From: an uncultured Bacteroidales bacterium
GTDB lineage: Bacteria > Bacteroidota > Bacteroidia > Bacteroidales > UBA10428
Length of the DNA: 64,000 nt
Direction of reading: 5' to 3'
NCBI GenBank assembly: GCA_964503885.1
Contig: CAZDCD010000013.1
Span: forward strand, 50,696-114,695
Shown here in pieces: positions 1 through 64,000 of this stretch (positions are counted from its first letter, which is position 1; the number at the start of each line of letters is the position of its first letter). The notes beneath the pieces are model-generated. The model made no database searches. It worked only from the letters and a program-made list of their open reading frames with translations, and had not been told where the DNA came from. Position numbers and translations under genes: made by a program.

Positions 1-1
1 T

Positions 2-532
2 ACGCTCTTTTTTATAGGATCGCTCGACTGGCTGCCCAACCGGGAGGGACTGCTGTGGTTTATCAAATGGGTATGGCAGTCCCTTCACCGAGAATTTCCA
101 TCGGTAACTTTTTCAGTTGCAGGAAGAAATGCTCCCCAAAATTTTATTGAACGCCTGCGAAAACATGCAATAGACTATGCAGGGGAGGTTGAAAATGCGG
201 CCGGTTTTATGGCCGGTAAAGCGGTGATGGTGGTTCCGTTATTCTCAGGCAGCGGAATGCGGGTGAAGATCGTTGAAGCCATGGCCATGGGGCGCACGGT
301 ACTCACAACTTCAATTGGTGCCGAAGGACTGGATGTTTCGCATAACGTACATTTGTTACTTGCTGATGATCCGGCAGCTTTTCTGAACAACCTGAAAAAA
401 TTGTTGCACGATCCCGGAGAATGCCTGCGGATAGGTAAAAACGCTGAAGATTTTGTGAAAATCCGGCTCGACAATAAAAAGATCATTTCGGGGTTGCTTG
501 ATTTTTACTCATCAATCATAACCCGTGTATGA
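2..532 (+). CDS. Glycosyltransferase, GT-B fold (GT4-like), C-terminal part; the 5' end lies outside the window
   Basis: Frame 2 is open from the window edge. The translation ...FIGSLDWLPNREGLLWF...VAGRNAP...AGKAVMVVPLFSGSGMRVKIVEAMAMGRTVLTTSIGAEGL... matches the C-terminal nucleotide-sugar-binding half of GT4 enzymes. The stop overlaps the next start (ATGA at 529-532). Confidence 0.8.
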   Translation, partial: TLFFIGSLDWLPNREGLLWFIKWVWQSLHREFPSVTFSVAGRNAPQNFIERLRKHAIDYAGEVENAAGFMAGKAVMVVPLFSGSGMRVKIVEAMAMGRTVLTTSIGAEGLDVSHNVHLLLADDPAAFLNNLKKLLHDPGECLRIGKNAEDFVKIRLDNKKIISGLLDFYSSIITRV

Positions 533-1698
533 AAGCAATCTTCTGGATATCCATGGGAGTTATCGGATACACATACCTGCTGTATACCATGCTGCTTGCA
601 GTGCTCAGCGGATTTATTAGGCTGGCCAGAGGAAAGCAGCCTGCCAAAGCGCATTATGAACCGGAGATTACCTTGCTGGTGCCTGCCTATAATGAAAGTG
701 ACAGCGTTGAAAAAAAGCTTGAAAATTCATTCGGACTGGATTACCCTAAAGAAAAGCTGCATCACCTGTGGGTAACTGACGGCTCGGATGACGGTACTCC
801 CGGGATCCTTGGGAAATTCAGCGAGGTTACTGTCCTTCATCACAAAACCAGAAGCGGTAAGATCGAAGCGATGAACCGGGGAATTGAGGAAGTCTCAACA
901 CCGATTGTGGTATTTTCGGATGCCAATACCGATCTCAGCAAAAATGCCCTTCGTGAGATTGTTTCTATTTTTTCGGATGAACGGGTGGGTTGCGTGGCGG
1001 GTGAAAAAAGGATCTATTCTTCCGGCAGGGACAAAGCTGTGGGAGCCGGTGAGGGACTTTACTGGCAATACGAATCGCTGATAAAGCGCCTGGAGTCGGG
1101 TATTCATTCCACGATGGGAGCGGCAGGTGAATTGTTTGCAATACGTACCTCATTGTATGAGAAGATAAAAAAAGATACCATCCTTGATGATCTGACCATA
1201 TCGCTGAACATTGCCCGGAAAGGGTATAAAATAAAATACGCACCCAAAGCCACTGCATCTGAAAATGCTTCATTTTCCATTCATGAAGAGCTCAAAAGAA
1301 AAATACGGATTGCCAGCGGCGGGTTTCAGTTGTTATTCAGGATGCCCGGTTTACTGAATATATTTAAATACGGGTTCCTGTCTTTTGAATACATTTCACA
1401 CAAAGTCTTCAGGTGGACTCTTGTCCCGGTATCCTTTATTGCCTTGTTTTTCTCAACGGTCGTTCTTGCTGCAGCCTGCCACGGGAAATGTCATATATAT
1501 AATGGTCTGCTGCTGATCCAACTGCTGTTTTATTTGCTGGCGCTCGCGGGCGGGCTGCTGAGGAATAAAAAAACACGCATCAGGCAGTTCTTTCTGCCCT
1601 ATTACCTGTTCATCATGAATTATTCCATTTTAGTGGGTATGATAAGGTTTTTCTCCCGGCGGCATACGGCTTTGTGGGAGAAAGCTAAAAGAAGCTGA
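529..1698 (+). CDS. Glycosyltransferase family 2, membrane-anchored (processive-type architecture)
   Basis: 389 aa. N-terminal TM helix, then LVPAYNE, DGSDDGT and FSDAN (DxD-like) motifs. C-terminal multi-TM region. Translationally coupled to the upstream GT. Confidence 0.85.
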   Translation: MKAIFWISMGVIGYTYLLYTMLLAVLSGFIRLARGKQPAKAHYEPEITLLVPAYNESDSVEKKLENSFGLDYPKEKLHHLWVTDGSDDGTPGILGKFSEVTVLHHKTRSGKIEAMNRGIEEVSTPIVVFSDANTDLSKNALREIVSIFSDERVGCVAGEKRIYSSGRDKAVGAGEGLYWQYESLIKRLESGIHSTMGAAGELFAIRTSLYEKIKKDTILDDLTISLNIARKGYKIKYAPKATASENASFSIHEELKRKIRIASGGFQLLFRMPGLLNIFKYGFLSFEYISHKVFRWTLVPVSFIALFFSTVVLAAACHGKCHIYNGLLLIQLLFYLLALAGGLLRNKKTRIRQFFLPYYLFIMNYSILVGMIRFFSRRHTALWEKAKRS

Positions 1699-1812
1699 CC
1701 TGAGACATTCATCTGAAAAGATAAATATATATAAAGTATACCTATTTTTTACTGTTTATGAATTGTATCATTTTTAAACAGTTATTATTTAGGGAATTTT
1801 ACAAACAGTTCT

Positions 1813-1820
1813 TACTTTTG
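1813..1820 (+). promoter_or_regulatory. Candidate Bacteroidota sigma-A -7 box (TACTTTTG = TAnnTTTG) for ribBA
   Basis: Exact match to TAnnTTTG, 32 nt upstream of the ATG at 1852. No FMN-riboswitch-like sequence is seen in the short leader. Confidence 0.45.
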
Positions 1821-1851
1821 CGGAAAATTTTTACCATCATTGATCAGACAT

Positions 1852-3114
1852 ATGAATATTCCTGAACCAACAGACACATTTCAGCTCGATACTATAGAAG
1901 ATGCAATTGCGGAGATCCGGAAAGGAAAGGTAGTTATTGTGGTAGATGATGAGGACAGGGAAAACGAGGGGGATTTTATTTGCGCGGCAGAATTGATTAC
2001 CCCCGAGATAGTCAATTTTATGGCTACCCATGGACGGGGCTTGATCTGTGCACCTATTCCGGAAGAACGTTGCGATGCACTCGACCTTAACCTGATGGTT
2101 GGAACCAACACATCATACCACGGTACCATGTTTACGGTTTCAGTGGATCTGCTCGGGCACGGGTGTAAGACCGGCATCTCGGCGAGTGACCGAGCGAAAA
2201 CAATAAAAGCGCTTGTTGATCCGACTACAAGACCCGAAGATCTGGGAAGGCCGGGTCATATTTTTCCGCTGAAAGCACGCAATAAGGGAGTATTGAGAAG
2301 AGCCGGACATACCGAGGCCACGGTGGATCTTGCCCGGCTGGCAGGACTTAAACCCGGGGGTGTGCTCGTGGAAATTATGAACAAAGACGGTAGCATGGCC
2401 CGGTTACCGGAACTGATGGAGATTGCCGGGAAATTTGACCTGAAAATCATTTCAATAAAGAACCTGATCGAATACCGCTTAAAACTGGAATCTATTGTAA
2501 TCAAAGGTGCTAAAGTTAATCTGCCGACAAAATACGGGACGTTTAACCTTATTCCCTTCATACAGAAATCAAACGGACTGGAACACCTGGCCCTGATGAA
2601 GGGAAAATGGACGAAAGATGAACCGGTTTTGGTGCGGGTGCATTCATCGTGCATGACCGGTGATATTTTCGGATCGTACCGCTGCGATTGCGGAACACAG
2701 CTCCAGGAAGCCATGAAGCTTATCAACAAAGAAGGTCTGGGAGTTATTGTTTACCTGAACCAGGAAGGCAGGGGGATTGGGCTGTTCAATAAGATTCAGG
2801 CCTATAAACTCCAGGAGGAAGGCCGGGATACGGTTCAGGCCAACCTCGACCTGGGATTTAAGGAGGATGAAAGGGACTATGGTGTAGGTGCAAGCATCCT
2901 GAGAGAACTGGGCCTGGGTAAGATAAGGCTGATCACAAATAATCCGGTAAAACGGGCAGGTCTTGAAGGATACGGTCTTGAAATCGTTGAAAATGTGGCC
3001 CTTGAGATCCCACCCAACGAGCATAACCTCTTTTACCTGAAAACCAAAAAGAATAAGATGGGCCATCTCCTCGATCTGCTCGATGACGATGATTTTAAAA
3101 TTGACAGCGAGTAG
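1852..3114 (+). CDS. ribBA: Bifunctional 3,4-dihydroxy-2-butanone-4-phosphate synthase / GTP cyclohydrolase II
   Basis: N-terminal half has [10 protein letters not shown]...GHTEA (RibB). C-terminal half has [21 protein letters not shown]...NQEGRGIGL (RibA zinc and catalytic motifs). I place the start at ATG 1852; the track ORF begins at TTG 1840. Confidence 0.95.
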
Positions 3115-3117
3115 CCG

Positions 3118-4086
3118 ATGCAAATGAAGGACCCGGACATTGTATATATGGGTACTCCCGAATTTGCGGTAGAACCTTTAAAAGCCCTCCTGAAAGCCGG
3201 AAAAAAAGTCACGGCAGTGATCACCGCCGTTGATAAACCTGCAGGCAGGGGCAAAGCGCTTCGCGAATCTCCTGTGAAGGAATTTGCGCTGAAAAACAAC
3301 CTGAAGGTATTGCAGCCTTCAAACCTCAAAAATCCTGCGTTTTTAAACGAACTCAGAACATTGCACGCTGATCTTCAGGTTGTTGTTGCTTTCAGAATTC
3401 TGCCCGAAGAGGTCTGGTCGATGCCAAAACTGGGCACATTTAACCTCCACGCATCGCTATTACCCGATTACAGGGGCGCAGCACCGATTAACTGGGCGAT
3501 CATCAATGGGGAAAAATTAACCGGTGTGACCACTTTTTTTATTGATAAAGATATTGATACCGGGAAAATTATTTTGCAGGAAAAAGTGAAAATAGGGGAT
3601 GAGGAAACGGCCGGAGAACTCCATGATAAGCTGATGATTCTGGGGTCTGGAGTTGTACTCAGAACCATCGAACTTATTGAAACGGGTAAGGCAATCGCTG
3701 TTGACCAGTCACAAAAAATTCCTGAAAACCCCCTGAAACCTGCGCCGAAGATCTATAAAAAAGATTGCAGGATTCGCTGGAATACCCAGGTTGCGGATAT
3801 TTTTAATTTCATCAGGGGATTGAGCCCATATCCTGGTGCATGGACGATACTCAAAGACGCTGAAGGTGAAAACGTATCGATGAAAATCTTCAGAGCCGGT
3901 ATTGTAAACATAAAACATGCTGTTCCGGTTGGTGCCATCGAATCGGACGGAAAGCAATTACTGAGAATTGCTGCGTCAGACGGGTATCTGGATATTAAAG
4001 CCCTTCAGCTTGCCGGAAAAACAAGAATGAGTGTAGAAGATTTCCTCCGGGGATTTCAGGGCATCATGAAGTATTGGGCGGAATAA
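3118..4086 (+). CDS. fmt: Methionyl-tRNA formyltransferase
   Basis: 322 aa. IVYMGTPEFAV, NLHASLLPDYRGAAPINWAIINGE (formyltransferase SLLP/HxSLLPxxRG motif). C-terminal Fmt domain. Confidence 0.95.
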   Translation: MQMKDPDIVYMGTPEFAVEPLKALLKAGKKVTAVITAVDKPAGRGKALRESPVKEFALKNNLKVLQPSNLKNPAFLNELRTLHADLQVVVAFRILPEEVWSMPKLGTFNLHASLLPDYRGAAPINWAIINGEKLTGVTTFFIDKDIDTGKIILQEKVKIGDEETAGELHDKLMILGSGVVLRTIELIETGKAIAVDQSQKIPENPLKPAPKIYKKDCRIRWNTQVADIFNFIRGLSPYPGAWTILKDAEGENVSMKIFRAGIVNIKHAVPVGAIESDGKQLLRIAASDGYLDIKALQLAGKTRMSVEDFLRGFQGIMKYWAE

Positions 4087-4445
4087 GTCTGGATGCCGGT
4101 TGAAAAAAGTAATCGGTAATCATTTATCAATGCAGGCGCCAAAAGTGGCACCGTATCCAATATGCTGATGTAAAGTAGAAAAGGAGGATAAAAATCTGGT
4201 AATACGTGAAAAAAGTTATCGTATCACGATAAATAATTATCACCATAAGATAATTCAATTATCGCAGCACGATAATTATTCAACTGAGAATTTTATTGCA
4301 GCAAAGAAAATCAACCAGCGGGGATCATTTACAAGTGAATCATAACCCGTTACTTGTCACTCATCACGCGTTACAATAATGTTTTGAACTTTGAATTTAC
4401 GTGACGCTCGGAGGTGTCAGGCAGATCCTAAACACGAATCCTTCT

Positions 4446-5453
4446 TCAATCCGGATCAAGTTCAAAAATGATCTTATCTTCACCTGATGGTTCTTCTTTC
4501 AGCGAATTGGTGATGGCCACCGGCATGGCTCCTTTCTTTTTACCCCTCAGCAACAGCTCAGTGCCTGTTTCAGGTTCGGTGCCTTCGGCAAGAAGGTTGT
4601 TCCTGTAAAGTTTTTCAAGCTTTATGGCATATTTCTGGGAGATATCATACATCGTTTCTCCTTCTTTTACCACGTGGGTATTCTTTCCCGCTTCAGCCTT
4701 CGCACGTTTGGGTTGTATGTAAAGCACCTGGTCTTCGGAAAGTACGAAATCCGGAGGTAGTTCATTGTATTTGGCCAGTTCCCATGGCAGCAGATCGAAT
4801 TCATCGGTGAGGGATTTAAAGGTATCGCTGTTTTTTGTCAGGAGATACTTTACCCTGTTGTTTTCAAAAATTTTCCGTTCTCCGGTTTTAACGGATCGGG
4901 TTTTATTTTCGGCATAATAAATAGCGGGCTTGCCAGCTTTAACTTCGGTATCGAGCAGGTACAATTTATTTTCTTCTATAATTTTGATTAGCGCCCTGGC
5001 ATAAGTCGGACTGGTTGCATATCCTGCGTTCTTTAAGCCTTTTGCCCATTGCTTGTAATCGGTCGGGTCGAACTCGAAAAGAAATGCATACCTCGATTTT
5101 GTGGCAAGAAAATCGGAATGATCTCGGTATGACTCGTATGCCGAATTGTATTTCCTGAAACATTCCCTCCTGCTGTCGTCATTGTGTTTTATTGATTTTC
5201 CTGTCCAGTCATGGCACTTTATGCCGAAATGGTTGTTGGCTTTTCTGGCCAGTGAGCTGTTGCCGTCACCCGATTCCAGTATTCCCTGTGCCAGGGTAAT
5301 GCTGGCGGGGATGCCAGTACGTGCCATTTCTTCCACTGCATATTTCTTATACTGTTCAATGTATTCAGTCCTTGTGAATTTACCATACGACTGCGCCTGA
5401 ATTCCGGTTAACCATAATGAAATACCACAAATAAGGAGGTTCGCTCTTCGCAT
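4446..5453 (-). CDS. Secreted peptidoglycan hydrolase: glucosaminidase (FlgJ-like) domain plus C-terminal LysM
   Basis: Signal peptide MRRANLLICGISLWLTGIQAQ. ASITLAQGILESGDGNSSLARKANNHFGIKC (glucosaminidase family). C-terminal HVVKEGETMYDISQKYAIKLEKLYRNN (LysM). Confidence 0.85.
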   Translation of the reverse strand: MRRANLLICGISLWLTGIQAQSYGKFTRTEYIEQYKKYAVEEMARTGIPASITLAQGILESGDGNSSLARKANNHFGIKCHDWTGKSIKHNDDSRRECFRKYNSAYESYRDHSDFLATKSRYAFLFEFDPTDYKQWAKGLKNAGYATSPTYARALIKIIEENKLYLLDTEVKAGKPAIYYAENKTRSVKTGERKIFENNRVKYLLTKNSDTFKSLTDEFDLLPWELAKYNELPPDFVLSEDQVLYIQPKRAKAEAGKNTHVVKEGETMYDISQKYAIKLEKLYRNNLLAEGTEPETGTELLLRGKKKGAMPVAITNSLKEEPSGEDKIIFELDPD

Positions 5454-5545
5454 AAATAGTCGTTATTTTTTCATGTAAAATTAACTCACAAAAACAGCGA
5501 TTATTGTTTTTACACAGCTAGTTTATCAACAAGTACCGTGTATGC

Positions 5546-6235
5546 TCAGGATTTTGCGTTAAGCTGGTCAAGGAATATTTTCCAGAGATTTTCCTCTTGG
5601 GGCGGAGCTGCCTTGAGTGTTAACGGGTATTTTCCGACAGGGTGCTCAAATTCCAGCTTCCTCGCATGCAGCGAAATTCCCCCATCGGGATTTGACCTTG
5701 GAAACCCGTATTTCAGATCACCTTTTACAGGACATCCCAGTTCGGAAAGCTGGGCTCTTATCTGGTGATGCCTTCCGGTTTTAAGATCTACTTCCAGCAG
5801 GTGATACCTGCTGGAACTGGCAATCAGGGTATACTCAAGAATGGACTCTTTCGATCCTGTCACAGGAACTGTACTGCTGTATGATTTATTTTGTTTGGGA
5901 TTTCTTGTCAGGTAGCTCCTGATCGTTCCCGAATCGGCGGAGGGCTTGTTCTTCACAATTGCCCAGTATGTTTTACGCACATTGCCTTCCCGGAAAAGAG
6001 TATTTAATCTCGCCAGCGCTTTGCTTGTCCTCGCATACAGGATTATCCCGCTTACCGGCCGGTCCAGCCTGTGGACGACCCCCAGGAAAACGTTTCCGGG
6101 TTTGCCGTATTTATTTTTGATATACTCTTTAAGCAGGGAATCGAGCGACATATCTCCCGAACTGTCACCCTGTGCCAGTTCGTGATTTGTCTTATTGACG
6201 GCGATCAGGTGATTATCTTCATAAAGTATTTCCAT
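5546..6235 (-). CDS. RluA-family RNA pseudouridine synthase
   Basis: 229 aa. HRLDRPVSGIILYARTSKA catalytic-Asp motif. GRHHQIRAQL near the C-terminus. Confidence 0.9.
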   Translation of the reverse strand: MEILYEDNHLIAVNKTNHELAQGDSSGDMSLDSLLKEYIKNKYGKPGNVFLGVVHRLDRPVSGIILYARTSKALARLNTLFREGNVRKTYWAIVKNKPSADSGTIRSYLTRNPKQNKSYSSTVPVTGSKESILEYTLIASSSRYHLLEVDLKTGRHHQIRAQLSELGCPVKGDLKYGFPRSNPDGGISLHARKLEFEHPVGKYPLTLKAAPPQEENLWKIFLDQLNAKS

Positions 6236-6317
6236 ATCCTGTCAATGTGGTTTACCTGTGGTTTGGGTAAGAATGAAAATGAACCATATCCGCAGGTGAT
6301 CACTTAACCGGAAGCAT

Positions 6318-7139
6318 TCAATATTGCTCCCGTTCCGAAGGAAAATCGAGGTTTTTCACATCCAGGATATAGGATTCAACGGCTCCCTTTATTTCTGCAA
6401 ACAGGTTGTGGTACCTTCTCAGGAAACGGGGCGAGAACTCCTGGGTGATGCCGAGCATATCATGAAGGACCAGTACCTGGCCATCGACCCACCGGCCTGC
6501 GCCGATGCCGATAGCGGGTATTTTCAATTCTGTGGCGACTTTCCGGCCCAGCGTGGCAGGTATTTTTTCCAGCACAATTCCGAAACACCCTGTTTTCTCA
6601 AGCAGGTGGGCATCTTCTATCAGTTTGTCGGCTTCCTCCTTATCTTTTGCCCTGACCACATAGGTGCCAAATTTGTGTATCGACTGTGGTGTAAGCCCGA
6701 GATGTCCCATTACCGGGATCCCTGCGGAAAGTATCCTTTCAATCGATTCACAGACTTCACGGCCTCCTTCCATTTTTACTGCACCTGCACCGGTTTCTTT
6801 CATAATCCTGATTGCCGAACATAACGCTTCCTTTGAATTTCCCTGGTATGTCCCAAACGGCAGATCCACAATCACAAGTGCACGCTTAACCCCCCTTACC
6901 ACTGAGGCGGCGTGATATATCATATCATTGAGTGTGATCGGAAGTGTGGTTTCAAAACCTGCCATCACGTTGGAGGCCGAATCACCCACCAGAATTACAT
7001 CAATGCCGGCACTGTCGAGGATCCTGGCCATTGAAAAGTCGTATGCAGTGAGCATGGAGATCTTTTCGCCATAAAGTTTCATTTCCTGCAACACATGGGT
7101 GGTTATTTTTTTGGGTTTCTCTTTTAGTGCACTCGACAT
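6318..7139 (-). CDS. panB: 3-methyl-2-oxobutanoate hydroxymethyltransferase
   Basis: 273 aa. [41 protein letters not shown]: the full-length PanB pattern. Confidence 0.95.
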
Positions 7140-7382
7140 AGTTGTAGTTTTAGAAAATTCGGTACAAAGTTTAAAAATAATATTGAAGATTTGTCATGAT
7201 CCTCCTTTTTTTATGATGATGCGGTGTGTTACTGCCGTTTTGTCACCTTTTATGAAAGCTCCATGGTGCCTGGTGTTCGGCTAATTCCGAAATTATGTCA
7301 GAAAACACGAATGGCACAATCATTGAAACAGGTAATATCAAATTTACAGAATCAGGAATTAATCATATAAAAACTATTAAGC

Positions 7383-9299
7383 ATGGGTAAAATAATCGGC
7401 ATAGATTTAGGGACTACAAACTCCTGTGTTGCTGTTATGGAAGGTAATGAACCAGTTGTAATACCAAACAGTGAAGGAAAAAGAACAACCCCGTCGGTTG
7501 TAGCCTTCATCGAAAATGGTGAACGCAAGGTAGGTGATCCGGCAAAAAGGCAGGCGATCACAAATCCAGTGAAGACTGTATATTCCATTAAACGTTTCAT
7601 GGGAGAAACGTTCGACAAGGTTCAGAAAGAAGTTAAACGGGTGTCTTATAAAGTGGTAAAGGGCGATAACAATACACCCCGTGTAACTATCGACGATAGA
7701 AAATACACACCTCAGGAGATATCGGCAATGATTCTTCAGAAGATGAAGAAAACTGCCGAAGACTACCTGGGCAGCGAAGTTACCGATGCAGTGATCACCG
7801 TACCGGCATATTTCAGCGATTCACAGCGACAGGCCACCAAAGAGGCCGGTGAAATTGCCGGACTCAAGGTAAAACGGATCATTAATGAACCTACTGCCGC
7901 ATCACTCGCATATGGACTCGACAAGAAGAACAAAGACCTGAAAATTGCAGTATACGACCTCGGAGGAGGAACATTCGATATTTCAATCCTCGAACTCGGA
8001 GACGGCGTTTTTGAAGTGAAATCCACAAATGGGGATACACACCTCGGAGGCGATGACTTCGACCATATGGTCATCGACTGGCTGGCAGAGGAATTTCTGA
8101 AAGATGAGGGATTGGATCTCAGGAAAGATCCTATGGCCATGCAGAGGCTGAAAGAGGCTGCCGAAAAGGCAAAAATTGAATTATCAAGCTCTTCGACCAC
8201 CGAGATCAACCTGCCCTATATCATGCCTGTTGACGGTATTCCGAAGCACCTGGTGAAAACCCTTACGAGGGCTAAGTTTGAGAGCCTGACAGATTCCCTC
8301 ATTCAGGCAACCGTTGAACCGTGCCGCAAAGCAATGAAAGATGCAGGACTTTCGGCTTCGGATATCAATGAAGTGATCCTCGTAGGCGGATCAACAAGAA
8401 TTCCTGCTATTCAGGATGTAGTAGAAAAATTCTTCGGGAGAAAACCCTCAAAGGGTGTTAATCCTGACGAAGTAGTTGCTGTGGGTGCTGCAATTCAGGG
8501 AGGTGTACTGACAGGTGAAGTTAAGGATGTTTTGCTTCTGGATGTTACCCCGTTGTCTCTGGGAATTGAAACTATGGGTGGCGTTATGACAAGGCTTATT
8601 GATGCAAATACCACAATACCGACCAAAAAGGCCGAAGTCTTCACTACTGCAGCCGACAATCAGCCATCGGTTGAGATCCATGTCCTGCAGGGCGAAAGGC
8701 CTATGGCACAAGATAATAAAACAATCGGCAGGTTTCACCTCGATGGTATTCCACCGGCACCAAGGGGTCTTCCGCAGATTGAGGTGACATTCGATATCGA
8801 TGCCAACGGAATTTTAAATGTCTCTGCAAAGGATAAAGGAACCGGAAAGCAACAGAGCATCAGGATCGAGGCATCTACAGGTCTCACAGACCAGGAAATA
8901 GAAAAAATGAAGCAGGAGGCCAAAGCACATGAAAACGAAGATAAGGAGAAAAGAGAGCGTGTGGATAAGATGAATGCTGCCGACAGCCTTATTTTCCAGA
9001 CTGAAAAACAACTGAAGGAATTTGGTGACAAACTTCCGCCAGATAAAAAGGAACCTATTGAAAAAGCGCTCGAAAAACTTAAAGAAGCGCACAAAAAACA
9101 GGATCTGAGTGAAATAGATACGGCAACAGCTGAACTGAATGCCGTATGGCAGAAAGCTTCCGAAGAGCTGTACAAGGCCAGTCAGGCTGGTGCGGGAGCT
9201 GAAGCCGGCGGACAACAGGCATCGGCTGAAAATCAGGAAAAAGGGAAGAAGGGCGGTGACGATGAGGTTACCGATGTAGATTTCGAAGAAGTTAAATAA
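7383..9299 (+). CDS. dnaK: Molecular chaperone DnaK (Hsp70)
   Basis: 638 aa. [33 protein letters not shown]-terminal EEVK-type tail (DFEEVK). Confidence 0.98.
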
Positions 9300-9320
9300 A
9301 TCATATATCACGGTTTACCA

Positions 9321-9355
9321 AAGCCGGACTTACCCGTGTAGGTCCGGCTTTTTTT
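9321..9355 (+). terminator. Rho-independent terminator after dnaK
   Basis: Stem AAGCCGGAC (9321-9329) pairs with GTCCGGCTT (9342-9350) and is followed by a T-run to 9355. Confidence 0.8.
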
Positions 9356-9529
9356 CGCATAAGACAATGTACAATTACAATGCAGTCTTTCTCAGTGTAT
9401 AGTTTGATGGCGTTGCCCGATGTAGTTTTCATACAAATGCACTGCAATAAAAATTAACCTGAGAAGTTATTATCACAAATCCTAAAATAATGCATGCTAA
9501 TTTTATAATTTTATGGATTAAAATAAGGG

Positions 9530-10363
9530 ATGATGAAACACATATTTTACAGTACGTTAATGCTTTTTATGCTGCTTAAGGCAGGTGCTGCATTAGGTGC
9601 CGTAACAGGGCAGGATACGGTGTTCAATCAGGTTGACGGTAAAGGATTGAAGCAGGGATACTGGAAAAAAGAATACCCTAACGGTAACCTCATGTATAAA
9701 GGGTATTTTGTCAATGACAAACCGGTGGGGACAATGGCCAGGTATTTTGAGAACGGCGGCGTCAAAGCAATACTTGCATACGACGGGAACAGTGAATATG
9801 CAAAGGCAAAGATCTTTTATGAGGATGGATCACTGGCATCGGAAGGAAATTATAAAAAATCGAGAAAAGACAGCATTTGGAATTATTACAGCTATTACGA
9901 TAAGAACATTCGTTCGAAGGAAACATATAGCAACGGATTATTAAACGGAACCTCGTTCCATTACTATCCCGGCGGCAGTGTCAGCGAAAAGATTGAATGG
10001 AAAGACGGCAAAAAACAAGGAGTGTGGGAACAATATTTTGAGGATGGATCCCTGCGGCTTAAAGCATCCTATATCGGCGACAAACTTTGGGGAGATTTTA
10101 TAGTTTTTCAGGCAAAGAATTTCGCACTGACCAAAGGTAAATTTACCGATGATCTAAGGGAAGGGCTATGGGTCTTTTATAACCAAGACGGTTCGGTAAA
10201 TATGCAGATCAATTATATTCATGGAAAACCTGAGAATGAAGCGGCCCTGACAAAACAACAACAGGAATTTTTCAGAAAAGTAGACGAAAATATCGGAAAG
10301 TTTGCTGAGCCCGATCCGTATGATTTTATGCCTGGTAACAATCCCCGTGGAAATGATTATTGA
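9530..10363 (+). CDS. Secreted MORN-variant / YwqK-family repeat protein
   Basis: Signal peptide, then repeated G-x-W-x-x-Y-Y-x-N-G units (GYWKKEYPNGNLMYKGYFVNDKPVG, GVWEQYFEDGSLRLKASY, GLWVFYNQDGSV). Confidence 0.7.
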   Translation: MMKHIFYSTLMLFMLLKAGAALGAVTGQDTVFNQVDGKGLKQGYWKKEYPNGNLMYKGYFVNDKPVGTMARYFENGGVKAILAYDGNSEYAKAKIFYEDGSLASEGNYKKSRKDSIWNYYSYYDKNIRSKETYSNGLLNGTSFHYYPGGSVSEKIEWKDGKKQGVWEQYFEDGSLRLKASYIGDKLWGDFIVFQAKNFALTKGKFTDDLREGLWVFYNQDGSVNMQINYIHGKPENEAALTKQQQEFFRKVDENIGKFAEPDPYDFMPGNNPRGNDY

Positions 10364-10368
10364 TCGTT

Positions 10369-12009
10369 ATGCAGATCAGGGTGATTATATCATGCTTTGT
10401 ACTTCTATGCTTCAGCGGTGCTTATGCGCAATATGTTCCCGGGAAATACAGAGTAGATTTTACCGATAAATTCAATAACGGGTATTCTCTGGAAAGCCCG
10501 TATGAATTTTTGTCAGAGCGGGCCATTCAGCGGAGGATCGCACAGGAAATCCCATTTGATCCGAATGATCTTCCCGTTTCACAGGTATATATCGATTCAC
10601 TGGAGCATGCCGGAATTCCGGTCCTCAACCGGTCAAAATGGTTCAACGCAGTAACCACAGGTGATATTACTGCCCAGCAGGCAGGATACATGGCAGGAGT
10701 ATCTTTCATAAAAGATATTTTATTCTTGAAACCGTCAGGAGTTAACAAGAAGAGTACCGGAACCATAGCTACTCAAAGCAGTTTTGCCCCGGAAATTTTC
10801 GATTACGGCTATGCATTCAGGCAGATCGATATCAATAACGGGCAGGGTTTGCATTACCTGGGTTTTTCCGGAAGCGGCATGCTCATTGCAGTGATTGACG
10901 CAGGTTTTGACGCTGCAGATACACTCGAAATATTTGATAAGATCCGGAACGAAGGCCGGTTGCTCGGTACCTGGGATTTTGTGAACGGAGGCACAAATGT
11001 CTTTCAATACCATCCGCATGGAACCAGTGTTTTATCGATTATCGGAGGTTTTCTTCCCGGCCTCTATGCAGGTACTGCTCCGGATGCCTCGTTTATCCTG
11101 CTAAGGTCGGAAGATGCATCTTCGGAATACCTGATCGAAGAGGACAACTGGGTATCGGCAGCCGAATTCGCCGATAGTGCCGGGGTCGACGTTATAAATA
11201 CATCCCTGGGATATACCGAATTTGATGATCCTGCACAGAACCATACTTATGCCGATATGGACGGCAATACCACGCGAATATCCATTGCTGCGGATATTGC
11301 TGCCTCGAAAGGAATGCTTGTGGTAAACAGTGCGGGAAACGAGGGCGGTACTTTCTGGAAATACATATCGGCACCGGCCGACGGGGACAGTGTTCTCTCA
11401 ATAGGTGCGGTGGATGGATTTGGAGCAATAACCTCTTTCAGTTCAAGAGGTCCCACTTCGGATGGCCGGTTGAAACCGAATGTATGCGGTATGGGGAGCG
11501 GTAATTTTGTGGTGAGGACCAACGGAACGATCTCAGCAGGAGCAGGAACTTCCTATTCTTCACCGGAGATTGCAGGACTTTCGGCCTGCCTGTGGCAGGC
11601 AAATCCCGAAGCTACTGCCATGGAGATCTTCAGAGCCATTCAGCAAAGCGCTGACCGTTATTATGATCCTGACACCATTTACGGATATGGTATCCCTGAT
11701 TTTCAAAAGGCGAACCTTATTTTGCGATACAATATCCGCAGTAAAGATATGCCTGTCACACGACTTGAAATCTTGCCTAATCCGTTTTCCGGTATCGTTT
11801 ATCTGGTGTTCGAATCGGATCATGAAGGTGAGGGCCGATTGTCTGTGTTCAATTCTCTCGGACAACAGGTAAAAAATGTCGGGATAAATGTGGTGCATGA
11901 CCTTAACCTGATACACATTGATCAACTTTCAGATCTTCCCAGGGGCCTTTATATCCTGCATCTGGAGATTGAGAACCAGCAGATGTATCAAAAGATCATA
12001 AAATTCTAA
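10369..12009 (+). CDS. S8 (subtilisin-family) serine peptidase with T9SS C-terminal sorting domain
   Basis: Catalytic triad contexts VIDAGFD (Asp), HGTSVLS (His), GTSYSSPEIAG (Ser). C-terminal LEILPNPFSG...GLYILHLEIENQQMYQKIIKF resembles a Por/T9SS tail. I use ATG 10369; the track ORF starts at TTG 10360, overlapping the upstream stop. Confidence 0.9.
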   Translation: MQIRVIISCFVLLCFSGAYAQYVPGKYRVDFTDKFNNGYSLESPYEFLSERAIQRRIAQEIPFDPNDLPVSQVYIDSLEHAGIPVLNRSKWFNAVTTGDITAQQAGYMAGVSFIKDILFLKPSGVNKKSTGTIATQSSFAPEIFDYGYAFRQIDINNGQGLHYLGFSGSGMLIAVIDAGFDAADTLEIFDKIRNEGRLLGTWDFVNGGTNVFQYHPHGTSVLSIIGGFLPGLYAGTAPDASFILLRSEDASSEYLIEEDNWVSAAEFADSAGVDVINTSLGYTEFDDPAQNHTYADMDGNTTRISIAADIAASKGMLVVNSAGNEGGTFWKYISAPADGDSVLSIGAVDGFGAITSFSSRGPTSDGRLKPNVCGMGSGNFVVRTNGTISAGAGTSYSSPEIAGLSACLWQANPEATAMEIFRAIQQSADRYYDPDTIYGYGIPDFQKANLILRYNIRSKDMPVTRLEILPNPFSGIVYLVFESDHEGEGRLSVFNSLGQQVKNVGINVVHDLNLIHIDQLSDLPRGLYILHLEIENQQMYQKIIKF

Positions 12010-12019
12010 TGCCTGCGCC

Positions 12020-13393
12020 ATGCATTCCAAACCATTAAGTTTAGCTGAACTGAACCGGAAGATAAAAAACGTGTTGAATACCGCGCTTGAAACCAGATAT
12101 TGGGTTGTAGGTGAGATCAGCGAGCTGAAAGAAAATTTTTCAAGCGGGCATTGCTATCTTGAACTCGTTGAAAAAGACGAAAAAAATGATGACTTGGTTG
12201 CCCGGTCCAGGGCAACAATCTGGGCGATGACTTATCGAATGATCAAACCATATTTTGAAACTACTACTGGTGCGCACCTTGCAGCAGGTATAAAAATTCT
12301 GGTGCGCGTATCTGTTGAATTTCATGAGGTGTATGGATTAAGCCTGAACATTTCAGACATCGAACCGTCATATACAGTGGGTGAGCTTGCACGGAAAAAA
12401 CTCGGGATCATAAACCGCCTTACGGAAGAGGGTGTTATTGATATGAATCGGGAGCTGGACTTTCCGGTGTTGCCAAAACGGGTAGCTGTAATATCTTCCA
12501 AAACTGCAGCTGGTTTCGGAGATTTTGAAGACCAGCTCCTGAACAATCCATTCGGTTATTCATTCCATATTACACTTTTTCAGGCATTTATGCAGGGTGA
12601 AAATGCCGTGAACTCGATGGTCGAAGCGCTGGACCGCATTCATTGTGCTGAGGAAAAATTTGATGTGGTTGTTATCATCAGGGGTGGAGGATCACAGGTA
12701 GACCTCGATTGTTTTAACAGTTACTGGCTGGCATTGCATGTGGCACAGTTTCCGGTCCCCGTGATCACAGGAATAGGACACGAACAGGATGATACGGTTA
12801 CCGACAGGGTTGCTCATCTGGGCCTTAAAACACCCACTGCAGTGGCCGAATTTTTAATTGACCGTTTTCAGGAAGCGGAAGAATACTATACTTCAATGGG
12901 CCGGGATATTGCACTTTTAGCTGGCAACAGGTTGCAAAATGAACATGAAACACTTCTGCGTTCAGGCATAATCCTTGGTAACAGAACAAAAAAGCTGCTC
13001 AGTGCAGGAAACAAAAAAATAGATGAAACTGTTTACAGGGGAAAGCTTTTGGCTCACCGGTTCCTGGAATTCAGCCAACAACAGGTGAAAGATATTGTAG
13101 TTGGAACAGAACAGCAGGTTAGGAACAGGTTGCGGGACGAATATCATACCAATACCCTTTATCTGCTGAATCTTGAGAAACATCTGAAGAATTGCATTAC
13201 AACATCTAAACACCGGCTGGATATTCTTGAAAAAAGAAAGACATACCTCGATCCTGCTGGTGTTTTCAGCCGGGGGTACTCAATAACCCTGAAAGAAGGT
13301 AAGGTGGTTAAAAGTGCTTTGGCCCTGCAATCCGATGACAATATAAAGACCTTTTTTCCGGATGGTTCGGTGAAAAGCCGGGTATTTGAATGA
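12020..13393 (+). CDS. xseA: Exodeoxyribonuclease VII large subunit
   Basis: 457 aa. N-terminal OB-fold region YWVVGEISELK...GHCYLELVEKD. RGGGSQVDLDCFN catalytic-core motif. Confidence 0.92.
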   Translation: MHSKPLSLAELNRKIKNVLNTALETRYWVVGEISELKENFSSGHCYLELVEKDEKNDDLVARSRATIWAMTYRMIKPYFETTTGAHLAAGIKILVRVSVEFHEVYGLSLNISDIEPSYTVGELARKKLGIINRLTEEGVIDMNRELDFPVLPKRVAVISSKTAAGFGDFEDQLLNNPFGYSFHITLFQAFMQGENAVNSMVEALDRIHCAEEKFDVVVIIRGGGSQVDLDCFNSYWLALHVAQFPVPVITGIGHEQDDTVTDRVAHLGLKTPTAVAEFLIDRFQEAEEYYTSMGRDIALLAGNRLQNEHETLLRSGIILGNRTKKLLSAGNKKIDETVYRGKLLAHRFLEFSQQQVKDIVVGTEQQVRNRLRDEYHTNTLYLLNLEKHLKNCITTSKHRLDILEKRKTYLDPAGVFSRGYSITLKEGKVVKSALALQSDDNIKTFFPDGSVKSRVFE

Positions 13394-13403
13394 TTCACAC
13401 ACC

Positions 13404-14093
13404 ATGGGCAGAACATTTGTAATGGGAGATATTCACGGAGCATTCAGGGCAATGAAGCAATGCCTTGAGATATCATTGTTTGACTATCAGACAGATACAT
13501 TGATATGTCTGGGTGATGTATGTGACGGATGGCCTGAAGTGAACAAATCGATTGGCGAATTATTGAAAATTAAAAACCTGGTGTACATACTGGGCAATCA
13601 CGATGAATGGGCGCTAAAATGGTTTACCGAAGGTGATGCGCCTGAAATATGGGTATCACAAGGTGGAAATGCCACTATGCGTTCCTATCGGGGCAGGGTC
13701 CCCGATTCTCATATTGAGCTGCTCAAGTCAGCTAAATTATACCATATTGTTGAAAATAAATTATTTGTGCATGGCGGTTTTGATACCTCCAGGGATATTG
13801 CCATCCAGGATAAAAAAGACCTGGTTTGGAACAGGAGTCTTGTATACAATGCTATAGAAGCGGAACAGGATGGTATCAGTAAGATCACGGATTATGACGA
13901 AGTCTATGTAGGGCATACGCCTACTCTGAATTTCGGATCTGCCGGGCCCCTTAAAAAATGTGAAGTATATATGATGGACACAGGTGCAGGGTGGAATGGG
14001 GGAGTCCTGTCAATGATGGACATTGAATCGAAGGTACTTTTCCGGAGTGGCAGGGTTGATTCTCTCTATCCGGGGGTAAGGGGGAGGGGCTGA
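13404..14093 (+). CDS. Metallophosphoesterase (Ser/Thr phosphatase / ApaH-like calcineurin fold)
   Basis: GDIHG, GDVCDG, GNHD and VHGG metal-binding motifs. I use ATG 13404; the track start is TTG 13386, overlapping the xseA stop. Confidence 0.85.
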   Translation: MGRTFVMGDIHGAFRAMKQCLEISLFDYQTDTLICLGDVCDGWPEVNKSIGELLKIKNLVYILGNHDEWALKWFTEGDAPEIWVSQGGNATMRSYRGRVPDSHIELLKSAKLYHIVENKLFVHGGFDTSRDIAIQDKKDLVWNRSLVYNAIEAEQDGISKITDYDEVYVGHTPTLNFGSAGPLKKCEVYMMDTGAGWNGGVLSMMDIESKVLFRSGRVDSLYPGVRGRG

Positions 14094-14395
14094 AATTATT
14101 CCTTTGGAAGGCCAGTGTTTGTTAGCATAGATATCCAATTCACAAATTCCAAATTCCAATAAATGCCCAAATACCAAATATCGATTTTCAATTGTCGCGT
14201 AGCTAAGCTTTTATTGAAAATTCGCAAACCTATTTACCATTATCTAGAATTTGAACATTGGTCATTTTTTGTACCAACCAATACATTTTTACCGGTTTTA
14301 ATGCTCATTTTTTACATCCTGCCGGTTTCATACAGTGGATAAATATTTCCTCAAAAACGGTATTCTCTGACCTTTATACGCATTCATAAGCTGCC

Positions 14396-14403
14396 TATAT
14401 TTG
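14396..14403 (+). promoter_or_regulatory. Candidate -7 box (TATATTTG) for the Hdr-like operon
   Basis: Exact TAnnTTTG match. It overlaps the track ORF start at 14401, which argues that the real start codon is ATG 14461. Confidence 0.45.
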
Positions 14404-14460
14404 GTGATTCCATCATCAGTTCCGGGAATCAACTCATTATCCCGAACAAAAAAGGCACAT

Positions 14461-15171
14461 ATGGGAAAACTTATCGATGCACTTCATCAGGACATACGGT
14501 TTCAGGAAGGTCTGAAATCGTGTATGAACTGCGGAGTTTGCACTGCCATATGTCCGGCTGCATCGGTATATTATTACGATCCCAGGCTCATTGTTAATAT
14601 AGTACAGTCCAACGACGAAGGCAAGATCGAAGAGCTGCTGAAAGATGAGCTGATATGGTACTGCGGACAATGTATGTCCTGTAAGACAAGGTGCCCTCGC
14701 GGAAATACCCCGGGGTTCATTATTATGGCATTACGCCAGTTGTCCCAGGAAACAGGCATGTTCACTGAATCCGAAAAAGGGCGGCAGCAGCTTGCCATAA
14801 AAAGGATTGTCGGCCACAATATCCTGAATACCGGGTATTGTGTTTTTCCGGATAGTGTAATCCCTGAAAAACATGCCGAACAGGGGCCGGTATGGGACTG
14901 GGTGCACAAAAATGCAAAAAGCATCATGCCAAAATTCGGGAGCAATTATAAGGGAAACGGAGCCGGGGCATTGCGTACGATCGCAGAAAAAGATCTTACC
15001 GAATTGAAGAATATCTTTGATGTTACAGGTGCATCCGATCGGTTTGAAAAGATCGAAAAATTCTCTGTGACAAGGGCATCAGAGATGGGCATGCAACTCG
15101 ATGATACCGATGATAACGAGTATATGAACCACATTTCGCAATACAACAGCAACAAGCACTTTAAAGAATAA
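14461..15171 (+). CDS. HdrC-like 4Fe-4S dicluster protein (heterodisulfide reductase subunit C family)
   Basis: Two ferredoxin-type cluster motifs, CMNCGVCTAICP and CGQCMSCKTRCP, with HdrC-like spacing. First gene of a tightly packed five-gene string. Confidence 0.8.
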   Translation: MGKLIDALHQDIRFQEGLKSCMNCGVCTAICPAASVYYYDPRLIVNIVQSNDEGKIEELLKDELIWYCGQCMSCKTRCPRGNTPGFIIMALRQLSQETGMFTESEKGRQQLAIKRIVGHNILNTGYCVFPDSVIPEKHAEQGPVWDWVHKNAKSIMPKFGSNYKGNGAGALRTIAEKDLTELKNIFDVTGASDRFEKIEKFSVTRASEMGMQLDDTDDNEYMNHISQYNSNKHFKE

Positions 15172-15187
15172 TAACCGGAAAATACTC

Positions 15188-16261
15188 ATGCTGCAGGATG
15201 GTAAAAAAAAGGTTTGGGCCGATTATCAGAAAGACATAGCTGATGACAGGTATTATTACGCCCGGAGTTGTATCCGTCAGAATTTTTTCCCCGGATCGGA
15301 AACGGCATTTCTAAAAATACTAACCGGTGAACTGGAAAAAGATATTTTTGATGATCCGCATCACACCACATGCACAGGGATAGGGTATCATGCGGATATT
15401 ATCCCATTTGAGACCATCATGACCGTTGTGGCCAGGCATTTTGCACTTGCAACAGAAGCAGGGTATGAGAATATTGCTATTTCGTGTGTTACCTCCTTTG
15501 GCTTATATACTGAAATCCTCGAAACCTGGAAGCATTATCCCGAAATTGAGGAGAAAATCAGGCTACATCTTAAAAAATCGACTGGAAGGGAATTTGAAAA
15601 GCCGAAAAATATTGCTCATGCCAGCGATATTCTGTACAAATTCAGGGAAGCAATTGCTGCCAGAGCCAGGTACCGGCTCATTAACAGGCAGACAGGAGAG
15701 CCCTTAAGGGTGGTGGAACATATTGGATGCCATTATTCAAAGATGTTTCCCTCAAAAGGAGTGGGTGGTGCTGAATTTCCTTATGTTTTGCAGGGTATGG
15801 TTGAAGCTTGGGGCGGAAAGATAGTGGATTACCCCGAACGGCGCCATTGTTGCGGATTCGGTTTCAGACAATATCTTGTGCAGGCAAACCGGGGATATTC
15901 CGTTGCAAATGCAAAGAAAAAGTTTGAATCCATGAAACCCTTCATGCCTGATATGATCGTATGTAACTGTCCCGGATGTACTATGTTTCTTGATAAATGG
16001 CAATATACTATCGGCGAGATGGAAGGGTGCACATACGACGACAAAGGCTGGGGAATACCGGTGCTGACATATGAAGAAATGGCAGGGCTTGTGCTCGGTT
16101 ATGATCCCTGGGAGCTCGGACTTCAGATCCACCAGGTACAGGCGGAACCTCTGCTCGATAAAATTGGAATAGCCTATGACCCTGAAAAAAAATATACGGA
16201 CAGGTATGGCAATCCGATTGGCATTCCGGAAATGCCTTCTGTATTAAAAGTCTGTTTATGA
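15188..16261 (+). CDS. HdrB-like CCG-domain protein (heterodisulfide reductase subunit B family)
   Basis: 357 aa. CCG-domain signatures HCCGFGFRQ and VCNCPGCTMF. Additional Cys-containing N-terminal half (CTGIGYH, ISCVTSFG). Confidence 0.8.
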   Translation: MLQDGKKKVWADYQKDIADDRYYYARSCIRQNFFPGSETAFLKILTGELEKDIFDDPHHTTCTGIGYHADIIPFETIMTVVARHFALATEAGYENIAISCVTSFGLYTEILETWKHYPEIEEKIRLHLKKSTGREFEKPKNIAHASDILYKFREAIAARARYRLINRQTGEPLRVVEHIGCHYSKMFPSKGVGGAEFPYVLQGMVEAWGGKIVDYPERRHCCGFGFRQYLVQANRGYSVANAKKKFESMKPFMPDMIVCNCPGCTMFLDKWQYTIGEMEGCTYDDKGWGIPVLTYEEMAGLVLGYDPWELGLQIHQVQAEPLLDKIGIAYDPEKKYTDRYGNPIGIPEMPSVLKVCL

Positions 16262-17283
16262 ATAAACGAATAGTAATAATCGGCGGTGGTATTGCCGGCA
16301 TGGAAGCGGCGGCCGTTTTAAGCCGGCTTGATATTGATGTGCTCATCATTGAACAGAAAGAACAGCTTGGAGGTCATGTAAACAACTGGGATCACCTGTT
16401 TCCTTCCATCAGGCCTGCTTCAGAGATCATCAGGTCACTGATGCATGTTTTGAAAAACAAACACATTAAAATATGCATCAATACCAACATAAAGGCATTA
16501 AGCAGGCAAAACGGCAAGTTTAAGGTGATGACCACTCTTAACCAGTCATTCAAAGCGGACGGAATATTGCTGGCCACCGGGTTTGACCTGTTTGATGCCA
16601 GAAAAAAAGAAGAATACGGGTATGGGATCTATGAAAATGTACTGACATCGGCAGATCTTGAGGCTAAATTTAAAAAAGGGAATGCAATCAAAACGGCATC
16701 GGGGAAAATTCCCCGACGCATTGCTATCATTCACTGTGTAGGATCAAGAGACGAAAAGTCTGGCAATTTTCATTGTTCAAAAGTCTGCTGTATTACAGCC
16801 GTGAAACAGGCGATTGAGATCAGGCAAAAATTACCCGATGCTGAAATTTTTTGCTTTTATATGGATCTCAGGATGTATGGAAAGGGTTTTGAAGAACTTT
16901 ACCGTGAATCGCAGGAAAAATGGGGCATTCAGTTTATCAGGGGACGGCTTTCAGAAGCCGCTGAAAATCATGACGGTTCATTGCAGATCAAATCTGAAGA
17001 TACACTTTCCGGACGTCCGCTCAAGATGAATGTCGACATGGTTGTATTGATGATAGGCATAGTCCCTTCCCCGAGTACCCGTCTTATGGGTGATATGCTG
17101 GGTATTCATTTCAGTTCCGACGGATTTATCAGGCACTATGATGAACATCTTGCCAACAACAATACCAATATCGAAGGTATTTTTACTGCCGGCACGGTGA
17201 CTTCCCCTATGAGTATTACTGATACCATAGCTGATGCGCGTTCGGCTGCATTAAAAGCATTCGAGTATGTCACCCAAAGCTGA
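16258..17283 (+). CDS. Short HdrA-like FAD-dependent oxidoreductase with one Fe-S site
   Basis: 341 aa. Dinucleotide fold VIIGGGIAGMEAA. HdrA signature HCVGSRDEKSGNFHCSKVCC. Lacks the ferredoxin and MvhD-interaction insertions of ~650-aa methanogen HdrA. ATGA overlap with hdrB-like. Confidence 0.8.
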   Translation: MNKRIVIIGGGIAGMEAAAVLSRLDIDVLIIEQKEQLGGHVNNWDHLFPSIRPASEIIRSLMHVLKNKHIKICINTNIKALSRQNGKFKVMTTLNQSFKADGILLATGFDLFDARKKEEYGYGIYENVLTSADLEAKFKKGNAIKTASGKIPRRIAIIHCVGSRDEKSGNFHCSKVCCITAVKQAIEIRQKLPDAEIFCFYMDLRMYGKGFEELYRESQEKWGIQFIRGRLSEAAENHDGSLQIKSEDTLSGRPLKMNVDMVVLMIGIVPSPSTRLMGDMLGIHFSSDGFIRHYDEHLANNNTNIEGIFTAGTVTSPMSITDTIADARSAALKAFEYVTQS

Positions 17284-17289
17284 TTATCC

Positions 17290-17622
17290 ATGAGAAATTT
17301 CGGATTCGAGATAGCAAACGACAGGCAGATCGATTATGATACACATAATCACCGGATCCTCAATTTCATACTTGAAAGCGAACCTTCTTTTATGGCATGC
17401 TTGTCGTGTGGCGGATGTACGGCCACGTGCAGTGCAGGTAATCTTATTGATTTCAATATCAGGAGGTTAAATCTGCTATTGCGGCTCGGTGAGATCGGTG
17501 ATCTTGAAAAAGAGATCAACAAATGCATGTTGTGCGGCAAATGCATATTGGTGTGTCCGAGAGGTATAAATACCCGGAATGTGATCCTGAAAATCAAAGA
17601 AGCTGTTGTAAAATTCACTTGA
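17290..17622 (+). CDS. Small 2x[4Fe-4S] ferredoxin-like protein (HdrC2-like)
   Basis: 110 aa. CLSCGGCTATCS and CMLCGKCILVCP. Confidence 0.75.
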   Translation: MRNFGFEIANDRQIDYDTHNHRILNFILESEPSFMACLSCGGCTATCSAGNLIDFNIRRLNLLLRLGEIGDLEKEINKCMLCGKCILVCPRGINTRNVILKIKEAVVKFT

Positions 17623-17623
17623 T

Positions 17624-19450
17624 ATGACCTACCATCCCTTCGTGCTGCCCTTTACTGCGGGACTCATCATCCTGCTGATGATCATGGTTGTCAGAGTATG
17701 GAATTGGATCGTCGTTCTGGAAGCGAAAGATAAAAAAAGGATCCGGCTAAACATTTTTTCGTTCAGGTCGGCAGAAGCTGTAAAAGAGGTATTCCTGGAA
17801 AGCCTGCTGCACCGGAAAATCTTCAGGGCCAACCCGGTACTCGGATATATGCATATGAGCCTGGCGTTTGGCTGGTTTTTGCTCATCATCCTGGGTAACC
17901 TGCAGGCTCAGTTTTACAGCGAGAATATGCTGCACCCTCCTTACTTCCCGATTTTTTTCAATTTCTTTGTGACCACCCCGGGCAATTATCCGTTCAGGCA
18001 TGTCATGGAATTTACCATGGATTTGTTGTTGCTGTTTATCCTCAGCGGATTGATGATAGCCATCATCAAAAGATTCTATGCAAGAATAGTAGGAATGAAG
18101 AAAACCACCCACCTGAAATTTTTTGACAGGCTGGCTTTGTCGTCGCTGTGGCTGATTTTTCCTTTGAGGCTTCTTGCAGAAAGTTTTACTTCGGGGGCAT
18201 TCCATAATGGGAATTTTCTTACCGGATCGCTGGGCAAAGCGTTTGCATCGTTTCTGCCTGTATCGGCTCTGGCAATGCCTGCATGGTGGGCTTATTCGCT
18301 TGCTCTGGGAGCTTTTTTTATTGCGTTACCCTTTTCCAGGTATATGCATATTCCCGCAGAGATGGTATTGATCTTTCTGCGGAATTATGGGGTCAAAACC
18401 CGCAGAGAATTCACTTCCTTTTCTGATGTGGAGGTGCATTCATGCTCTCGGTGCGGATTATGCATCGACACCTGTCAGATCATGAGCTCACTGGGAAAAA
18501 ATGAGATGCAGTCGGTTTATTTTATTCGTTCGATTCGTGAGAATACCCTCGATAACCAGAAATTGTTTACCTGCATGTTGTGTGGAAGATGTGAAAGTGT
18601 GTGTCCGGTAGGCATTCAGCTTTCTGATCTGCGGATTACACAACGAACAAAAAACGGCGTGAAGAATACATCCACCTATGATTTTTTGATTCCTCCTGAT
18701 TATAAGATTGCTGATGTGGTTTATTTTGCAGGTTGTATGACCCACCTGACGCCGGCCATAAAAAAATCAATGCTGAAGATATTCGACATCGCAGGCGTAA
18801 ATTATTATTTTATGGATTCTGATAAGGAAGCCTGCTGCGGACGCCCGCTGATTCAGGCCGGCCATTATGAGGTTGCCGGTAAGCTCATTGAATACAACAA
18901 ACAGCTGATCAGGCAATCGAAGGCAAAGGTGCTGGTCACTTCATGTCCGATATGTTACCGCACTTTCAGGGAGGACTATAAGCTTGATATCCATGTCATG
19001 CATCATACCGAATATATCCTGAAACTTATTGAGGTAGGAATCCTGCTGGTGAACAGGCAGGACATCAATGCTGTGTATCATGATCCGTGTGAACTTGGAC
19101 GTGGGCTTGGAATCTACGATCCGCCCAGGATACTTCTGAATAAGATCGCCAGGTTGAACCATCACGGGAATGAAAAGCAAAACTCGTTGTGCTGTGGGGG
19201 CAGTCTGGCTAGCTTTAATCTGACAACAGAACAACGCAATAAAATCAGGGATGATACATTGGACAAGCTGTTAAGCAGGAATCCCGACAAACTTATAACA
19301 GCCTGTCCGTTATGCAAGAAAACGTTTGGTAAAGGCACACAGGTAGTCGTTGAGGATATCGCGGAGATAGTGGCTTCGGCAGCATATGCACCTGTCAGGA
19401 AGTCAATTGTCAGGGATACAGTATATGAATCCGAGCTGGCTGTTCAATAA
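17624..19450 (+). CDS. Membrane-anchored (Fe-S)-binding protein: NarI/HdrE/DsrM-like polytopic N-domain fused to an HdrD/DsrK-like module (2 ferredoxin motifs plus 2 CCG domains)
   Basis: 608 aa. Residues ~1-250 are hydrophobic helices with conserved His (LLHRK, GYMHMSLAFGW, FSRYMHIP). Then CSRCGLCIDTCQ and CMLCGRCESVCP. Then CCG domains ACCGRP...SCPICY and LCCGGS...ACPLCK. Confidence 0.8.
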   Translation: MTYHPFVLPFTAGLIILLMIMVVRVWNWIVVLEAKDKKRIRLNIFSFRSAEAVKEVFLESLLHRKIFRANPVLGYMHMSLAFGWFLLIILGNLQAQFYSENMLHPPYFPIFFNFFVTTPGNYPFRHVMEFTMDLLLLFILSGLMIAIIKRFYARIVGMKKTTHLKFFDRLALSSLWLIFPLRLLAESFTSGAFHNGNFLTGSLGKAFASFLPVSALAMPAWWAYSLALGAFFIALPFSRYMHIPAEMVLIFLRNYGVKTRREFTSFSDVEVHSCSRCGLCIDTCQIMSSLGKNEMQSVYFIRSIRENTLDNQKLFTCMLCGRCESVCPVGIQLSDLRITQRTKNGVKNTSTYDFLIPPDYKIADVVYFAGCMTHLTPAIKKSMLKIFDIAGVNYYFMDSDKEACCGRPLIQAGHYEVAGKLIEYNKQLIRQSKAKVLVTSCPICYRTFREDYKLDIHVMHHTEYILKLIEVGILLVNRQDINAVYHDPCELGRGLGIYDPPRILLNKIARLNHHGNEKQNSLCCGGSLASFNLTTEQRNKIRDDTLDKLLSRNPDKLITACPLCKKTFGKGTQVVVEDIAEIVASAAYAPVRKSIVRDTVYESELAVQ

Positions 19451-19461
19451 ATCCCGGGCTT

Positions 19462-20298
19462 TCAACCGGTTGATAATTTTTCTGTTCTGGCGGCTTCCCA
19501 ACCTATTATAGCCTGTTTCCGGATAACATCCCAGCGGTACCCGCCAGGAAGTCCGGTACTTTTTATCACCCTATGGCAGGGGATCAGGTAAGCTACCGGA
19601 TTTTTTCCTATGGCTGCCCCGGTCGCCCTCTGCGCCTGAGGATAACCAGTGTAACCGGCAATTGCCTGGTAGGTGGTAAGTTTTCCTTCCGGAATCTGCA
19701 ACAATGCCCTCCATATCTTAAGCTGAAATGGTGATCCGTGAATATGCAGGTTTATGCGGGCTTTGTTCTTCAGCCCCATTTCAAAGAATTGCTTCACTTT
19801 CTCATGCAGTAAATCTTGTTCCTCGGTTATTTTCGCACGGGGCCATTCGTTTTTCAGCATGAAGATTGCCTGATCCGGATCATCCAAAAAGAACAGATTG
19901 CATATACCCTTTGATGTTGAGGCGGTTACATAGCGTCCAAATATTGAGGGATAAATTCCAAATCTGATTGTCAGGTTCATTCCGCCATTTCTGTATTCCC
20001 CGGGTGTCATACCCTCGATAGTTACAAACAGGTCGTGCAACCTTCCGGTACCGGATAAACCCGATTCAAATGAAGCTTGCAGAAGAGAAATATCCTTCGT
20101 TAACATCGATTTGACATACTCAAGCGTAAGAAACTGTATGAATTTTTTAGGGCTGATGCCGGCCCATTCACTGAAAATCCGCTGAAAATGAAAAGGGCTC
20201 ATGGATACATGATCAGCGATCTCTTCAAGCGAAGGCTGCTCTTTATATTGTTGCTGAATGTAACCAATAGCTTTAGCTATCTTGTCGTAGTGATCCAT
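19462..20298 (-). CDS. Ada-like bifunctional AraC-type regulator / methylated-DNA-protein-cysteine methyltransferase
   Basis: N-terminal HTH_AraC (SLEEIADHVSMSPFHFQRIFSEWAGISPKKF). C-terminal MGMT domain with active site IPCHRV. ATG at 20298; the track start is TTG 20310. Confidence 0.88.
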   Translation of the reverse strand: MDHYDKIAKAIGYIQQQYKEQPSLEEIADHVSMSPFHFQRIFSEWAGISPKKFIQFLTLEYVKSMLTKDISLLQASFESGLSGTGRLHDLFVTIEGMTPGEYRNGGMNLTIRFGIYPSIFGRYVTASTSKGICNLFFLDDPDQAIFMLKNEWPRAKITEEQDLLHEKVKQFFEMGLKNKARINLHIHGSPFQLKIWRALLQIPEGKLTTYQAIAGYTGYPQAQRATGAAIGKNPVAYLIPCHRVIKSTGLPGGYRWDVIRKQAIIGWEAARTEKLSTG

Positions 20299-20375
20299 TT
20301 TTTTCGGCAAAGGAAATACGGATTGATGAATTGTACAACCCGATAATTGCGGATCTTGTCAGATCGGATACCGTT

Positions 20376-21470
20376 TCAGACAGATGTCTTCAGGCTACTT
20401 CTTGTTTCAAAATCCTCAATAGCAAGAGATATTAACCTGTCGATAAGTTCTTTGTATGACACACCGCTATACTCCCACAATTTCGGGTACATGCTTATTT
20501 CTGTAAAACCGGGTATGGTATTTATTTCATTCACATAAATCGTTGCATCGGGACTGAGGAACATATCTACTCTTGCCATTCCTGAACACTCAAGAATTCT
20601 GAATGTCTTAACAGCCATCTCCTGCATTTTTTTTTTGATGTTTTCAGGAATGCTGGCCGGGATTTCAAGCAAAGCGCCGTGTTCATTGATATACTTGGCA
20701 GAATAGGAATAAAATTCTTCCCGGGGTATGATTTCACCAAGGGCCGAAGCCATGGGGAGTTCATTACCCAGAACGGCGCATTCAATTTCACGGCCTTTTA
20801 TCTCCTCTTCAACCAGAACCTTAAGGTCATACCGGAAAGCCTCCTCAATAGCCTGGTCATACGTTTCTTCATCTTTCGCCTTGGATATGCCTACTGACGA
20901 TCCCAGGTTGACGGGTTTTACGAATACAGGAGAACCAAGTTCAGATCGAATCCTGGTATATGGATAATCCTTTTTGTTTGCATGATTAAGCACGATGAAC
21001 CTGGCATTGGGAATACCCGCGTCCCGCATCAGCCGTTTCATTACATCTTTGTCCATTCCCACCGCTGAACCCAGAATTCCGGCACCCACACAGGGAATAT
21101 TGGCCAGTTTTGCCAGACCCTGTATTGTTCCGTCTTCTCCATAGGGACCATGCAATACAGGAAAAATCACGTCGATAGTTGAAACTGGTTTTTGTTTACC
21201 GAGGTTAACAAGCTGACTGCTCTTACCGGTTGGTGTGAGGGCAACTTCATTTTCACCCTGGTTAAGCTGTATCAGTTTCGGATTATCAGCATTCAGCAGT
21301 TGCATGGAATTTTCATTCAGGAACCACCTGCCGTCGCGGTCGATACCGATGAGCACCGGATCGTATTTCTTCCTGTCGAGTGATTCAATTACGTTTTTGG
21401 CCGACTGCAACGACACTTCGTGTTCGGCCGAACGGCCTCCGAAAATAATGGCTACCTTGATCTTGCCCAT
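20376..21470 (-). CDS. ddl: D-alanine--D-alanine ligase
   Basis: 364 aa. VAIIFGGRSAEHEVSLQSA, HGPYGEDGTIQG. ATP-grasp C-terminal half ending NEINTIPGFT. Confidence 0.95.
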   Translation of the reverse strand: MGKIKVAIIFGGRSAEHEVSLQSAKNVIESLDRKKYDPVLIGIDRDGRWFLNENSMQLLNADNPKLIQLNQGENEVALTPTGKSSQLVNLGKQKPVSTIDVIFPVLHGPYGEDGTIQGLAKLANIPCVGAGILGSAVGMDKDVMKRLMRDAGIPNARFIVLNHANKKDYPYTRIRSELGSPVFVKPVNLGSSVGISKAKDEETYDQAIEEAFRYDLKVLVEEEIKGREIECAVLGNELPMASALGEIIPREEFYSYSAKYINEHGALLEIPASIPENIKKKMQEMAVKTFRILECSGMARVDMFLSPDATIYVNEINTIPGFTEISMYPKLWEYSGVSYKELIDRLISLAIEDFETRSSLKTSV

Positions 21471-21605
21471 AATGATATTTTATACAAACATAGCAGAAGT
21501 ATGGTTAGGATGAAATAAAAATTTTAAACAATGGTCAGTGTTCACAACAATTTTCCCAAATTCCCTATATTTATACAATTTATTCCCTGAACAATAATAG
21601 TTACT

Positions 21606-23171
21606 ATGGCAAACCTGTTTGGCAAATACATGGCCGGCATTGTTAAGGAGCTGTCATACCGAAGAATACTCAATATATTCGGTGCCGTTGTATTGCTGGT
21701 TATCCTTCACAATATAGCCATCAGGGATTACCTCTTGTTTCACGTTCTCGTGGAAATATTCTCAATCATCGTTGCATTTGCCTTGTTTATTATTACCTGG
21801 AATTCCAAAAATATTCTCGATAACAGTTACCTGATCATCATTGGAATTGCAGCCTTTTTTATTGGTCTGCTTGATTTGTTCCATGCCTTGTCATATAAGG
21901 GGATGAATTTTCTTTTCGATTCTGCAAACTATGCCAGTGAATTCTGGATCGCCGCGCGTTTCTTTACAGCAGTGATCTTTCTTACTGGATTCTACTTTCT
22001 GAACAGTAAGATCAGGTTATCGTATGAATTGCTTTTCCTGATTTATTCTGTGGTTACTATTCTGATAATCTTATCTATCCTGTACTGGAAGATTTTCCCG
22101 GTTTGTTATGTGGAGAATTTCGGCCAGACCAGGTTTAAAATAGTGAGTGAATATGTGATTATCCTGGTATTTCTTCTGACCATCTATTTTCTTTTAAAAA
22201 ACCGGCACAATTTTTATAAAGATGTATATTATTTTCTTTTGCTGACACTTATTTTTTCCGTAGCCGCTGAATTATGCTTTTCACTCTATTTTTCGGTTTA
22301 TGGATTGTTTAACCAGTTAGGGCATTATTTTAAGCTGGCCGCATATTTTATGCTCTATAAAGCCATTGTTGAAACAGCCTTTCTGAAACCCAATGAGATC
22401 ATTTACCGCAATCTGGCGAAAAGCCGTGAAAAAATTAATCAGATCAACAAACAGTTGCAGGATCAGATCAATACCCGTGACAAACTTTTTTCGGTTATAG
22501 CCCACGATCTGAGGAGTCCGTTTACTGCCCTGATCTGGTATGCAGAGCTGCTATACAAAGAGGGAGACAAATTAACTCCGGAAAAGATCAGGGAATACAA
22601 CGAGGTAATATTGAAGATTGCGAACAATACTATTTCATTGCTTGAAAATCTGCTTGACTGGGCCAGGCTGAAGTCAGGTACCACACAAACATTTTTTACC
22701 CATCTTAATATACAGGAAGTTATCCGGGAAACTGCGGCAATGTACTCATGGATCGCCAGAAATAAGAACATTGCTTTGCAAACCGATATCGATAAGGATG
22801 CAGATTGGGTTTATGCAGACAGGGAAATGGTTAAAACTATTCTCCGTAACCTTATATCCAATGCCCTGAAATTTACACATAAGGGAGGTACAGTTACCCT
22901 GATGGCATCAGGGTTCAATGGTCATATTAAGATTACTGTAAAGGACACAGGAATTGGCATTGATACTTTAGAAATGAATAAACTTTTCACAGAGGACAAT
23001 AGCCATACCACACGGGGAACCGATAATGAGAAAGGTTCGGGCCTTGGGCTGCATTTATGTATGGAATTTGTGGAAAAAAACAACGGAAAGATCTGGGTGG
23101 AAAGTGAAAAAGGGACAGGTACCAGTTTTATATTCACCCTGCCGAAGGCGACAGGTACTCCGGCAGAATAG
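21606..23171 (+). CDS. Sensor histidine kinase with polytopic (about 7-8 TM) N-terminal sensor domain
   Basis: 521 aa. H-box FSVIAHDLRSPF. N box LISNALKFT. G boxes DTGIGI and GSGLGL. No adjacent response regulator. Confidence 0.9.
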   Translation: MANLFGKYMAGIVKELSYRRILNIFGAVVLLVILHNIAIRDYLLFHVLVEIFSIIVAFALFIITWNSKNILDNSYLIIIGIAAFFIGLLDLFHALSYKGMNFLFDSANYASEFWIAARFFTAVIFLTGFYFLNSKIRLSYELLFLIYSVVTILIILSILYWKIFPVCYVENFGQTRFKIVSEYVIILVFLLTIYFLLKNRHNFYKDVYYFLLLTLIFSVAAELCFSLYFSVYGLFNQLGHYFKLAAYFMLYKAIVETAFLKPNEIIYRNLAKSREKINQINKQLQDQINTRDKLFSVIAHDLRSPFTALIWYAELLYKEGDKLTPEKIREYNEVILKIANNTISLLENLLDWARLKSGTTQTFFTHLNIQEVIRETAAMYSWIARNKNIALQTDIDKDADWVYADREMVKTILRNLISNALKFTHKGGTVTLMASGFNGHIKITVKDTGIGIDTLEMNKLFTEDNSHTTRGTDNEKGSGLGLHLCMEFVEKNNGKIWVESEKGTGTSFIFTLPKATGTPAE

Positions 23172-23469
23172 AGAGGCGGGTTGATACGCTGACAAGGCAT
23201 TCCGGCCGGGAATTTCAGTTTCGGTATTATTCAGGATACCTGCCCGACATCTGGCGCTTCATCATCCAACCAGGGTATTCAGGAAGAAGTTCGCTTATTT
23301 CATCGGCGGTTAGGTGTAATTTCACAGAAGCCATGTTATCCATTAGCTGTTCATTTCCATTATTTTCTGATAATTCTTCACAAATCAATAGTATACCTGC
23401 AGTTTACCGCATCAACGGAATATGCTTATGCAACCAGTTTAAATTTTCCTTGTCGTTACTATAAAATGA

Positions 23470-25803
23470 ATGAGCATGAAGAAAATTGTTGGCTTGGTTA
23501 TAGTATTATGTTTCATACTAAATGAAACGCAGGCACAAACACTTCAACAGACTATTCGCGGATCGGTTGTGGATAAAGACACAAGGTTGCCGTTAGTAGG
23601 GGTTAACCTTGTGATTGAGCCATCAGATCCTCCTGCAGGTGCCGTTACCGATTTTAAAGGTGAATTTATTTTTGATAAATTGAATGTGGGCAGATACAAC
23701 CTTATAATCGGCTACCTTGGTTATGAATCAAAAACAATACCTAATGTAGTTTTGGATGCCGGTAAAGAAGTTGTTCTTGAAATCGAGCTCACCGAATCGG
23801 TGCTTGAACTTGATGCGGTAGTCATTAATGGAAAAGCTCATAAAGCAGAGGCATTAAACAAGATGAGCTCGGTAAGTGCAAGGTCATTTACCATAGAAGA
23901 AACCAAACGCTATGCAGGAAGCATCAGCGACCCTGCGCGTGCTGCAATGTCGTATGCAGGTGTCACAGGCGATCCGGGGGGCGATAATTCCATTATCATA
24001 CGTGGCAATTCCCCACGTGGTTTATTGTGGCGTCTCGAAGGGATTGAGATCCCCAATCCGAATCATTTTGCCGAAGAAGGTTCTACAGGAGGACCAATAA
24101 GCATTTTAAACAGTACAACATTAGATAATTCTGACTTTTTTACCGGGGCTTTTCCTGCCGAATATGGCAACGCCTATTCGGGAGTATTTGACATAAACCT
24201 GCGTAAAGGCAACAACCAGAAGCACGAATATTCTTTTCAGGCCGGATTTCTGGGTACGGATTGTTCTATGGAGGGTCCTTTCAGCAAAGATTATTCAGGA
24301 TCATATCTGATTAATTATCGCTATTCCACACTGGCTATTCTTAATTCAATTGGTGTAAAGATAGCCGGTGATGCGGTACCCAAATTTCAGGATCTGACAT
24401 ATAAAATATATCTGCCGGCAAACAAGTTGGGAACATTTACACTTTTTGGAATAGGAGGAATTAGCAATATACATGAAACAGGTAATTACTGGACAAACGA
24501 CTTTGGATCAGGAATGGGTGCTACAGGATTGAGTCATCTTTTCCATTTGAATGAAAGCACGTATATAAAAAGCACGCTGGTCTTTACAGGAAGCATGAAT
24601 AATTGGAAATATACAGAGGATGACAGTTCAACAAACTTCTATTATGAAGGACAGGATGATTTCATCTATAAAACCATTAGGGGATCGGTTTCATTAAGTA
24701 AAAAATTCAATGCTGCAAATACAATTAAAACAGGTATTATATACAGCGACCTGAGCTTCAACCTATACAACAGGGAATATTCGATCGAGGATAAAGAACT
24801 GATTACACATTTGAACAGAAGCGGAAGTACCGGCCTGTGGCAGGGATACGTGAACTGGAAATTCAGGCCGGCAGAAAAGCTAACCGTGAACAGCGGGATG
24901 CACGCCATGTATTTTTTGCTCAATGATCGCTATTCGATTGAACCACGCATAGGACTGAGGTGGGAGTTGAATCCCATGAATATTCTTAGTGCCGGCTTTG
25001 GTATACACAGCAAGATAGAAACATTAACCAACTACTATGCGCAACATGAACTCCCGGACGGCACTTACGAAATGCCAAACAAAAATCTCGATCTGGCACA
25101 TGCAAATCATTATGTAATCGGATATGAAAAAAGGCTTTCAAAAAACCTGTACCTGAAGTTTGAGGTCTATTATCAGGATTTATACCATGTGCCTGTTGAA
25201 GATAATGATACCAGTTATATTTCAGCACTTAATTACACTTCAGGCTATACATCAACGCCGTTTGCCAACAAAGGAACCGGCAGGAACTATGGGATTGAGC
25301 TAACCGTTGAGCGTTTTTTTGCCAGCCACTATTATTTCCTGTTTACCGCCTCCCTATATGATTCACGCTATGTTGCCGGAGATGGTATTGAAAGAAATAC
25401 AGCCTTTAATGGCAACTATGTCACTAATATTTTGGCAGGTAAGGAGTTCCCGGTTGGACGAAAGGAATCGGGTAATACATTGAATATTAGCACCAGAGGA
25501 ATATTGGCAGGAGGAAGAAGGTTTACACCAATTAACCGCGTTGAATCTGAAAATGCCGGGTATACGATCAGAGACTGGCATCAGCCACTGGCCGCACAGT
25601 ATGACGATTTTAACAGGATTGATTTAAAGATTACTTTTAAAAGAAACAGGAAAGCAACAACAAGGTATTGGGAACTTGACATTCAAAATGTTACAAACAG
25701 GCTGAATGTTGCAGGCGATTACTGGGACAGGGAAATCAATGATATAAATACATGGACCCAGCTTGGATTCGTTCCGGTATTTAATTACCGGATTGAATTT
25801 TGA
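23470..25803 (+). CDS. TonB-dependent receptor with CarboxypepD_reg-like N-domain (no SusD partner)
   Basis: 777 aa. Signal peptide. GSVVDKDTRLPLVGVNLVI (CarbopepD_reg). Plug region RYAGSISDPARAAMSYAGV...IRGNSPRGLLWRLEGIEIPNPNHF. C-terminal aromatic residue (YRIEF). Confidence 0.88.
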   Translation: MSMKKIVGLVIVLCFILNETQAQTLQQTIRGSVVDKDTRLPLVGVNLVIEPSDPPAGAVTDFKGEFIFDKLNVGRYNLIIGYLGYESKTIPNVVLDAGKEVVLEIELTESVLELDAVVINGKAHKAEALNKMSSVSARSFTIEETKRYAGSISDPARAAMSYAGVTGDPGGDNSIIIRGNSPRGLLWRLEGIEIPNPNHFAEEGSTGGPISILNSTTLDNSDFFTGAFPAEYGNAYSGVFDINLRKGNNQKHEYSFQAGFLGTDCSMEGPFSKDYSGSYLINYRYSTLAILNSIGVKIAGDAVPKFQDLTYKIYLPANKLGTFTLFGIGGISNIHETGNYWTNDFGSGMGATGLSHLFHLNESTYIKSTLVFTGSMNNWKYTEDDSSTNFYYEGQDDFIYKTIRGSVSLSKKFNAANTIKTGIIYSDLSFNLYNREYSIEDKELITHLNRSGSTGLWQGYVNWKFRPAEKLTVNSGMHAMYFLLNDRYSIEPRIGLRWELNPMNILSAGFGIHSKIETLTNYYAQHELPDGTYEMPNKNLDLAHANHYVIGYEKRLSKNLYLKFEVYYQDLYHVPVEDNDTSYISALNYTSGYTSTPFANKGTGRNYGIELTVERFFASHYYFLFTASLYDSRYVAGDGIERNTAFNGNYVTNILAGKEFPVGRKESGNTLNISTRGILAGGRRFTPINRVESENAGYTIRDWHQPLAAQYDDFNRIDLKITFKRNRKATTRYWELDIQNVTNRLNVAGDYWDREINDINTWTQLGFVPVFNYRIEF

Positions 25804-25841
25804 ATAGAAAGTTTTAATTTATTACCTATTCAGTGTGATTT

Positions 25842-26147
25842 TTATTTTCCAACTATTTTAAACTTTAAAAGAAGATCGTCGAAATGTGGAGCATCGCCCA
25901 TTTCGGCAGTCAGATCCTTTCCCGCATCATGAATGATCCAGTGGCTGCCGTTCTTCCAGTGAAAACTTCCGGTAACATCGTAAACCAGCCCCTTATAACC
26001 CACATATGTAGGTCGGCCGTCTTTTCCGTTAAAAAAAGTAAGTTCTTCAGGTGTATATTCCCGATTCAAAATAGCGCTTCTATTGGTGTACCTGTAAAAA
26101 TAGTATTGCCTGCCGACATAAAAAAACCTGCTGTGAATTTGGATCAC
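25842..26147 (-). CDS. Cytochrome b5-like heme/steroid-binding domain protein
   Basis: YTPEELTFFNGKDGRPTYVGYKGLVYDVTGSFHWKNGSHWIIHDAGKDLT matches the Cyt-b5/MAPR fold pattern. The start codon is uncertain. Confidence 0.65.
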   Translation of the reverse strand: MIQIHSRFFYVGRQYYFYRYTNRSAILNREYTPEELTFFNGKDGRPTYVGYKGLVYDVTGSFHWKNGSHWIIHDAGKDLTAEMGDAPHFDDLLLKFKIVGK

Positions 26148-26348
26148 AGCAGGTTCCTTAAAGCTTTTTCTCAGGTAATGAATTTTGTTACCTTAGTTGG
26201 TCATGAACTTACTGATATTATGGAGAACCTACCTCAACAGATTAAGGAAAAGCGCCACTATAAAAAAATAGAAGTGCAATAAGAAACCGGACTAAAATCG
26301 CGGAAATACTTTTATTGTAAATCTTGCTTAATTGCTAAAATAAAAGAT

Positions 26349-26356
26349 TACCTTTG
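26349..26356 (+). promoter_or_regulatory. Candidate -7 box (TACCTTTG) for the RRM protein gene
   Basis: Exact TAnnTTTG match about 100 nt upstream of ATG 26455, implying a long AU-rich 5' leader. Confidence 0.4.
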
Positions 26357-26454
26357 CAGCATAGAAAATTATGTACTGCTTTTCGAAATACTATTGAAAT
26401 TGCCTTCCTACGTGATTCTCTATTCAATTTATTTACTTTATTAATTATTTTTTT

Positions 26455-26742
26455 ATGAACATTTTTGTAGCAAAATTAAGTTCCTCTACTACAAGTGAGG
26501 ATTTGCAGGAACTCTTTAGTGAGTATGGAGAAGTAACCTCAGCTAAGGTAATTAGCGATAAACTTACCGGGTATTCAAAACGGTTTGGTTTTGTTGAGAT
26601 GAGTAACGACAGTGAAGCATTGAATGCCATCAAGGAATTGGATTCCTGCAGTTACGACAATTCTACCATCGTTGTGAAAAAAGCAAGACCAAAAGAAGAG
26701 AATCAGAAAAGAGAAAAATTCAGTTATAACAACAGGTATTGA
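26455..26742 (+). CDS. RNA-binding protein, single RRM domain
   Basis: 95 aa. RNP2 NIFVAKL and RNP1 KRFGFVEM. Confidence 0.9.
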   Translation: MNIFVAKLSSSTTSEDLQELFSEYGEVTSAKVISDKLTGYSKRFGFVEMSNDSEALNAIKELDSCSYDNSTIVVKKARPKEENQKREKFSYNNRY

Positions 26743-26777
26743 TTCATTTTTTGATACGAAATCTTTATTGAAACCAG

Positions 26778-26807
26778 GGTGCCTCAGCTAATGAGGCACC
26801 TTTTTTT
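26778..26807 (+). terminator. Rho-independent terminator after the RRM gene
   Basis: GGTGCCTCA (26778-26786) pairs with TGAGGCACC (26792-26800), followed by T7 (26801-26807). Confidence 0.85.
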
Positions 26808-26823
26808 ATCCGGATTTTTGGGA

Positions 26824-27981
26824 TTATCTGCTTTGTATTTGATCCCGACGCATTTTCAAATATTTCTGATAATACTTCTCCGTCAGGTCGTTCATCATCA
26901 GGCGGGCTTTTTCTTCCCGCTCGGTATATTCCTGTCTGGTTTCATCCTTTCTTTTGCCTCCAAAAAAATCGGACTGCGATATTTCATCGTCAATTTCATC
27001 CTGAAAATAATACCAGGCAAATATGCTTTTACTAAGTTTCCATAGCATTACTGTTTTGTCCGCAGATCCGCTGGCCAGATATTTACTGTCGGGACTGAAT
27101 CGTACCGTATTTACCGCATCTTCATGGTTGACAAACGAATACAGCTTGTTTCCGGTATATACTTCCCAGAGGATCACCGTTTTATCGGCGGAAGCGCTGG
27201 CAAGATAATACCCGTCAGGACTAAAAGCAATATCGACTACCCCTTTATCATGCCCGGTAAACGTTTTCAGTACGCTGCATGAATCGGCATCCCAAAGCCG
27301 TATAGTCTTGTCGAGCGAAGCACTGGCAAAGTATTTCCCGGAAGGATGGAACTTAACCGAAAGGATATTTCCGGAATGCCTGTCCATTTTTTTCAATTCA
27401 GTTCCGTCGGATGCATTCCACATCCTTACCGTTTCATCGAGTGATCCGCTCACAATGTATTTGCCATCCGGAGAGATGCAAACCGCCAGGGCGCTTTTCT
27501 CATGACCGTCGAGAGTTGCAGTTACCGTGCCGGTATTAAAATCCCAGACATTGATCTTTTTTGAAAATGATCCGGCCACAAGCCTTCCGGTTCTTTCATT
27601 ATACTCAAAAGACCATATGTGTGTGGTATACCCGCTGAATGCCCTGATGAGGTTACCCTGCAGATCAATCAGTTTTACATCCGGACCCGAAGCCACGAGT
27701 ATCCTGTTATCCCCTGTAAATTGCATGTATTTTACCGGAAAATAATTATTGCTGATGCTATACACCAATTCGCCTGATTCAACATCCCAGATGTTGATCA
27801 CCCTATCTTCTCCACCTGAAGCCAGGTATTTACCATCGTTTGTAAATGCCAGTGCATTTACCGCATCATTATGTTTTTTCAGTATATATACCAGGTTCTC
27901 GTCTTCCTGGCAATAAACCAATGCAGATGCGCCAAGCCATAAAAAAAAGAACATGTACCGTGAAAATATTTTCATAACCAT
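26824..27981 (-). CDS. Secreted WD40 beta-propeller repeat protein
   Basis: Signal peptide. About 7 repeats with GH...WD-type ends (INIWDV, VRMWNA, IRLWDA, VILWEV, VMLWKL). Confidence 0.85.
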   Translation of the reverse strand: MVMKIFSRYMFFFLWLGASALVYCQEDENLVYILKKHNDAVNALAFTNDGKYLASGGEDRVINIWDVESGELVYSISNNYFPVKYMQFTGDNRILVASGPDVKLIDLQGNLIRAFSGYTTHIWSFEYNERTGRLVAGSFSKKINVWDFNTGTVTATLDGHEKSALAVCISPDGKYIVSGSLDETVRMWNASDGTELKKMDRHSGNILSVKFHPSGKYFASASLDKTIRLWDADSCSVLKTFTGHDKGVVDIAFSPDGYYLASASADKTVILWEVYTGNKLYSFVNHEDAVNTVRFSPDSKYLASGSADKTVMLWKLSKSIFAWYYFQDEIDDEISQSDFFGGKRKDETRQEYTEREEKARLMMNDLTEKYYQKYLKMRRDQIQSR

Positions 27982-28056
27982 TATTTTTTATGTCAACCCT
28001 GTGAACGGGTTCTTAATCCCTGCATCGATGTCAGGCTCAGGATGAGATATCCGATG

Positions 28057-28875
28057 TCAATTACCTTTCGTTGATATGTCTGATCTAAGCCCTTCGGCTT
28101 TTGCAAGATATGCTTTCACTGATCCAACCAGTATTTTTGCTTCCACGAGAATGGGTACCCGGTTTTTGTCATCGGTTACCCACACGTATAAATCTTCACC
28201 TCCCTTAAATATGGTTCCTTCAACAAGAAAGGCCGAAAATTTCAGGCACTGGTATTTTTCCCCATTCCTGGTTTCAACGGCTTCTTTACCCAGGTAACGA
28301 ATATAAATATTGTAATATTCGTTGTCAATCAGCACGATAACCGGAATGGTATCTCTGACCTGCATATCTGAGAAATCGATGTTGCGGGCATAGTAAATCA
28401 GGCTTAACACGTCAAACGAACAGGGCACATACACCAATGTGTCTCTTTTGAATGGTTGTTTTGATGTTTCAGTAAATGAGAACACCTTTTTACGGGAGGG
28501 TTCGAACAGGTATACTTCATGTGCATTGTATCCTCCCTCACTGGTTTTCCGTTCAAACCAGAGTGGTTGCAGCGTTTCCTTATCCATGTAAGTCTCATAG
28601 CTGTCCCGTACCTTGAAAAACCAGTCATACCCCTTGTGACTTTGTCCGTAAGAATCGAAAAAGTAGGTATCACGGCCTTTATACTTCATGTTGTCTACTT
28701 TAAATTCAACCCATCCTGCACTCAACCACAAAAACCCCCAGTTATAGTAAACATCGTAGGTGACTTTTTCACCCACCCTGAAGGTGGTGTTTTGTTTGAA
28801 GCATTGTGCGTTCAACCCGCAGAATCCGGAACCAACAGCAAAAAGCAATAAATATTTTATAATGTAGGGCTTCAA
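28057..28875 (-). CDS. DUF3108-like secreted protein
   Basis: Signal peptide. FRVGEKVTYDVYYNWGFLWLSAGWVEFKV resembles the DUF3108 N-terminal signature. Recognised by eye only. Confidence 0.55.
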   Translation of the reverse strand: MKPYIIKYLLLFAVGSGFCGLNAQCFKQNTTFRVGEKVTYDVYYNWGFLWLSAGWVEFKVDNMKYKGRDTYFFDSYGQSHKGYDWFFKVRDSYETYMDKETLQPLWFERKTSEGGYNAHEVYLFEPSRKKVFSFTETSKQPFKRDTLVYVPCSFDVLSLIYYARNIDFSDMQVRDTIPVIVLIDNEYYNIYIRYLGKEAVETRNGEKYQCLKFSAFLVEGTIFKGGEDLYVWVTDDKNRVPILVEAKILVGSVKAYLAKAEGLRSDISTKGN

Positions 28876-28883
28876 ATTCGTAT

Positions 28884-30116
28884 TTAATTATATATACGTT
28901 GCCAAAGGCGTAAAGCGAACCGTAGTTCACGCATAAAAACCGCCAGGGTTAACATCGCTGTTGTACCGAGCATATGCTGAACCCCGCACAGCAGGATGAT
29001 CGTGAAAAGAACGATCATCAATATACTAACGATACAGAGACAAAGGTATAATTTATCTGTCTTAATTTTATGTGATATTAAGCCGGTTAAGAGAAATAAG
29101 TTCAACGGACTGGCCCATAACAGATTGATATTATTCTGCAATTCCGGGTGCCTGCTCCATATCCACAATGTGATAAGAAGCACGCCAAGCAAACCTGAAA
29201 ACCCGAATACAAACACGTCGATCCATACATAAAAAGGACCCCTGATCATTTCGAAAACTGAAATAAAAAAAAGCAAAAGGATCAACCCATATACAAACCA
29301 GGGGAATAATGTCTGTTTTGTAGGAGTCCGCTTGAATGCACTAAACAGTATTTCAGGTGAAAAGGCCAGGAATCTTGTCTTCTGATCTTCAATAATCCGG
29401 GCATGATCAATAGCATGCAATAAAATCCGGGGCAAAAACATGGATTTAAAGTGTGATACTATTTTATCGGCCCCCGGACCCAGTAAAATATCAACACCGG
29501 TATGGATCAACGGTCTTTCAGCCAGGTATGGGGCAATCATATCCCGGTATGATTGGCCCTTTATAAACCCGTTATGATTAAATTCAATTGAATCGATGCC
29601 AATCCGATAGAAAATATCCCTGATACGTGTTGAACAATTGTCGCCAAAGAACGCATACGGGTAGTGATAACCAATACCGACAAGCGAATCGAGTATACCT
29701 ATCAGCCTGGCTTTCTCACCAGTTGTTAGATTTAACTGTTGTTCATACAGTGTACGGTGCCCGATAAATGCTTCAACAAGAAGGTCAGCGAATTGATTTA
29801 CAGAAAGATAATATTGGAGGTCTCCCCGGATGAATTTCAGGTAGAAACCCCTTGTTGAGAAATCGAAGGCGCCGAAATTATATACCTTGTCGATATTCTC
29901 TGCCCGATCTGTAAAGCGTATTGCTGAATGGCCGAATACCGTGTAAAGCTCATGGCCCGGTTCGAGGGTAAGCACTGAAAAAGAAGAGGATGGTGATGGT
30001 GGTGATGAAAACACGGATATGCCGGATAATAAAAGAAGTATAAGAGGTACCGGCCATATCCTGATTGTACCGGAAGAAACCAAAAGGCGCAGTTTATTCA
30101 ACCTTCCCAGCTCCAT
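28884..30116 (-). CDS. DUF4105 (Lnb N-terminal-like) domain membrane protein
   Basis: LTLEPGHELYTVFGHSAIRF motif typical of DUF4105. C-terminal multi-TM region. Confidence 0.6.
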   Translation of the reverse strand: MELGRLNKLRLLVSSGTIRIWPVPLILLLLSGISVFSSPPSPSSSFSVLTLEPGHELYTVFGHSAIRFTDRAENIDKVYNFGAFDFSTRGFYLKFIRGDLQYYLSVNQFADLLVEAFIGHRTLYEQQLNLTTGEKARLIGILDSLVGIGYHYPYAFFGDNCSTRIRDIFYRIGIDSIEFNHNGFIKGQSYRDMIAPYLAERPLIHTGVDILLGPGADKIVSHFKSMFLPRILLHAIDHARIIEDQKTRFLAFSPEILFSAFKRTPTKQTLFPWFVYGLILLLFFISVFEMIRGPFYVWIDVFVFGFSGLLGVLLITLWIWSRHPELQNNINLLWASPLNLFLLTGLISHKIKTDKLYLCLCIVSILMIVLFTIILLCGVQHMLGTTAMLTLAVFMRELRFALRLWQRIYN

Positions 30117-30619
30117 CAGGCAAGTTTTGACTGATATAATGCATAATTCTCGTTATCGAAACAAACAAAGATTACCTGCCTAAGGTTTGACGAAGTTTCT
30201 GAAAACTTTCTGACTTCGCGTATGGCTATTTCCGCTGCCAGGTCTTTTGGGAAGTGGTAAACTCCGGTGCTGATATTGGGAAAGGCGATGGCTCCCAGCT
30301 TCATATTTTCAGCGATTGACAAACTGCCTGAATAGCAATTTGCCAGGAGTTGTTCTTCGTTATTATGCCCCCCGGTCCAAACCGGACCAACTGCATGGAT
30401 GATAAATTTCGCAGGAAGGTTATACCCGTTGGTTACCTTTGCTTTTCCGGTCTCACAACCGCCCAGTTGCCTGCATTCATGAAGCAATCCCGGACCTGCT
30501 GCACGATGAATAGCACCGTCAACCCCGCCGCCGCCAAGCAGTGAGGTATTTGCAGCGTTAACAATGGCATCAACTTTTAAACAGGTGATATCACCCTGTA
30601 TGAGTTCAATCGTATACAT
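30116..30619 (-). CDS. Macro-domain protein (O-acetyl-ADP-ribose deacetylase / YmdB-like)
   Basis: 167 aa. GDITCLKVDAIVNAANTSLLGGGGVDGAIHRAAG, IIHAVGPVW, AFPNISTGVY. Its stop overlaps the next start (TGATG). Confidence 0.9.
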   Translation of the reverse strand: MYTIELIQGDITCLKVDAIVNAANTSLLGGGGVDGAIHRAAGPGLLHECRQLGGCETGKAKVTNGYNLPAKFIIHAVGPVWTGGHNNEEQLLANCYSGSLSIAENMKLGAIAFPNISTGVYHFPKDLAAEIAIREVRKFSETSSNLRQVIFVCFDNENYALYQSKLA

Positions 30620-30652
30620 GGTCTGAGATTCCGGTTAAATCATTCAATATGT

Positions 30653-33112
30653 TTAGTGCCGTATCTGGGCTTTCAATTCTTTTTCAAAAGCCTTCATAAA
30701 ACCATTCATTACCTTATCGATATCAGTATCGGTAAGCGTTTTTGTCTCATCAAGGAGGGTAAAGCTCACCGCATATGACTTTTTGCCTTTTTCAATTCTG
30801 TCGCCTTCATATACATCAAAAAGGTTGATTCGTTTTAGTAACCTCGTTTCGGTTTTAAAGGCTAGCTCCCTGATCCGGCCATATGTCACCGATTTATCCA
30901 GGATCATCGAAAGGTCCCTTTTCACTTCGGGATACTTCGGCAACTCTGAAAACATTATCTTATGCGATTTTACCAATTCAAGAACATTGTTCCAGCATAT
31001 ATCGGCAAAAAATACTTCTGCCTTGATATCAAAGACTTTGGTTATCTGACGGGAAACAGTTCCCAATTCTGAAAGCAAAATCGGTCCCTGATGCCAGGCC
31101 AATCCTTCACCAAAAATATCGGATTTGGCAGATAAGTTTGTGCTTTCAAGTTCATCGATATCAATACCAATCCTCAAAAGAATACTTTCGACATACTTTT
31201 TAAGTGTGAAGAACGAAGTGTGCTGTTCGGGTGTGTTCCAGTTGGGCTCATGGGTCCGGCCGGTAACAAAGACCGCCATGTGTTGTATCTCGTCGTATTT
31301 ATCCAGGGGAGTCTTCCCTTTATTCTCTTCGTTGATGAAATAACAGGTACCGAATTCATACAGCTTGAGATCGGGATTTTTACGGTTGGTATTGTGGACA
31401 ATGGTTTCAAGTCCCCCGAATAACAAAGTCTGTCTCATTACATTCAGATCATTGCTTAACGGGTTATAAATATGCACAAGTTTTTTATGATCATACGATT
31501 TCAGGTCTTCATAATATTGGGCCCGTGTGAGCGAATTGTTCATGATCTCGCTGAACCCGTTCGCGCTGAGGTGGTCGGATACAATATTCACAAGCTTTTC
31601 CCGGTCGGGTCTGTCGGTATAGGAAATGGATGCATGCAGTTCCTTGCTGATCTCCACATTATTATACCCGTATATCCGCAGGATCTCTTCAATAACATCG
31701 GCTTCACGGGTTACGTCTACCCTGAAGGGAGGGACGGAAACCTTCAGTTCTGTGTCGTTCTCATGAATTATTTCAATTTCAAGAGAGGTAAGGATCTGTT
31801 TAATGGTATCGTGATCAATATGTTTGCCGATCAGCCTGTCGATGTGTGCATATTGCAGATCGACCGTAACAGCTTTAATGGGTTCGGGATACACGTCTAC
31901 CAGGTCGGAATCGATCTTACCTCCGGCAAGCTCACGTATGAGCTGGGCGGCTCTTTTAAGTGCATATACTGAGTTATCAGGATCAATTCCACGTTCAAAC
32001 CTGAATGAAGCATCGGTACTGATTCCGAGCCGCCGGGCTGTTTTACGCACAGAAACCGGATTAAAGTATGCGCTTTCAATAAAAACATTTCTTGTTTTTT
32101 CTGTAATACCTGTATTCAGTCCGCCAAATACTCCCGCAATACCCACAGGCCGCTCGGCATCACATATCATCAGGTCTTCGCCGGAAAGCTCATGTTCCTG
32201 TTCATCGAGGGTGATAAAAAGTGTACCGGCGGGAAGGTTCTTCACGACGATTTTTCTGCCCGCCAGCAGGTCCGCATCAAATGCATGAAGGGGTTGTCCC
32301 AGTTCATGCAGTACAAAATTGGTAATATCCACCACGTTATTGATCGGATTCAGACCAATAGTCAGGAGTCTTTTTTTTAACCAGCCGGGTGAAGGCCCCA
32401 CATGAACCCCGGTAACGGAAATACCGGCATATCTTTTACACGATCGCACATTCTCTATGATCACTGTTACCGGATAATTGACCGCGTCAATGCTGAATGC
32501 AGAAATATCAGGTTTTCTGGCTCTGATATTCCCCGACCGGCTAAGAAAAGCTGCCAGGTCGCGGGCAACGCCGTAGTGAGACCCTGCATCTATTCTGTTG
32601 GGCGTCAGCCCGATTGTAAATACAGTGTCGTTTGTGATCTGGTAATATTCCCTGGCAGGGATCCCTACAGGCACTGAATCTTCAAGAACGATGATCCCAT
32701 CGTGGCTGGTCCCGATGCCAATCTCGTCTTCGGCACAAATCATACCCTCGGATAGCTCACCACGGATTTTGATCCGTTGAATGGTCAACTGCTCATCCCC
32801 TTTATACAGCGTAGTCCCTGGGGGGGCAACCACAACTTTCTGCCCCTCAGACACATTGGGTGCTCCGCATACAATATGCAGGGGCTCTCGCTGACCAATA
32901 TCCACAGTAGTAACGTGTAATTTGTCGGCATTCGGATGCTTTTCACAGGTCAACACTTTGCCGGTGACAAGCCCTTCCATTCCGCCTTTTACCTCTTCGA
33001 TCTTTTCAACGGCTTCTACTTCCAGCCCGATACCTGTGAGAACAGCAGAGAGCTGTTCAGGCGTGAGATCAACATCAACATATTCTTTTAACCAGCTGTA
33101 CGAAATATTCAT
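30653..33112 (-). CDS. pheT: Phenylalanine--tRNA ligase beta subunit
   Basis: 819 aa. MNISYSWLKEY start. tRNA-binding, B3/4, B5 and FDX-ACB domain order. Confidence 0.97.
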   Translation of the reverse strand: MNISYSWLKEYVDVDLTPEQLSAVLTGIGLEVEAVEKIEEVKGGMEGLVTGKVLTCEKHPNADKLHVTTVDIGQREPLHIVCGAPNVSEGQKVVVAPPGTTLYKGDEQLTIQRIKIRGELSEGMICAEDEIGIGTSHDGIIVLEDSVPVGIPAREYYQITNDTVFTIGLTPNRIDAGSHYGVARDLAAFLSRSGNIRARKPDISAFSIDAVNYPVTVIIENVRSCKRYAGISVTGVHVGPSPGWLKKRLLTIGLNPINNVVDITNFVLHELGQPLHAFDADLLAGRKIVVKNLPAGTLFITLDEQEHELSGEDLMICDAERPVGIAGVFGGLNTGITEKTRNVFIESAYFNPVSVRKTARRLGISTDASFRFERGIDPDNSVYALKRAAQLIRELAGGKIDSDLVDVYPEPIKAVTVDLQYAHIDRLIGKHIDHDTIKQILTSLEIEIIHENDTELKVSVPPFRVDVTREADVIEEILRIYGYNNVEISKELHASISYTDRPDREKLVNIVSDHLSANGFSEIMNNSLTRAQYYEDLKSYDHKKLVHIYNPLSNDLNVMRQTLLFGGLETIVHNTNRKNPDLKLYEFGTCYFINEENKGKTPLDKYDEIQHMAVFVTGRTHEPNWNTPEQHTSFFTLKKYVESILLRIGIDIDELESTNLSAKSDIFGEGLAWHQGPILLSELGTVSRQITKVFDIKAEVFFADICWNNVLELVKSHKIMFSELPKYPEVKRDLSMILDKSVTYGRIRELAFKTETRLLKRINLFDVYEGDRIEKGKKSYAVSFTLLDETKTLTDTDIDKVMNGFMKAFEKELKAQIRH

Positions 33113-33338
33113 GGATCAAATATTTGGATACTGTTTACTACGATCAGTTCGTAACGAAAGAACAAAAATAAGAAAATTTATATTGCTGCTTTTACAGGTT
33201 TACAGATTTAATAAACAACGCTCTGATACCCATAGCAAAACGATAATTCTTTATATTTTTATTTAGAATTGTTCCTAATAATTTGCATATTAAGATATTT
33301 ATATCTTTATTTGTATCCAATTAATGCAATTTTTTTCC

Positions 33339-33446
33339 ATGAAAAACAACAGTGGCAAAATCAGGTATACTAAGAGCACACCCACAATTCACCTTCATTC
33401 CTTTACTACTCTTGACTTTATGTGTTGCTGCTGTTGTTTTTGTTAA
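33339..33446 (+). CDS. Small ORF (35 codons) ending MCCCCCFC; candidate cysteine-codon leader peptide
   Basis: ATG 33339 to TAA 33444-33446. Translation MKNNSGKIRYTKSTPTIHLHSFTTLDFMCCCCCFC. Six Cys codons fall in the last seven sense codons (33423-33443). It lies 118 nt upstream of the sulfhydrylase ATG. Too short to appear in the ORF track. Expression is unproven. Confidence 0.3.
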   Translation: MKNNSGKIRYTKSTPTIHLHSFTTLDFMCCCCCFC

Positions 33447-33478
33447 TTCATTCCCTCAGCAAATTTGAATCCTTTGAT

Positions 33479-33486
33479 TACTTTTG
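33479..33486 (+). promoter_or_regulatory. Candidate -7 box (TACTTTTG) upstream of the sulfhydrylase gene
   Basis: Exact TAnnTTTG match, 78 nt upstream of ATG 33564. It lies downstream of the Cys-rich ORF, which matters for interpreting that ORF. Confidence 0.4.
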
Positions 33487-33494
33487 GGGGATGA

Positions 33495-34874
<1,380 letters not shown>

Positions 34875-34921
34875 AAAAATTTGAGAGGAAGAATGTAGTG
34901 TCACTTTCTTGCCTCAATCTG

Positions 34922-37900
34922 CTATTTGAGAATTCGGAGAAATCTCCGACGTGCAAAACGTCTTAACCTGATGTTTTCAATGTAGCTGATGAGCTTCTTT
35001 AGCAAGTTGAAATACAGCACCACATAAAGAAAAAATACCGAAAGCCAGATGCGTATTATATTGAACCAGAATGTATCTATGATCAGGTTTCCCAAAAGTT
35101 TTGCCGGTGCATAGAACTGTGATCTGCCGATCTTTGAATCGGAGATCCTGTAGACCGGGTCTTTAATCTGTACGAGCTCATCGGATGTCTTCCTGAATTC
35201 AAGAATTTCATTCTCTTCAAGGACTATAGACGCAAGTTTTTTATTGTAATATTTCTGCTTGAATTTTACAAAGTTATCCACTCCGCCGAGCTCCCCGATC
35301 AGGTCTTCAAAGAGTCCCTCTTTACCTGCAGTTGCCCGCCGGTATTCGCCTGTAGCAAATTCAGCGGCCCTGTTCAGGTATGCATTCAGGTTATCATTCA
35401 CCTGTTTGGAAAAGTGCTCAAGGTTCAGGCCGTCAATTATTTCACCTGCATTTATCGCTGTCTTTTGCGCAATTTTTACAAGCTCGTTTTTCAGTATTCT
35501 AAGGTTTTCACCGGTCTGCGAATAATTCCGGTTGTTTTTAAGATTGAGCAGGCTTTCATCACCGAGTGATCGTAATTCAGGAATTACATACGATTTAATG
35601 TATGCGCTGTTGCTTAGTTTCGAATCATACTCAAAAAACATCCGCTCAAAACGGTTATCGATATACTGGGTAACCATTAACGCTTCATAAGCCCAGCGTG
35701 ATGTAATAATATCCCCGATCAGAGGCACATATTTCTCGGTTTTTATGCGATCGTTCATATTGCGGAAATCAATGACCACACCACTGAACAATAGCTGGGG
35801 CACAAGTATAAGGGGTACAAGAATATAGATGGTGACCACAGAATTGAATCCTGAAGAAATATTCAGTCCGATCAAATTCGCCCAGCAGGCACTGGTGAAT
35901 AAGATCAGGAAATACCGCCATTCCATGCCTCTTATTTCGAGGATGTACGTAGCCACTGCAACAAAGAGGAGTGTCTGAACAGCCGATATGATAATCAATA
36001 CCAGGATCTTGGCGTTCAGGTAGCTCGATCGGCTCAGGTTCAGGAATTTTTCCCTGTTGAGTAGTTTCCGGTCCCTGAAAATCTCCTCGGCGCTAATTAC
36101 AAGTCCGAGAAAGAGAGCAACAATAATGCTCATGAACAGGAATCCGGGAATATTCGGGTTTTCCCCGAATAGGTAACTTTCAGTTTGTCCCCTCATATCT
36201 CTTGAGCTTCGGGTAAAAAACGCCAGGATAAGAGCCAGTACAGGGGCTTCCAATAGGGTGAGCAGAAGGTATTGACGGTTCTCCAGTTTGGCCAGAATAT
36301 CCCTGGTAAAGAATATCCTGAGCTGTTGTATTTTTTTTGGTATGCTGAAATCGCTTGTTGGCAGCACTGATGTGAACGATCTTTTGATCCTTCTGATGAT
36401 GGGATCAATATTTGTCATGTACATCTCGTACCATTCCTCCGGCGAAGTTTTGCGTTTACGGGTAAGCCTGCCGTTAACATCCACAACCCGTGCTTCAACG
36501 TTCCTGAGTATCTGGTCGGTATTTATGTTTCCGCAGGTCAGGCATTCGCTTTCTTCGACATCGACAAAGTTGCTCATTCTCTTAAAATATCCGATGGCAT
36601 CAACAGGGTTACCGTAATAAATTACTCTTCCTCCCTGATCCATGACCAGAAGTTTGTCGAGCAGTTTGAATATATCCGACGAAGGCTGATGGATATTGGC
36701 GAAGATCAGTTTGCCTTTGAAGGTCTGCCTTTTGAGCAGGTACATCACCTTTTCAGTGTCTGCAGAAGAAAGACCCGATGTGGGCTCGTCAACAAAGAGT
36801 ATGGCGGGTTCACGCATAAGTTCAAGGGCAATATTCAGCCGTTTACGCTGTCCGCCGCTCAGGTAGGTTGTCTGCGAATCTCCCACGCGCAAACCGCGGG
36901 CCTCGAACAGATCAAAATCGATCAGCGAGTCTTCCGCAACTTTCAGGATTTTCTCCTCACTATAATTGCCGAAACACAATTTTGCATTATAGTAAAGATT
37001 CTGAAATGTGGTAAGCTCCTTGATCAGGAAATCGTCCTGCGGTACATACCCGATCAGCCCTTTTTGTTCTTCGTGATGGGTATGTATATCAAGACCGTTA
37101 ATGGCAATGCTGCCTCTTTTTGGTTTCAGGTTACCGCAAAGTACTTTAAGGAGAGTTGACTTTCCCGATCCACTTCCGCCGATGATCCCGATTAACCTCC
37201 CTGATTCTTCGGTCAGGGTGAAACGTTTTAATCCGTTGGGGCTGTTGCCATAGGAAAACTCAATATTCTTGGCGGTAAAGATAAATTTTGATTTTGCCTT
37301 CGATTGTATGAACTTGCCGGATATCCAGGTATAATAAATTGACTCTGCCTTGGGGTTTTTCAGCACCGATCCCGGATACCAGATATAATTCCTGTTTGTG
37401 CGGATATTGTGACCGTTAAGCAGCAGGGTTTCATTACCTTTGTACCGCATCACAAAGGTATTGGTACTTACAATGTGCAGTACGAGTATAATGCCTTCAA
37501 GCCTTTCGTTATACAGATGCTTGATCTTCGGGCCTATTTTCTTTTGTGAATTGATCAGCAACAGATTTTCCTTGTGTACGATCTCATCAATCCTTTCAAA
37601 GGTATAAGCTTTGAGATCATTGAATTCACTAAGCTCAACTTTCAGGTAAACGGCGGCATGGTCAACAAAAGCCAGTTCCTGCCGGGTAAGTTTTTTATCC
37701 TCATTAATATAATCGAGGAGGTTGATCAGAACGATTATTTTCTGCTCCCTCTGCAATTCCTCATTAAGCTGATCACACAATTCCTTAAGCCTGCGTTCAA
37801 TCGCAGTTCCGTGGAATTTGTCTGAATCGGCTTTGTTTTCTAGCCCCGGCGAATGGTATTTAACAACATGCCGATCGAAATACTCAATGTAGTTTTCGAC

Positions 37901-38032
37901 AAGTTCGTTACTGAACTGCTTCTGCAAGAATTCGATGACGATATCGCGTTCAGTGCTTGCCTGTCCTTCTTCGTTCACATTTGCCACAAGAGCGAACATT
38001 TTCATCAGGGCTTGCAGTATCGATTCATTCAT
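34922..38032 (-). CDS. ABCG-type (NBD then ABC-2 TMD) transporter with TerB-like and FHA-like N-terminal extensions
   Basis: Walker A GGSGSGKST, signature LSGGQRKRLNIALE, Walker B ILFVDEPTSGL, C-terminal 6-TM ABC-2 domain. The N-terminal ~290 aa are helical TerB-like repeats plus an LLLNGHNI...PGSVL FHA-like segment. I place the start at MNESILQ (38032) because a hairpin with T-run covers the longer ORF start at 38095. Confidence 0.8.
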   Translation of the reverse strand: MNESILQALMKMFALVANVNEEGQASTERDIVIEFLQKQFSNELVENYIEYFDRHVVKYHSPGLENKADSDKFHGTAIERRLKELCDQLNEELQREQKIIVLINLLDYINEDKKLTRQELAFVDHAAVYLKVELSEFNDLKAYTFERIDEIVHKENLLLINSQKKIGPKIKHLYNERLEGIILVLHIVSTNTFVMRYKGNETLLLNGHNIRTNRNYIWYPGSVLKNPKAESIYYTWISGKFIQSKAKSKFIFTAKNIEFSYGNSPNGLKRFTLTEESGRLIGIIGGSGSGKSTLLKVLCGNLKPKRGSIAINGLDIHTHHEEQKGLIGYVPQDDFLIKELTTFQNLYYNAKLCFGNYSEEKILKVAEDSLIDFDLFEARGLRVGDSQTTYLSGGQRKRLNIALELMREPAILFVDEPTSGLSSADTEKVMYLLKRQTFKGKLIFANIHQPSSDIFKLLDKLLVMDQGGRVIYYGNPVDAIGYFKRMSNFVDVEESECLTCGNINTDQILRNVEARVVDVNGRLTRKRKTSPEEWYEMYMTNIDPIIRRIKRSFTSVLPTSDFSIPKKIQQLRIFFTRDILAKLENRQYLLLTLLEAPVLALILAFFTRSSRDMRGQTESYLFGENPNIPGFLFMSIIVALFLGLVISAEEIFRDRKLLNREKFLNLSRSSYLNAKILVLIIISAVQTLLFVAVATYILEIRGMEWRYFLILFTSACWANLIGLNISSGFNSVVTIYILVPLILVPQLLFSGVVIDFRNMNDRIKTEKYVPLIGDIITSRWAYEALMVTQYIDNRFERMFFEYDSKLSNSAYIKSYVIPELRSLGDESLLNLKNNRNYSQTGENLRILKNELVKIAQKTAINAGEIIDGLNLEHFSKQVNDNLNAYLNRAAEFATGEYRRATAGKEGLFEDLIGELGGVDNFVKFKQKYYNKKLASIVLEENEILEFRKTSDELVQIKDPVYRISDSKIGRSQFYAPAKLLGNLIIDTFWFNIIRIWLSVFFLYVVLYFNLLKKLISYIENIRLRRFARRRFLRILK

Positions 38033-38082
38033 CTGTTGCAGTGTTTCCAGCACCTGTACTATGGTACAAATGTACGACTTAT

Positions 38083-38114
38083 AAAAAAAGCCCATTCCAG
38101 AAAAAGGGCTTTTT
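38083..38114 (-). terminator. Possible bidirectional hairpin with U-tracts between the lipoprotein gene and the ABC gene
   Basis: AAAAAAGCCC ... GGGCTTTTT. A-run and T-run flank a short GC stem, giving a U-tract on either strand. Confidence 0.4.
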
Positions 38115-38139
38115 ATTCGTGAAACTCAATTTTCAAAAA

Positions 38140-38270
38140 CGCAGTGCACTTGCCTGCCTGCCACAGACAGGCTGCAAGCAGGTTGAAATTTGAAAGTTGA
38201 ATCCCGCCCCAGGCGGGATCGGTTCCCCGTAACTCTGCTGCGGAATTAATTTCCAAAGCTTGCTTTGGGG
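38140..38270. repeat. Hairpin-rich intergenic block, diverged relative of the 61.3-61.5 kb block
   Basis: Consecutive short stems: GCCTG/CAGGC (38156-38172), ATCCCGCC/GGCGGGAT (38201-38219), CCAAAG/CTTTGG (38253-38268). On the minus strand it shares CCTGTCTG...GGCAGGC and TTCAAC strings with 61461-61482. Confidence 0.5.
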
Positions 38271-38311
38271 ATTCATACCCGTGATTGCCTGTGCCTGTTA
38301 AAATAATATTA

Positions 38312-39136
38312 CTAAGCAATAATGCTTGACCGGATGTTTTCGATGGCTTTTGAAATTTCATCGAGCTGTTCCTTTGTGAGGCTGTCTCCTGCTTTATCAT
38401 AAGATGCCTTCACATTTTCCAGGGCTTTGATATATCCGTCAATAAATTCATCACCGGCGTATTTCTTAAGTTCAGCAAGCACGATCTCGAGTGATTTTTT
38501 CTGATCGAAAATGATCTTTACGATCTCGGTATTGTTATATGTGTCATCCGAAATATGGGTGGCAATATACAATCCCTCGGCCCATACCCCGGTGAGCAAC
38601 AGAGCTGCCATCGACGGATCTCCCGCTTTAGCCATGGCTTTATATGCATCGTAGTACATATTTGTTACATAAACTACCAGAGTATCTTTATTTTCCAACT
38701 TTTTCCGTGTGCCTTCTTCATACAGGTCCTTGAAATCGATATTGATATCAAGCTGATCGATCAGCGTTTTCAGATTTTTAGAATACAACTGTATTTCCTG
38801 GGTTTTATTATAGGTGGAAACATAGGTCAGATCGGCGGCATAGGTGCCGAGATTGAGTGCCTTGTTTTTCTCGGTGTAATATTTGTCGATGTTCTTAATA
38901 GGATTCAGCACTTTACCTACATATGAAGCGCCAATATCCTCAAGTTTCTGATAAAGTTGAAACGGGCCAGGCAGGGGATAGACGATCTCTTTCAGATCGG
39001 CCATTATGCTGTCTTTGGATACCGTGGTAGTATCGGTTTCACCAGTACCCTGTGTGGAGGGTTTGCATGAATCCAGCGACAGGATCACCAGCATAACAGG
39101 CATAAGAATGGCAAGTACGGTTTTAACGAATTTCAT
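38312..39136 (-). CDS. Hypothetical lipoprotein (all-helical, no recognised domain)
   Basis: Signal peptide with lipobox LSLDSC. 274 aa with no motif I can name. Confidence 0.6.
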   Translation of the reverse strand: MKFVKTVLAILMPVMLVILSLDSCKPSTQGTGETDTTTVSKDSIMADLKEIVYPLPGPFQLYQKLEDIGASYVGKVLNPIKNIDKYYTEKNKALNLGTYAADLTYVSTYNKTQEIQLYSKNLKTLIDQLDINIDFKDLYEEGTRKKLENKDTLVVYVTNMYYDAYKAMAKAGDPSMAALLLTGVWAEGLYIATHISDDTYNNTEIVKIIFDQKKSLEIVLAELKKYAGDEFIDGYIKALENVKASYDKAGDSLTKEQLDEISKAIENIRSSIIA

Positions 39137-39298
39137 ATCACTTAATTTTAGGGTTACAAATCCGCTGCAAATATAAGGATTTTCTTTTTTTACGTTCCAT
39201 ACACAATGCTAAATTATCACTATGTTTTCATTTATGGCTCAGGGGCACTATGCATCAACACAAATAAATGTCTAAATTTGCCGGTTGAGATCGTTTGG

Positions 39299-40741
39299 AT
39301 GATGAGAACGGAAAAGGATTTTATGGGTGAGGTTCAGATCCCTGATGATGCCTTGTATGGCATTCATTCGGTGAGAGCACAAAATAATTTTCCTGATACG
39401 GGAAGGTTCTTCCGGGAATGGTTTCAGGCTATGGGTACCGTAAAACGGGCATGTTACCTGACGTTTAAGGAATTTATTCATGCAGCCAGGTCAAAATATG
39501 CCGCTTCCGGAATCACTGGCAGGTTTCCCGATGACCAGGTTGTGGAAGCACTTCATACAGCAGCCTGCGATGTAGAGAACGGCCTGTATTTCGACCAGTT
39601 TATTGTGCCGGCGATATCCGGTGGTGCCGGAACAAGCATCAATATGAATGTAAATGAGATAATCACCAATAGCGCATTAGTGAAAACAGGAAACAAGCCG
39701 GGCGATTATAACACAATTGACCCGGTAGAACATGCCAATATTTTTCAATCGACTAACGATGTCGTGCCAACTTCTCTTAAGTTGGCTGTAATGAAGCTCC
39801 TGAACCAGCTCGAAGAGGAGATTAACCGGCTCAGGGCAGTCATTGAAGAGGATGAAAAGAACACCCGGAACTACCTCAGGATAGGGTATACACAAATGCA
39901 GGAAGCCGTCCCTTCATCATTCGGCAGGTTGCTCAGCACCTATAACGATGCACTGTCGCGCGACTGGTGGAGGGTATCCAAATGCTTCGAACGGATAAAG
40001 ACCGTAAATCTCGGGGGAAGTGCCATTGGCTCGGGGATCGCGGTTCCCAGGTTCTTTATTATGGAGGCTATTCAGACGCTTCAGAGAATTTCCGGATTGC
40101 CGGTAACCCGATCGGAAAATATGTACGATTCCACAAGCAACCTCGATGCTTTTGTGGAGGTTCATGCTGTAATCAAAGCTCATGCGGTAAACCTGGAAAA
40201 GATGGTTGCCGATCTGAGGCTACTCTCTTCCGACCTGCACAAACCAAAGGAAGTCGAAATTCCCGGTAAACAGGTGGGCAGTTCCGTAATGCCGGGGAAG
40301 GTGAATCCGGTGATTCCTGAATTTGTGATCAGCGCGGTTCACAAGGTGTACAGCAACGATATGCTCTTAACCGGATTGTGCGGACAGGGATGCCTTGAAC
40401 TGAATGCCTATATCCCCGTGATAGGGCATGCAATCATTGAAAGCCTGAAACTATTGATTGCTGCGGATCAAACCATAAAGGAAAATCTTTTCAGCGGCAT
40501 TCGCTATCATTCAGATATCGCCTATGCATACCTTATTAAAAGCCCGTCTGTTACTACTGCATTATTACCCTATATAGGGTATAACAGCGCCACATCACTG
40601 GCCCGGGAAATGAAAGAAAAGGAAATAGACGTGATTGAAGCCAACAAAAACCTGGGGTTGATCGATCCGCAGAAACTGAACGAGATCCTTCAACCCGAAA
40701 ACCTGCTTAAAGAAGGATTTTCACTGAAAGATATTCTATAG
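39299..40741 (+). CDS. aspA: Aspartate ammonia-lyase (fumarase/aspartase family)
   Basis: EKDFMGEVQIPDDALYGIHSVRA start region. Signature GSSVMPGKVNPVIPE. I place the start at MMRTEKD (39299) rather than the track start at 39206. Confidence 0.88.
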   Translation: MMRTEKDFMGEVQIPDDALYGIHSVRAQNNFPDTGRFFREWFQAMGTVKRACYLTFKEFIHAARSKYAASGITGRFPDDQVVEALHTAACDVENGLYFDQFIVPAISGGAGTSINMNVNEIITNSALVKTGNKPGDYNTIDPVEHANIFQSTNDVVPTSLKLAVMKLLNQLEEEINRLRAVIEEDEKNTRNYLRIGYTQMQEAVPSSFGRLLSTYNDALSRDWWRVSKCFERIKTVNLGGSAIGSGIAVPRFFIMEAIQTLQRISGLPVTRSENMYDSTSNLDAFVEVHAVIKAHAVNLEKMVADLRLLSSDLHKPKEVEIPGKQVGSSVMPGKVNPVIPEFVISAVHKVYSNDMLLTGLCGQGCLELNAYIPVIGHAIIESLKLLIAADQTIKENLFSGIRYHSDIAYAYLIKSPSVTTALLPYIGYNSATSLAREMKEKEIDVIEANKNLGLIDPQKLNEILQPENLLKEGFSLKDIL

Positions 40742-40815
40742 TTGCCGCTTAGCGATACAGCAACCATTTCCATTCATACGACCATAGAATTTGATAAAAT
40801 CACTATTTTTGTGTG

Positions 40816-41136
40816 ATGAGCAGAAAAGAACTGATATTGAAAAAGATTGTAGGTGTCATTGATAAAACAACTCCTGATTCAGAAGTATATTTATATGGAT
40901 CCCAGGCATGTGGTGATGTAAAAAAATTTTCTGATTGGGATCTGCTGATTTTACTTAATGCTCAGAACATTTCTTTTGACCTGAAAACCAAGTTTATGGA
41001 TGACTTGTACGAAATTGAAATTGAAACTGGAGTAATCATATCGCCTTTGATATACTCTAAAAAGGAATGGATCGAGAACTATTCAATTACTCCATTTTTT
41101 GAAAATATTAAGAAAGAAGGAGTACGTATAAAATGA
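40816..41136 (+). CDS. Nucleotidyltransferase-domain protein (MNT-type antitoxin of HEPN/MNT modules)
   Basis: YLYGSQACGDVKKFSDWDLLILL is the GS-x10-DxD minimal NTase motif. About 106 aa. Confidence 0.8.
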   Translation: MSRKELILKKIVGVIDKTTPDSEVYLYGSQACGDVKKFSDWDLLILLNAQNISFDLKTKFMDDLYEIEIETGVIISPLIYSKKEWIENYSITPFFENIKKEGVRIK

Positions 41137-41192
41137 AAGGAATAAAAAGAGATATTATTAGATATAGAATTTTAAGAGCCAGAGACACTTGA
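41133..41192 (+). pseudogene. Truncated HEPN-domain toxin remnant (19 codons)
   Basis: An ATGA overlap with the MNT stop starts MKGIKRDIIRYRILRARDT*, resembling the N-terminus of HEPN partners (x-YRLxKAxETL). The frame closes after 19 codons and no continuation is found in any frame. Confidence 0.45.
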
Positions 41193-41377
41193 ACGCTGTG
41201 TATAATTAATCGATAATATTATTGGTATTCAGGAGCTTGCATACTTATTGCATGAGATAATAATCAGATAACTTAAAAGGTTGAATTCGCGACTAATCAA
41301 ACACATAATCCGATATATGATATTAAATTCAATGGAGCTAATGACAACCCGACTGTTGGACATAAGATGCGAAATTC

Positions 41378-42604
41378 ATGAAAGGAAGAGAAAATAAGCC
41401 CCATATCGGTATTTTCGGAAGAAGAAATTACGGGAAGAGCGCTCTCATTAATGCGATTACCGGGCAGGAGATCGCCATTGTCTCGGAAACACCCGGTACC
41501 ACCACCGATCCTGTGAAAAAATCTATGGAGATCAGGGGCATCGGTCCCGTTATTCTTGTAGATACTGCAGGTATTGATGACTCAGGTGACCTGGGTGAAA
41601 TGCGTGTGAGAAAAACCCTTCAGGTAATAAAAACAATTGATCTTGCACTTCTGGTGGTGAACAATAACCGCATAGACGGGTATGAAACCGATCTGCTGGA
41701 ACAGTTCTATGAACATGGTGTACCTGTGATGCTTGTGCACAATAAGAACGATCTTCATTCTCTCGACGAATCATTCAGAAATCGCATTGAAAAGGAATAT
41801 GATTGCAGGGTAATAGCTTTTAATGCCTTGCATCCCGGTAATCTTGACAGGCTTATTGAACTGATCTCCGAATCAATGCCGGCTACTGCATATACAAGAA
41901 GTTCTTTACTGGGTGATCTTGTTTCCTATGGTGACATTGTTTTGCTCATCACGCCGGTTGATATCGAAGCACCCGAGGGCAGGATGATATTGCCCCAGGT
42001 ACAAGCCATCCGGGATATCCTCGATAACGACTGCATAGCCATTGTGCTGAAGGAACGTGAAGTGGACGTGTTTTTAAAAAAAACAGGAATCAAGCCCAGG
42101 TTGGTCGTTACCGACAGCTCGGTGTTTTTAAAGACTGCTGCTTCCATCCCGCCGGATATTCCCCTTACGGGTTTCAGCATATTGCTTGCAAGTCATAAGG
42201 GAACGTTCGGGAAATACCTGGAAGGTACACCAAAAATATCGGAACTGAAAAACGGCGACCGCGTCCTGATGCTTGAATCGTGCACCCACCAGGTTTCCTG
42301 CGATGATATCGGACGGGTGAAAATACCGCGCTGGATCAGCAATTTTACAGGTAAAAAGCTGGAGTTCGATACCGTAAGCGGCCTGAATAATCTTGAGCGG
42401 CCGGTAACAGATTATGCCTTGGTTATTCAGTGCGGAGGCTGTATGATCACCCGGAAACAGCTTATTAACCGGTTAAAGCCGGCTATCGATGCAGGGGTAG
42501 CTGTTAGCAATTATGGTATGGCCATAGCCTGGGTCCAGGGCATTTATAAAAGAGCTGTGGCGCCTTTCCTCAAATCAGATGAGATACCCCGGGATATGCT
42601 GTAA
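41378..42604 (+). CDS. hydF: [FeFe]-hydrogenase H-cluster maturation GTPase HydF
   Basis: 408 aa. G1 GRRNYGKSALINAITG, TPGTTTDPV, DTAG, NKND. C-terminal cluster ligands ESCTHQ...QCGGC. Confidence 0.88.
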   Translation: MKGRENKPHIGIFGRRNYGKSALINAITGQEIAIVSETPGTTTDPVKKSMEIRGIGPVILVDTAGIDDSGDLGEMRVRKTLQVIKTIDLALLVVNNNRIDGYETDLLEQFYEHGVPVMLVHNKNDLHSLDESFRNRIEKEYDCRVIAFNALHPGNLDRLIELISESMPATAYTRSSLLGDLVSYGDIVLLITPVDIEAPEGRMILPQVQAIRDILDNDCIAIVLKEREVDVFLKKTGIKPRLVVTDSSVFLKTAASIPPDIPLTGFSILLASHKGTFGKYLEGTPKISELKNGDRVLMLESCTHQVSCDDIGRVKIPRWISNFTGKKLEFDTVSGLNNLERPVTDYALVIQCGGCMITRKQLINRLKPAIDAGVAVSNYGMAIAWVQGIYKRAVAPFLKSDEIPRDML

Positions 42605-42812
42605 GAAATGAAAAAGCTGGAAAGGAATTGACCTGCTTTAATTCAAACGGTATATTTAATGTAAGTCCTGGATATGATTTTCAAGCTTTCAGCCTTGACC
42701 TTCTGACTATGTTCTCAAATAGGTATTTACAGTCATCCCTCTTTTAAAATTCATCAGATTGTTGATTGGTTTCAATCATTGTTGTAATTTTATATGCATA
42801 AAACCACCTACT

Positions 42813-44312
42813 ATGAAATCTAAAAAAAACATTCCACTCAGCCGCCGGGAATTTGTCAAGACTTCCTCGGCTGCCGTTGCAGGCCTTACCATACTTCCTT
42901 CTGTTGCAGCACATATACCTGCCCCCGGGTTAATGAAAAGAAGTTTCGGTAGGCTGAATCACGAAGTCACCACATTCGGCCTGGGCGGACAGGCTTCCAT
43001 ACAATGGACTCAGGAAGATGTTGATCCTGTGGCTATTATACTGAAAGCGTTCAGCAAAGGAGTGAATTATTACGATACCTCCAATCTTTATGGCCCGAGC
43101 CAGCTTAATTATGGCAAGGCATTCCGGCAGTTGGGACTGATACCCGGAATCAGCGGATACAATGAAAACCTTCGTAAATCTATTTTTCTGACCTCCAAAA
43201 CGCATATCCGCATTGCAAAAGGCGACCTGAATGCGGAAGGCATCAACAACTGGACAAACGGTCCGGAAGGTTCGCACACCATCGATGATGTGAAACGCAC
43301 CCTTTCACAGATCTTTGGCGACGGAGAAGGAGCTTATCCCGAAGGTGCTTATCTCAACATGGTACTGATCCACAGCCTCTCAAGCAATGCCGATGTCAAT
43401 GCGGTGTATGAGGGTCTTTACAATACCGATGCTGGAGCGGCACAGATCGGTGCATTGGCTGCTTTGCGAGATTACAGGGACGGTACAAACCTAACTGGAT
43501 TGAATCCGAAAGAAGAAAAGATGATCAGGCACATAGGCTTTTCAGGTCATTATGATACCGGGGTAATGATGGATATGATCCAGCGCGATAAGGACAATCT
43601 GCTTGAAGGCATGTTGGTGGCGATAAATGCAAATGACAAGCTGAATTTCAATATGCAGCACAATGTAATCCCGGTAGCTTCCGCAAAAAATATGGGCATA
43701 ATTGCCATGAAAGTTTTTGCCGACGGCGCCATGTATACCAAACCGGCTACCTGGTCACACCAGCCGTCTGATGTGGTGAGAACGATAGGAAGTAAAGAGT
43801 TGCCGTTTAGGCCCCTGATTGAATATTCACTGACCACACCCGGTATCAGCACGGCAATAATCGGGATTGGGCAAATCTCGGATAATTCCTCAGAGTGCCA
43901 GCTCACACAAAATATTATGGCGGCCCAAATTGCGCCCGACGGCTTGGATGAATCGGAGCGGAAAGCTATTGAACAGATGGCCAACAAGGTTAAAGACGGT
44001 AAGACCAATTATTTCCAGATTGCCGAAGGCGGCCTTTCCGCACCCAGGAATGTAAAAGCGCAGAAAGCCGGTGACGGGTTGGTGTTGGTGACCTGGGATA
44101 CGGCATTTGCAGGAGACAGTCCGATTGACCATTACGAACTTTGGAAAAACGAAAGCAAGGCCGGGGAGGTCAGCCATGTACCACAAACTACCAAAAAACC
44201 GTTTGCATATACCGATACCACTGGAACAACAGACGGAAAAACGGCCTATAAGGTTGTGGCCGTCGATAAAAAAGGAAGGAAAGCCGGTTCGCAGGAAATT
44301 GGTATTTCCTGA
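42813..44312 (+). CDS. Tat-signal aldo/keto-reductase-fold protein with C-terminal Fn3-like domain
   Basis: Twin-arginine motif SRREFVKTSSAAVAGL. AKR-like core (GLGGQASIQW...YYDTSNLYG...IGFSGH). C-terminal ~90 aa beta-rich segment (VTWDTAFAGDSPIDHYELW...YKVVAVDKKG). Start taken at MKSKKN (42813). Confidence 0.7.
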   Translation: MKSKKNIPLSRREFVKTSSAAVAGLTILPSVAAHIPAPGLMKRSFGRLNHEVTTFGLGGQASIQWTQEDVDPVAIILKAFSKGVNYYDTSNLYGPSQLNYGKAFRQLGLIPGISGYNENLRKSIFLTSKTHIRIAKGDLNAEGINNWTNGPEGSHTIDDVKRTLSQIFGDGEGAYPEGAYLNMVLIHSLSSNADVNAVYEGLYNTDAGAAQIGALAALRDYRDGTNLTGLNPKEEKMIRHIGFSGHYDTGVMMDMIQRDKDNLLEGMLVAINANDKLNFNMQHNVIPVASAKNMGIIAMKVFADGAMYTKPATWSHQPSDVVRTIGSKELPFRPLIEYSLTTPGISTAIIGIGQISDNSSECQLTQNIMAAQIAPDGLDESERKAIEQMANKVKDGKTNYFQIAEGGLSAPRNVKAQKAGDGLVLVTWDTAFAGDSPIDHYELWKNESKAGEVSHVPQTTKKPFAYTDTTGTTDGKTAYKVVAVDKKGRKAGSQEIGIS

Positions 44313-44354
44313 ATAGGTGTTCGCTCTTTTCCGCTAATATTGCATGATCCGGAA

Positions 44355-47018
44355 CTAAAATTCGATTTTATATGCGATATTCGGAATAATGATCAGGTCT
44401 TTGGATTCAACTATCCTGTCGGTTTCAGCATCGTACCTGTACTCCTGGAATTCTTTATGCGCAAGGGCATTTACGATCTGCAACGACCAGACACCTGAAT
44501 ACGCCGGTTTATTGATCCTGTATGAGAATGCAAACGAAAGAATAGGTGCGTCTGGAAGCTTTACACTATATGCTTTTGTGCTCTCTTCAATAACTTCATC
44601 ACCCTGAAGGTAAACGGGGGTAACCCTTTCTCCTCCCAGGTAGCTGAAGCGGATGTTTGCGCTGAAGAGATTTTTACCCGATTTTCCAGTCATCCATTCC
44701 TTCCCGCCCAGCAGATTCAATACATAATTTCGGTTGTATCGTGTATTTCTTTCGATTCCGTCGCCCCCTTTGTATTTTGATCCAAACAACGATCCGCTGA
44801 TCAGGTAGTAGAATCCTTTATTGAGGAATCTTTCCAGGGAGATGTCAATCCCGTAATTTTTTCCGGTGCCGGTATTTATGAGCGAATCGTTGAAACTCCA
44901 TATATTGTCAATATTTATAGTGGAAAAATAACTATGCGGGACAACTGGTATATTAAAAAGTTTCTGAAAGTATGGCTCCATCCTGAATACGAGGTTTTCG
45001 GAAAATTTATGGTAGTAGCCTAAAACAACATGATGTGCTTTGGCAAAGTCAAGATCTTTATTTGGATTGATTACCTCTGCCCCTTGCTGTTGTTGAACAA
45101 AGTAGAGATTTAAGTTTTCAAGCTGGCTATGCAAGCCGTATGCAACTGATACGGTATTAACCGGTGAAACATTCCAATGCACACCAATGCGTGGTTCTAT
45201 GGTTTTTCTGTTATTCAACGTAAAATACTGTGAGTGGATGCCTGCATTAACCTGTACATTTTTTGAAATGCTGATTTTGGATTGGGAATAGAATTGTACC
45301 AGTTCACCGGATCCCTTGCCCGATACATAGGTTTGCAAGGGTTCTCCGTATTCATAAGCCTCTTTAGTGACAATATCGTAATTAAGACGATCGAAAATAA
45401 GACCTGTTTTGTTTGTATGCGCTGCACCGAATTTATGGCTGATCTCACTTGTGAGGGTGTATTTCCATTTATTGTCTTTAAAGTCAGTTTTAGGCTCAAG
45501 CATCAATTCATTGTTGTATCTTTTTTGAGTCCAGGCAAATCCATTTCCTGTTGTGGCAAAACCGGTATGCAAATAGGTTTTTTCACCAAGTATTACTTTA
45601 TGACTGACACCCACCGCACCCATAGTGAATCTTGCCAGATATTCCTTTCTGTCATCACTGCTCTTCCATTTGAGTGAGTCTTTTTCGGCGTTATGCAATT
45701 GTTTATCGAACGATCCGATCCCCCATAACGAAAACACCCCGAGCTTCCGGGCCGGGAAATTTAATTTGAACGAGAGATCCTGGTAGGATATCACTCCCAT
45801 CTCCTTCGGCAATATTGGTGCGAGTAAACCAAGTGTGGAATACCGGTAATTGAACAGGTACGACGAACGGTTACCTTTAATAAAAGGCCCTTCCGATGCA
45901 AAGTCAATGCCAATTATTCCGGCCTGAAAAGTATGTTCCCTTTTTTCGGTATTACCTGATCTTAAATTTATGTCGAAAACACCTGATAAGGCATTTCCGA
46001 ATTCGGCGGGGAACGCTCCGGTGTAAAAATCGGAATTTGCCATTGTCTGGCTGCTCAATGCAGTTAATGCGCCACCTCCGAGTGAAATAAAATCGGCGAA
46101 ATGACTGGGATTAGGTATTTGTATACCTTCCATACGCCAAAGCAATCCTTTAGGCGCATTTCCCCTGATGACTATGCCATTGCTGCGCACATTGGCAAAT
46201 GTTGCTCCCACAGCTGCAGTTACCAGCCGGGCAGGATCATCGATACCTCCTGCATAGCGATTGGCCTCTTCCATGCTTATTTGCTTCGCACTAAGCGTTG
46301 CCATTGAATTTATGGGCTCTTCCTTGTTTGATCCGGCTTTAACCCTTATCTCCTCAAGATGTGTAGATGATCCGGAAAGGGCTATGTTCAATACAGTCTC
46401 TCTGCCACTGCTTACCAGAACCTCTCTGGCGATATACGATTTGTATCCGATAAAGCTTATTTCCATATCATACCTTCCTAAAGGTACGTGTTCCAGCCTG
46501 AAATATCCGTTTGCATCACTTACCGTTCCCATCAACGGGTCAGTATTGAGAAGGATTATATTTGCACCGGTAAGTGGAATATGAATGTCTGCATCAACAA
46601 CCGTACCTTTAATTGTTTGATCCTGATCGTCAACGGATCTTGACTTGTTCTCCTTATGAGACTCTGGTTCAATAACTATTACATCATCCATTATACGATA
46701 CTGCAAATCTTTGTTATTCAGGCATTCCTTCAGTACATCATCCAATGTTGCATTTTTAATTTTCAATGATTCATGTTGGTATATATCAACTTTGGTATTG
46801 TTGTATAAAATATTTTTCCCGCTTTGCTTTTTTATTTCCTGCAGGATATCACCCAGGCTCACATTTTCCATAGTGAGGGTAATCCGGTTTTCCTGTGCAT
46901 TTGAGTTTAAGGTGAAAAATATCAGTAGTGTAAACAACAGCCGCTTAACCACAAAGGAAATCAGTATATTTTGATTTGTTTTCACCGTTTTCCCGCAATT
47001 TTTTTGATTTATTTTCAT
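44355..47018 (-). CDS. TonB-dependent receptor with N-terminal STN signalling domain and CarboxypepD_reg domain
   Basis: 887 aa. STN-like ITLTMENVSLGDILQEIKKQSGKNILYN. GTVVDADIHIPLTGANIIL. Plug RYAGGIDDPARLV...IRGNAPKGLLWRMEGIQIPNPSHF. Paralog of 23470-25803. Confidence 0.88.
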   Translation of the reverse strand: MKINQKNCGKTVKTNQNILISFVVKRLLFTLLIFFTLNSNAQENRITLTMENVSLGDILQEIKKQSGKNILYNNTKVDIYQHESLKIKNATLDDVLKECLNNKDLQYRIMDDVIVIEPESHKENKSRSVDDQDQTIKGTVVDADIHIPLTGANIILLNTDPLMGTVSDANGYFRLEHVPLGRYDMEISFIGYKSYIAREVLVSSGRETVLNIALSGSSTHLEEIRVKAGSNKEEPINSMATLSAKQISMEEANRYAGGIDDPARLVTAAVGATFANVRSNGIVIRGNAPKGLLWRMEGIQIPNPSHFADFISLGGGALTALSSQTMANSDFYTGAFPAEFGNALSGVFDINLRSGNTEKREHTFQAGIIGIDFASEGPFIKGNRSSYLFNYRYSTLGLLAPILPKEMGVISYQDLSFKLNFPARKLGVFSLWGIGSFDKQLHNAEKDSLKWKSSDDRKEYLARFTMGAVGVSHKVILGEKTYLHTGFATTGNGFAWTQKRYNNELMLEPKTDFKDNKWKYTLTSEISHKFGAAHTNKTGLIFDRLNYDIVTKEAYEYGEPLQTYVSGKGSGELVQFYSQSKISISKNVQVNAGIHSQYFTLNNRKTIEPRIGVHWNVSPVNTVSVAYGLHSQLENLNLYFVQQQQGAEVINPNKDLDFAKAHHVVLGYYHKFSENLVFRMEPYFQKLFNIPVVPHSYFSTINIDNIWSFNDSLINTGTGKNYGIDISLERFLNKGFYYLISGSLFGSKYKGGDGIERNTRYNRNYVLNLLGGKEWMTGKSGKNLFSANIRFSYLGGERVTPVYLQGDEVIEESTKAYSVKLPDAPILSFAFSYRINKPAYSGVWSLQIVNALAHKEFQEYRYDAETDRIVESKDLIIIPNIAYKIEF

Positions 47019-47090
47019 ACTTTTAAGTGATTAAAGATTGATAAATGTATTTATTGATTTTATGGGGAATGTTGCCGCATTCCCCTTTTC

Positions 47091-48299
47091 TTATTTTTCT
47101 GAAAACACGATTATTTTTTTCCCTACGATCTTAAATTTTATAGTACTGGCTATGGATATCATATCGATGATTTTTGAAATAGTGTCGTAGCGTTTCAGAT
47201 CGCCTGTAAAAGGTTCTGACCGCAATGCGTCGTCTTTAAACTCGACTTCAAAATCATACCACCGCGATAGTTTATGCAGGATTGATTCAAGCGGTTCATT
47301 CTCGAAGATGAATAATCCCTGTGTCCATGACGTAAACAGCCTGGTATTCACTTTCTTTGTCACCATCTGATTCGACTTTTTGTCGAAGCTGGCCTGCTGT
47401 CCCGGCTCCAGCTTCAATTCTGTGGTTGACTTATCGTGCAGCATTTCAATACCGATACTGCCCGAAACAAGGGTTGTTTTAATAAAACCATCATCAGGAT
47501 ATGCCGAAATATTGAATGACGTTCCGTAAACGGTAGTTTTAAGGCCGTTCATCTTAACCGCAAACGGTGTATTGCCTGATTTTGCCACTTCGAAATAGCC
47601 TTCGCCCGTGAGTTCAACTACACGTGAATGCATCGCAAATACTACGGGGAATTTAAGCGTTGACAATGAATTTAGTTTCACCTTCGAACCATCCGGTAAT
47701 ACAAGCGAATACTCTCCCCCTGCGGGGACAATTAGCGTGTTGAACTCAGCCGGATATTCTTCTATAGCTGAAGCATTTACGCTGTCCGGCCGAAATATTA
47801 ATGTTGAACTGGTATCAACGATGGTTGTATGGTGTTGACGGATAATGGATTTACGGGTTGTTCTCCCGAGTTCAATCTGCCGGTTATCGGAGGTGATCAG
47901 CAACGCTTTGTGAGTACCGGGTTGTATATTATTACTGTTTATGGTACCTGGGTATCGTGTATTGATTGCTGTAAATATGATATAAGCTGCGGTAAGAATT
48001 ACGGCGATTGATGCTGCGATCTTATATGCCGCCGGTATGCGGCGCAGAAGATGAATTTTGGTTGTTTTGGCATGTCGGGTTCTGATTTTTCTGAAGGCCT
48101 GCCGGGAATCGTAAGCATTGAATCGGATTATATCTTCTCCCAGATGTTCAGGATCGGAAAGACTCCGGTAAATTCGTTTATGTGCTTCTTCACTATCTAG
48201 CCAGGTGGTTAAAATTTTGGTTTCATCATCGGTTAGTCCGGTGATTTTTTCTTTTGCTATTATTCTGGCGATCTCAAAATCGCGATCCCGGTTTTCCAT
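47091..48299 (-). CDS. FecR-family anti-sigma factor
   Basis: Cytoplasmic N-domain, single TM (IAASIAVILTAAYIIF), periplasmic FecR plus C-terminal DUF4974-like region. Start taken at MENRDRD. Confidence 0.85.
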   Translation of the reverse strand: MENRDRDFEIARIIAKEKITGLTDDETKILTTWLDSEEAHKRIYRSLSDPEHLGEDIIRFNAYDSRQAFRKIRTRHAKTTKIHLLRRIPAAYKIAASIAVILTAAYIIFTAINTRYPGTINSNNIQPGTHKALLITSDNRQIELGRTTRKSIIRQHHTTIVDTSSTLIFRPDSVNASAIEEYPAEFNTLIVPAGGEYSLVLPDGSKVKLNSLSTLKFPVVFAMHSRVVELTGEGYFEVAKSGNTPFAVKMNGLKTTVYGTSFNISAYPDDGFIKTTLVSGSIGIEMLHDKSTTELKLEPGQQASFDKKSNQMVTKKVNTRLFTSWTQGLFIFENEPLESILHKLSRWYDFEVEFKDDALRSEPFTGDLKRYDTISKIIDMISIASTIKFKIVGKKIIVFSEK

Positions 48300-48495
48300 A
48301 CGAAAGAATTTTGTAGTTCTATAATAATACAATTGAAACTGAAAACAGGGTGTATTACAAGACATTTTTCAGAACTTTTATAAACTCTGGTATTTCTGCC
48401 GGATGGTCTGATCACCGGGAATAATCAAGAAGTAACAAAAAAGAGCAAAGTTTAATTCAAAAAAAAGCTGAGCCGGAATGCTAAGATCGCTGTTA

Positions 48496-49047
48496 TTATT
48501 TCAGGAAGATTAAAACCGCCAAACCTAAAATATCCCTGAGCTTCCTATAGGCAATCTTTTTCTGTAGCTTAACCGTATTCAGCGAAATATTGAGCTCATC
48601 TGCGATTTCACGATTTGTCAACCCCTGGATGGAAAAGAGGGTAATTTTTTTTTGCTTTTCCGGCAGATTGTCCACGGCAAACCGAATGTTTGCGATCGTC
48701 TCAGCCCGGATAAGATGATCTTCGAAAACCATGACCTCAGAAATGTCCGGTGCCTGATCGTATGCATATTTTTCTTTAATAAGATTATGTTTAAGTATAT
48801 TCAGGCATTTGTTTTTTGCAGTGACATATAAAAAGGTTTTCACATGGTTTAATGACTCAAATTTCCCGTGCTGATTCCACAATTCAATGAAGGCTTCCTG
48901 TGCGACATCCTCTGCATCACCCGGGTTGTTCAGGTATTTTTCTGCAAAATAGCACAGGGCGGGATACAATACCGAGAAAATATGCTGCAAGGCTTTCCGG
49001 TCACCCTTCCTGAAATTACGGACAACAATATCTGTTAATGGATTCAA
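48496..49047 (-). CDS. ECF-type RNA polymerase sigma-70 factor
   Basis: 183 aa. Region 2 DAEDVAQEAFIELW. Region 4 LTNREIADELNISLNTVK. Confidence 0.9.
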   Translation of the reverse strand: MNPLTDIVVRNFRKGDRKALQHIFSVLYPALCYFAEKYLNNPGDAEDVAQEAFIELWNQHGKFESLNHVKTFLYVTAKNKCLNILKHNLIKEKYAYDQAPDISEVMVFEDHLIRAETIANIRFAVDNLPEKQKKITLFSIQGLTNREIADELNISLNTVKLQKKIAYRKLRDILGLAVLIFLK

Positions 49048-49237
49048 TTGTATAATTTCTCATACTTTTTCGGAGGTTTAAGTTAACGTAATAAATTAAA
49101 TTTCCTTTGCTCTTCATTGTACAATATTTAATATTTTCGTGCTGGCCTATACGCTATTAGCTATATGCCGTGGTTCTTTATTGCCTGGATATTGAAAAGA
49201 AGAGCTTGGTGAAAATTACCTGATTTGAATTGAGGTC

Positions 49238-49274
49238 AAAAAAAGCGCGCTTGATTCATCTCCGAATCAAGCGC
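49238..49274 (-). terminator. Rho-independent terminator after the CE15 esterase gene
   Basis: GCGCTTGATTC (49247-49257) pairs with GAATCAAGCGC (49264-49274). The A7 run at 49238-49244 gives a U-tract on the minus strand. Confidence 0.8.
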
Positions 49275-49306
49275 ACGTATTAAAAAATTCTTAAGAATTC
49301 ACAATC

Positions 49307-52141
49307 CTATCTTACAACCTCTTTGGTAATAGTACCTTTATCGGTACTGATCGTAACAACATACGACCCTTTTGCAATATCGTTAACCGGTAAGGTAAAA
49401 TGACCAACTCCGCTTATATTCCAATGCTTAACCTGTCTTCCTGAAAGGTCAACCAGACTGACTGTGCTTTCGGATATGTTTTTATCAAAGATGATGTTTA
49501 ACATATCGTTTGCCAGATAAACAGATATGGAATTTTCAAGGCTGTTTTTGTCAATGGATGTCGGTTCACCTGCGGCCTGGGTTACCTCGATGGGTTGCGG
49601 ATCGACATTATCAGCGGTAACTGTCACAGTAGCCATGCGTTCCGATGATGTCGGATTTTTCTCAGCTGTTAGCGTCACAGTCATGCTATCCGAGCCCGAT
49701 GCGGGATCCGCCGTCAGCCATGTTTCTGAGCTTTCAATGATCCACGGGGAATTTGAAAATACATCAAATGTTACCGTACTATTAGCATCGGCGGCAATGT
49801 CAAGCGTTTCATCGGATACCGACAGCGTTGTATCACCCGCAGCCTGCGTTACAGTGACAATACCGGGAGCGAGTCCCAAAACATTAATGGAAACCTGTGC
49901 CTGTCGGGTAGTAATTAATGGATTGCCGGATGCCGTAAGGTTTACGGTGAAAAATTGAAATTGAGAATTATACGGTTCGTTAGTAACCGTCAACCAACTT
50001 TCTGAACTACCAAATGTTGCATTCGGATCGTTCGTGATTGCATAGATTATTGCAGTACTTCCATCGACAGCCGCTATGCTTTTCGTGTTTCCGACAACAA
50101 AAAAGTCAGTCCAGATGGTTAATGTCGGATTGCCCGGTGCCTGTTTTACAACCAGCGTGTCACGAACCGAATCATTGACAGCAAAAATAACATCTTGCAT
50201 ACGAGTTGTTACAACTGTATTGGCTGAAATGGATAAGGTTGTACTGTCGTTATTAACAGAACTTGCAGGCTGAGCTGTGATCCAGGATCCCAAATTGGTA
50301 ACACTCCATACGTTATTCGAAGTTACATTTACCACATGGCTGTTTACAGTAGCTTCAACCTCAAGCGTATCAACAGAAACGGAAATAACACCCGGAGCGG
50401 AAGTTTTCTGGTTGATAAACAGATACATTGTCTTTAAACCGGGAGCTGTTATCATAATAGTATCCCGGCGTGCAGATGCATCAGGATTGGCTTCTGCGAT
50501 TATCGTAATGGTATCGTTATGTGTTCCAGATGTCTTATCCGGAGTGACCCAGGCTTCGGAACTTGCGAGGCTCCATGTGGTGTCTGAGGTGATCACAAAC
50601 TTGGCTGTACTGTTAGTCGTGTCACTCAGGATAATAGTAGTAGGGGAATAGAAGAGTGTTGAATTTTTTACGTATTTGGAGGCAAATTGCCAGAATGCGG
50701 GCCAGTCAGGTGCATCTGTATGGCCTCCTTCGTGATATCTGTAAGCAAGGGTCCCTTCGATATATCCTTTATCGACTACTGGTTTGGGATCATTCATAAT
50801 GATTCCGTCAACTCCGAGTAATTCATAGACCGGTGTTGCCCCAACAGTGGTCAGATACATTCCGTAAGGATCTGTCCAGGTACTCTGTGTCCCACCATTT
50901 ATAAAAACCGGTCGGGGTGCACAAAGCGAAAGAAGAGAGTGGGCATCCACCGGACAATCTTCGATTTTACGAGGCATATATTGACCCGGAATTTTTTCTC
51001 CACCCCATTTCATAAAATTACCAGCCATCCAATGATATTCCTGATCCCAAACAGAATTTTCAAGATTTTGTCCATAATGTCTTCTGTTCATTTTTGTACC
51101 AAGGCTTCCGGCATCACTTGGAAATGCAATAAACAATCTTGGTTCGTAAGCCATTGCCACAAGCGTTGCTTTACCGTATCTTGAATGCCCTGTAATGCCT
51201 ATTTTTGTTGCATCTATATCAGGGTCCGTTTCAAAATAATCTATAAGTTTGCTTACTCCCCAGCTCCATGCTGCAAGAGTACCCCATTGCTCAGGGGTTC
51301 TCCAGTTGCCTTTATTGCACAATCCTATAAGGTAGCTGGAAAGGCCTGAACCATTATCAGGCTGAAGTGCTTCATTATTGAATGCACATGCTCCCCATCC
51401 TTGCGGATAAGCATAGTTCCAGTAGGTATCAATACCACTCCAAAACACAATCATAACCGGAACAGGGCCTGCAGCATTTGCAGGCACTCTGAGCGTTGCT
51501 GAAATTGTGGGCACATCCCGTACAGAAGGGTATCTTGAAATGTCAATGGTGCCTGTTATAACTTTTTGAATATAGGCTGCAGCACCGCTTCCTCCTGTAG
51601 TTGTTACAACCGACCATGTTACTGCCGGCAAAATAGTATCATCAGGAATTACTCCCCACATCTGTTCCTGCACATCTTTTAGAATTTCCGGGCGGCGTAA
51701 ATTCCACCAATCGTCAACAGTTGAGATTACATATGCACTATCTCTCATTTTGAGCAGATCTATAGGTGGATAATCACCAAGCCGGGCCGAATCAGGGCCT
51801 GGGTGAAAACCATACCATCTGTCACTGTAATTATTCCATAAACCCCAGGAGGTTCGTGTGATCGTATTCCCTGTGCCCAGAGAATCAGTCCAGTCTCCTT
51901 CCGGATTGTTGGCATCTCTCGGGTATGCACCGGCAGGCGCATTCGGGTCTTCCAGTTTAGGGGGTAATTCAGGGAAAGTTATTCCCAATTGCCATGCCAT
52001 TTGATCCCTGTCTTGTGTGCGGGTTACATCACTTGGGGGAAATGCCGGAAACTGGGCAAATACAGTACCCGTTACCGTTAAAAGCAATATGGTAAATACA
52101 TGCTTTACCCTTGCTAAGTCAAGAAAAGTAGATTTTTTCAT
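49307..52141 (-). CDS. Secreted CE15-like glucuronoyl esterase with multiple BACON domains and a T9SS C-terminal sorting domain
   Basis: Nucleophile motif ITGHSRYGK (bacterial variant of GCSRxG). PVDAHSLLSLCAPRPVFINGG matches the CE15 His region. At least 4 BACON-like repeats (W..S...W.T......G...). C-terminal GSYVVTISTDKGTITKEVVR tail. Start taken at MKKSTF (52141). Confidence 0.75.
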   Translation of the reverse strand: MKKSTFLDLARVKHVFTILLLTVTGTVFAQFPAFPPSDVTRTQDRDQMAWQLGITFPELPPKLEDPNAPAGAYPRDANNPEGDWTDSLGTGNTITRTSWGLWNNYSDRWYGFHPGPDSARLGDYPPIDLLKMRDSAYVISTVDDWWNLRRPEILKDVQEQMWGVIPDDTILPAVTWSVVTTTGGSGAAAYIQKVITGTIDISRYPSVRDVPTISATLRVPANAAGPVPVMIVFWSGIDTYWNYAYPQGWGACAFNNEALQPDNGSGLSSYLIGLCNKGNWRTPEQWGTLAAWSWGVSKLIDYFETDPDIDATKIGITGHSRYGKATLVAMAYEPRLFIAFPSDAGSLGTKMNRRHYGQNLENSVWDQEYHWMAGNFMKWGGEKIPGQYMPRKIEDCPVDAHSLLSLCAPRPVFINGGTQSTWTDPYGMYLTTVGATPVYELLGVDGIIMNDPKPVVDKGYIEGTLAYRYHEGGHTDAPDWPAFWQFASKYVKNSTLFYSPTTIILSDTTNSTAKFVITSDTTWSLASSEAWVTPDKTSGTHNDTITIIAEANPDASARRDTIMITAPGLKTMYLFINQKTSAPGVISVSVDTLEVEATVNSHVVNVTSNNVWSVTNLGSWITAQPASSVNNDSTTLSISANTVVTTRMQDVIFAVNDSVRDTLVVKQAPGNPTLTIWTDFFVVGNTKSIAAVDGSTAIIYAITNDPNATFGSSESWLTVTNEPYNSQFQFFTVNLTASGNPLITTRQAQVSINVLGLAPGIVTVTQAAGDTTLSVSDETLDIAADANSTVTFDVFSNSPWIIESSETWLTADPASGSDSMTVTLTAEKNPTSSERMATVTVTADNVDPQPIEVTQAAGEPTSIDKNSLENSISVYLANDMLNIIFDKNISESTVSLVDLSGRQVKHWNISGVGHFTLPVNDIAKGSYVVTISTDKGTITKEVVR

Positions 52142-52651
52142 GAGTTTACGTTTTAATGATTTGTATTTTCCGTATAAAAGATTAGCTGGTATTTTGTCAA
52201 ACAATATCAACCCTGAATTTGTTTATCCGGCCTCTGTGTTAATTTATGAATTAAAATTAAATTCTTCAATGATCAGGTGCAGGTTTTCATGCGGTGCATG
52301 GTTAGTATTATGAATAAGGTTTGTCGGATCGGCATCCGGATTAAACGATCCCAAAAACACATTCAGCAGCCTTAATTATGAACGCAGGTTGAATTTCCTG
52401 GAAATAAATGATTTCGCAGGATATCAGACGATTACAATGAGTTTTAATAGGGCGGCCAGGTGGTATTCCGGGTTTATTCCGACGCGGCATTTTGGGATGC
52501 GTTAATTTACAGAAATGCCGAAAACGAACCGTCAGTATGGATAGGGTATAAATTAGGAAATGCGCTCGTATAGAACGAGGACCCAATTACTGGCATAATT
52601 TTTGTTCCTATCGGTTAAGTATTTCATCCAGGCATTCCAAGCATTATTTTT

Positions 52652-53461
52652 ATGCCTGTAATAAGAAAGAAAATGAGTTTAAACACAACAACAAACAGGC
52701 TTTATGCTTCAGCACAATGCAACGATAGAAATCTTTACCCTGAAATCCCCGGTTTTACCGATTCGTTTTTAAAGGTTTCAGAACCCTTTATCATAAAGTA
52801 TGCCGTGCCGTTTGTTATATGGACTGAGAAAATGGAGGTTACACCGTATAAAAGTATCGAAACCGTTTTCATGGATTTGGTAATGGCCGGGTTTTCCTGG
52901 CATATTTATATTGCCCCTGCCCTCCGCACACCTAAGATCATGTTCGGTATTATGTCTGTATTGAGTGCCGCAAGAATGAAATTTCCAGGGCTGAGATCCA
53001 TTATTGACGGAATAAGGGGCCTCATTTTCACACGGATCACAAAAGATACAAAAAAACCTGTACATCCGAAATACACATTGAAAAATTTCGAAAGGTTGAT
53101 TTTTCTGCTTAAATCAACAGGTGAATATACCGAAGAAGTAAAAAAACTGATGGTGGTACACAATTATTTGCGAATATTGACACACGGACAAACAGATACT
53201 TTCCTCGAAAACCTGCATATGACGGGCACGTTTTATATGGACAGGACAGAAAGGCTCGTTGGAAAATCCATCGGTAAACCGGATGATTTACGAGATATTA
53301 CCCGGGAAATACGCCATGCAAATTACCTGATGAAGTACAGGTACAATACCGAATATTTAATGTCCCTGCTTACAACTGATTTATCGAATCGCGATTTAAA
53401 GATCATGGGATCAGGATCTGATTCGCAGACATTGAATACCATAGGACTGCGGGCATCATGA
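52652..53461 (+). CDS. Hypothetical protein (269 aa), no recognisable domain
   Basis: Long ORF with ordinary composition. Preceded by a 440-nt gene-free leader. Convergent with the SDR gene. Confidence 0.5.
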   Translation: MPVIRKKMSLNTTTNRLYASAQCNDRNLYPEIPGFTDSFLKVSEPFIIKYAVPFVIWTEKMEVTPYKSIETVFMDLVMAGFSWHIYIAPALRTPKIMFGIMSVLSAARMKFPGLRSIIDGIRGLIFTRITKDTKKPVHPKYTLKNFERLIFLLKSTGEYTEEVKKLMVVHNYLRILTHGQTDTFLENLHMTGTFYMDRTERLVGKSIGKPDDLRDITREIRHANYLMKYRYNTEYLMSLLTTDLSNRDLKIMGSGSDSQTLNTIGLRAS

Positions 53462-53515
53462 CATTTTTCGCAACAATTATTTAAACAAAGTGAGGCATCC
53501 TGAACAGGTCTGAAA

Positions 53516-54337
53516 TTAATTGTAAGCTCTGTTCATCAGGTAATAATAGAGTCTGCGGGGCATAAAAGATAGTAATCCCAGTATTGCCCTGTTTGATGAT
53601 CCCGGTATACAAATAATTTCATCCCTTTTAAGACCCAGAAGTGAATAATTAACCACTTCCGATGGTTCCATCCATTTTAACCAGGGCACAGGAACCGCCA
53701 GTTTTGACTTGTCCAGCTTAGCGTGAAAATTGGTCTGCGTAAATCCCGGGCAGAGGCATTGAACCCTGATTCCATACTGATGCAGCTCCAGGAAAAGCGA
53801 TTCGGTAAAACTGGTGAGAAACGATTTGGTACCCGAATACATCGCATTATCAGAGGTAGGGATAAAGGCAGCCATTGAAGTTACATTGATGATAGTTCCC
53901 GATTTCCGGCTGATCATCTGGGGAGCAACTTTATGAATAAGCCTGAGAGGGGCGGTGACGTGTACATCCAACATTTTAAGCTGATTATTCACCCGGTCGG
54001 TACTAAATTTTTCTGCCAGTCCGAAACCCGCATTGTTAACAAGTATTTCGATGGGTTTCTTATTCTCTGCAAGATCAAGCAACCCGTTCATATCTTTTTT
54101 AACGGCAAGGTCGCCTATGAATACATCAACCCGAATCCGGTATTTAATTCTCAGTTCCGCAGCAAACCTGTTGATCTCAGCGTTTCTTCTGCCCGTGATA
54201 ATCAGGTTGTACCCTTCCCTTGCAAATTCAAACGCAAACGCTTTACCAATACCGCTGGTTGCTCCCGTGATCAGTGCATATTTTCCATGTTGATAGCTGA
54301 TACCCTTGTCTCGACTGGTCAGGGGGGCTTTAGGCAT
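53516..54337 (-). CDS. Short-chain dehydrogenase/reductase (classical SDR)
   Basis: ALITGATSGIGKAF (TGxxxGIG), NNAG, YSGTKSF (YxxxK). I place the start at MPKAPL (54337); the ORF is open up to 54502. Confidence 0.85.
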   Translation of the reverse strand: MPKAPLTSRDKGISYQHGKYALITGATSGIGKAFAFEFAREGYNLIITGRRNAEINRFAAELRIKYRIRVDVFIGDLAVKKDMNGLLDLAENKKPIEILVNNAGFGLAEKFSTDRVNNQLKMLDVHVTAPLRLIHKVAPQMISRKSGTIINVTSMAAFIPTSDNAMYSGTKSFLTSFTESLFLELHQYGIRVQCLCPGFTQTNFHAKLDKSKLAVPVPWLKWMEPSEVVNYSLLGLKRDEIICIPGSSNRAILGLLSFMPRRLYYYLMNRAYN

Positions 54338-54689
54338 CGACGGATTTTCAAAAATCCCTGTCGAACCTAAAATTCTGGGCATAAGAAACCTACTGATTTG
54401 ACCGGCTGATCCATTACCTGCCGGTACCTTCGGCATCCGGCTGACGAATGTTTTAAAGCATTCTGAAAAATTCAGTTTAACAGGAAAGTTTAATGTATGC
54501 ATTGGTTCAGTTTTAGGTATGGTTGCTGTATAATAAGACTTAATATTTTTGAAAAGGTTGCATCATTTTTCTCTTTGTTATGCAAATAACATACCATAAT
54601 GGGAGTGAAAGAAAGCGGCCTGATAGAAGTCAAATCCAATACCGGATAGTAATGCCTTGAAGAGTAAAAAAATATTGTTAATTTGTTAC

Positions 54690-54697
54690 CAAAATTA
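54690..54697 (-). promoter_or_regulatory. Candidate -7 box (TAATTTTG on the minus strand) in the gap upstream of the SDR gene
   Basis: Plus-strand CAAAATTA at 54690-54697 is TAnnTTTG on the minus strand. Confidence 0.35.
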
Positions 54698-54946
54698 TGA
54701 AGTATTACACTGCCGGCAGGTAGAAATCCCGATAGCATAGCATATCGGGATAAATGAGTATAATTGCCTTCGGTGAGCTCATATACTCGATTCTCCGATG
54801 CTTGCATCGAACATTAAAAGATATCTTATTGATACACCATCTGCTTGCAGCGGGTAATATATTTCATATGAAGGATGTCCGGCATTACCAACCGGCCCGG
54901 CAAATACGGCCGGTGCAAAAGTTTTCAGGAGGGAAGGTATTGCCTT

Positions 54947-56308
54947 TTAGGAGACGGTTTCTGGTTCTAAAACAAGGGGCGCGATTGCATGTTGACTTAA
55001 ATATGTCAGGCTGGATTTCAGAACCGGAATTCTTCTTTGTTCTACTTTACTTTGTTTCATATGGCCGTAATTCATGGCCAGGTATAGGAGGGGATTGTTT
55101 AAATTTCCCCAGAATCTTCTGAAAATACATGATATACTGTAGAATTTCTGACGTGTTTGTGTTTTTCCAATCTGAAGTTCGTAAGGAGACATTTTTTTTG
55201 GTTCAAATACCACGGTATTGTGATCGTAAAATTGCCAGTCGGTTGTGAGTATCCTTTCCTCTTTTTCAAGGTCTGCAAAGGTCTTGGTTCCGGGGTAAGG
55301 GGTTAATACATTAAATGATACGGTACCTATCTTGTTTTTTACAAGGAATCTGAGCGTTTCCGCAAATGTACTTTGGGTATCGTTGTCAAAACCAAAGATC
55401 ATTGAAGCATGAATGAGTATCCCCATTTTATGGATCTTTTTGAGAGCGCTTTCCAGTTGGCTGACTTCTTTTATTGATTTATGCATGGTTTTCAGCTGGC
55501 TTTCCGAAACGCTTTCCAAACCAATGAATAACGCTCTGCAGCCACTTTCACAAGCAAGCTGCATCAATTCCGTATCTTTTACAAACGATATGGATGCCTG
55601 TCCTACCCATTTTATTTTCAGCGGTTTGATTGCCCTGAACAATTCCTTGGCATATCTAGGATGTCCGATGATGTTGTCATCAAGGAACATGAAGTTTTTT
55701 GCTCCGGATTCAGTAATGTCGCGTACCACATTTTCAACCGGCAGGTGGCGTATCTTTTTACCGAAAAGATCGGTTACACAGCAAAAATCACAGTCATACG
55801 GACATCCCCGCGTTGTCATTATCGGAATGATATTAAACAACCTTTTTTGTATAATCCTGCTGAAATTTTTGGGAACATACTTGCTGAGGTCAGGTTCCGG
55901 GTTGTGATATCGCTTCTTTAACGTGCCATACTGAAAGTCGAATAGGAGGGTCTCCCATATTCCCTCGGCTTCACCGATAACCACTGAATCTGCATGCTGC
56001 AAAGCTTCTTCAGGCAGGATTGTCGGATGAACGCCTCCAAGGACCACGGTTTTTCCTCTTCTTTTGAATTCGCGGGCAATTTCGTACGATCTTGGGGCAT
56101 TGGCTGTCATACAACTTATCCCCACCAGGTCACATTCTTCATCAAAATTCAATATCTCTGCTTCTTCCTCCACCAGTTTAACCTCATGTTCAGCCGGTGT
56201 TATACCCTCCAGGATGTATAAAGCAAGCTGTGGCATTCTGAGCCCTTTGTTGGTTCTTTTGGATGCGTTTACTGCGGGTGATATCAACATAATTTTCATT
56301 TTTGACAA
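54947..56308 (-). CDS. B12-binding-domain radical SAM enzyme (class B), paralog C
   Basis: 453 aa. N-terminal cobalamin-binding-like Rossmann region (DLVGISCMTANAP...VVLGGVHPT). Cluster motif TRGCPYDCDFCCV. Confidence 0.85.
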   Translation of the reverse strand: MSKMKIMLISPAVNASKRTNKGLRMPQLALYILEGITPAEHEVKLVEEEAEILNFDEECDLVGISCMTANAPRSYEIAREFKRRGKTVVLGGVHPTILPEEALQHADSVVIGEAEGIWETLLFDFQYGTLKKRYHNPEPDLSKYVPKNFSRIIQKRLFNIIPIMTTRGCPYDCDFCCVTDLFGKKIRHLPVENVVRDITESGAKNFMFLDDNIIGHPRYAKELFRAIKPLKIKWVGQASISFVKDTELMQLACESGCRALFIGLESVSESQLKTMHKSIKEVSQLESALKKIHKMGILIHASMIFGFDNDTQSTFAETLRFLVKNKIGTVSFNVLTPYPGTKTFADLEKEERILTTDWQFYDHNTVVFEPKKMSPYELQIGKTQTRQKFYSISCIFRRFWGNLNNPLLYLAMNYGHMKQSKVEQRRIPVLKSSLTYLSQHAIAPLVLEPETVS

Positions 56309-56341
56309 TTTTTATGTTTATTTTTATGGTATAATTTCCTC

Positions 56342-57514
56342 TTAATTCATTAATGAATGAACTGTTTCTTGCTTGGGTATTAAATAATTATCAGTATTCA
56401 CCAGGGGAATTTCATTATTCAGCTCATGATTACCGAGGCGCTTAAGCATTTTTATATGATTCCGTATGGCATGAAAAAAAGTAGGTTGTACATGATAGGG
56501 TAAGCCAAATTCTGCTGAAGTCTGTTTGACGAATTTTGATACTGTATAATAATGAACATGACAGATATTGGGAAACAGGTGGTGTTCAATCTGGAAATTC
56601 AGTCCACCGATCAGCCATGAAAAAATCCTGCTTTTTGGAGCATAATCAGAAGTTGTCAATACCTGATGAATGGCCCAATTGTTTTCCATATTCCCTTTAT
56701 TGTCAGGCAATGGATATTCTGAAGACGGCATAATATGTGCAGGTTGAAAGATAGCACTTAGTGAGAGACCCATGATCGAATGCATAATCATAAAGGAAAC
56801 CACTATTAACCAGACGGGCACAGGCAATAAAATTACAGGGAGTGCAATGAAAACGAAATAGTAGAGGGCTTTCCAGATTATTTCCTTTGCGAATTCCATG
56901 GAAAATTCCTTATTTTTTTTGATAAGATTTTTCTTTCTGTACCTGAAAAATTGCAGGATATTCTTTGATGTGACCCATAACAGGGTTGAAATTGCATAAA
57001 AGAACCAGACATAAATATGCTGAAAACGTTGAATAGCGTGTTTTTCCGAATGAGGCGAAAACCTGAGGAAATGGGGAACATGAATATCATCATCGGCATT
57101 TTCGATGTTTGTATAGGCATGATGGAGATAATTATGTTGGATCTTCCATAAATAGGAATTTCCCCCCAGCATATTCAATGTATATCCCAGAAGTTTGTTG
57201 ACCCTGCGGTTTCCTGAATAGGAACCATGATTGGCGTCGTGCATTACAGAAAGTCCGATGCCCGCCATGCCTAATCCCATTATGATCCAAAGCAGCAGAA
57301 AAAGAATGCTCCCGGAAAATACACCTGTTATCATCATCGAATAGGGAATGATGAACAGTGAAAACATAAAGACTGTTTTCAGCACCATGTTTTTATTTCC
57401 ATATTTGGAGATCCGGTTCACTCTGAAATAACTGTTTACTCTTTCCCGCAATGTATCAATAAATTCAGGTCTTGTTTTTGGTGAAAATTTTATTGTTTCT
57501 ATATTGTTTATCAT
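56342..57514 (-). CDS. Membrane fatty-acid desaturase, front-end/sphingolipid-desaturase-like histidine boxes
   Basis: 390 aa. His boxes HDANHG, HNYLHH and QIEHHLFP (Q-type third box). Four or more TM helices. No fused cytochrome b5. Confidence 0.85.
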   Translation of the reverse strand: MINNIETIKFSPKTRPEFIDTLRERVNSYFRVNRISKYGNKNMVLKTVFMFSLFIIPYSMMITGVFSGSILFLLLWIIMGLGMAGIGLSVMHDANHGSYSGNRRVNKLLGYTLNMLGGNSYLWKIQHNYLHHAYTNIENADDDIHVPHFLRFSPHSEKHAIQRFQHIYVWFFYAISTLLWVTSKNILQFFRYRKKNLIKKNKEFSMEFAKEIIWKALYYFVFIALPVILLPVPVWLIVVSFMIMHSIMGLSLSAIFQPAHIMPSSEYPLPDNKGNMENNWAIHQVLTTSDYAPKSRIFSWLIGGLNFQIEHHLFPNICHVHYYTVSKFVKQTSAEFGLPYHVQPTFFHAIRNHIKMLKRLGNHELNNEIPLVNTDNYLIPKQETVHSLMN

Positions 57515-57553
57515 GTTATATAATCCTTATTTACATCGTCTTAATACATAACC

Positions 57554-59038
57554 TTAGTTTGATATCCCCTTGAAGACTTTTCTGTAATGGTATCCGTAAA
57601 TGCTGTAGGTTATTGCAAGAGGAAACAATTCGGGTTTTTTCAGAAGACTCCAGAAAAAAAGTTTCCAGTAATAGATCCGGCTTTTATTGAAGATGCCGAT
57701 GATAAAAATAGATTTGGTCAGAGTGATAAGATCTTTAAAAGAAATCTTTCTTATGGTTTTTAATGGCGGGTTATAATGCCTGAGGAATGATATTACACGG
57801 TTGTAATACGCCTTACTCGAATAGATGCCCTGTATGATTTTCTGATAGCCGTTAAGAAGGTCCTGCTTATTCATTTTTGGTATAAAATTCAGCGAATAGT
57901 TGGTATTGTCTCCGCTCCATTCGTTGGTGATACGACCTTCTTTCATCAGCCGTTTATAGAGCAATGTTTTTTTTGGTGCATTCAGCAATCCCACCATAGC
58001 CGATACGATTCCGCTTTGCTGGATAAAATCGATCTGATGCTGGAAAACAGCCGGCGAATCATTATCGAAACCCACTATAAATCCGGCCATAACCTCCATT
58101 CCGGCCAGTTGGATGGTTTTTACACTGTCAACCATATCCCGCCTTTCATTCTGGGTCTTGTTGCATTCGGCAAGACTGGCTTCTTCAGGTGTTTCAATAC
58201 CTACAAATACCCTGTAGAATCCTGCTTCCACCATCAATTTCATGAGTTCGGGATCGTCTGCAAGATTGATGGATGTTTCGGTAAGAAAAGTGAACGGAAA
58301 TTTGTTTTTCTCCATCCAATTGATGAGCGCAGGCAGAAGTTCTTTCTTTAAGATATTTTTATTGCCGATAAAATTATCATCCACAAAAAATACCGGTCCG
58401 TCCCAGCCTGTTTTCTTTATGTTATCGAGTTCCATCAGGATCTGACGGCTGGTCTTCAGCCTGACCTTGTGGCCAAAAAGTGCGGTGATGTCGCAAAATT
58501 CACAATTGAAGGGGCATCCTCTTGAAAACTGTATGCTCAGGGTTCCGTATTTCGAAACGTCGATCAGGGAGTAATCGGGCAGAGGGGTGCTGGTCATATC
58601 TGCAAATTCTTCAGATTGGTAAATCCTTTGAGGCCGTCCTCTTTCCAGGTCATCGAGAAAGCGGGGTAATGTAATTTCTGCTTCATCGAGGATCAGGTGA
58701 TCGATATCGCTGAAATTTTCAAAATCGACGGTAAATAATGGACCCCCTGCAACAATTTTTGTGTTCAGCGATTTGCATCTTTTTATGACTTCATTTGCAG
58801 ACGTTATCTGTACCGACATGGCACTGATAAACACATAATCAGCCCATGCAATTTCCTTATCAGTAAGCTTCGAAACATTCAGGTCAATCAGTCTTTTTTC
58901 CCATTCATGAGGCGTGAGTGATGCAGCAGTGATCAGGCCGAGTGGGGGATTCGCCGCTTTTTTGGATATAAACTTCAGTGCATGTTTATAGCTCCAGTAA
59001 GTAGGTGGATATTTCGGATATACAAAAAGTATTTTCAT
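57554..59038 (-). CDS. B12-binding-domain radical SAM enzyme with DUF4070-like C-terminal region, paralog A
   Basis: 494 aa. MKILFVYPKYP...PPLGL...ISAMSVQ (B12-binding-like). SRGCPFNCEFCDI. C-terminal GFIVGFDNDSP...NAPKKTLLYKRL region as in BchE/HpnJ-like class B enzymes. Confidence 0.85.
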   Translation of the reverse strand: MKILFVYPKYPPTYWSYKHALKFISKKAANPPLGLITAASLTPHEWEKRLIDLNVSKLTDKEIAWADYVFISAMSVQITSANEVIKRCKSLNTKIVAGGPLFTVDFENFSDIDHLILDEAEITLPRFLDDLERGRPQRIYQSEEFADMTSTPLPDYSLIDVSKYGTLSIQFSRGCPFNCEFCDITALFGHKVRLKTSRQILMELDNIKKTGWDGPVFFVDDNFIGNKNILKKELLPALINWMEKNKFPFTFLTETSINLADDPELMKLMVEAGFYRVFVGIETPEEASLAECNKTQNERRDMVDSVKTIQLAGMEVMAGFIVGFDNDSPAVFQHQIDFIQQSGIVSAMVGLLNAPKKTLLYKRLMKEGRITNEWSGDNTNYSLNFIPKMNKQDLLNGYQKIIQGIYSSKAYYNRVISFLRHYNPPLKTIRKISFKDLITLTKSIFIIGIFNKSRIYYWKLFFWSLLKKPELFPLAITYSIYGYHYRKVFKGISN

Positions 59039-59056
59039 TATTTAGATATTCCTGGA

Positions 59057-59064
59057 CAAAATTA
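59057..59064 (-). promoter_or_regulatory. Candidate -7 box (TAATTTTG on the minus strand) for the radical-SAM/desaturase operon
   Basis: Plus-strand CAAAATTA at 59057-59064. It lies 19 nt upstream of the ATG at 59038. Confidence 0.45.
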
Positions 59065-59173
59065 TTTTGAAGTTTTTCTATATAAAAATAAAAGGGACAT
59101 CTGACCGGTATACGGGATAAACATGCAAAAAATGTGAGGAATGGTATTTATCGGGGTAGATGGCATTCACCCC

Positions 59174-60025
59174 TCAGGGAGTGGTAATCGCCTCTTTAAC
59201 AAGTAAAAGATACTGTCTTGAAACGGGTATTTCTTCGGGATAACCTGATAGTTTTAGTTTATAACCTGCATATCCATGTGTAAAATCAAGCACAAATTTT
59301 TTGTTTACTATGCATGTACGATGTGTACGGATGAATTCCGAATACTTTTTTAACTGTGTTTCAATATTTCGTAATGTATTGCGGATCAACTTCTGTTGAA
59401 TTTTCTCATCGTCCTTATATAAGATCTCCACATAATTATCGGCTGATTTTACTAAAATTAGATCGTCTATATTCAGCTTAATGATTTCAGATTTATTGTC
59501 GGAACTAAAAACTTCCACGGGTTTGCCTTTTTCTTCTGTATCAGATAAAAGAAGAGAAAGATTGTTATTCTTTTCGATCAGGGCCTGCAATAAATTGTTT
59601 AGGGATTTACGTGTATCGGATGTTATCAGTATAACCAAAGGAACAAGGCTAACCAGTGCAATTTTAAAAATCAGGTACATCGACATTCTCAAAGGACCGA
59701 CATACCGGATATAAAAAACAAAAGCCAGTGAATTAAACAGCCAGATCAATACATAAATCAATGTTTCGGAATGGATGTCCCATTTATTAAAACGTAAAAA
59801 TCCATGAAATGTATAAGGGATTAAGATGCGAAATATCCACATCATAAGATAGGTAATACCTCCAAGTCCTGCAGTATATAAAAGTTTTTCGTCTATGTTG
59901 GGACGGACAGATCCAAAAGGTTGAAAAAACAGGATAAACAAAAATATTCCCAGGCTGATGCCAAAAAATAATTTTAGCTGTTCTTTGAGAGTATATAATG
60001 GGGAAGAATTATTTAACGGATTCAT
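59174..60025 (-). CDS. Membrane-tethered LytTR-family DNA-binding protein (no receiver domain)
   Basis: 283 aa. Four N-terminal TM helices. C-terminal LytTR pattern ILVKSADNYVEILY...IRTHRTCIVNKKFV. Confidence 0.8.
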   Translation of the reverse strand: MNPLNNSSPLYTLKEQLKLFFGISLGIFLFILFFQPFGSVRPNIDEKLLYTAGLGGITYLMMWIFRILIPYTFHGFLRFNKWDIHSETLIYVLIWLFNSLAFVFYIRYVGPLRMSMYLIFKIALVSLVPLVILITSDTRKSLNNLLQALIEKNNNLSLLLSDTEEKGKPVEVFSSDNKSEIIKLNIDDLILVKSADNYVEILYKDDEKIQQKLIRNTLRNIETQLKKYSEFIRTHRTCIVNKKFVLDFTHGYAGYKLKLSGYPEEIPVSRQYLLLVKEAITTP

Positions 60026-60394
60026 CTCATTGTTTAATATTAATGGCTATAAAGAATTGATTAACAAATTTCTAAAATTTATTTAGGCTCAATATCTAAT
60101 TTAAGTCACTAATGGTCATAAGAAAGACCTTTAGAATGAGGGAAAAATGAACAAATTATTGGTAAAGTGGCAGTTATTCCTAAATTCATTGACTTTATTT
60201 TCACCATCTATAAATTATATACATTTTTTTCGTAAAAAATATTACAGTAAAGTTATTACCTTTTCCGGTAAATTGAACCAGTCTTATTTAATTTTTCTAT
60301 CTAAAATAATCAATTGAAGCCTGTTTTAATACTTTGTTAATCTATCCTCCAACCGGTTAACCGCCCTGTACAGATTTTAAGTGTTATATCTATT

Positions 60395-60583
60395 CTATAA
60401 AACTGCTGTTATTCTGAAAACAGCAGTAAGCTCACTGGTAATGATCGCCGGATAAATTTTAGCTGCATTATCAAACGGGATCCAAAACGCCTTTTTATCT
60501 TGATATGTACTATTTTTACTCTTCAAATTTCTTTTTATGGTTGGTTTCTGCAAAAATATCGAATAGTATCTTCGATTTTGCAT
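60395..60583 (-). pseudogene. Possible N-terminal remnant of a condensation/alcohol-acetyltransferase-like gene
   Basis: The 62-aa ORF contains WIPFDNAAKIYPAI, which I recall as the start of about 450-aa acyltransferase-like proteins. The ORF ends inside a perfect hairpin ACTGCTGTT/AACAGCAGT (about 60401-60428), and no continuation is seen. Confidence 0.3.
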
Positions 60584-60615
60584 GAATCTTGCTATTAGTT
60601 AACGCTTAATTTCAT

Positions 60616-61065
60616 ATGAAAGAACTGACAATAATATTTTTTAGCTCATGGAAATTTGCCGCTACTTTTCCGCTGGCCATTTATGCCATGAAAATGTCGA
60701 CGACTGAAACCCTTGTATATACAAATGCCGGTGGCATAATCGGCGTTCTCGTTTTTGTTTTTTTTTCAGATATGCTTCTTAAAGCATACAACAGATACTG
60801 GCCCGCAAGCCTGAAATTTAAAAAGAAAACACGGGTTGTTTTTACAAAAAGGAACAGGCGATTGGTCAGCATCAAAAAAAAATACGGGTTATCCGGGATT
60901 GTTATCCTTAGCCCGCTGATCCTCTCGATACCCATAGGGGCATTTCTTACTGTAAAATATTACGGGAAGAAAAAAACAAACATACTCTGGCTTATTGCCG
61001 GACAAATTTTCTGGTCAGCTATTTATACATTGTTTTATACACGAATAAGGACAACTTTTCTTTAA
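60616..61065 (+). CDS. Small membrane protein (4 predicted TM helices), function unknown
   Basis: 149 aa. Hydrophobic segments separated by a KKKTRVVFTKRNRRL basic loop. Confidence 0.55.
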   Translation: MKELTIIFFSSWKFAATFPLAIYAMKMSTTETLVYTNAGGIIGVLVFVFFSDMLLKAYNRYWPASLKFKKKTRVVFTKRNRRLVSIKKKYGLSGIVILSPLILSIPIGAFLTVKYYGKKKTNILWLIAGQIFWSAIYTLFYTRIRTTFL

Positions 61066-61100
61066 TTCATCTACCTCCGATAACCCAACCAGACAATATA

Positions 61101-61560
61101 CTTAACGTGAGTTCGGCATAAAAATATTTTTATACAGGATTAATAGCATATTCCTATTTACCAAAGAAACCTTCTCTAAACCTGGAGATTATCGATCAAT
61201 CATTGGCTTTAGCTTGTTAATATTATGTCGAACTCACGATAAATTAAAACTATTTGGCATATACAGTATGATCATTAGTATTTAAAATCTTACTGGTTAA
61301 CATGCTCTTATAGAGAAAACCCCGGAGGGGTTAAATATGAATAGCCCCGGATAAAATCCGGCGTAAGACATCAAACTCTAAAACAGAACCCTAAAGGGGT
61401 TCAACCAGATAATTAGCAACATATCAACCACAGGTTTCACCTGTGGCTATTCACATTTAACCCTGTCTGCCGATAGGCAGGCGCTTCGCGGTTATATCTC
61501 ATTAACAACAATATAGCACATTTGAATTGAAATTCTTATATCGAACTCACGTTACTTAAG
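61101..61560. repeat. Inverted-repeat-bounded, hairpin-rich non-coding element (MITE/REP-like)
   Basis: TAACGTGAGTTCG (61103-61115) is the reverse complement of CGAACTCACGTTA (61542-61554). A third direct copy, CGAACTCACG, is at 61229-61238. The interior at 61318-61490 holds six consecutive short GC stems. Confidence 0.6.
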
Positions 61561-61620
61561 TAAAAATCTAAAGTACCGGAATTATCCCTTCATAACCTAT
61601 GAATTATGTATCAGTTATTT

Positions 61621-61628
61621 TACCTTTG
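61621..61628 (+). promoter_or_regulatory. Candidate -7 box (TACCTTTG) for the AraC-family gene
   Basis: Exact TAnnTTTG match, 41 nt upstream of the TTG start at 61669. Confidence 0.4.
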
Positions 61629-61668
61629 CACAGGAAATATGATGCAACAAGTTTAGTACTTCTCTAAA

Positions 61669-62229
61669 TTGAAACTCTATATTAAAAATATGGTCTGCAT
61701 CCGGTGTAAGATGGTTGTTAAGTCTGAACTGGAAAAACTGGGGTTGCATTTTGTGTCGGTAGAATTGGGTGAAGCAGTAATCATGGAAAACATTTCGCCT
61801 GAGAAACTAAAGTTGTTTGATGAAAGCCTGAAAAGATCGGGACTTGAACTGATGGACAATAAAAAAAGCATGCTGATTGAAAAAATTAAGAACAGTATTG
61901 TAGAGCTGGTGCATTATTCAGAAGATCAGATAAAAGTTAATCTGTCGGATTACCTAAGTGAAAAGCTGAATTTTGACTATACATATCTTGCAAACATTTT
62001 CTCTGAAGTTCAGGGTACCACGATCGAGAAATTTTATATTGCCCACAAAATTGAAAAAGTCAAGGAACTGATTGTATATGACGAACTCAATTTGACCGAA
62101 ATAGCAGATAAATTGCATTACAGCAGTGTTTCCCATCTTTCGAACCAATTTAAAAAAATCACCGGCCTCACACCTTCACACTTCAAGAAACTTAAGGAAA
62201 AAAGACGGATTGCACTCGAAGATGTGTGA
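61669..62229 (+). CDS. AraC-family transcriptional regulator with small HMA-like N-domain
   Basis: 186 aa. MKLYIKNMVCIRCKMVV (ferredoxin-like HMA-type start). C-terminal HTH_AraC LTEIADKLHYSSVSHLSNQFKKITGLTPSHF. Apparent TTG start. Confidence 0.8.
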   Translation: MKLYIKNMVCIRCKMVVKSELEKLGLHFVSVELGEAVIMENISPEKLKLFDESLKRSGLELMDNKKSMLIEKIKNSIVELVHYSEDQIKVNLSDYLSEKLNFDYTYLANIFSEVQGTTIEKFYIAHKIEKVKELIVYDELNLTEIADKLHYSSVSHLSNQFKKITGLTPSHFKKLKEKRRIALEDV

Positions 62230-62361
62230 ATTATGCAATTCTATTCCGGAATTGTGTAAAAAGATTGGAATTTATATTTCTGACCTTTACACAACGAATA
62301 CAATAAATTCCGGGAAATAAGTATATCATGATGCTATTTTCCGGTTTTATGCATTTCCCAG

Positions 62362-62781
62362 ATGATCAAAACTCCGAAATATTATCTTAATGAGATCTTC
62401 AATAAATTTATTGAGCCTTATTTTTCGCTAAATAATTATATTATTTCATTGGAATGGGATACTATTTATGGTGCATATAAATATGTAGTTACTCCCAAAG
62501 GGAACCTCAATAAGTTTATCAGCCTTTACCTTTTCGGACATGGTATGAAAAATAATTTTGAAATGAGAATCATATATACCCATATTGATGAATTCAATAA
62601 TCATTATACAAAAAAACTAACATTTTTACTGGCATTTGATGACATAAACAGGTTCAATAATTTTTACAAAGACTTTATAAACGAACTCGATGAAAAGAGT
62701 TTGAACGATATCAATATCGGGGTATTACGACCAATACTCCCTGTTTTCATACCAAAGCGCCGTGGAAAATATACCTCATAA
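62362..62781 (+). CDS. Hypothetical protein (139 aa), AT-rich, no recognisable domain
   Basis: ORF only. N/K/I/F/Y-rich composition. Confidence 0.4.
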   Translation: MIKTPKYYLNEIFNKFIEPYFSLNNYIISLEWDTIYGAYKYVVTPKGNLNKFISLYLFGHGMKNNFEMRIIYTHIDEFNNHYTKKLTFLLAFDDINRFNNFYKDFINELDEKSLNDINIGVLRPILPVFIPKRRGKYTS

Positions 62782-62917
62782 TGCTTCATTGAGATAAAAA
62801 CAGAATCTTGATGCAAGTATGCATCTATTTGAATTAAGCCTTGAAATTTAAAATTGTTTTTAAGTTGAGATTAATATTAGTGAAAAATCCACATTACCAT
62901 AAAACCAATTAAAAATA

Positions 62918-64000
62918 ATGAATATTCTATTTGTTTATCCGCTCTATCCCGATTCATTCTGGAGTTTCAGCCATGCCCTGCGATTTATCTCTAAAAAAGC
63001 AGCAGTGCCTCCTTTAGGGTTAATAACAGTATCTGCTATGCTGCCGTCTGACTGGCAGAAAAAACTGGTGGATATGAATGTTACAGCACTAAAGACAAAA
63101 GACTTACAATGGGCCGATTATGTGTTTATCAGTGCAATGTATATTCAAAAGGAATCGGTCAACAAAATTATTGACATATGTGTAGAAAATGACGTTAAAA
63201 TGGTCGCCGGTGGCCCCCTGTTTACCCGGGAATTTAAAAACTATCCACAGATTGACCATTTTATCCTGAATGAAGCAGAAATTACATTGCCCCTGTTTCT
63301 GAACGATTTAAGCAATGGCATTCCGAAAAAGGTATACAGAACGGATAAGTATTCAGATATTTCGCATACCCCGACACCTGATTACCACCTTTTATCAGGG
63401 AAAAAGTATGCGTTTATGAACATCCAGGTCTCAAGAGGATGCCCCTTCAATTGTGAATTTTGTGAAATAACGTCTCTTTTTGGTCACAGGGTCAGAACAA
63501 AATCGATTAAGCAGATCATTGATGAACTTGATGCATTGAACAACCTGAACTGGCGTGGACCGGTATTTATCGTGGACGATAATTTCATAGGGAATAAAAG
63601 TGAAATCAAAAATAATTTGCTGCCGGCAATGAAAAAATGGATGCAAAGGAATAAATACCCGTTTACATTCAATACAGAAGCTTCAATTAATCTTGCAGAT
63701 GACGAAGAATTAATGCGGCTGATGGTTGAAACAGGATTTAATTCGGTTTTTATCGGTATCGAAACTCCCGAAGAAAGTTCTCTTCATGAATGCAATAAGG
63801 TTCAGAATAAAAACCGCAATCTTTTGATGAGTATTAAGAAGATACAACAGGCGGGATTACAGGTTTCAGGAGGATTTATTGTGGGTTTCGATAATGATTC
63901 GCCGGCTGTTTTCCAGCATCAGATCGATTTTATCCAGCAAAGCGGAATCGTATCGGCTATGGTGGGATTGCTGAATGCACCGAAAAACACCCGGCTTTAT
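62918..64000 (+). CDS. B12-binding-domain radical SAM enzyme, paralog B (3' end outside the window)
   Basis: Absent from the ORF track because no stop is reached. ATG at 62918, frame open to 64000. Translation MNILFVYPLYPDSFWSF...PPLGL...SRGCPFNCEFCEI...GFIVGFDNDSPAVFQHQIDFIQQSGIVSAMVGLLNAPK is collinear with paralog A. Confidence 0.85.
   Translation, partial: MNILFVYPLYPDSFWSFSHALRFISKKAAVPPLGLITVSAMLPSDWQKKLVDMNVTALKTKDLQWADYVFISAMYIQKESVNKIIDICVENDVKMVAGGPLFTREFKNYPQIDHFILNEAEITLPLFLNDLSNGIPKKVYRTDKYSDISHTPTPDYHLLSGKKYAFMNIQVSRGCPFNCEFCEITSLFGHRVRTKSIKQIIDELDALNNLNWRGPVFIVDDNFIGNKSEIKNNLLPAMKKWMQRNKYPFTFNTEASINLADDEELMRLMVETGFNSVFIGIETPEESSLHECNKVQNKNRNLLMSIKKIQQAGLQVSGGFIVGFDNDSPAVFQHQIDFIQQSGIVSAMVGLLNAPKNTRLY

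Follow-up and report, generated by a model that had tools for sequence, protein, structure and literature searches.

The cold-induced acyl-lipid desaturase Des of Bacillus subtilis works with DesK/DesR, which includes a membrane-embedded sensor, and fluidises existing lipids on cooling. The cyanobacterial/front-end (delta-6 type) acyl-lipid desaturases are integral membrane proteins with three histidine boxes, the third of which carries a glutamine (QIEHH). AprD4 and MgmA combine an N-terminal Rossmann (B12-type) domain with a radical-SAM barrel and act on an aminoglycoside and on a protein glutamine, respectively; AprD4, a dehydratase, is not known to use cobalamin despite this domain. HpnP, the hopanoid C-2 methylase, and the 'HpnP-like' proteins are built from B12-binding, Radical_SAM and DUF4070 domains. 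In archaea, the B12 radical-SAM tetraether desaturase Ted, an O2-independent enzyme of lipids, has been described together with lipid-tail methylases (bioRxiv 10.1101/2025.10.20.683597). Ted and the GDGT/GMGT methylases Gmm, Cgm and Pgm need no O2 to desaturate or methylate inert lipid tails; they are predicted peripheral membrane proteins and are discussed in membrane adaptation (bioRxiv 10.1101/2025.10.20.683597; PMC11214058).

We compared these systems with a locus in the last part of the window (the whole stretch of DNA analysed, 64,000 nt), where a LytTR regulator precedes a string of three genes, rSAM-A, a desaturase and rSAM-C. Like Des with DesK/DesR, the locus has a membrane di-iron desaturase under a membrane-embedded regulator, and the subfamily of this desaturase repeatedly lies beside cold-shock genes. 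The regulator is however a single TM-LytTR polypeptide rather than a histidine kinase with a response regulator, and the desaturase, a QxxHH front-end enzyme, shares its operon with two rSAMs. It has the same three histidine boxes and integral membrane topology as the front-end desaturases, but Pfam detects no cytochrome b5 domain fused to it. By architecture, rSAM-A and its paralog rSAM-B are likened to HpnP, whereas there is no sign of hopanoid synthesis here (the NCBIfam models HpnR and HpnJ score 41-54 bits against cut-offs of 578-650), and the rSAM-A family, spread over anaerobic phyla, shows linkage to LytTR, CSD and RRM genes instead of hpn genes. We propose that rSAM-A and rSAM-C are functionally analogous to the archaeal lipid-tail modifiers, although those act on isoprenoid tetraethers and lie in a gene context of Grs and AttH hydratase. 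No characterised bacterial counterpart turned up in the literature searched.

Enzymes of the conserved cassette

All open reading frames listed by the first-pass annotation are present at the coordinates given there, and a Pfam profile search confirmed their predicted domains (Table 1).

Table 1. Coordinates of genes and upstream elements at the locus, in window positions
Feature	Position	Strand	Properties
SDR	53516-54502	-	Pfam adh_short
rSAM-C	54947-56308 (ORF); 54947-56299 (P0241 start)	-	450 aa; Pfam B12-binding 54.8 bits, Radical_SAM, no DUF4070
Desaturase	56342-57514	-	390 aa; Pfam FA_desaturase E = 2.8e-35
rSAM-A	57554-59038	-	494 aa; Pfam B12-binding 32.6 bits (cut-off 32.1), Radical_SAM, DUF4070
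-7 promoter box TAATTTTG	59057-59064	-	18 nt before rSAM-A ATG; 29 nt downstream of proximal repeat
Putative LytTR operator ATCCCGTATACCGGTCAGATGTCCC	59094-59118	-	two (A/T/G)TCCC direct repeats, start-to-start 20 nt
LytTR regulator	59174-60025	-	283 aa; Pfam LytTR E = 2.4e-15, residues 180-280
Small membrane protein sm149	60616-61065	+	149 aa; at least 2 predicted TM helices; weak Pfam match Sm_multidrug_ex
AraC-family regulator	61669-62229	+	186 aa; Pfam HTH_18 and HTH_AraC
orf139, between AraC and rSAM-B	62362-62781	+	139 aa; no Pfam match
rSAM-B	62918-64000 (window end)	+	open through 361 codons; Radical_SAM; B12-binding 28.7 bits, below cut-off

The 450-aa database protein P0241 places the start of rSAM-C at the ATG at 56299. 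Co-transcription of rSAM-A, desaturase and rSAM-C is plausible because the gaps between them are short (39 nt, then 33-42 nt) and neither contains a terminator-like site. The operon is conserved in a clade of uncultured Bacteroidales. Synteny of the rSAM-desaturase-rSAM triad had been suggested as a check, and the triad proved to be a conserved neighbourhood: four other independent lineages have it, with desaturases at 62-69% identity. Three of them (related loci L001, L004/L005 and L006/L007) repeat the full order LytTR, rSAM-A, desaturase, rSAM-C, and the fourth (L172) has kept the enzyme trio but no LytTR gene next to it.

The three rSAMs had been taken for paralogs. This holds for rSAM-A and rSAM-B, which share 63% identity over 360 aa and, in an NJ tree, are Bacteroidota paralogs inside one tight family; rSAM-C is only 27% identical to rSAM-A and belongs to a different B12/rSAM family from both. 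The cluster motif reads CPFNCEFC in rSAM-A and CPYDCDFC in rSAM-C, which lacks the DUF4070 domain of the HpnP-like layout seen in the rSAM-A and rSAM-B type. The B12-binding match is borderline for rSAM-A and falls under the cut-off for the rSAM-B fragment, whose full-length orthologs (L004 and L174, 80-82% identical) span 503-508 aa and include DUF4070. In an NCBIfam search, no rSAM of the locus attained the cut-off of any curated model, lipid-related or other. The solved folds nearest to the AF2 model of rSAM-A (pLDDT 85) are AprD4, MgmA, CysS, MiaB and TsrM according to Foldseek, and those at the top for rSAM-C (pLDDT 78.8) are AprD4 and MgmA. Given the low identity of the AprD4 and MgmA matches (16-19%, with E = 1e-19 to 1e-15 and TM 0.6-0.76), their different substrates and the lack of a known cobalamin requirement in AprD4, the common fold fixes neither reaction nor cofactor.

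A lipid substrate for the rSAMs, as the first-pass annotation suggested, is a reasonable guess, since the domain layout of rSAM-A is that of the lipid methylase HpnP (PMC10697835); the suggestion of a sphingoid base found no specific support. The last 74 aa of rSAM-A consist of 21.6% F/W/Y, 17.6% K/R and 2.7% D/E, and such an aromatic, cationic tail is consistent with interfacial membrane binding. A FabK-like flavoprotein gene lies directly 3' of rSAM-A homologs in at least six loci. Architecture, tail and FabK-like neighbour, together with an integral-membrane desaturase as operon partner, are hints of a lipid substrate. On the other side, the solved structures closest to these enzymes have an aminoglycoside (AprD4), a protein (MgmA) and RNA (MiaB) as substrates, and CSD and RRM neighbours suit an RNA-directed function equally well.

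The desaturase has kept all its histidine boxes (HDANH, HNYLHH and QIEHH), which are invariant among its relatives (alignment A4), and its TM helices are predicted; by these features it is a front-end-type membrane di-iron fatty-acid desaturase. It matches no NCBIfam desaturase equivalog (the best, CrtR, scores 23.9 bits against a cut-off of 475), and its relatives are annotated at source as 'linoleoyl-CoA desaturase' or 'acyl-CoA desaturase'. An O2-dependent desaturase between two O2-labile rSAMs had been singled out as odd. The gene order is as described, but the conflict is softened because B12 radical-SAM lipid enzymes such as HpnP function in oxygenic cyanobacteria (PMC10697835), a Cu/Zn superoxide dismutase is encoded in the flank of one relative's locus, and the desaturase is an optional insert.

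Conserved upstream element and linkage to cold-shock genes

N-terminal to the DNA-binding domain, at least three TM helices are predicted in the LytTR protein (residues 19-37, 88-106 and 116-134), a topology that makes it a membrane-integral one-component regulator. Its position immediately upstream of the enzymes, already recognised in the first reading, is kept in relatives: of 80 genome loci, 21 have a LytTR homolog directly upstream of the rSAM-A homolog in the same orientation, as do L001, L004, L006 and L174.

LytTR operators consist of two direct repeats of approximately 9 bp, two helical turns apart. The spacing of the TCCC pair upstream of rSAM-A matches this layout, and the conserved pair is a likely operator of the LytTR regulator. 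The box TAATTTTG, which we take to follow the Bacteroidota -7 consensus TAnnTTTG, had been noticed before at a distance of 19 nt from the ATG; the box is there, one nucleotide closer. We aligned 13 non-redundant orthologous upstream regions (alignment A1). All of them keep the proximal TCCC and the TA..TT columns of the -7 box, and most keep the distal ATCCC; the repeat pair is less clear in the Prolixibacteraceae. The conserved promoter architecture is thus formed by TCCC repeats 20-21 nt apart, a stretch of approximately 30 nt and TAnnTTTG. The exact repeat pattern occurs 12 times in 12.9 kb of windows upstream of rSAM-A homologs compared to 32 times in 2.38 Mb elsewhere, an enrichment of approximately 70-fold (Poisson P ~1e-18, with related loci counted as independent). 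It is found in L172 and L174, and even at loci without an adjacent LytTR gene (L027, L085 and L172). Within the window alone its four matches are not significant (1.8 expected).

Linkage to cold-shock (CSD) and RRM genes, often joined by a sigma-70 gene, recurs from three independent directions. Next to the cassette, L172 and L174/L175 have sigma-70, CSD and RRM genes that run convergently towards rSAM-C, the L007 cassette is followed by CSD, RRM, CSD, a FabK-like gene, sigma-70 and CSD, and in L004 and L174 rSAM-B has a same-strand CSD gene behind it. Of the six independent cassette loci, only four show this linkage: the flanks of L001 have no CSD or RRM gene, and the window shows no CSD gene in its visible part, with the nearest RRM gene 27 kb away. 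In a second context, rSAM-A-family genes of other phyla have CSD or RRM genes beside them at 10 of 80 genome loci compared to 0 of 56 control loci (P = 0.004, Fisher test), with an RRM gene directly following in five Desulfobacterota-type loci. Finally, the nearest stand-alone desaturase homologs (53-54% identity) are followed by a CSD gene (P = 4e-4), approximately 54-100 nt downstream and on the same strand in four loci and approximately 1.3 kb downstream in two more (L092 and L112). The linkage is one of gene adjacency, not of expression.

With about even confidence, we read the cassette as a stress-responsive, probably cold-responsive, operon for membrane-lipid remodelling with one O2-dependent arm and O2-independent arms. 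LytTR would probably bind the TCCC repeats just upstream of the Bacteroidota-type promoter and drive rSAM-A, desaturase and rSAM-C as one unit. The proposed task of the module is to remodel acyl chains of existing membrane lipids once the membrane becomes stiff, most likely in response to low temperature. With O2 present, the di-iron desaturase would form double bonds, and the two rSAMs with B12 domains, presumably using cobalamin, would modify unactivated chain carbons without O2. C-methylation would be the default reaction for their class, and desaturation may be an alternative, with Ted as archaeal precedent. Low-oxygen bacteria may use such an operon to re-tune their membranes, an idea that comes from the membrane-embedded regulator and the repeated adjacency to cold-shock genes. 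We know of no lipid phenotype in the cultured carriers Draconibacterium and Tangfeifania.

The same neighbourhood could also reflect a shared regulon with different substrates, in which rSAM-A/B and rSAM-C modify RNA or proteins (rRNA, tRNA or ribosomal proteins) in cold or stress and the desaturase is adjacent only through common induction. We consider this possible, though rather unlikely. The recurrent neighbours are RNA chaperones (CSD and RRM) and a sigma-70 factor, and the Foldseek matches include enzymes of RNA and ribosomal proteins (MiaB, RimO and MtaB) in addition to the protein methylase MgmA. The identity of rSAM-A homologs across phyla (approximately 60%; 371 genome matches) would suit a conserved macromolecular target, and the rSAM-C family, 70-82% identical across Bacteroidales, is mostly stand-alone (homologs at approximately 72% identity) and housekeeping-like. 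However, the MiaB and RimO NCBIfam models reach only 18-47 bits against cut-offs above 250, and the HpnP-type architecture and tail of rSAM-A, the membrane-embedded regulator, the FabK-like neighbour and the operon shared with a membrane desaturase in several lineages all speak against this reading.

Modularity of the cassette

The first-pass annotation envisaged desaturation, radical-SAM modification and reduction as successive steps. In such a linear route, the double bond set by the desaturase would be methylated, cyclised or elaborated by the rSAMs and the product reduced by the SDR, to yield a specialised lipid or sphingoid compound. Class B rSAMs can act on both sp2 and sp3 carbons (PMC13459092), and the operon, with its three genes closely spaced, has been kept in four other lineages. 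The SDR, whose domain begins at residue 74 of a long ORF, does lie near rSAM-C, within 445-610 nt; the exact gap, given before as about 600 nt, depends on the start used. It is however missing from every related locus examined, which puts reduction outside the unit. Moreover, the close relative L174/L175 joins rSAM-A directly to rSAM-C (18-nt gap) behind LytTR and has no desaturase. Approximately 70 of the 80 rSAM-A-family genome loci have neither desaturase nor rSAM-C nearby, most rSAM-C homologs are likewise without a desaturase, and desaturases of this subfamily mostly occur singly (those linked to a cassette are 62-72% identical, and the next group, at 56% or less, are solo genes). Since the dyad exists without the desaturase and each component occurs alone elsewhere, the units are modular and probably act in parallel, and the linear route is improbable.

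A secondary-metabolite or RiPP cluster, in which the rSAMs would tailor a small peptide or natural product from a nearby gene or pathway, might be evoked by weak matches to the NCBIfam models for PhpK, ApyD, KedN5 and RiPP C-methyltransferases and by small unannotated ORFs at some loci (46 and 64 aa in L006/L007). We find this highly implausible: the small ORFs are not conserved, no conserved precursor, transporter, RRE/SPASM element or core biosynthetic gene occurs at any locus examined, and natural-product tailoring enzymes do not typically keep approximately 60% identity over many phyla while their neighbours vary.

The rSAM-B unit and the AT-rich stretch

As first noted, rSAM-B sits behind an AraC-family regulator, which heads a second unit ordered AraC, orf139, rSAM-B. 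This arrangement is kept in L004/L005 (AraC 76% identical), with an orf139 ortholog (62%) at the same position, and in L174 (AraC 87%), where orf139 is missing. The sm149 gene is transcribed divergently from the LytTR gene; its orthologs (60-66% identical) are divergently placed in L001 and L010 as well, and lie beside AraC in L174.

The 59-63 kb stretch is visibly AT-rich, with a GC content of 0.29-0.36 compared to approximately 0.38-0.45 in the flanks. This composition, together with gene remnants and a MITE-like element, had suggested an accessory island. The supposed element is a repeated and structured sequence, with a 19-nt motif at 61103, 61223 and 61536 around a strongly structured 190-nt stretch (z = -6.4); its mobile-element identity is unproven, as it is single-copy in the window and was not found at related loci. 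One gene remnant was verified (60329-60526, minus strand), corresponding to codons 1-66 of the gene for a 434-aa protein, complete in the relative L174, which points to a deletion and not to an acquired island. The island reading is further weakened by the synteny of the AraC, sm149 (66%) and rSAM-B (82%) genes in L174.

Organization of a conserved and modular cassette

All genes described in the first-pass annotation were recovered in our ORF list and Pfam scans (see the table). The three B12-type radical-SAM genes had been presented there as paralogs. This holds for rSAM-A and rSAM-B, which are 63% identical, but rSAM-C shares only 27% identity with rSAM-A. The genes therefore form two families, and 'three paralogs' overstates their kinship. 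In the string composed of rSAM-A, the desaturase gene and rSAM-C, the spacers measure 39 and 33-42 nt, and no terminator-like sites were found in them.

Features of the window and of homologous loci (L numbers) from other genomes or metagenome contigs
Feature	Sequence	Position	Strand	Description
Hdr-like cluster	window	14401-19450	+	4Fe-4S dicluster protein, CCG-domain protein, Pyr_redox_2 flavoprotein, 608-aa Fer4 + CCGx2 protein
RRM-type (RNA-binding protein) gene	window	26455-26709	+	~27 kb from the cassette
WD40 gene	window	26824-27981	-	385-aa multi-WD40-repeat protein
SDR	window	53516-54502	-	adh_short domain begins at residue 74 of a long ORF
Second operator-pattern match ATCCCGGTATACAAATAATTTCATCCC	window	53599-53625	+	antisense, inside the SDR coding sequence
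rSAM-C	window	54947-56299/56308	-	B12-binding and Radical_SAM, without DUF4070 (Pfam)
Desaturase	window	56342-57514	-	FA_desaturase (Pfam), residues 70-342
rSAM-A	window	57554-59038	-	PF02310 B12-binding (32.6 bits), PF04055 Radical_SAM, PF13282 DUF4070 (127.5 bits) (Pfam)
Putative LytTR operator ATCCCGTATACCGGTCAGATGTCCC	window	59094-59118	-	TCCC repeat pair
LytTR regulator	window	59174-60025	-	PF04397 (56.9 bits); at least 3 predicted TM helices N-terminal to the DNA-binding domain
Gene remnant	window	60329-60526	-	5'-terminal 66 codons of the gene for a 434-aa protein
19-nt motif TAACGTGAGTTCGGCATAA	window	61103-61121, 61223-61241, 61536-61554	+, -, -	3 copies, 0 expected by chance
Structured segment	window	61313-61500	+	~190 nt, between the 149-aa gene and the AraC gene
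AraC regulator	window	61669-62229	+	upstream of rSAM-B, with a 139-aa ORF between
AraC N-terminal domain	window	61669-61880	+	~70 residues
rSAM-B	window	62918 to window edge	+	visible part: B12-binding (below cut-off) and Radical_SAM
Intact 434-aa gene	L174	4518-5822
FabK-like gene	L007	7131-8207
~514-aa B12-rSAM gene	L042, L047, L056, L075, L078, L086	~8420-9970		position where the flank is complete
CSD (cold-shock domain) gene	L093	3621-3806		metagenome contig, trails desaturase homolog
CSD gene	L094	8164-8358		as above
CSD gene	L095	3588-3773		as above
CSD gene	L099	3602-3787		as above

By checking synteny, we found that the triad of rSAM-A, desaturase and rSAM-C recurs as a neighbourhood in relatives. 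The whole cassette, composed of LytTR, rSAM-A, desaturase and rSAM-C genes, is present in a 6.2-Mb Bacteroidales MAG (L001), in L004/L005 and in L006/L007. L172/L173 host the triad with no adjoining LytTR gene, L174/L175 have LytTR, rSAM-A and rSAM-C with an 18-nt gap and without the desaturase, and L018 combines LytTR and rSAM-A with an rSAM-B-type gene and a broken desaturase. The closest relative of the window's regulators is L174/L175, with 77% identity for LytTR, 87% for AraC and 82% for rSAM-B. Among the best 80 of 371 rSAM-A loci, approximately 70 have neither desaturase nor rSAM-C, and homologs of rSAM-C with about 72% identity stand alone, in genomic contexts that vary. The cassette is thus real and conserved, yet modular.

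This modularity counts against an obligate pathway leading from the desaturase through the radical-SAM enzymes to the SDR. The SDR had been proposed as a component, but it has no ortholog in the flanks of L001, L004/L005, L006/L007, L172/L173 or L174/L175; the SDR that L172 encodes 4 kb off, on the opposite strand, is unrelated. Since the parts of the cassette are separable and the SDR does not recur, the proposed linear sequence of desaturation, radical-SAM modification and reduction is unlikely, and the gene arrangement fits enzymes that would act in parallel under shared control. What survives of the initial reading is a conserved operon with a plausible lipid role, but not the SDR step, the linear pathway or a clear island. 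A RiPP or natural-product cluster was discarded because no conserved precursor or core gene was found at these loci.

Tandem pairs of radical-SAM genes recur also outside Bacteroidota, with differing partners. In six Ignavibacteria-type loci, the gene of a second, far more divergent B12-rSAM paralog (~514 aa, ~21% identical to rSAM-C by tblastn) lies directly upstream of the rSAM-A-family gene, preceded in several of these loci by a LuxR-type response regulator. At L071 and L076 the upstream paralog is another one, with 38-41% identity to rSAM-A, and L058 and L060 have a truncated one.

The LytTR regulator, its candidate operator and the AT-rich stretch

In Bacteroidota, rSAM-A has a single neighbour that is widely conserved, the membrane LytTR gene, which sits immediately 5' in the same orientation at 21 of the best 80 of 371 rSAM-A loci. 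Its product has the C-terminal LytTR domain of the family and at least three predicted TM helices within the N-terminal 135 residues, and its candidate operator consists of direct repeats spaced by about two helical turns. The REC receiver domain of AgrA/AlgR/LytR-type response regulators was not detected in it (no Response_reg match in Pfam), and the BtsR and LytR models of NCBIfam score 21-27 bits, against cut-offs of 246-375.

The arrangement known for LytTR-family activators is a pair of direct repeats, separated by about two helical turns, that abuts the promoter. Alignment A1 covers approximately 110 nt 5' of rSAM-A at 13 non-redundant loci. One TCCC is invariant, and a second (A)TCCC occurs 20-21 nt farther upstream in most loci. 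About 30 nt downstream of the invariant TCCC, the TA..TT columns of a TAnnTTTG box are also invariant. In the window, the promoter-type box TAATTTTG noted earlier lies 18 nt 5' of the rSAM-A ATG. Within the 160 nt 5' of rSAM-A homologs, the exact repeat pattern is enriched approximately 70-fold (12 matches in 12.9 kb versus 32 in 2.38 Mb; Poisson P-value ~1e-18, which is optimistic because the loci are related). The pattern is retained in L027, L085 and L172, where no LytTR gene adjoins. These data make the TCCC repeat pair a candidate LytTR operator. No such site was found upstream of rSAM-B, which is presumably controlled by the AraC regulator.

Within the window alone, the exact pattern is not significant (4 matches, 1.8 expected). 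For this reason the second match, which has an ATCCCG(G)TATAC core in common with the rSAM-A operator, probably occurs in the SDR gene by chance. The combined pattern TTTG-N17-21-TAnnTTTG showed no enrichment, and a scan for sigma-70 promoters, uninformative in Bacteroidota, returned 33 sites when 38.5 were expected. An Rfam search of 52-64 kb detected no riboswitch or known RNA apart from one chance snoRNA match, which indicates that this region holds no cobalamin or SAM riboswitch. The N-terminal domain of the AraC regulator contains M-V-C-I-R-C, similar to the MxCxxC of HMA domains, although Pfam reported no HMA match at E <= 0.01; the motif may point to a regulator of rSAM-B that senses metals or redox state.

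The AT-rich stretch at 59-63 kb had been taken for an accessory island. It consists mainly of regulatory DNA and of small genes with syntenic counterparts in relatives, and was not obviously acquired. Of the gene remnants reported there, one was verified, which shares 59% identity with the start of a 434-aa protein with no Pfam match. This protein is intact in L174, where its gene is followed by DUF6320 and Rce1-like genes, between the gene of the small 149-aa membrane protein and LytTR. The lineage of the window therefore lost about 3 kb at this site. The structured segment, bracketed by the three copies of the 19-nt motif, has a minimum free energy of -74.6 kcal/mol (z = -6.4 compared to shuffles) and no Rfam match. 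We rejected the earlier MITE reading because the 19-nt repeat is confined to three copies within 61.1-61.6 kb and the intergenic DNA, including the segment, is not repeated in the rest of the window or at related loci. Possible identities of the segment are a lineage-specific ncRNA, a leader and a degenerate mobile element.

Enzyme families and the oxygen question

All three radical-SAM proteins have the features of class B enzymes, namely a CxxxCxxC cluster motif (CPFNCEFC in rSAM-A and rSAM-B, CPYDCDFC in rSAM-C; cysteines invariant in protein alignments A2 and A3) and an N-terminal B12-type Rossmann domain. The AlphaFold models are good (pLDDT 85 for rSAM-A and 79 for rSAM-C) and match the class B fold, with AprD4, MgmA, CysS, TsrM, OxsB, TokK and MiaB as best matches at 12-19% identity. 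These matches settle neither substrate nor reaction. The Pfam B12-binding score is borderline in rSAM-A and below the cut-off in rSAM-B, and AprD4, the top structural match with the same N-terminal domain, is not known to bind or use cobalamin. Cobalamin dependence of the radical-SAM enzymes is hence likely rather than established.

rSAM-A has the HpnP-type three-domain layout of B12-binding, Radical_SAM and DUF4070 in Pfam, and full-length orthologs of rSAM-B also carry DUF4070. No hpn genes were found in the 64-kb window or in the flanks of related loci. None of the radical-SAM proteins of the window reaches a curated NCBIfam cut-off, the models covered including HpnR, HpnJ, BchE, ladderane rSAM, Tes, PhpK, MJ_1487, MgmA-type, AprD4 and others; the highest score, far below the cut-off in each case, was 90 bits in rSAM-A (cut-off 600), 110 in rSAM-C (251) and 97 in rSAM-B (600). 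The label 'YgiQ (UPF0313)' given to homologs by JGI was rejected, as the score with the YgiQ model is 21 bits where 462 are required. In the C-terminal 74 residues of rSAM-A, aromatic residues account for 22%, basic ones for 18% and acidic ones for 3%, a composition that fits an interfacial membrane anchor. The family (371 genome matches) is approximately 60% identical among phyla and ranges over Bacteroidales, Prolixibacteraceae, Ignavibacteria, Desulfobacteraceae, Bacillota and others; Draconibacterium and Tangfeifania are cultured Prolixibacteraceae that carry the LytTR-rSAM-A unit.

The desaturase has the three histidine boxes of front-end, delta-6-type membrane desaturases, the third of the form QxxHH. 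In the desaturase alignment A4, the boxes HDANH, HNYLHH and Q(I/N/V)(E/V)HH (QIEHH in the window) are conserved in all relatives examined, and Q308, H311 and H312 are invariant. The N-terminal cytochrome b5 fusion of eukaryotic front-end and sphingolipid delta-8 desaturases is absent, FA_desaturase being the sole Pfam match. Among the 8,000 best word-sharing candidates of 5.8 billion proteins, only seven close relatives were found, at 62-72% identity; the next group among the candidates scored is at most 56% identical and comes from aerobic Cytophagales and Flavobacteriales. In metagenomes, no close cassette-type desaturase was found (best matches 53-56% identical), and neither the 55%-identical desaturase of L008 nor 80 metagenome homologs have rSAM-A, rSAM-C or LytTR genes nearby.

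The position of an O2-dependent enzyme between O2-labile ones had been considered odd. The arrangement stands, but the oddity is largely explained because the desaturase is optional (L174/L175), and is further eased by a Cu/Zn SOD gene in the flank of a relative's locus and by an HpnP-type precedent, since HpnP-type enzymes operate in oxygenic cyanobacteria (PMC10697835). The Hdr-like cluster reported earlier is also present, and its predicted products are consistent with an anaerobic lifestyle or energy metabolism.

Cold-shock neighbours and a possible role in membrane remodelling

Cold-shock-type genes recur around the rSAM-A family, the desaturase homologs and the cassette. The linkage extends to rSAM-A-family genes of other phyla. 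Among the best 80 of 371 rSAM-A-family loci, 10 have a CSD or RRM gene within a few kb, compared to none of 56 controls (P-value = 0.004), and in five Desulfobacterota-type loci an RRM gene directly follows the rSAM-A-family gene. In L172 and L174/L175, rSAM-C faces convergent sigma-70, CSD and RRM genes, a CSD gene lies 3' of rSAM-B in L004 and L174, and the downstream region of L007 hosts CSD, RRM, CSD, a FabK-like gene, sigma-70 and CSD. At four loci, the nearest stand-alone desaturase homologs (53-54% identity) are followed by a CSD gene approximately 54-100 nt downstream on the same strand, which suggests a desaturase-CSD operon in these organisms; in L092 and L112 the distance is about 1.3 kb (P-value for the desaturase-CSD linkage = 4e-4). 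No nearby CSD gene was found in L001 or in the visible part of the window. As gene-neighbourhood evidence, the cold-shock linkage is guilt by association.

The best-supported model, to which we give about even chances, has the cassette as an operon for membrane remodelling that is controlled by LytTR and linked to stress, probably to cold; this function is inferred. The desaturase would be its O2-dependent arm and the two radical-SAM enzymes its O2-independent arms. C-methylation is the default chemistry of class B radical-SAM enzymes, and the archaeal Ted offers a precedent for radical desaturation (bioRxiv 10.1101/2025.10.20.683597). According to the main rival explanation, the radical-SAM enzymes modify RNA or protein and are merely in the same cold regulon as the desaturase.

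Membrane remodelling also has a more specific version, which we regard as tentative and on balance doubtful. The rSAM-A/B and rSAM-C enzymes would be the first bacterial O2-free post-synthetic modifiers of fatty-acyl chains, switched on by a one-component, membrane-embedded LytTR sensing the state of the membrane. The two families might perform mid-chain C-methylation or radical desaturation, with the desaturase as a possible add-on for micro-oxic conditions. The O2-independent lipid-tail desaturase and methylases that we found in the literature are archaeal only (bioRxiv 10.1101/2025.10.20.683597). Bacterial fatty-acyl enzymes of this type have no section of their own in a 2026 review of radical-SAM enzymes that modify lipids (PMC13459092). 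In the literature searched, the archaeal work and papers on HpnP-like enzymes were the sole relevant finds, no characterised bacterial counterpart of the cassette was found, and nothing relevant emerged on cold-induced B12-rSAMs or on links between LytTR and radical-SAM genes. If true, acyl-chain modification would be an anaerobic equivalent of the Des/DesK cold response, with a wide distribution among Bacteroidota, Ignavibacteriota, Desulfobacterota and Bacillota.

The locus bears on how strict and facultative anaerobes adjust ready-made membrane lipids during cooling, given that di-iron desaturases need O2. It offers two gene families, approximately 60-80% identical in hundreds of genomes, with a candidate regulator and a candidate operator. 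If the lipid hypothesis is true, it would provide a new bacterial mechanism of membrane adaptation, from which methyl-branched or unsaturated lipid biomarkers of anoxic sediments could derive; if false, the conserved association of LytTR, rSAM, CSD and RRM genes would remain the sign of an uncharacterised stress module. This analysis adds the modular character of the cassette, a candidate LytTR operator and promoter, and the cold-shock linkage.

The RRM gene of the window is 42-47% identical to the RRM genes beside rSAM loci, and adjoins the WD40 gene. Genes of Dps, of LuxR-type response regulators and of a FabK-like flavoprotein of the NMO family (TIGR03151, 144-152 bits, cut-off 453) also recur in the neighbourhood. 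The FabK-like gene comes directly after the rSAM-A homolog in at least six loci (L012, L013, L014, L016, L017 and L040), and its product might serve as an electron donor or as an enzyme related to fatty acids. It is often followed by the gene of a large beta-barrel-like protein.
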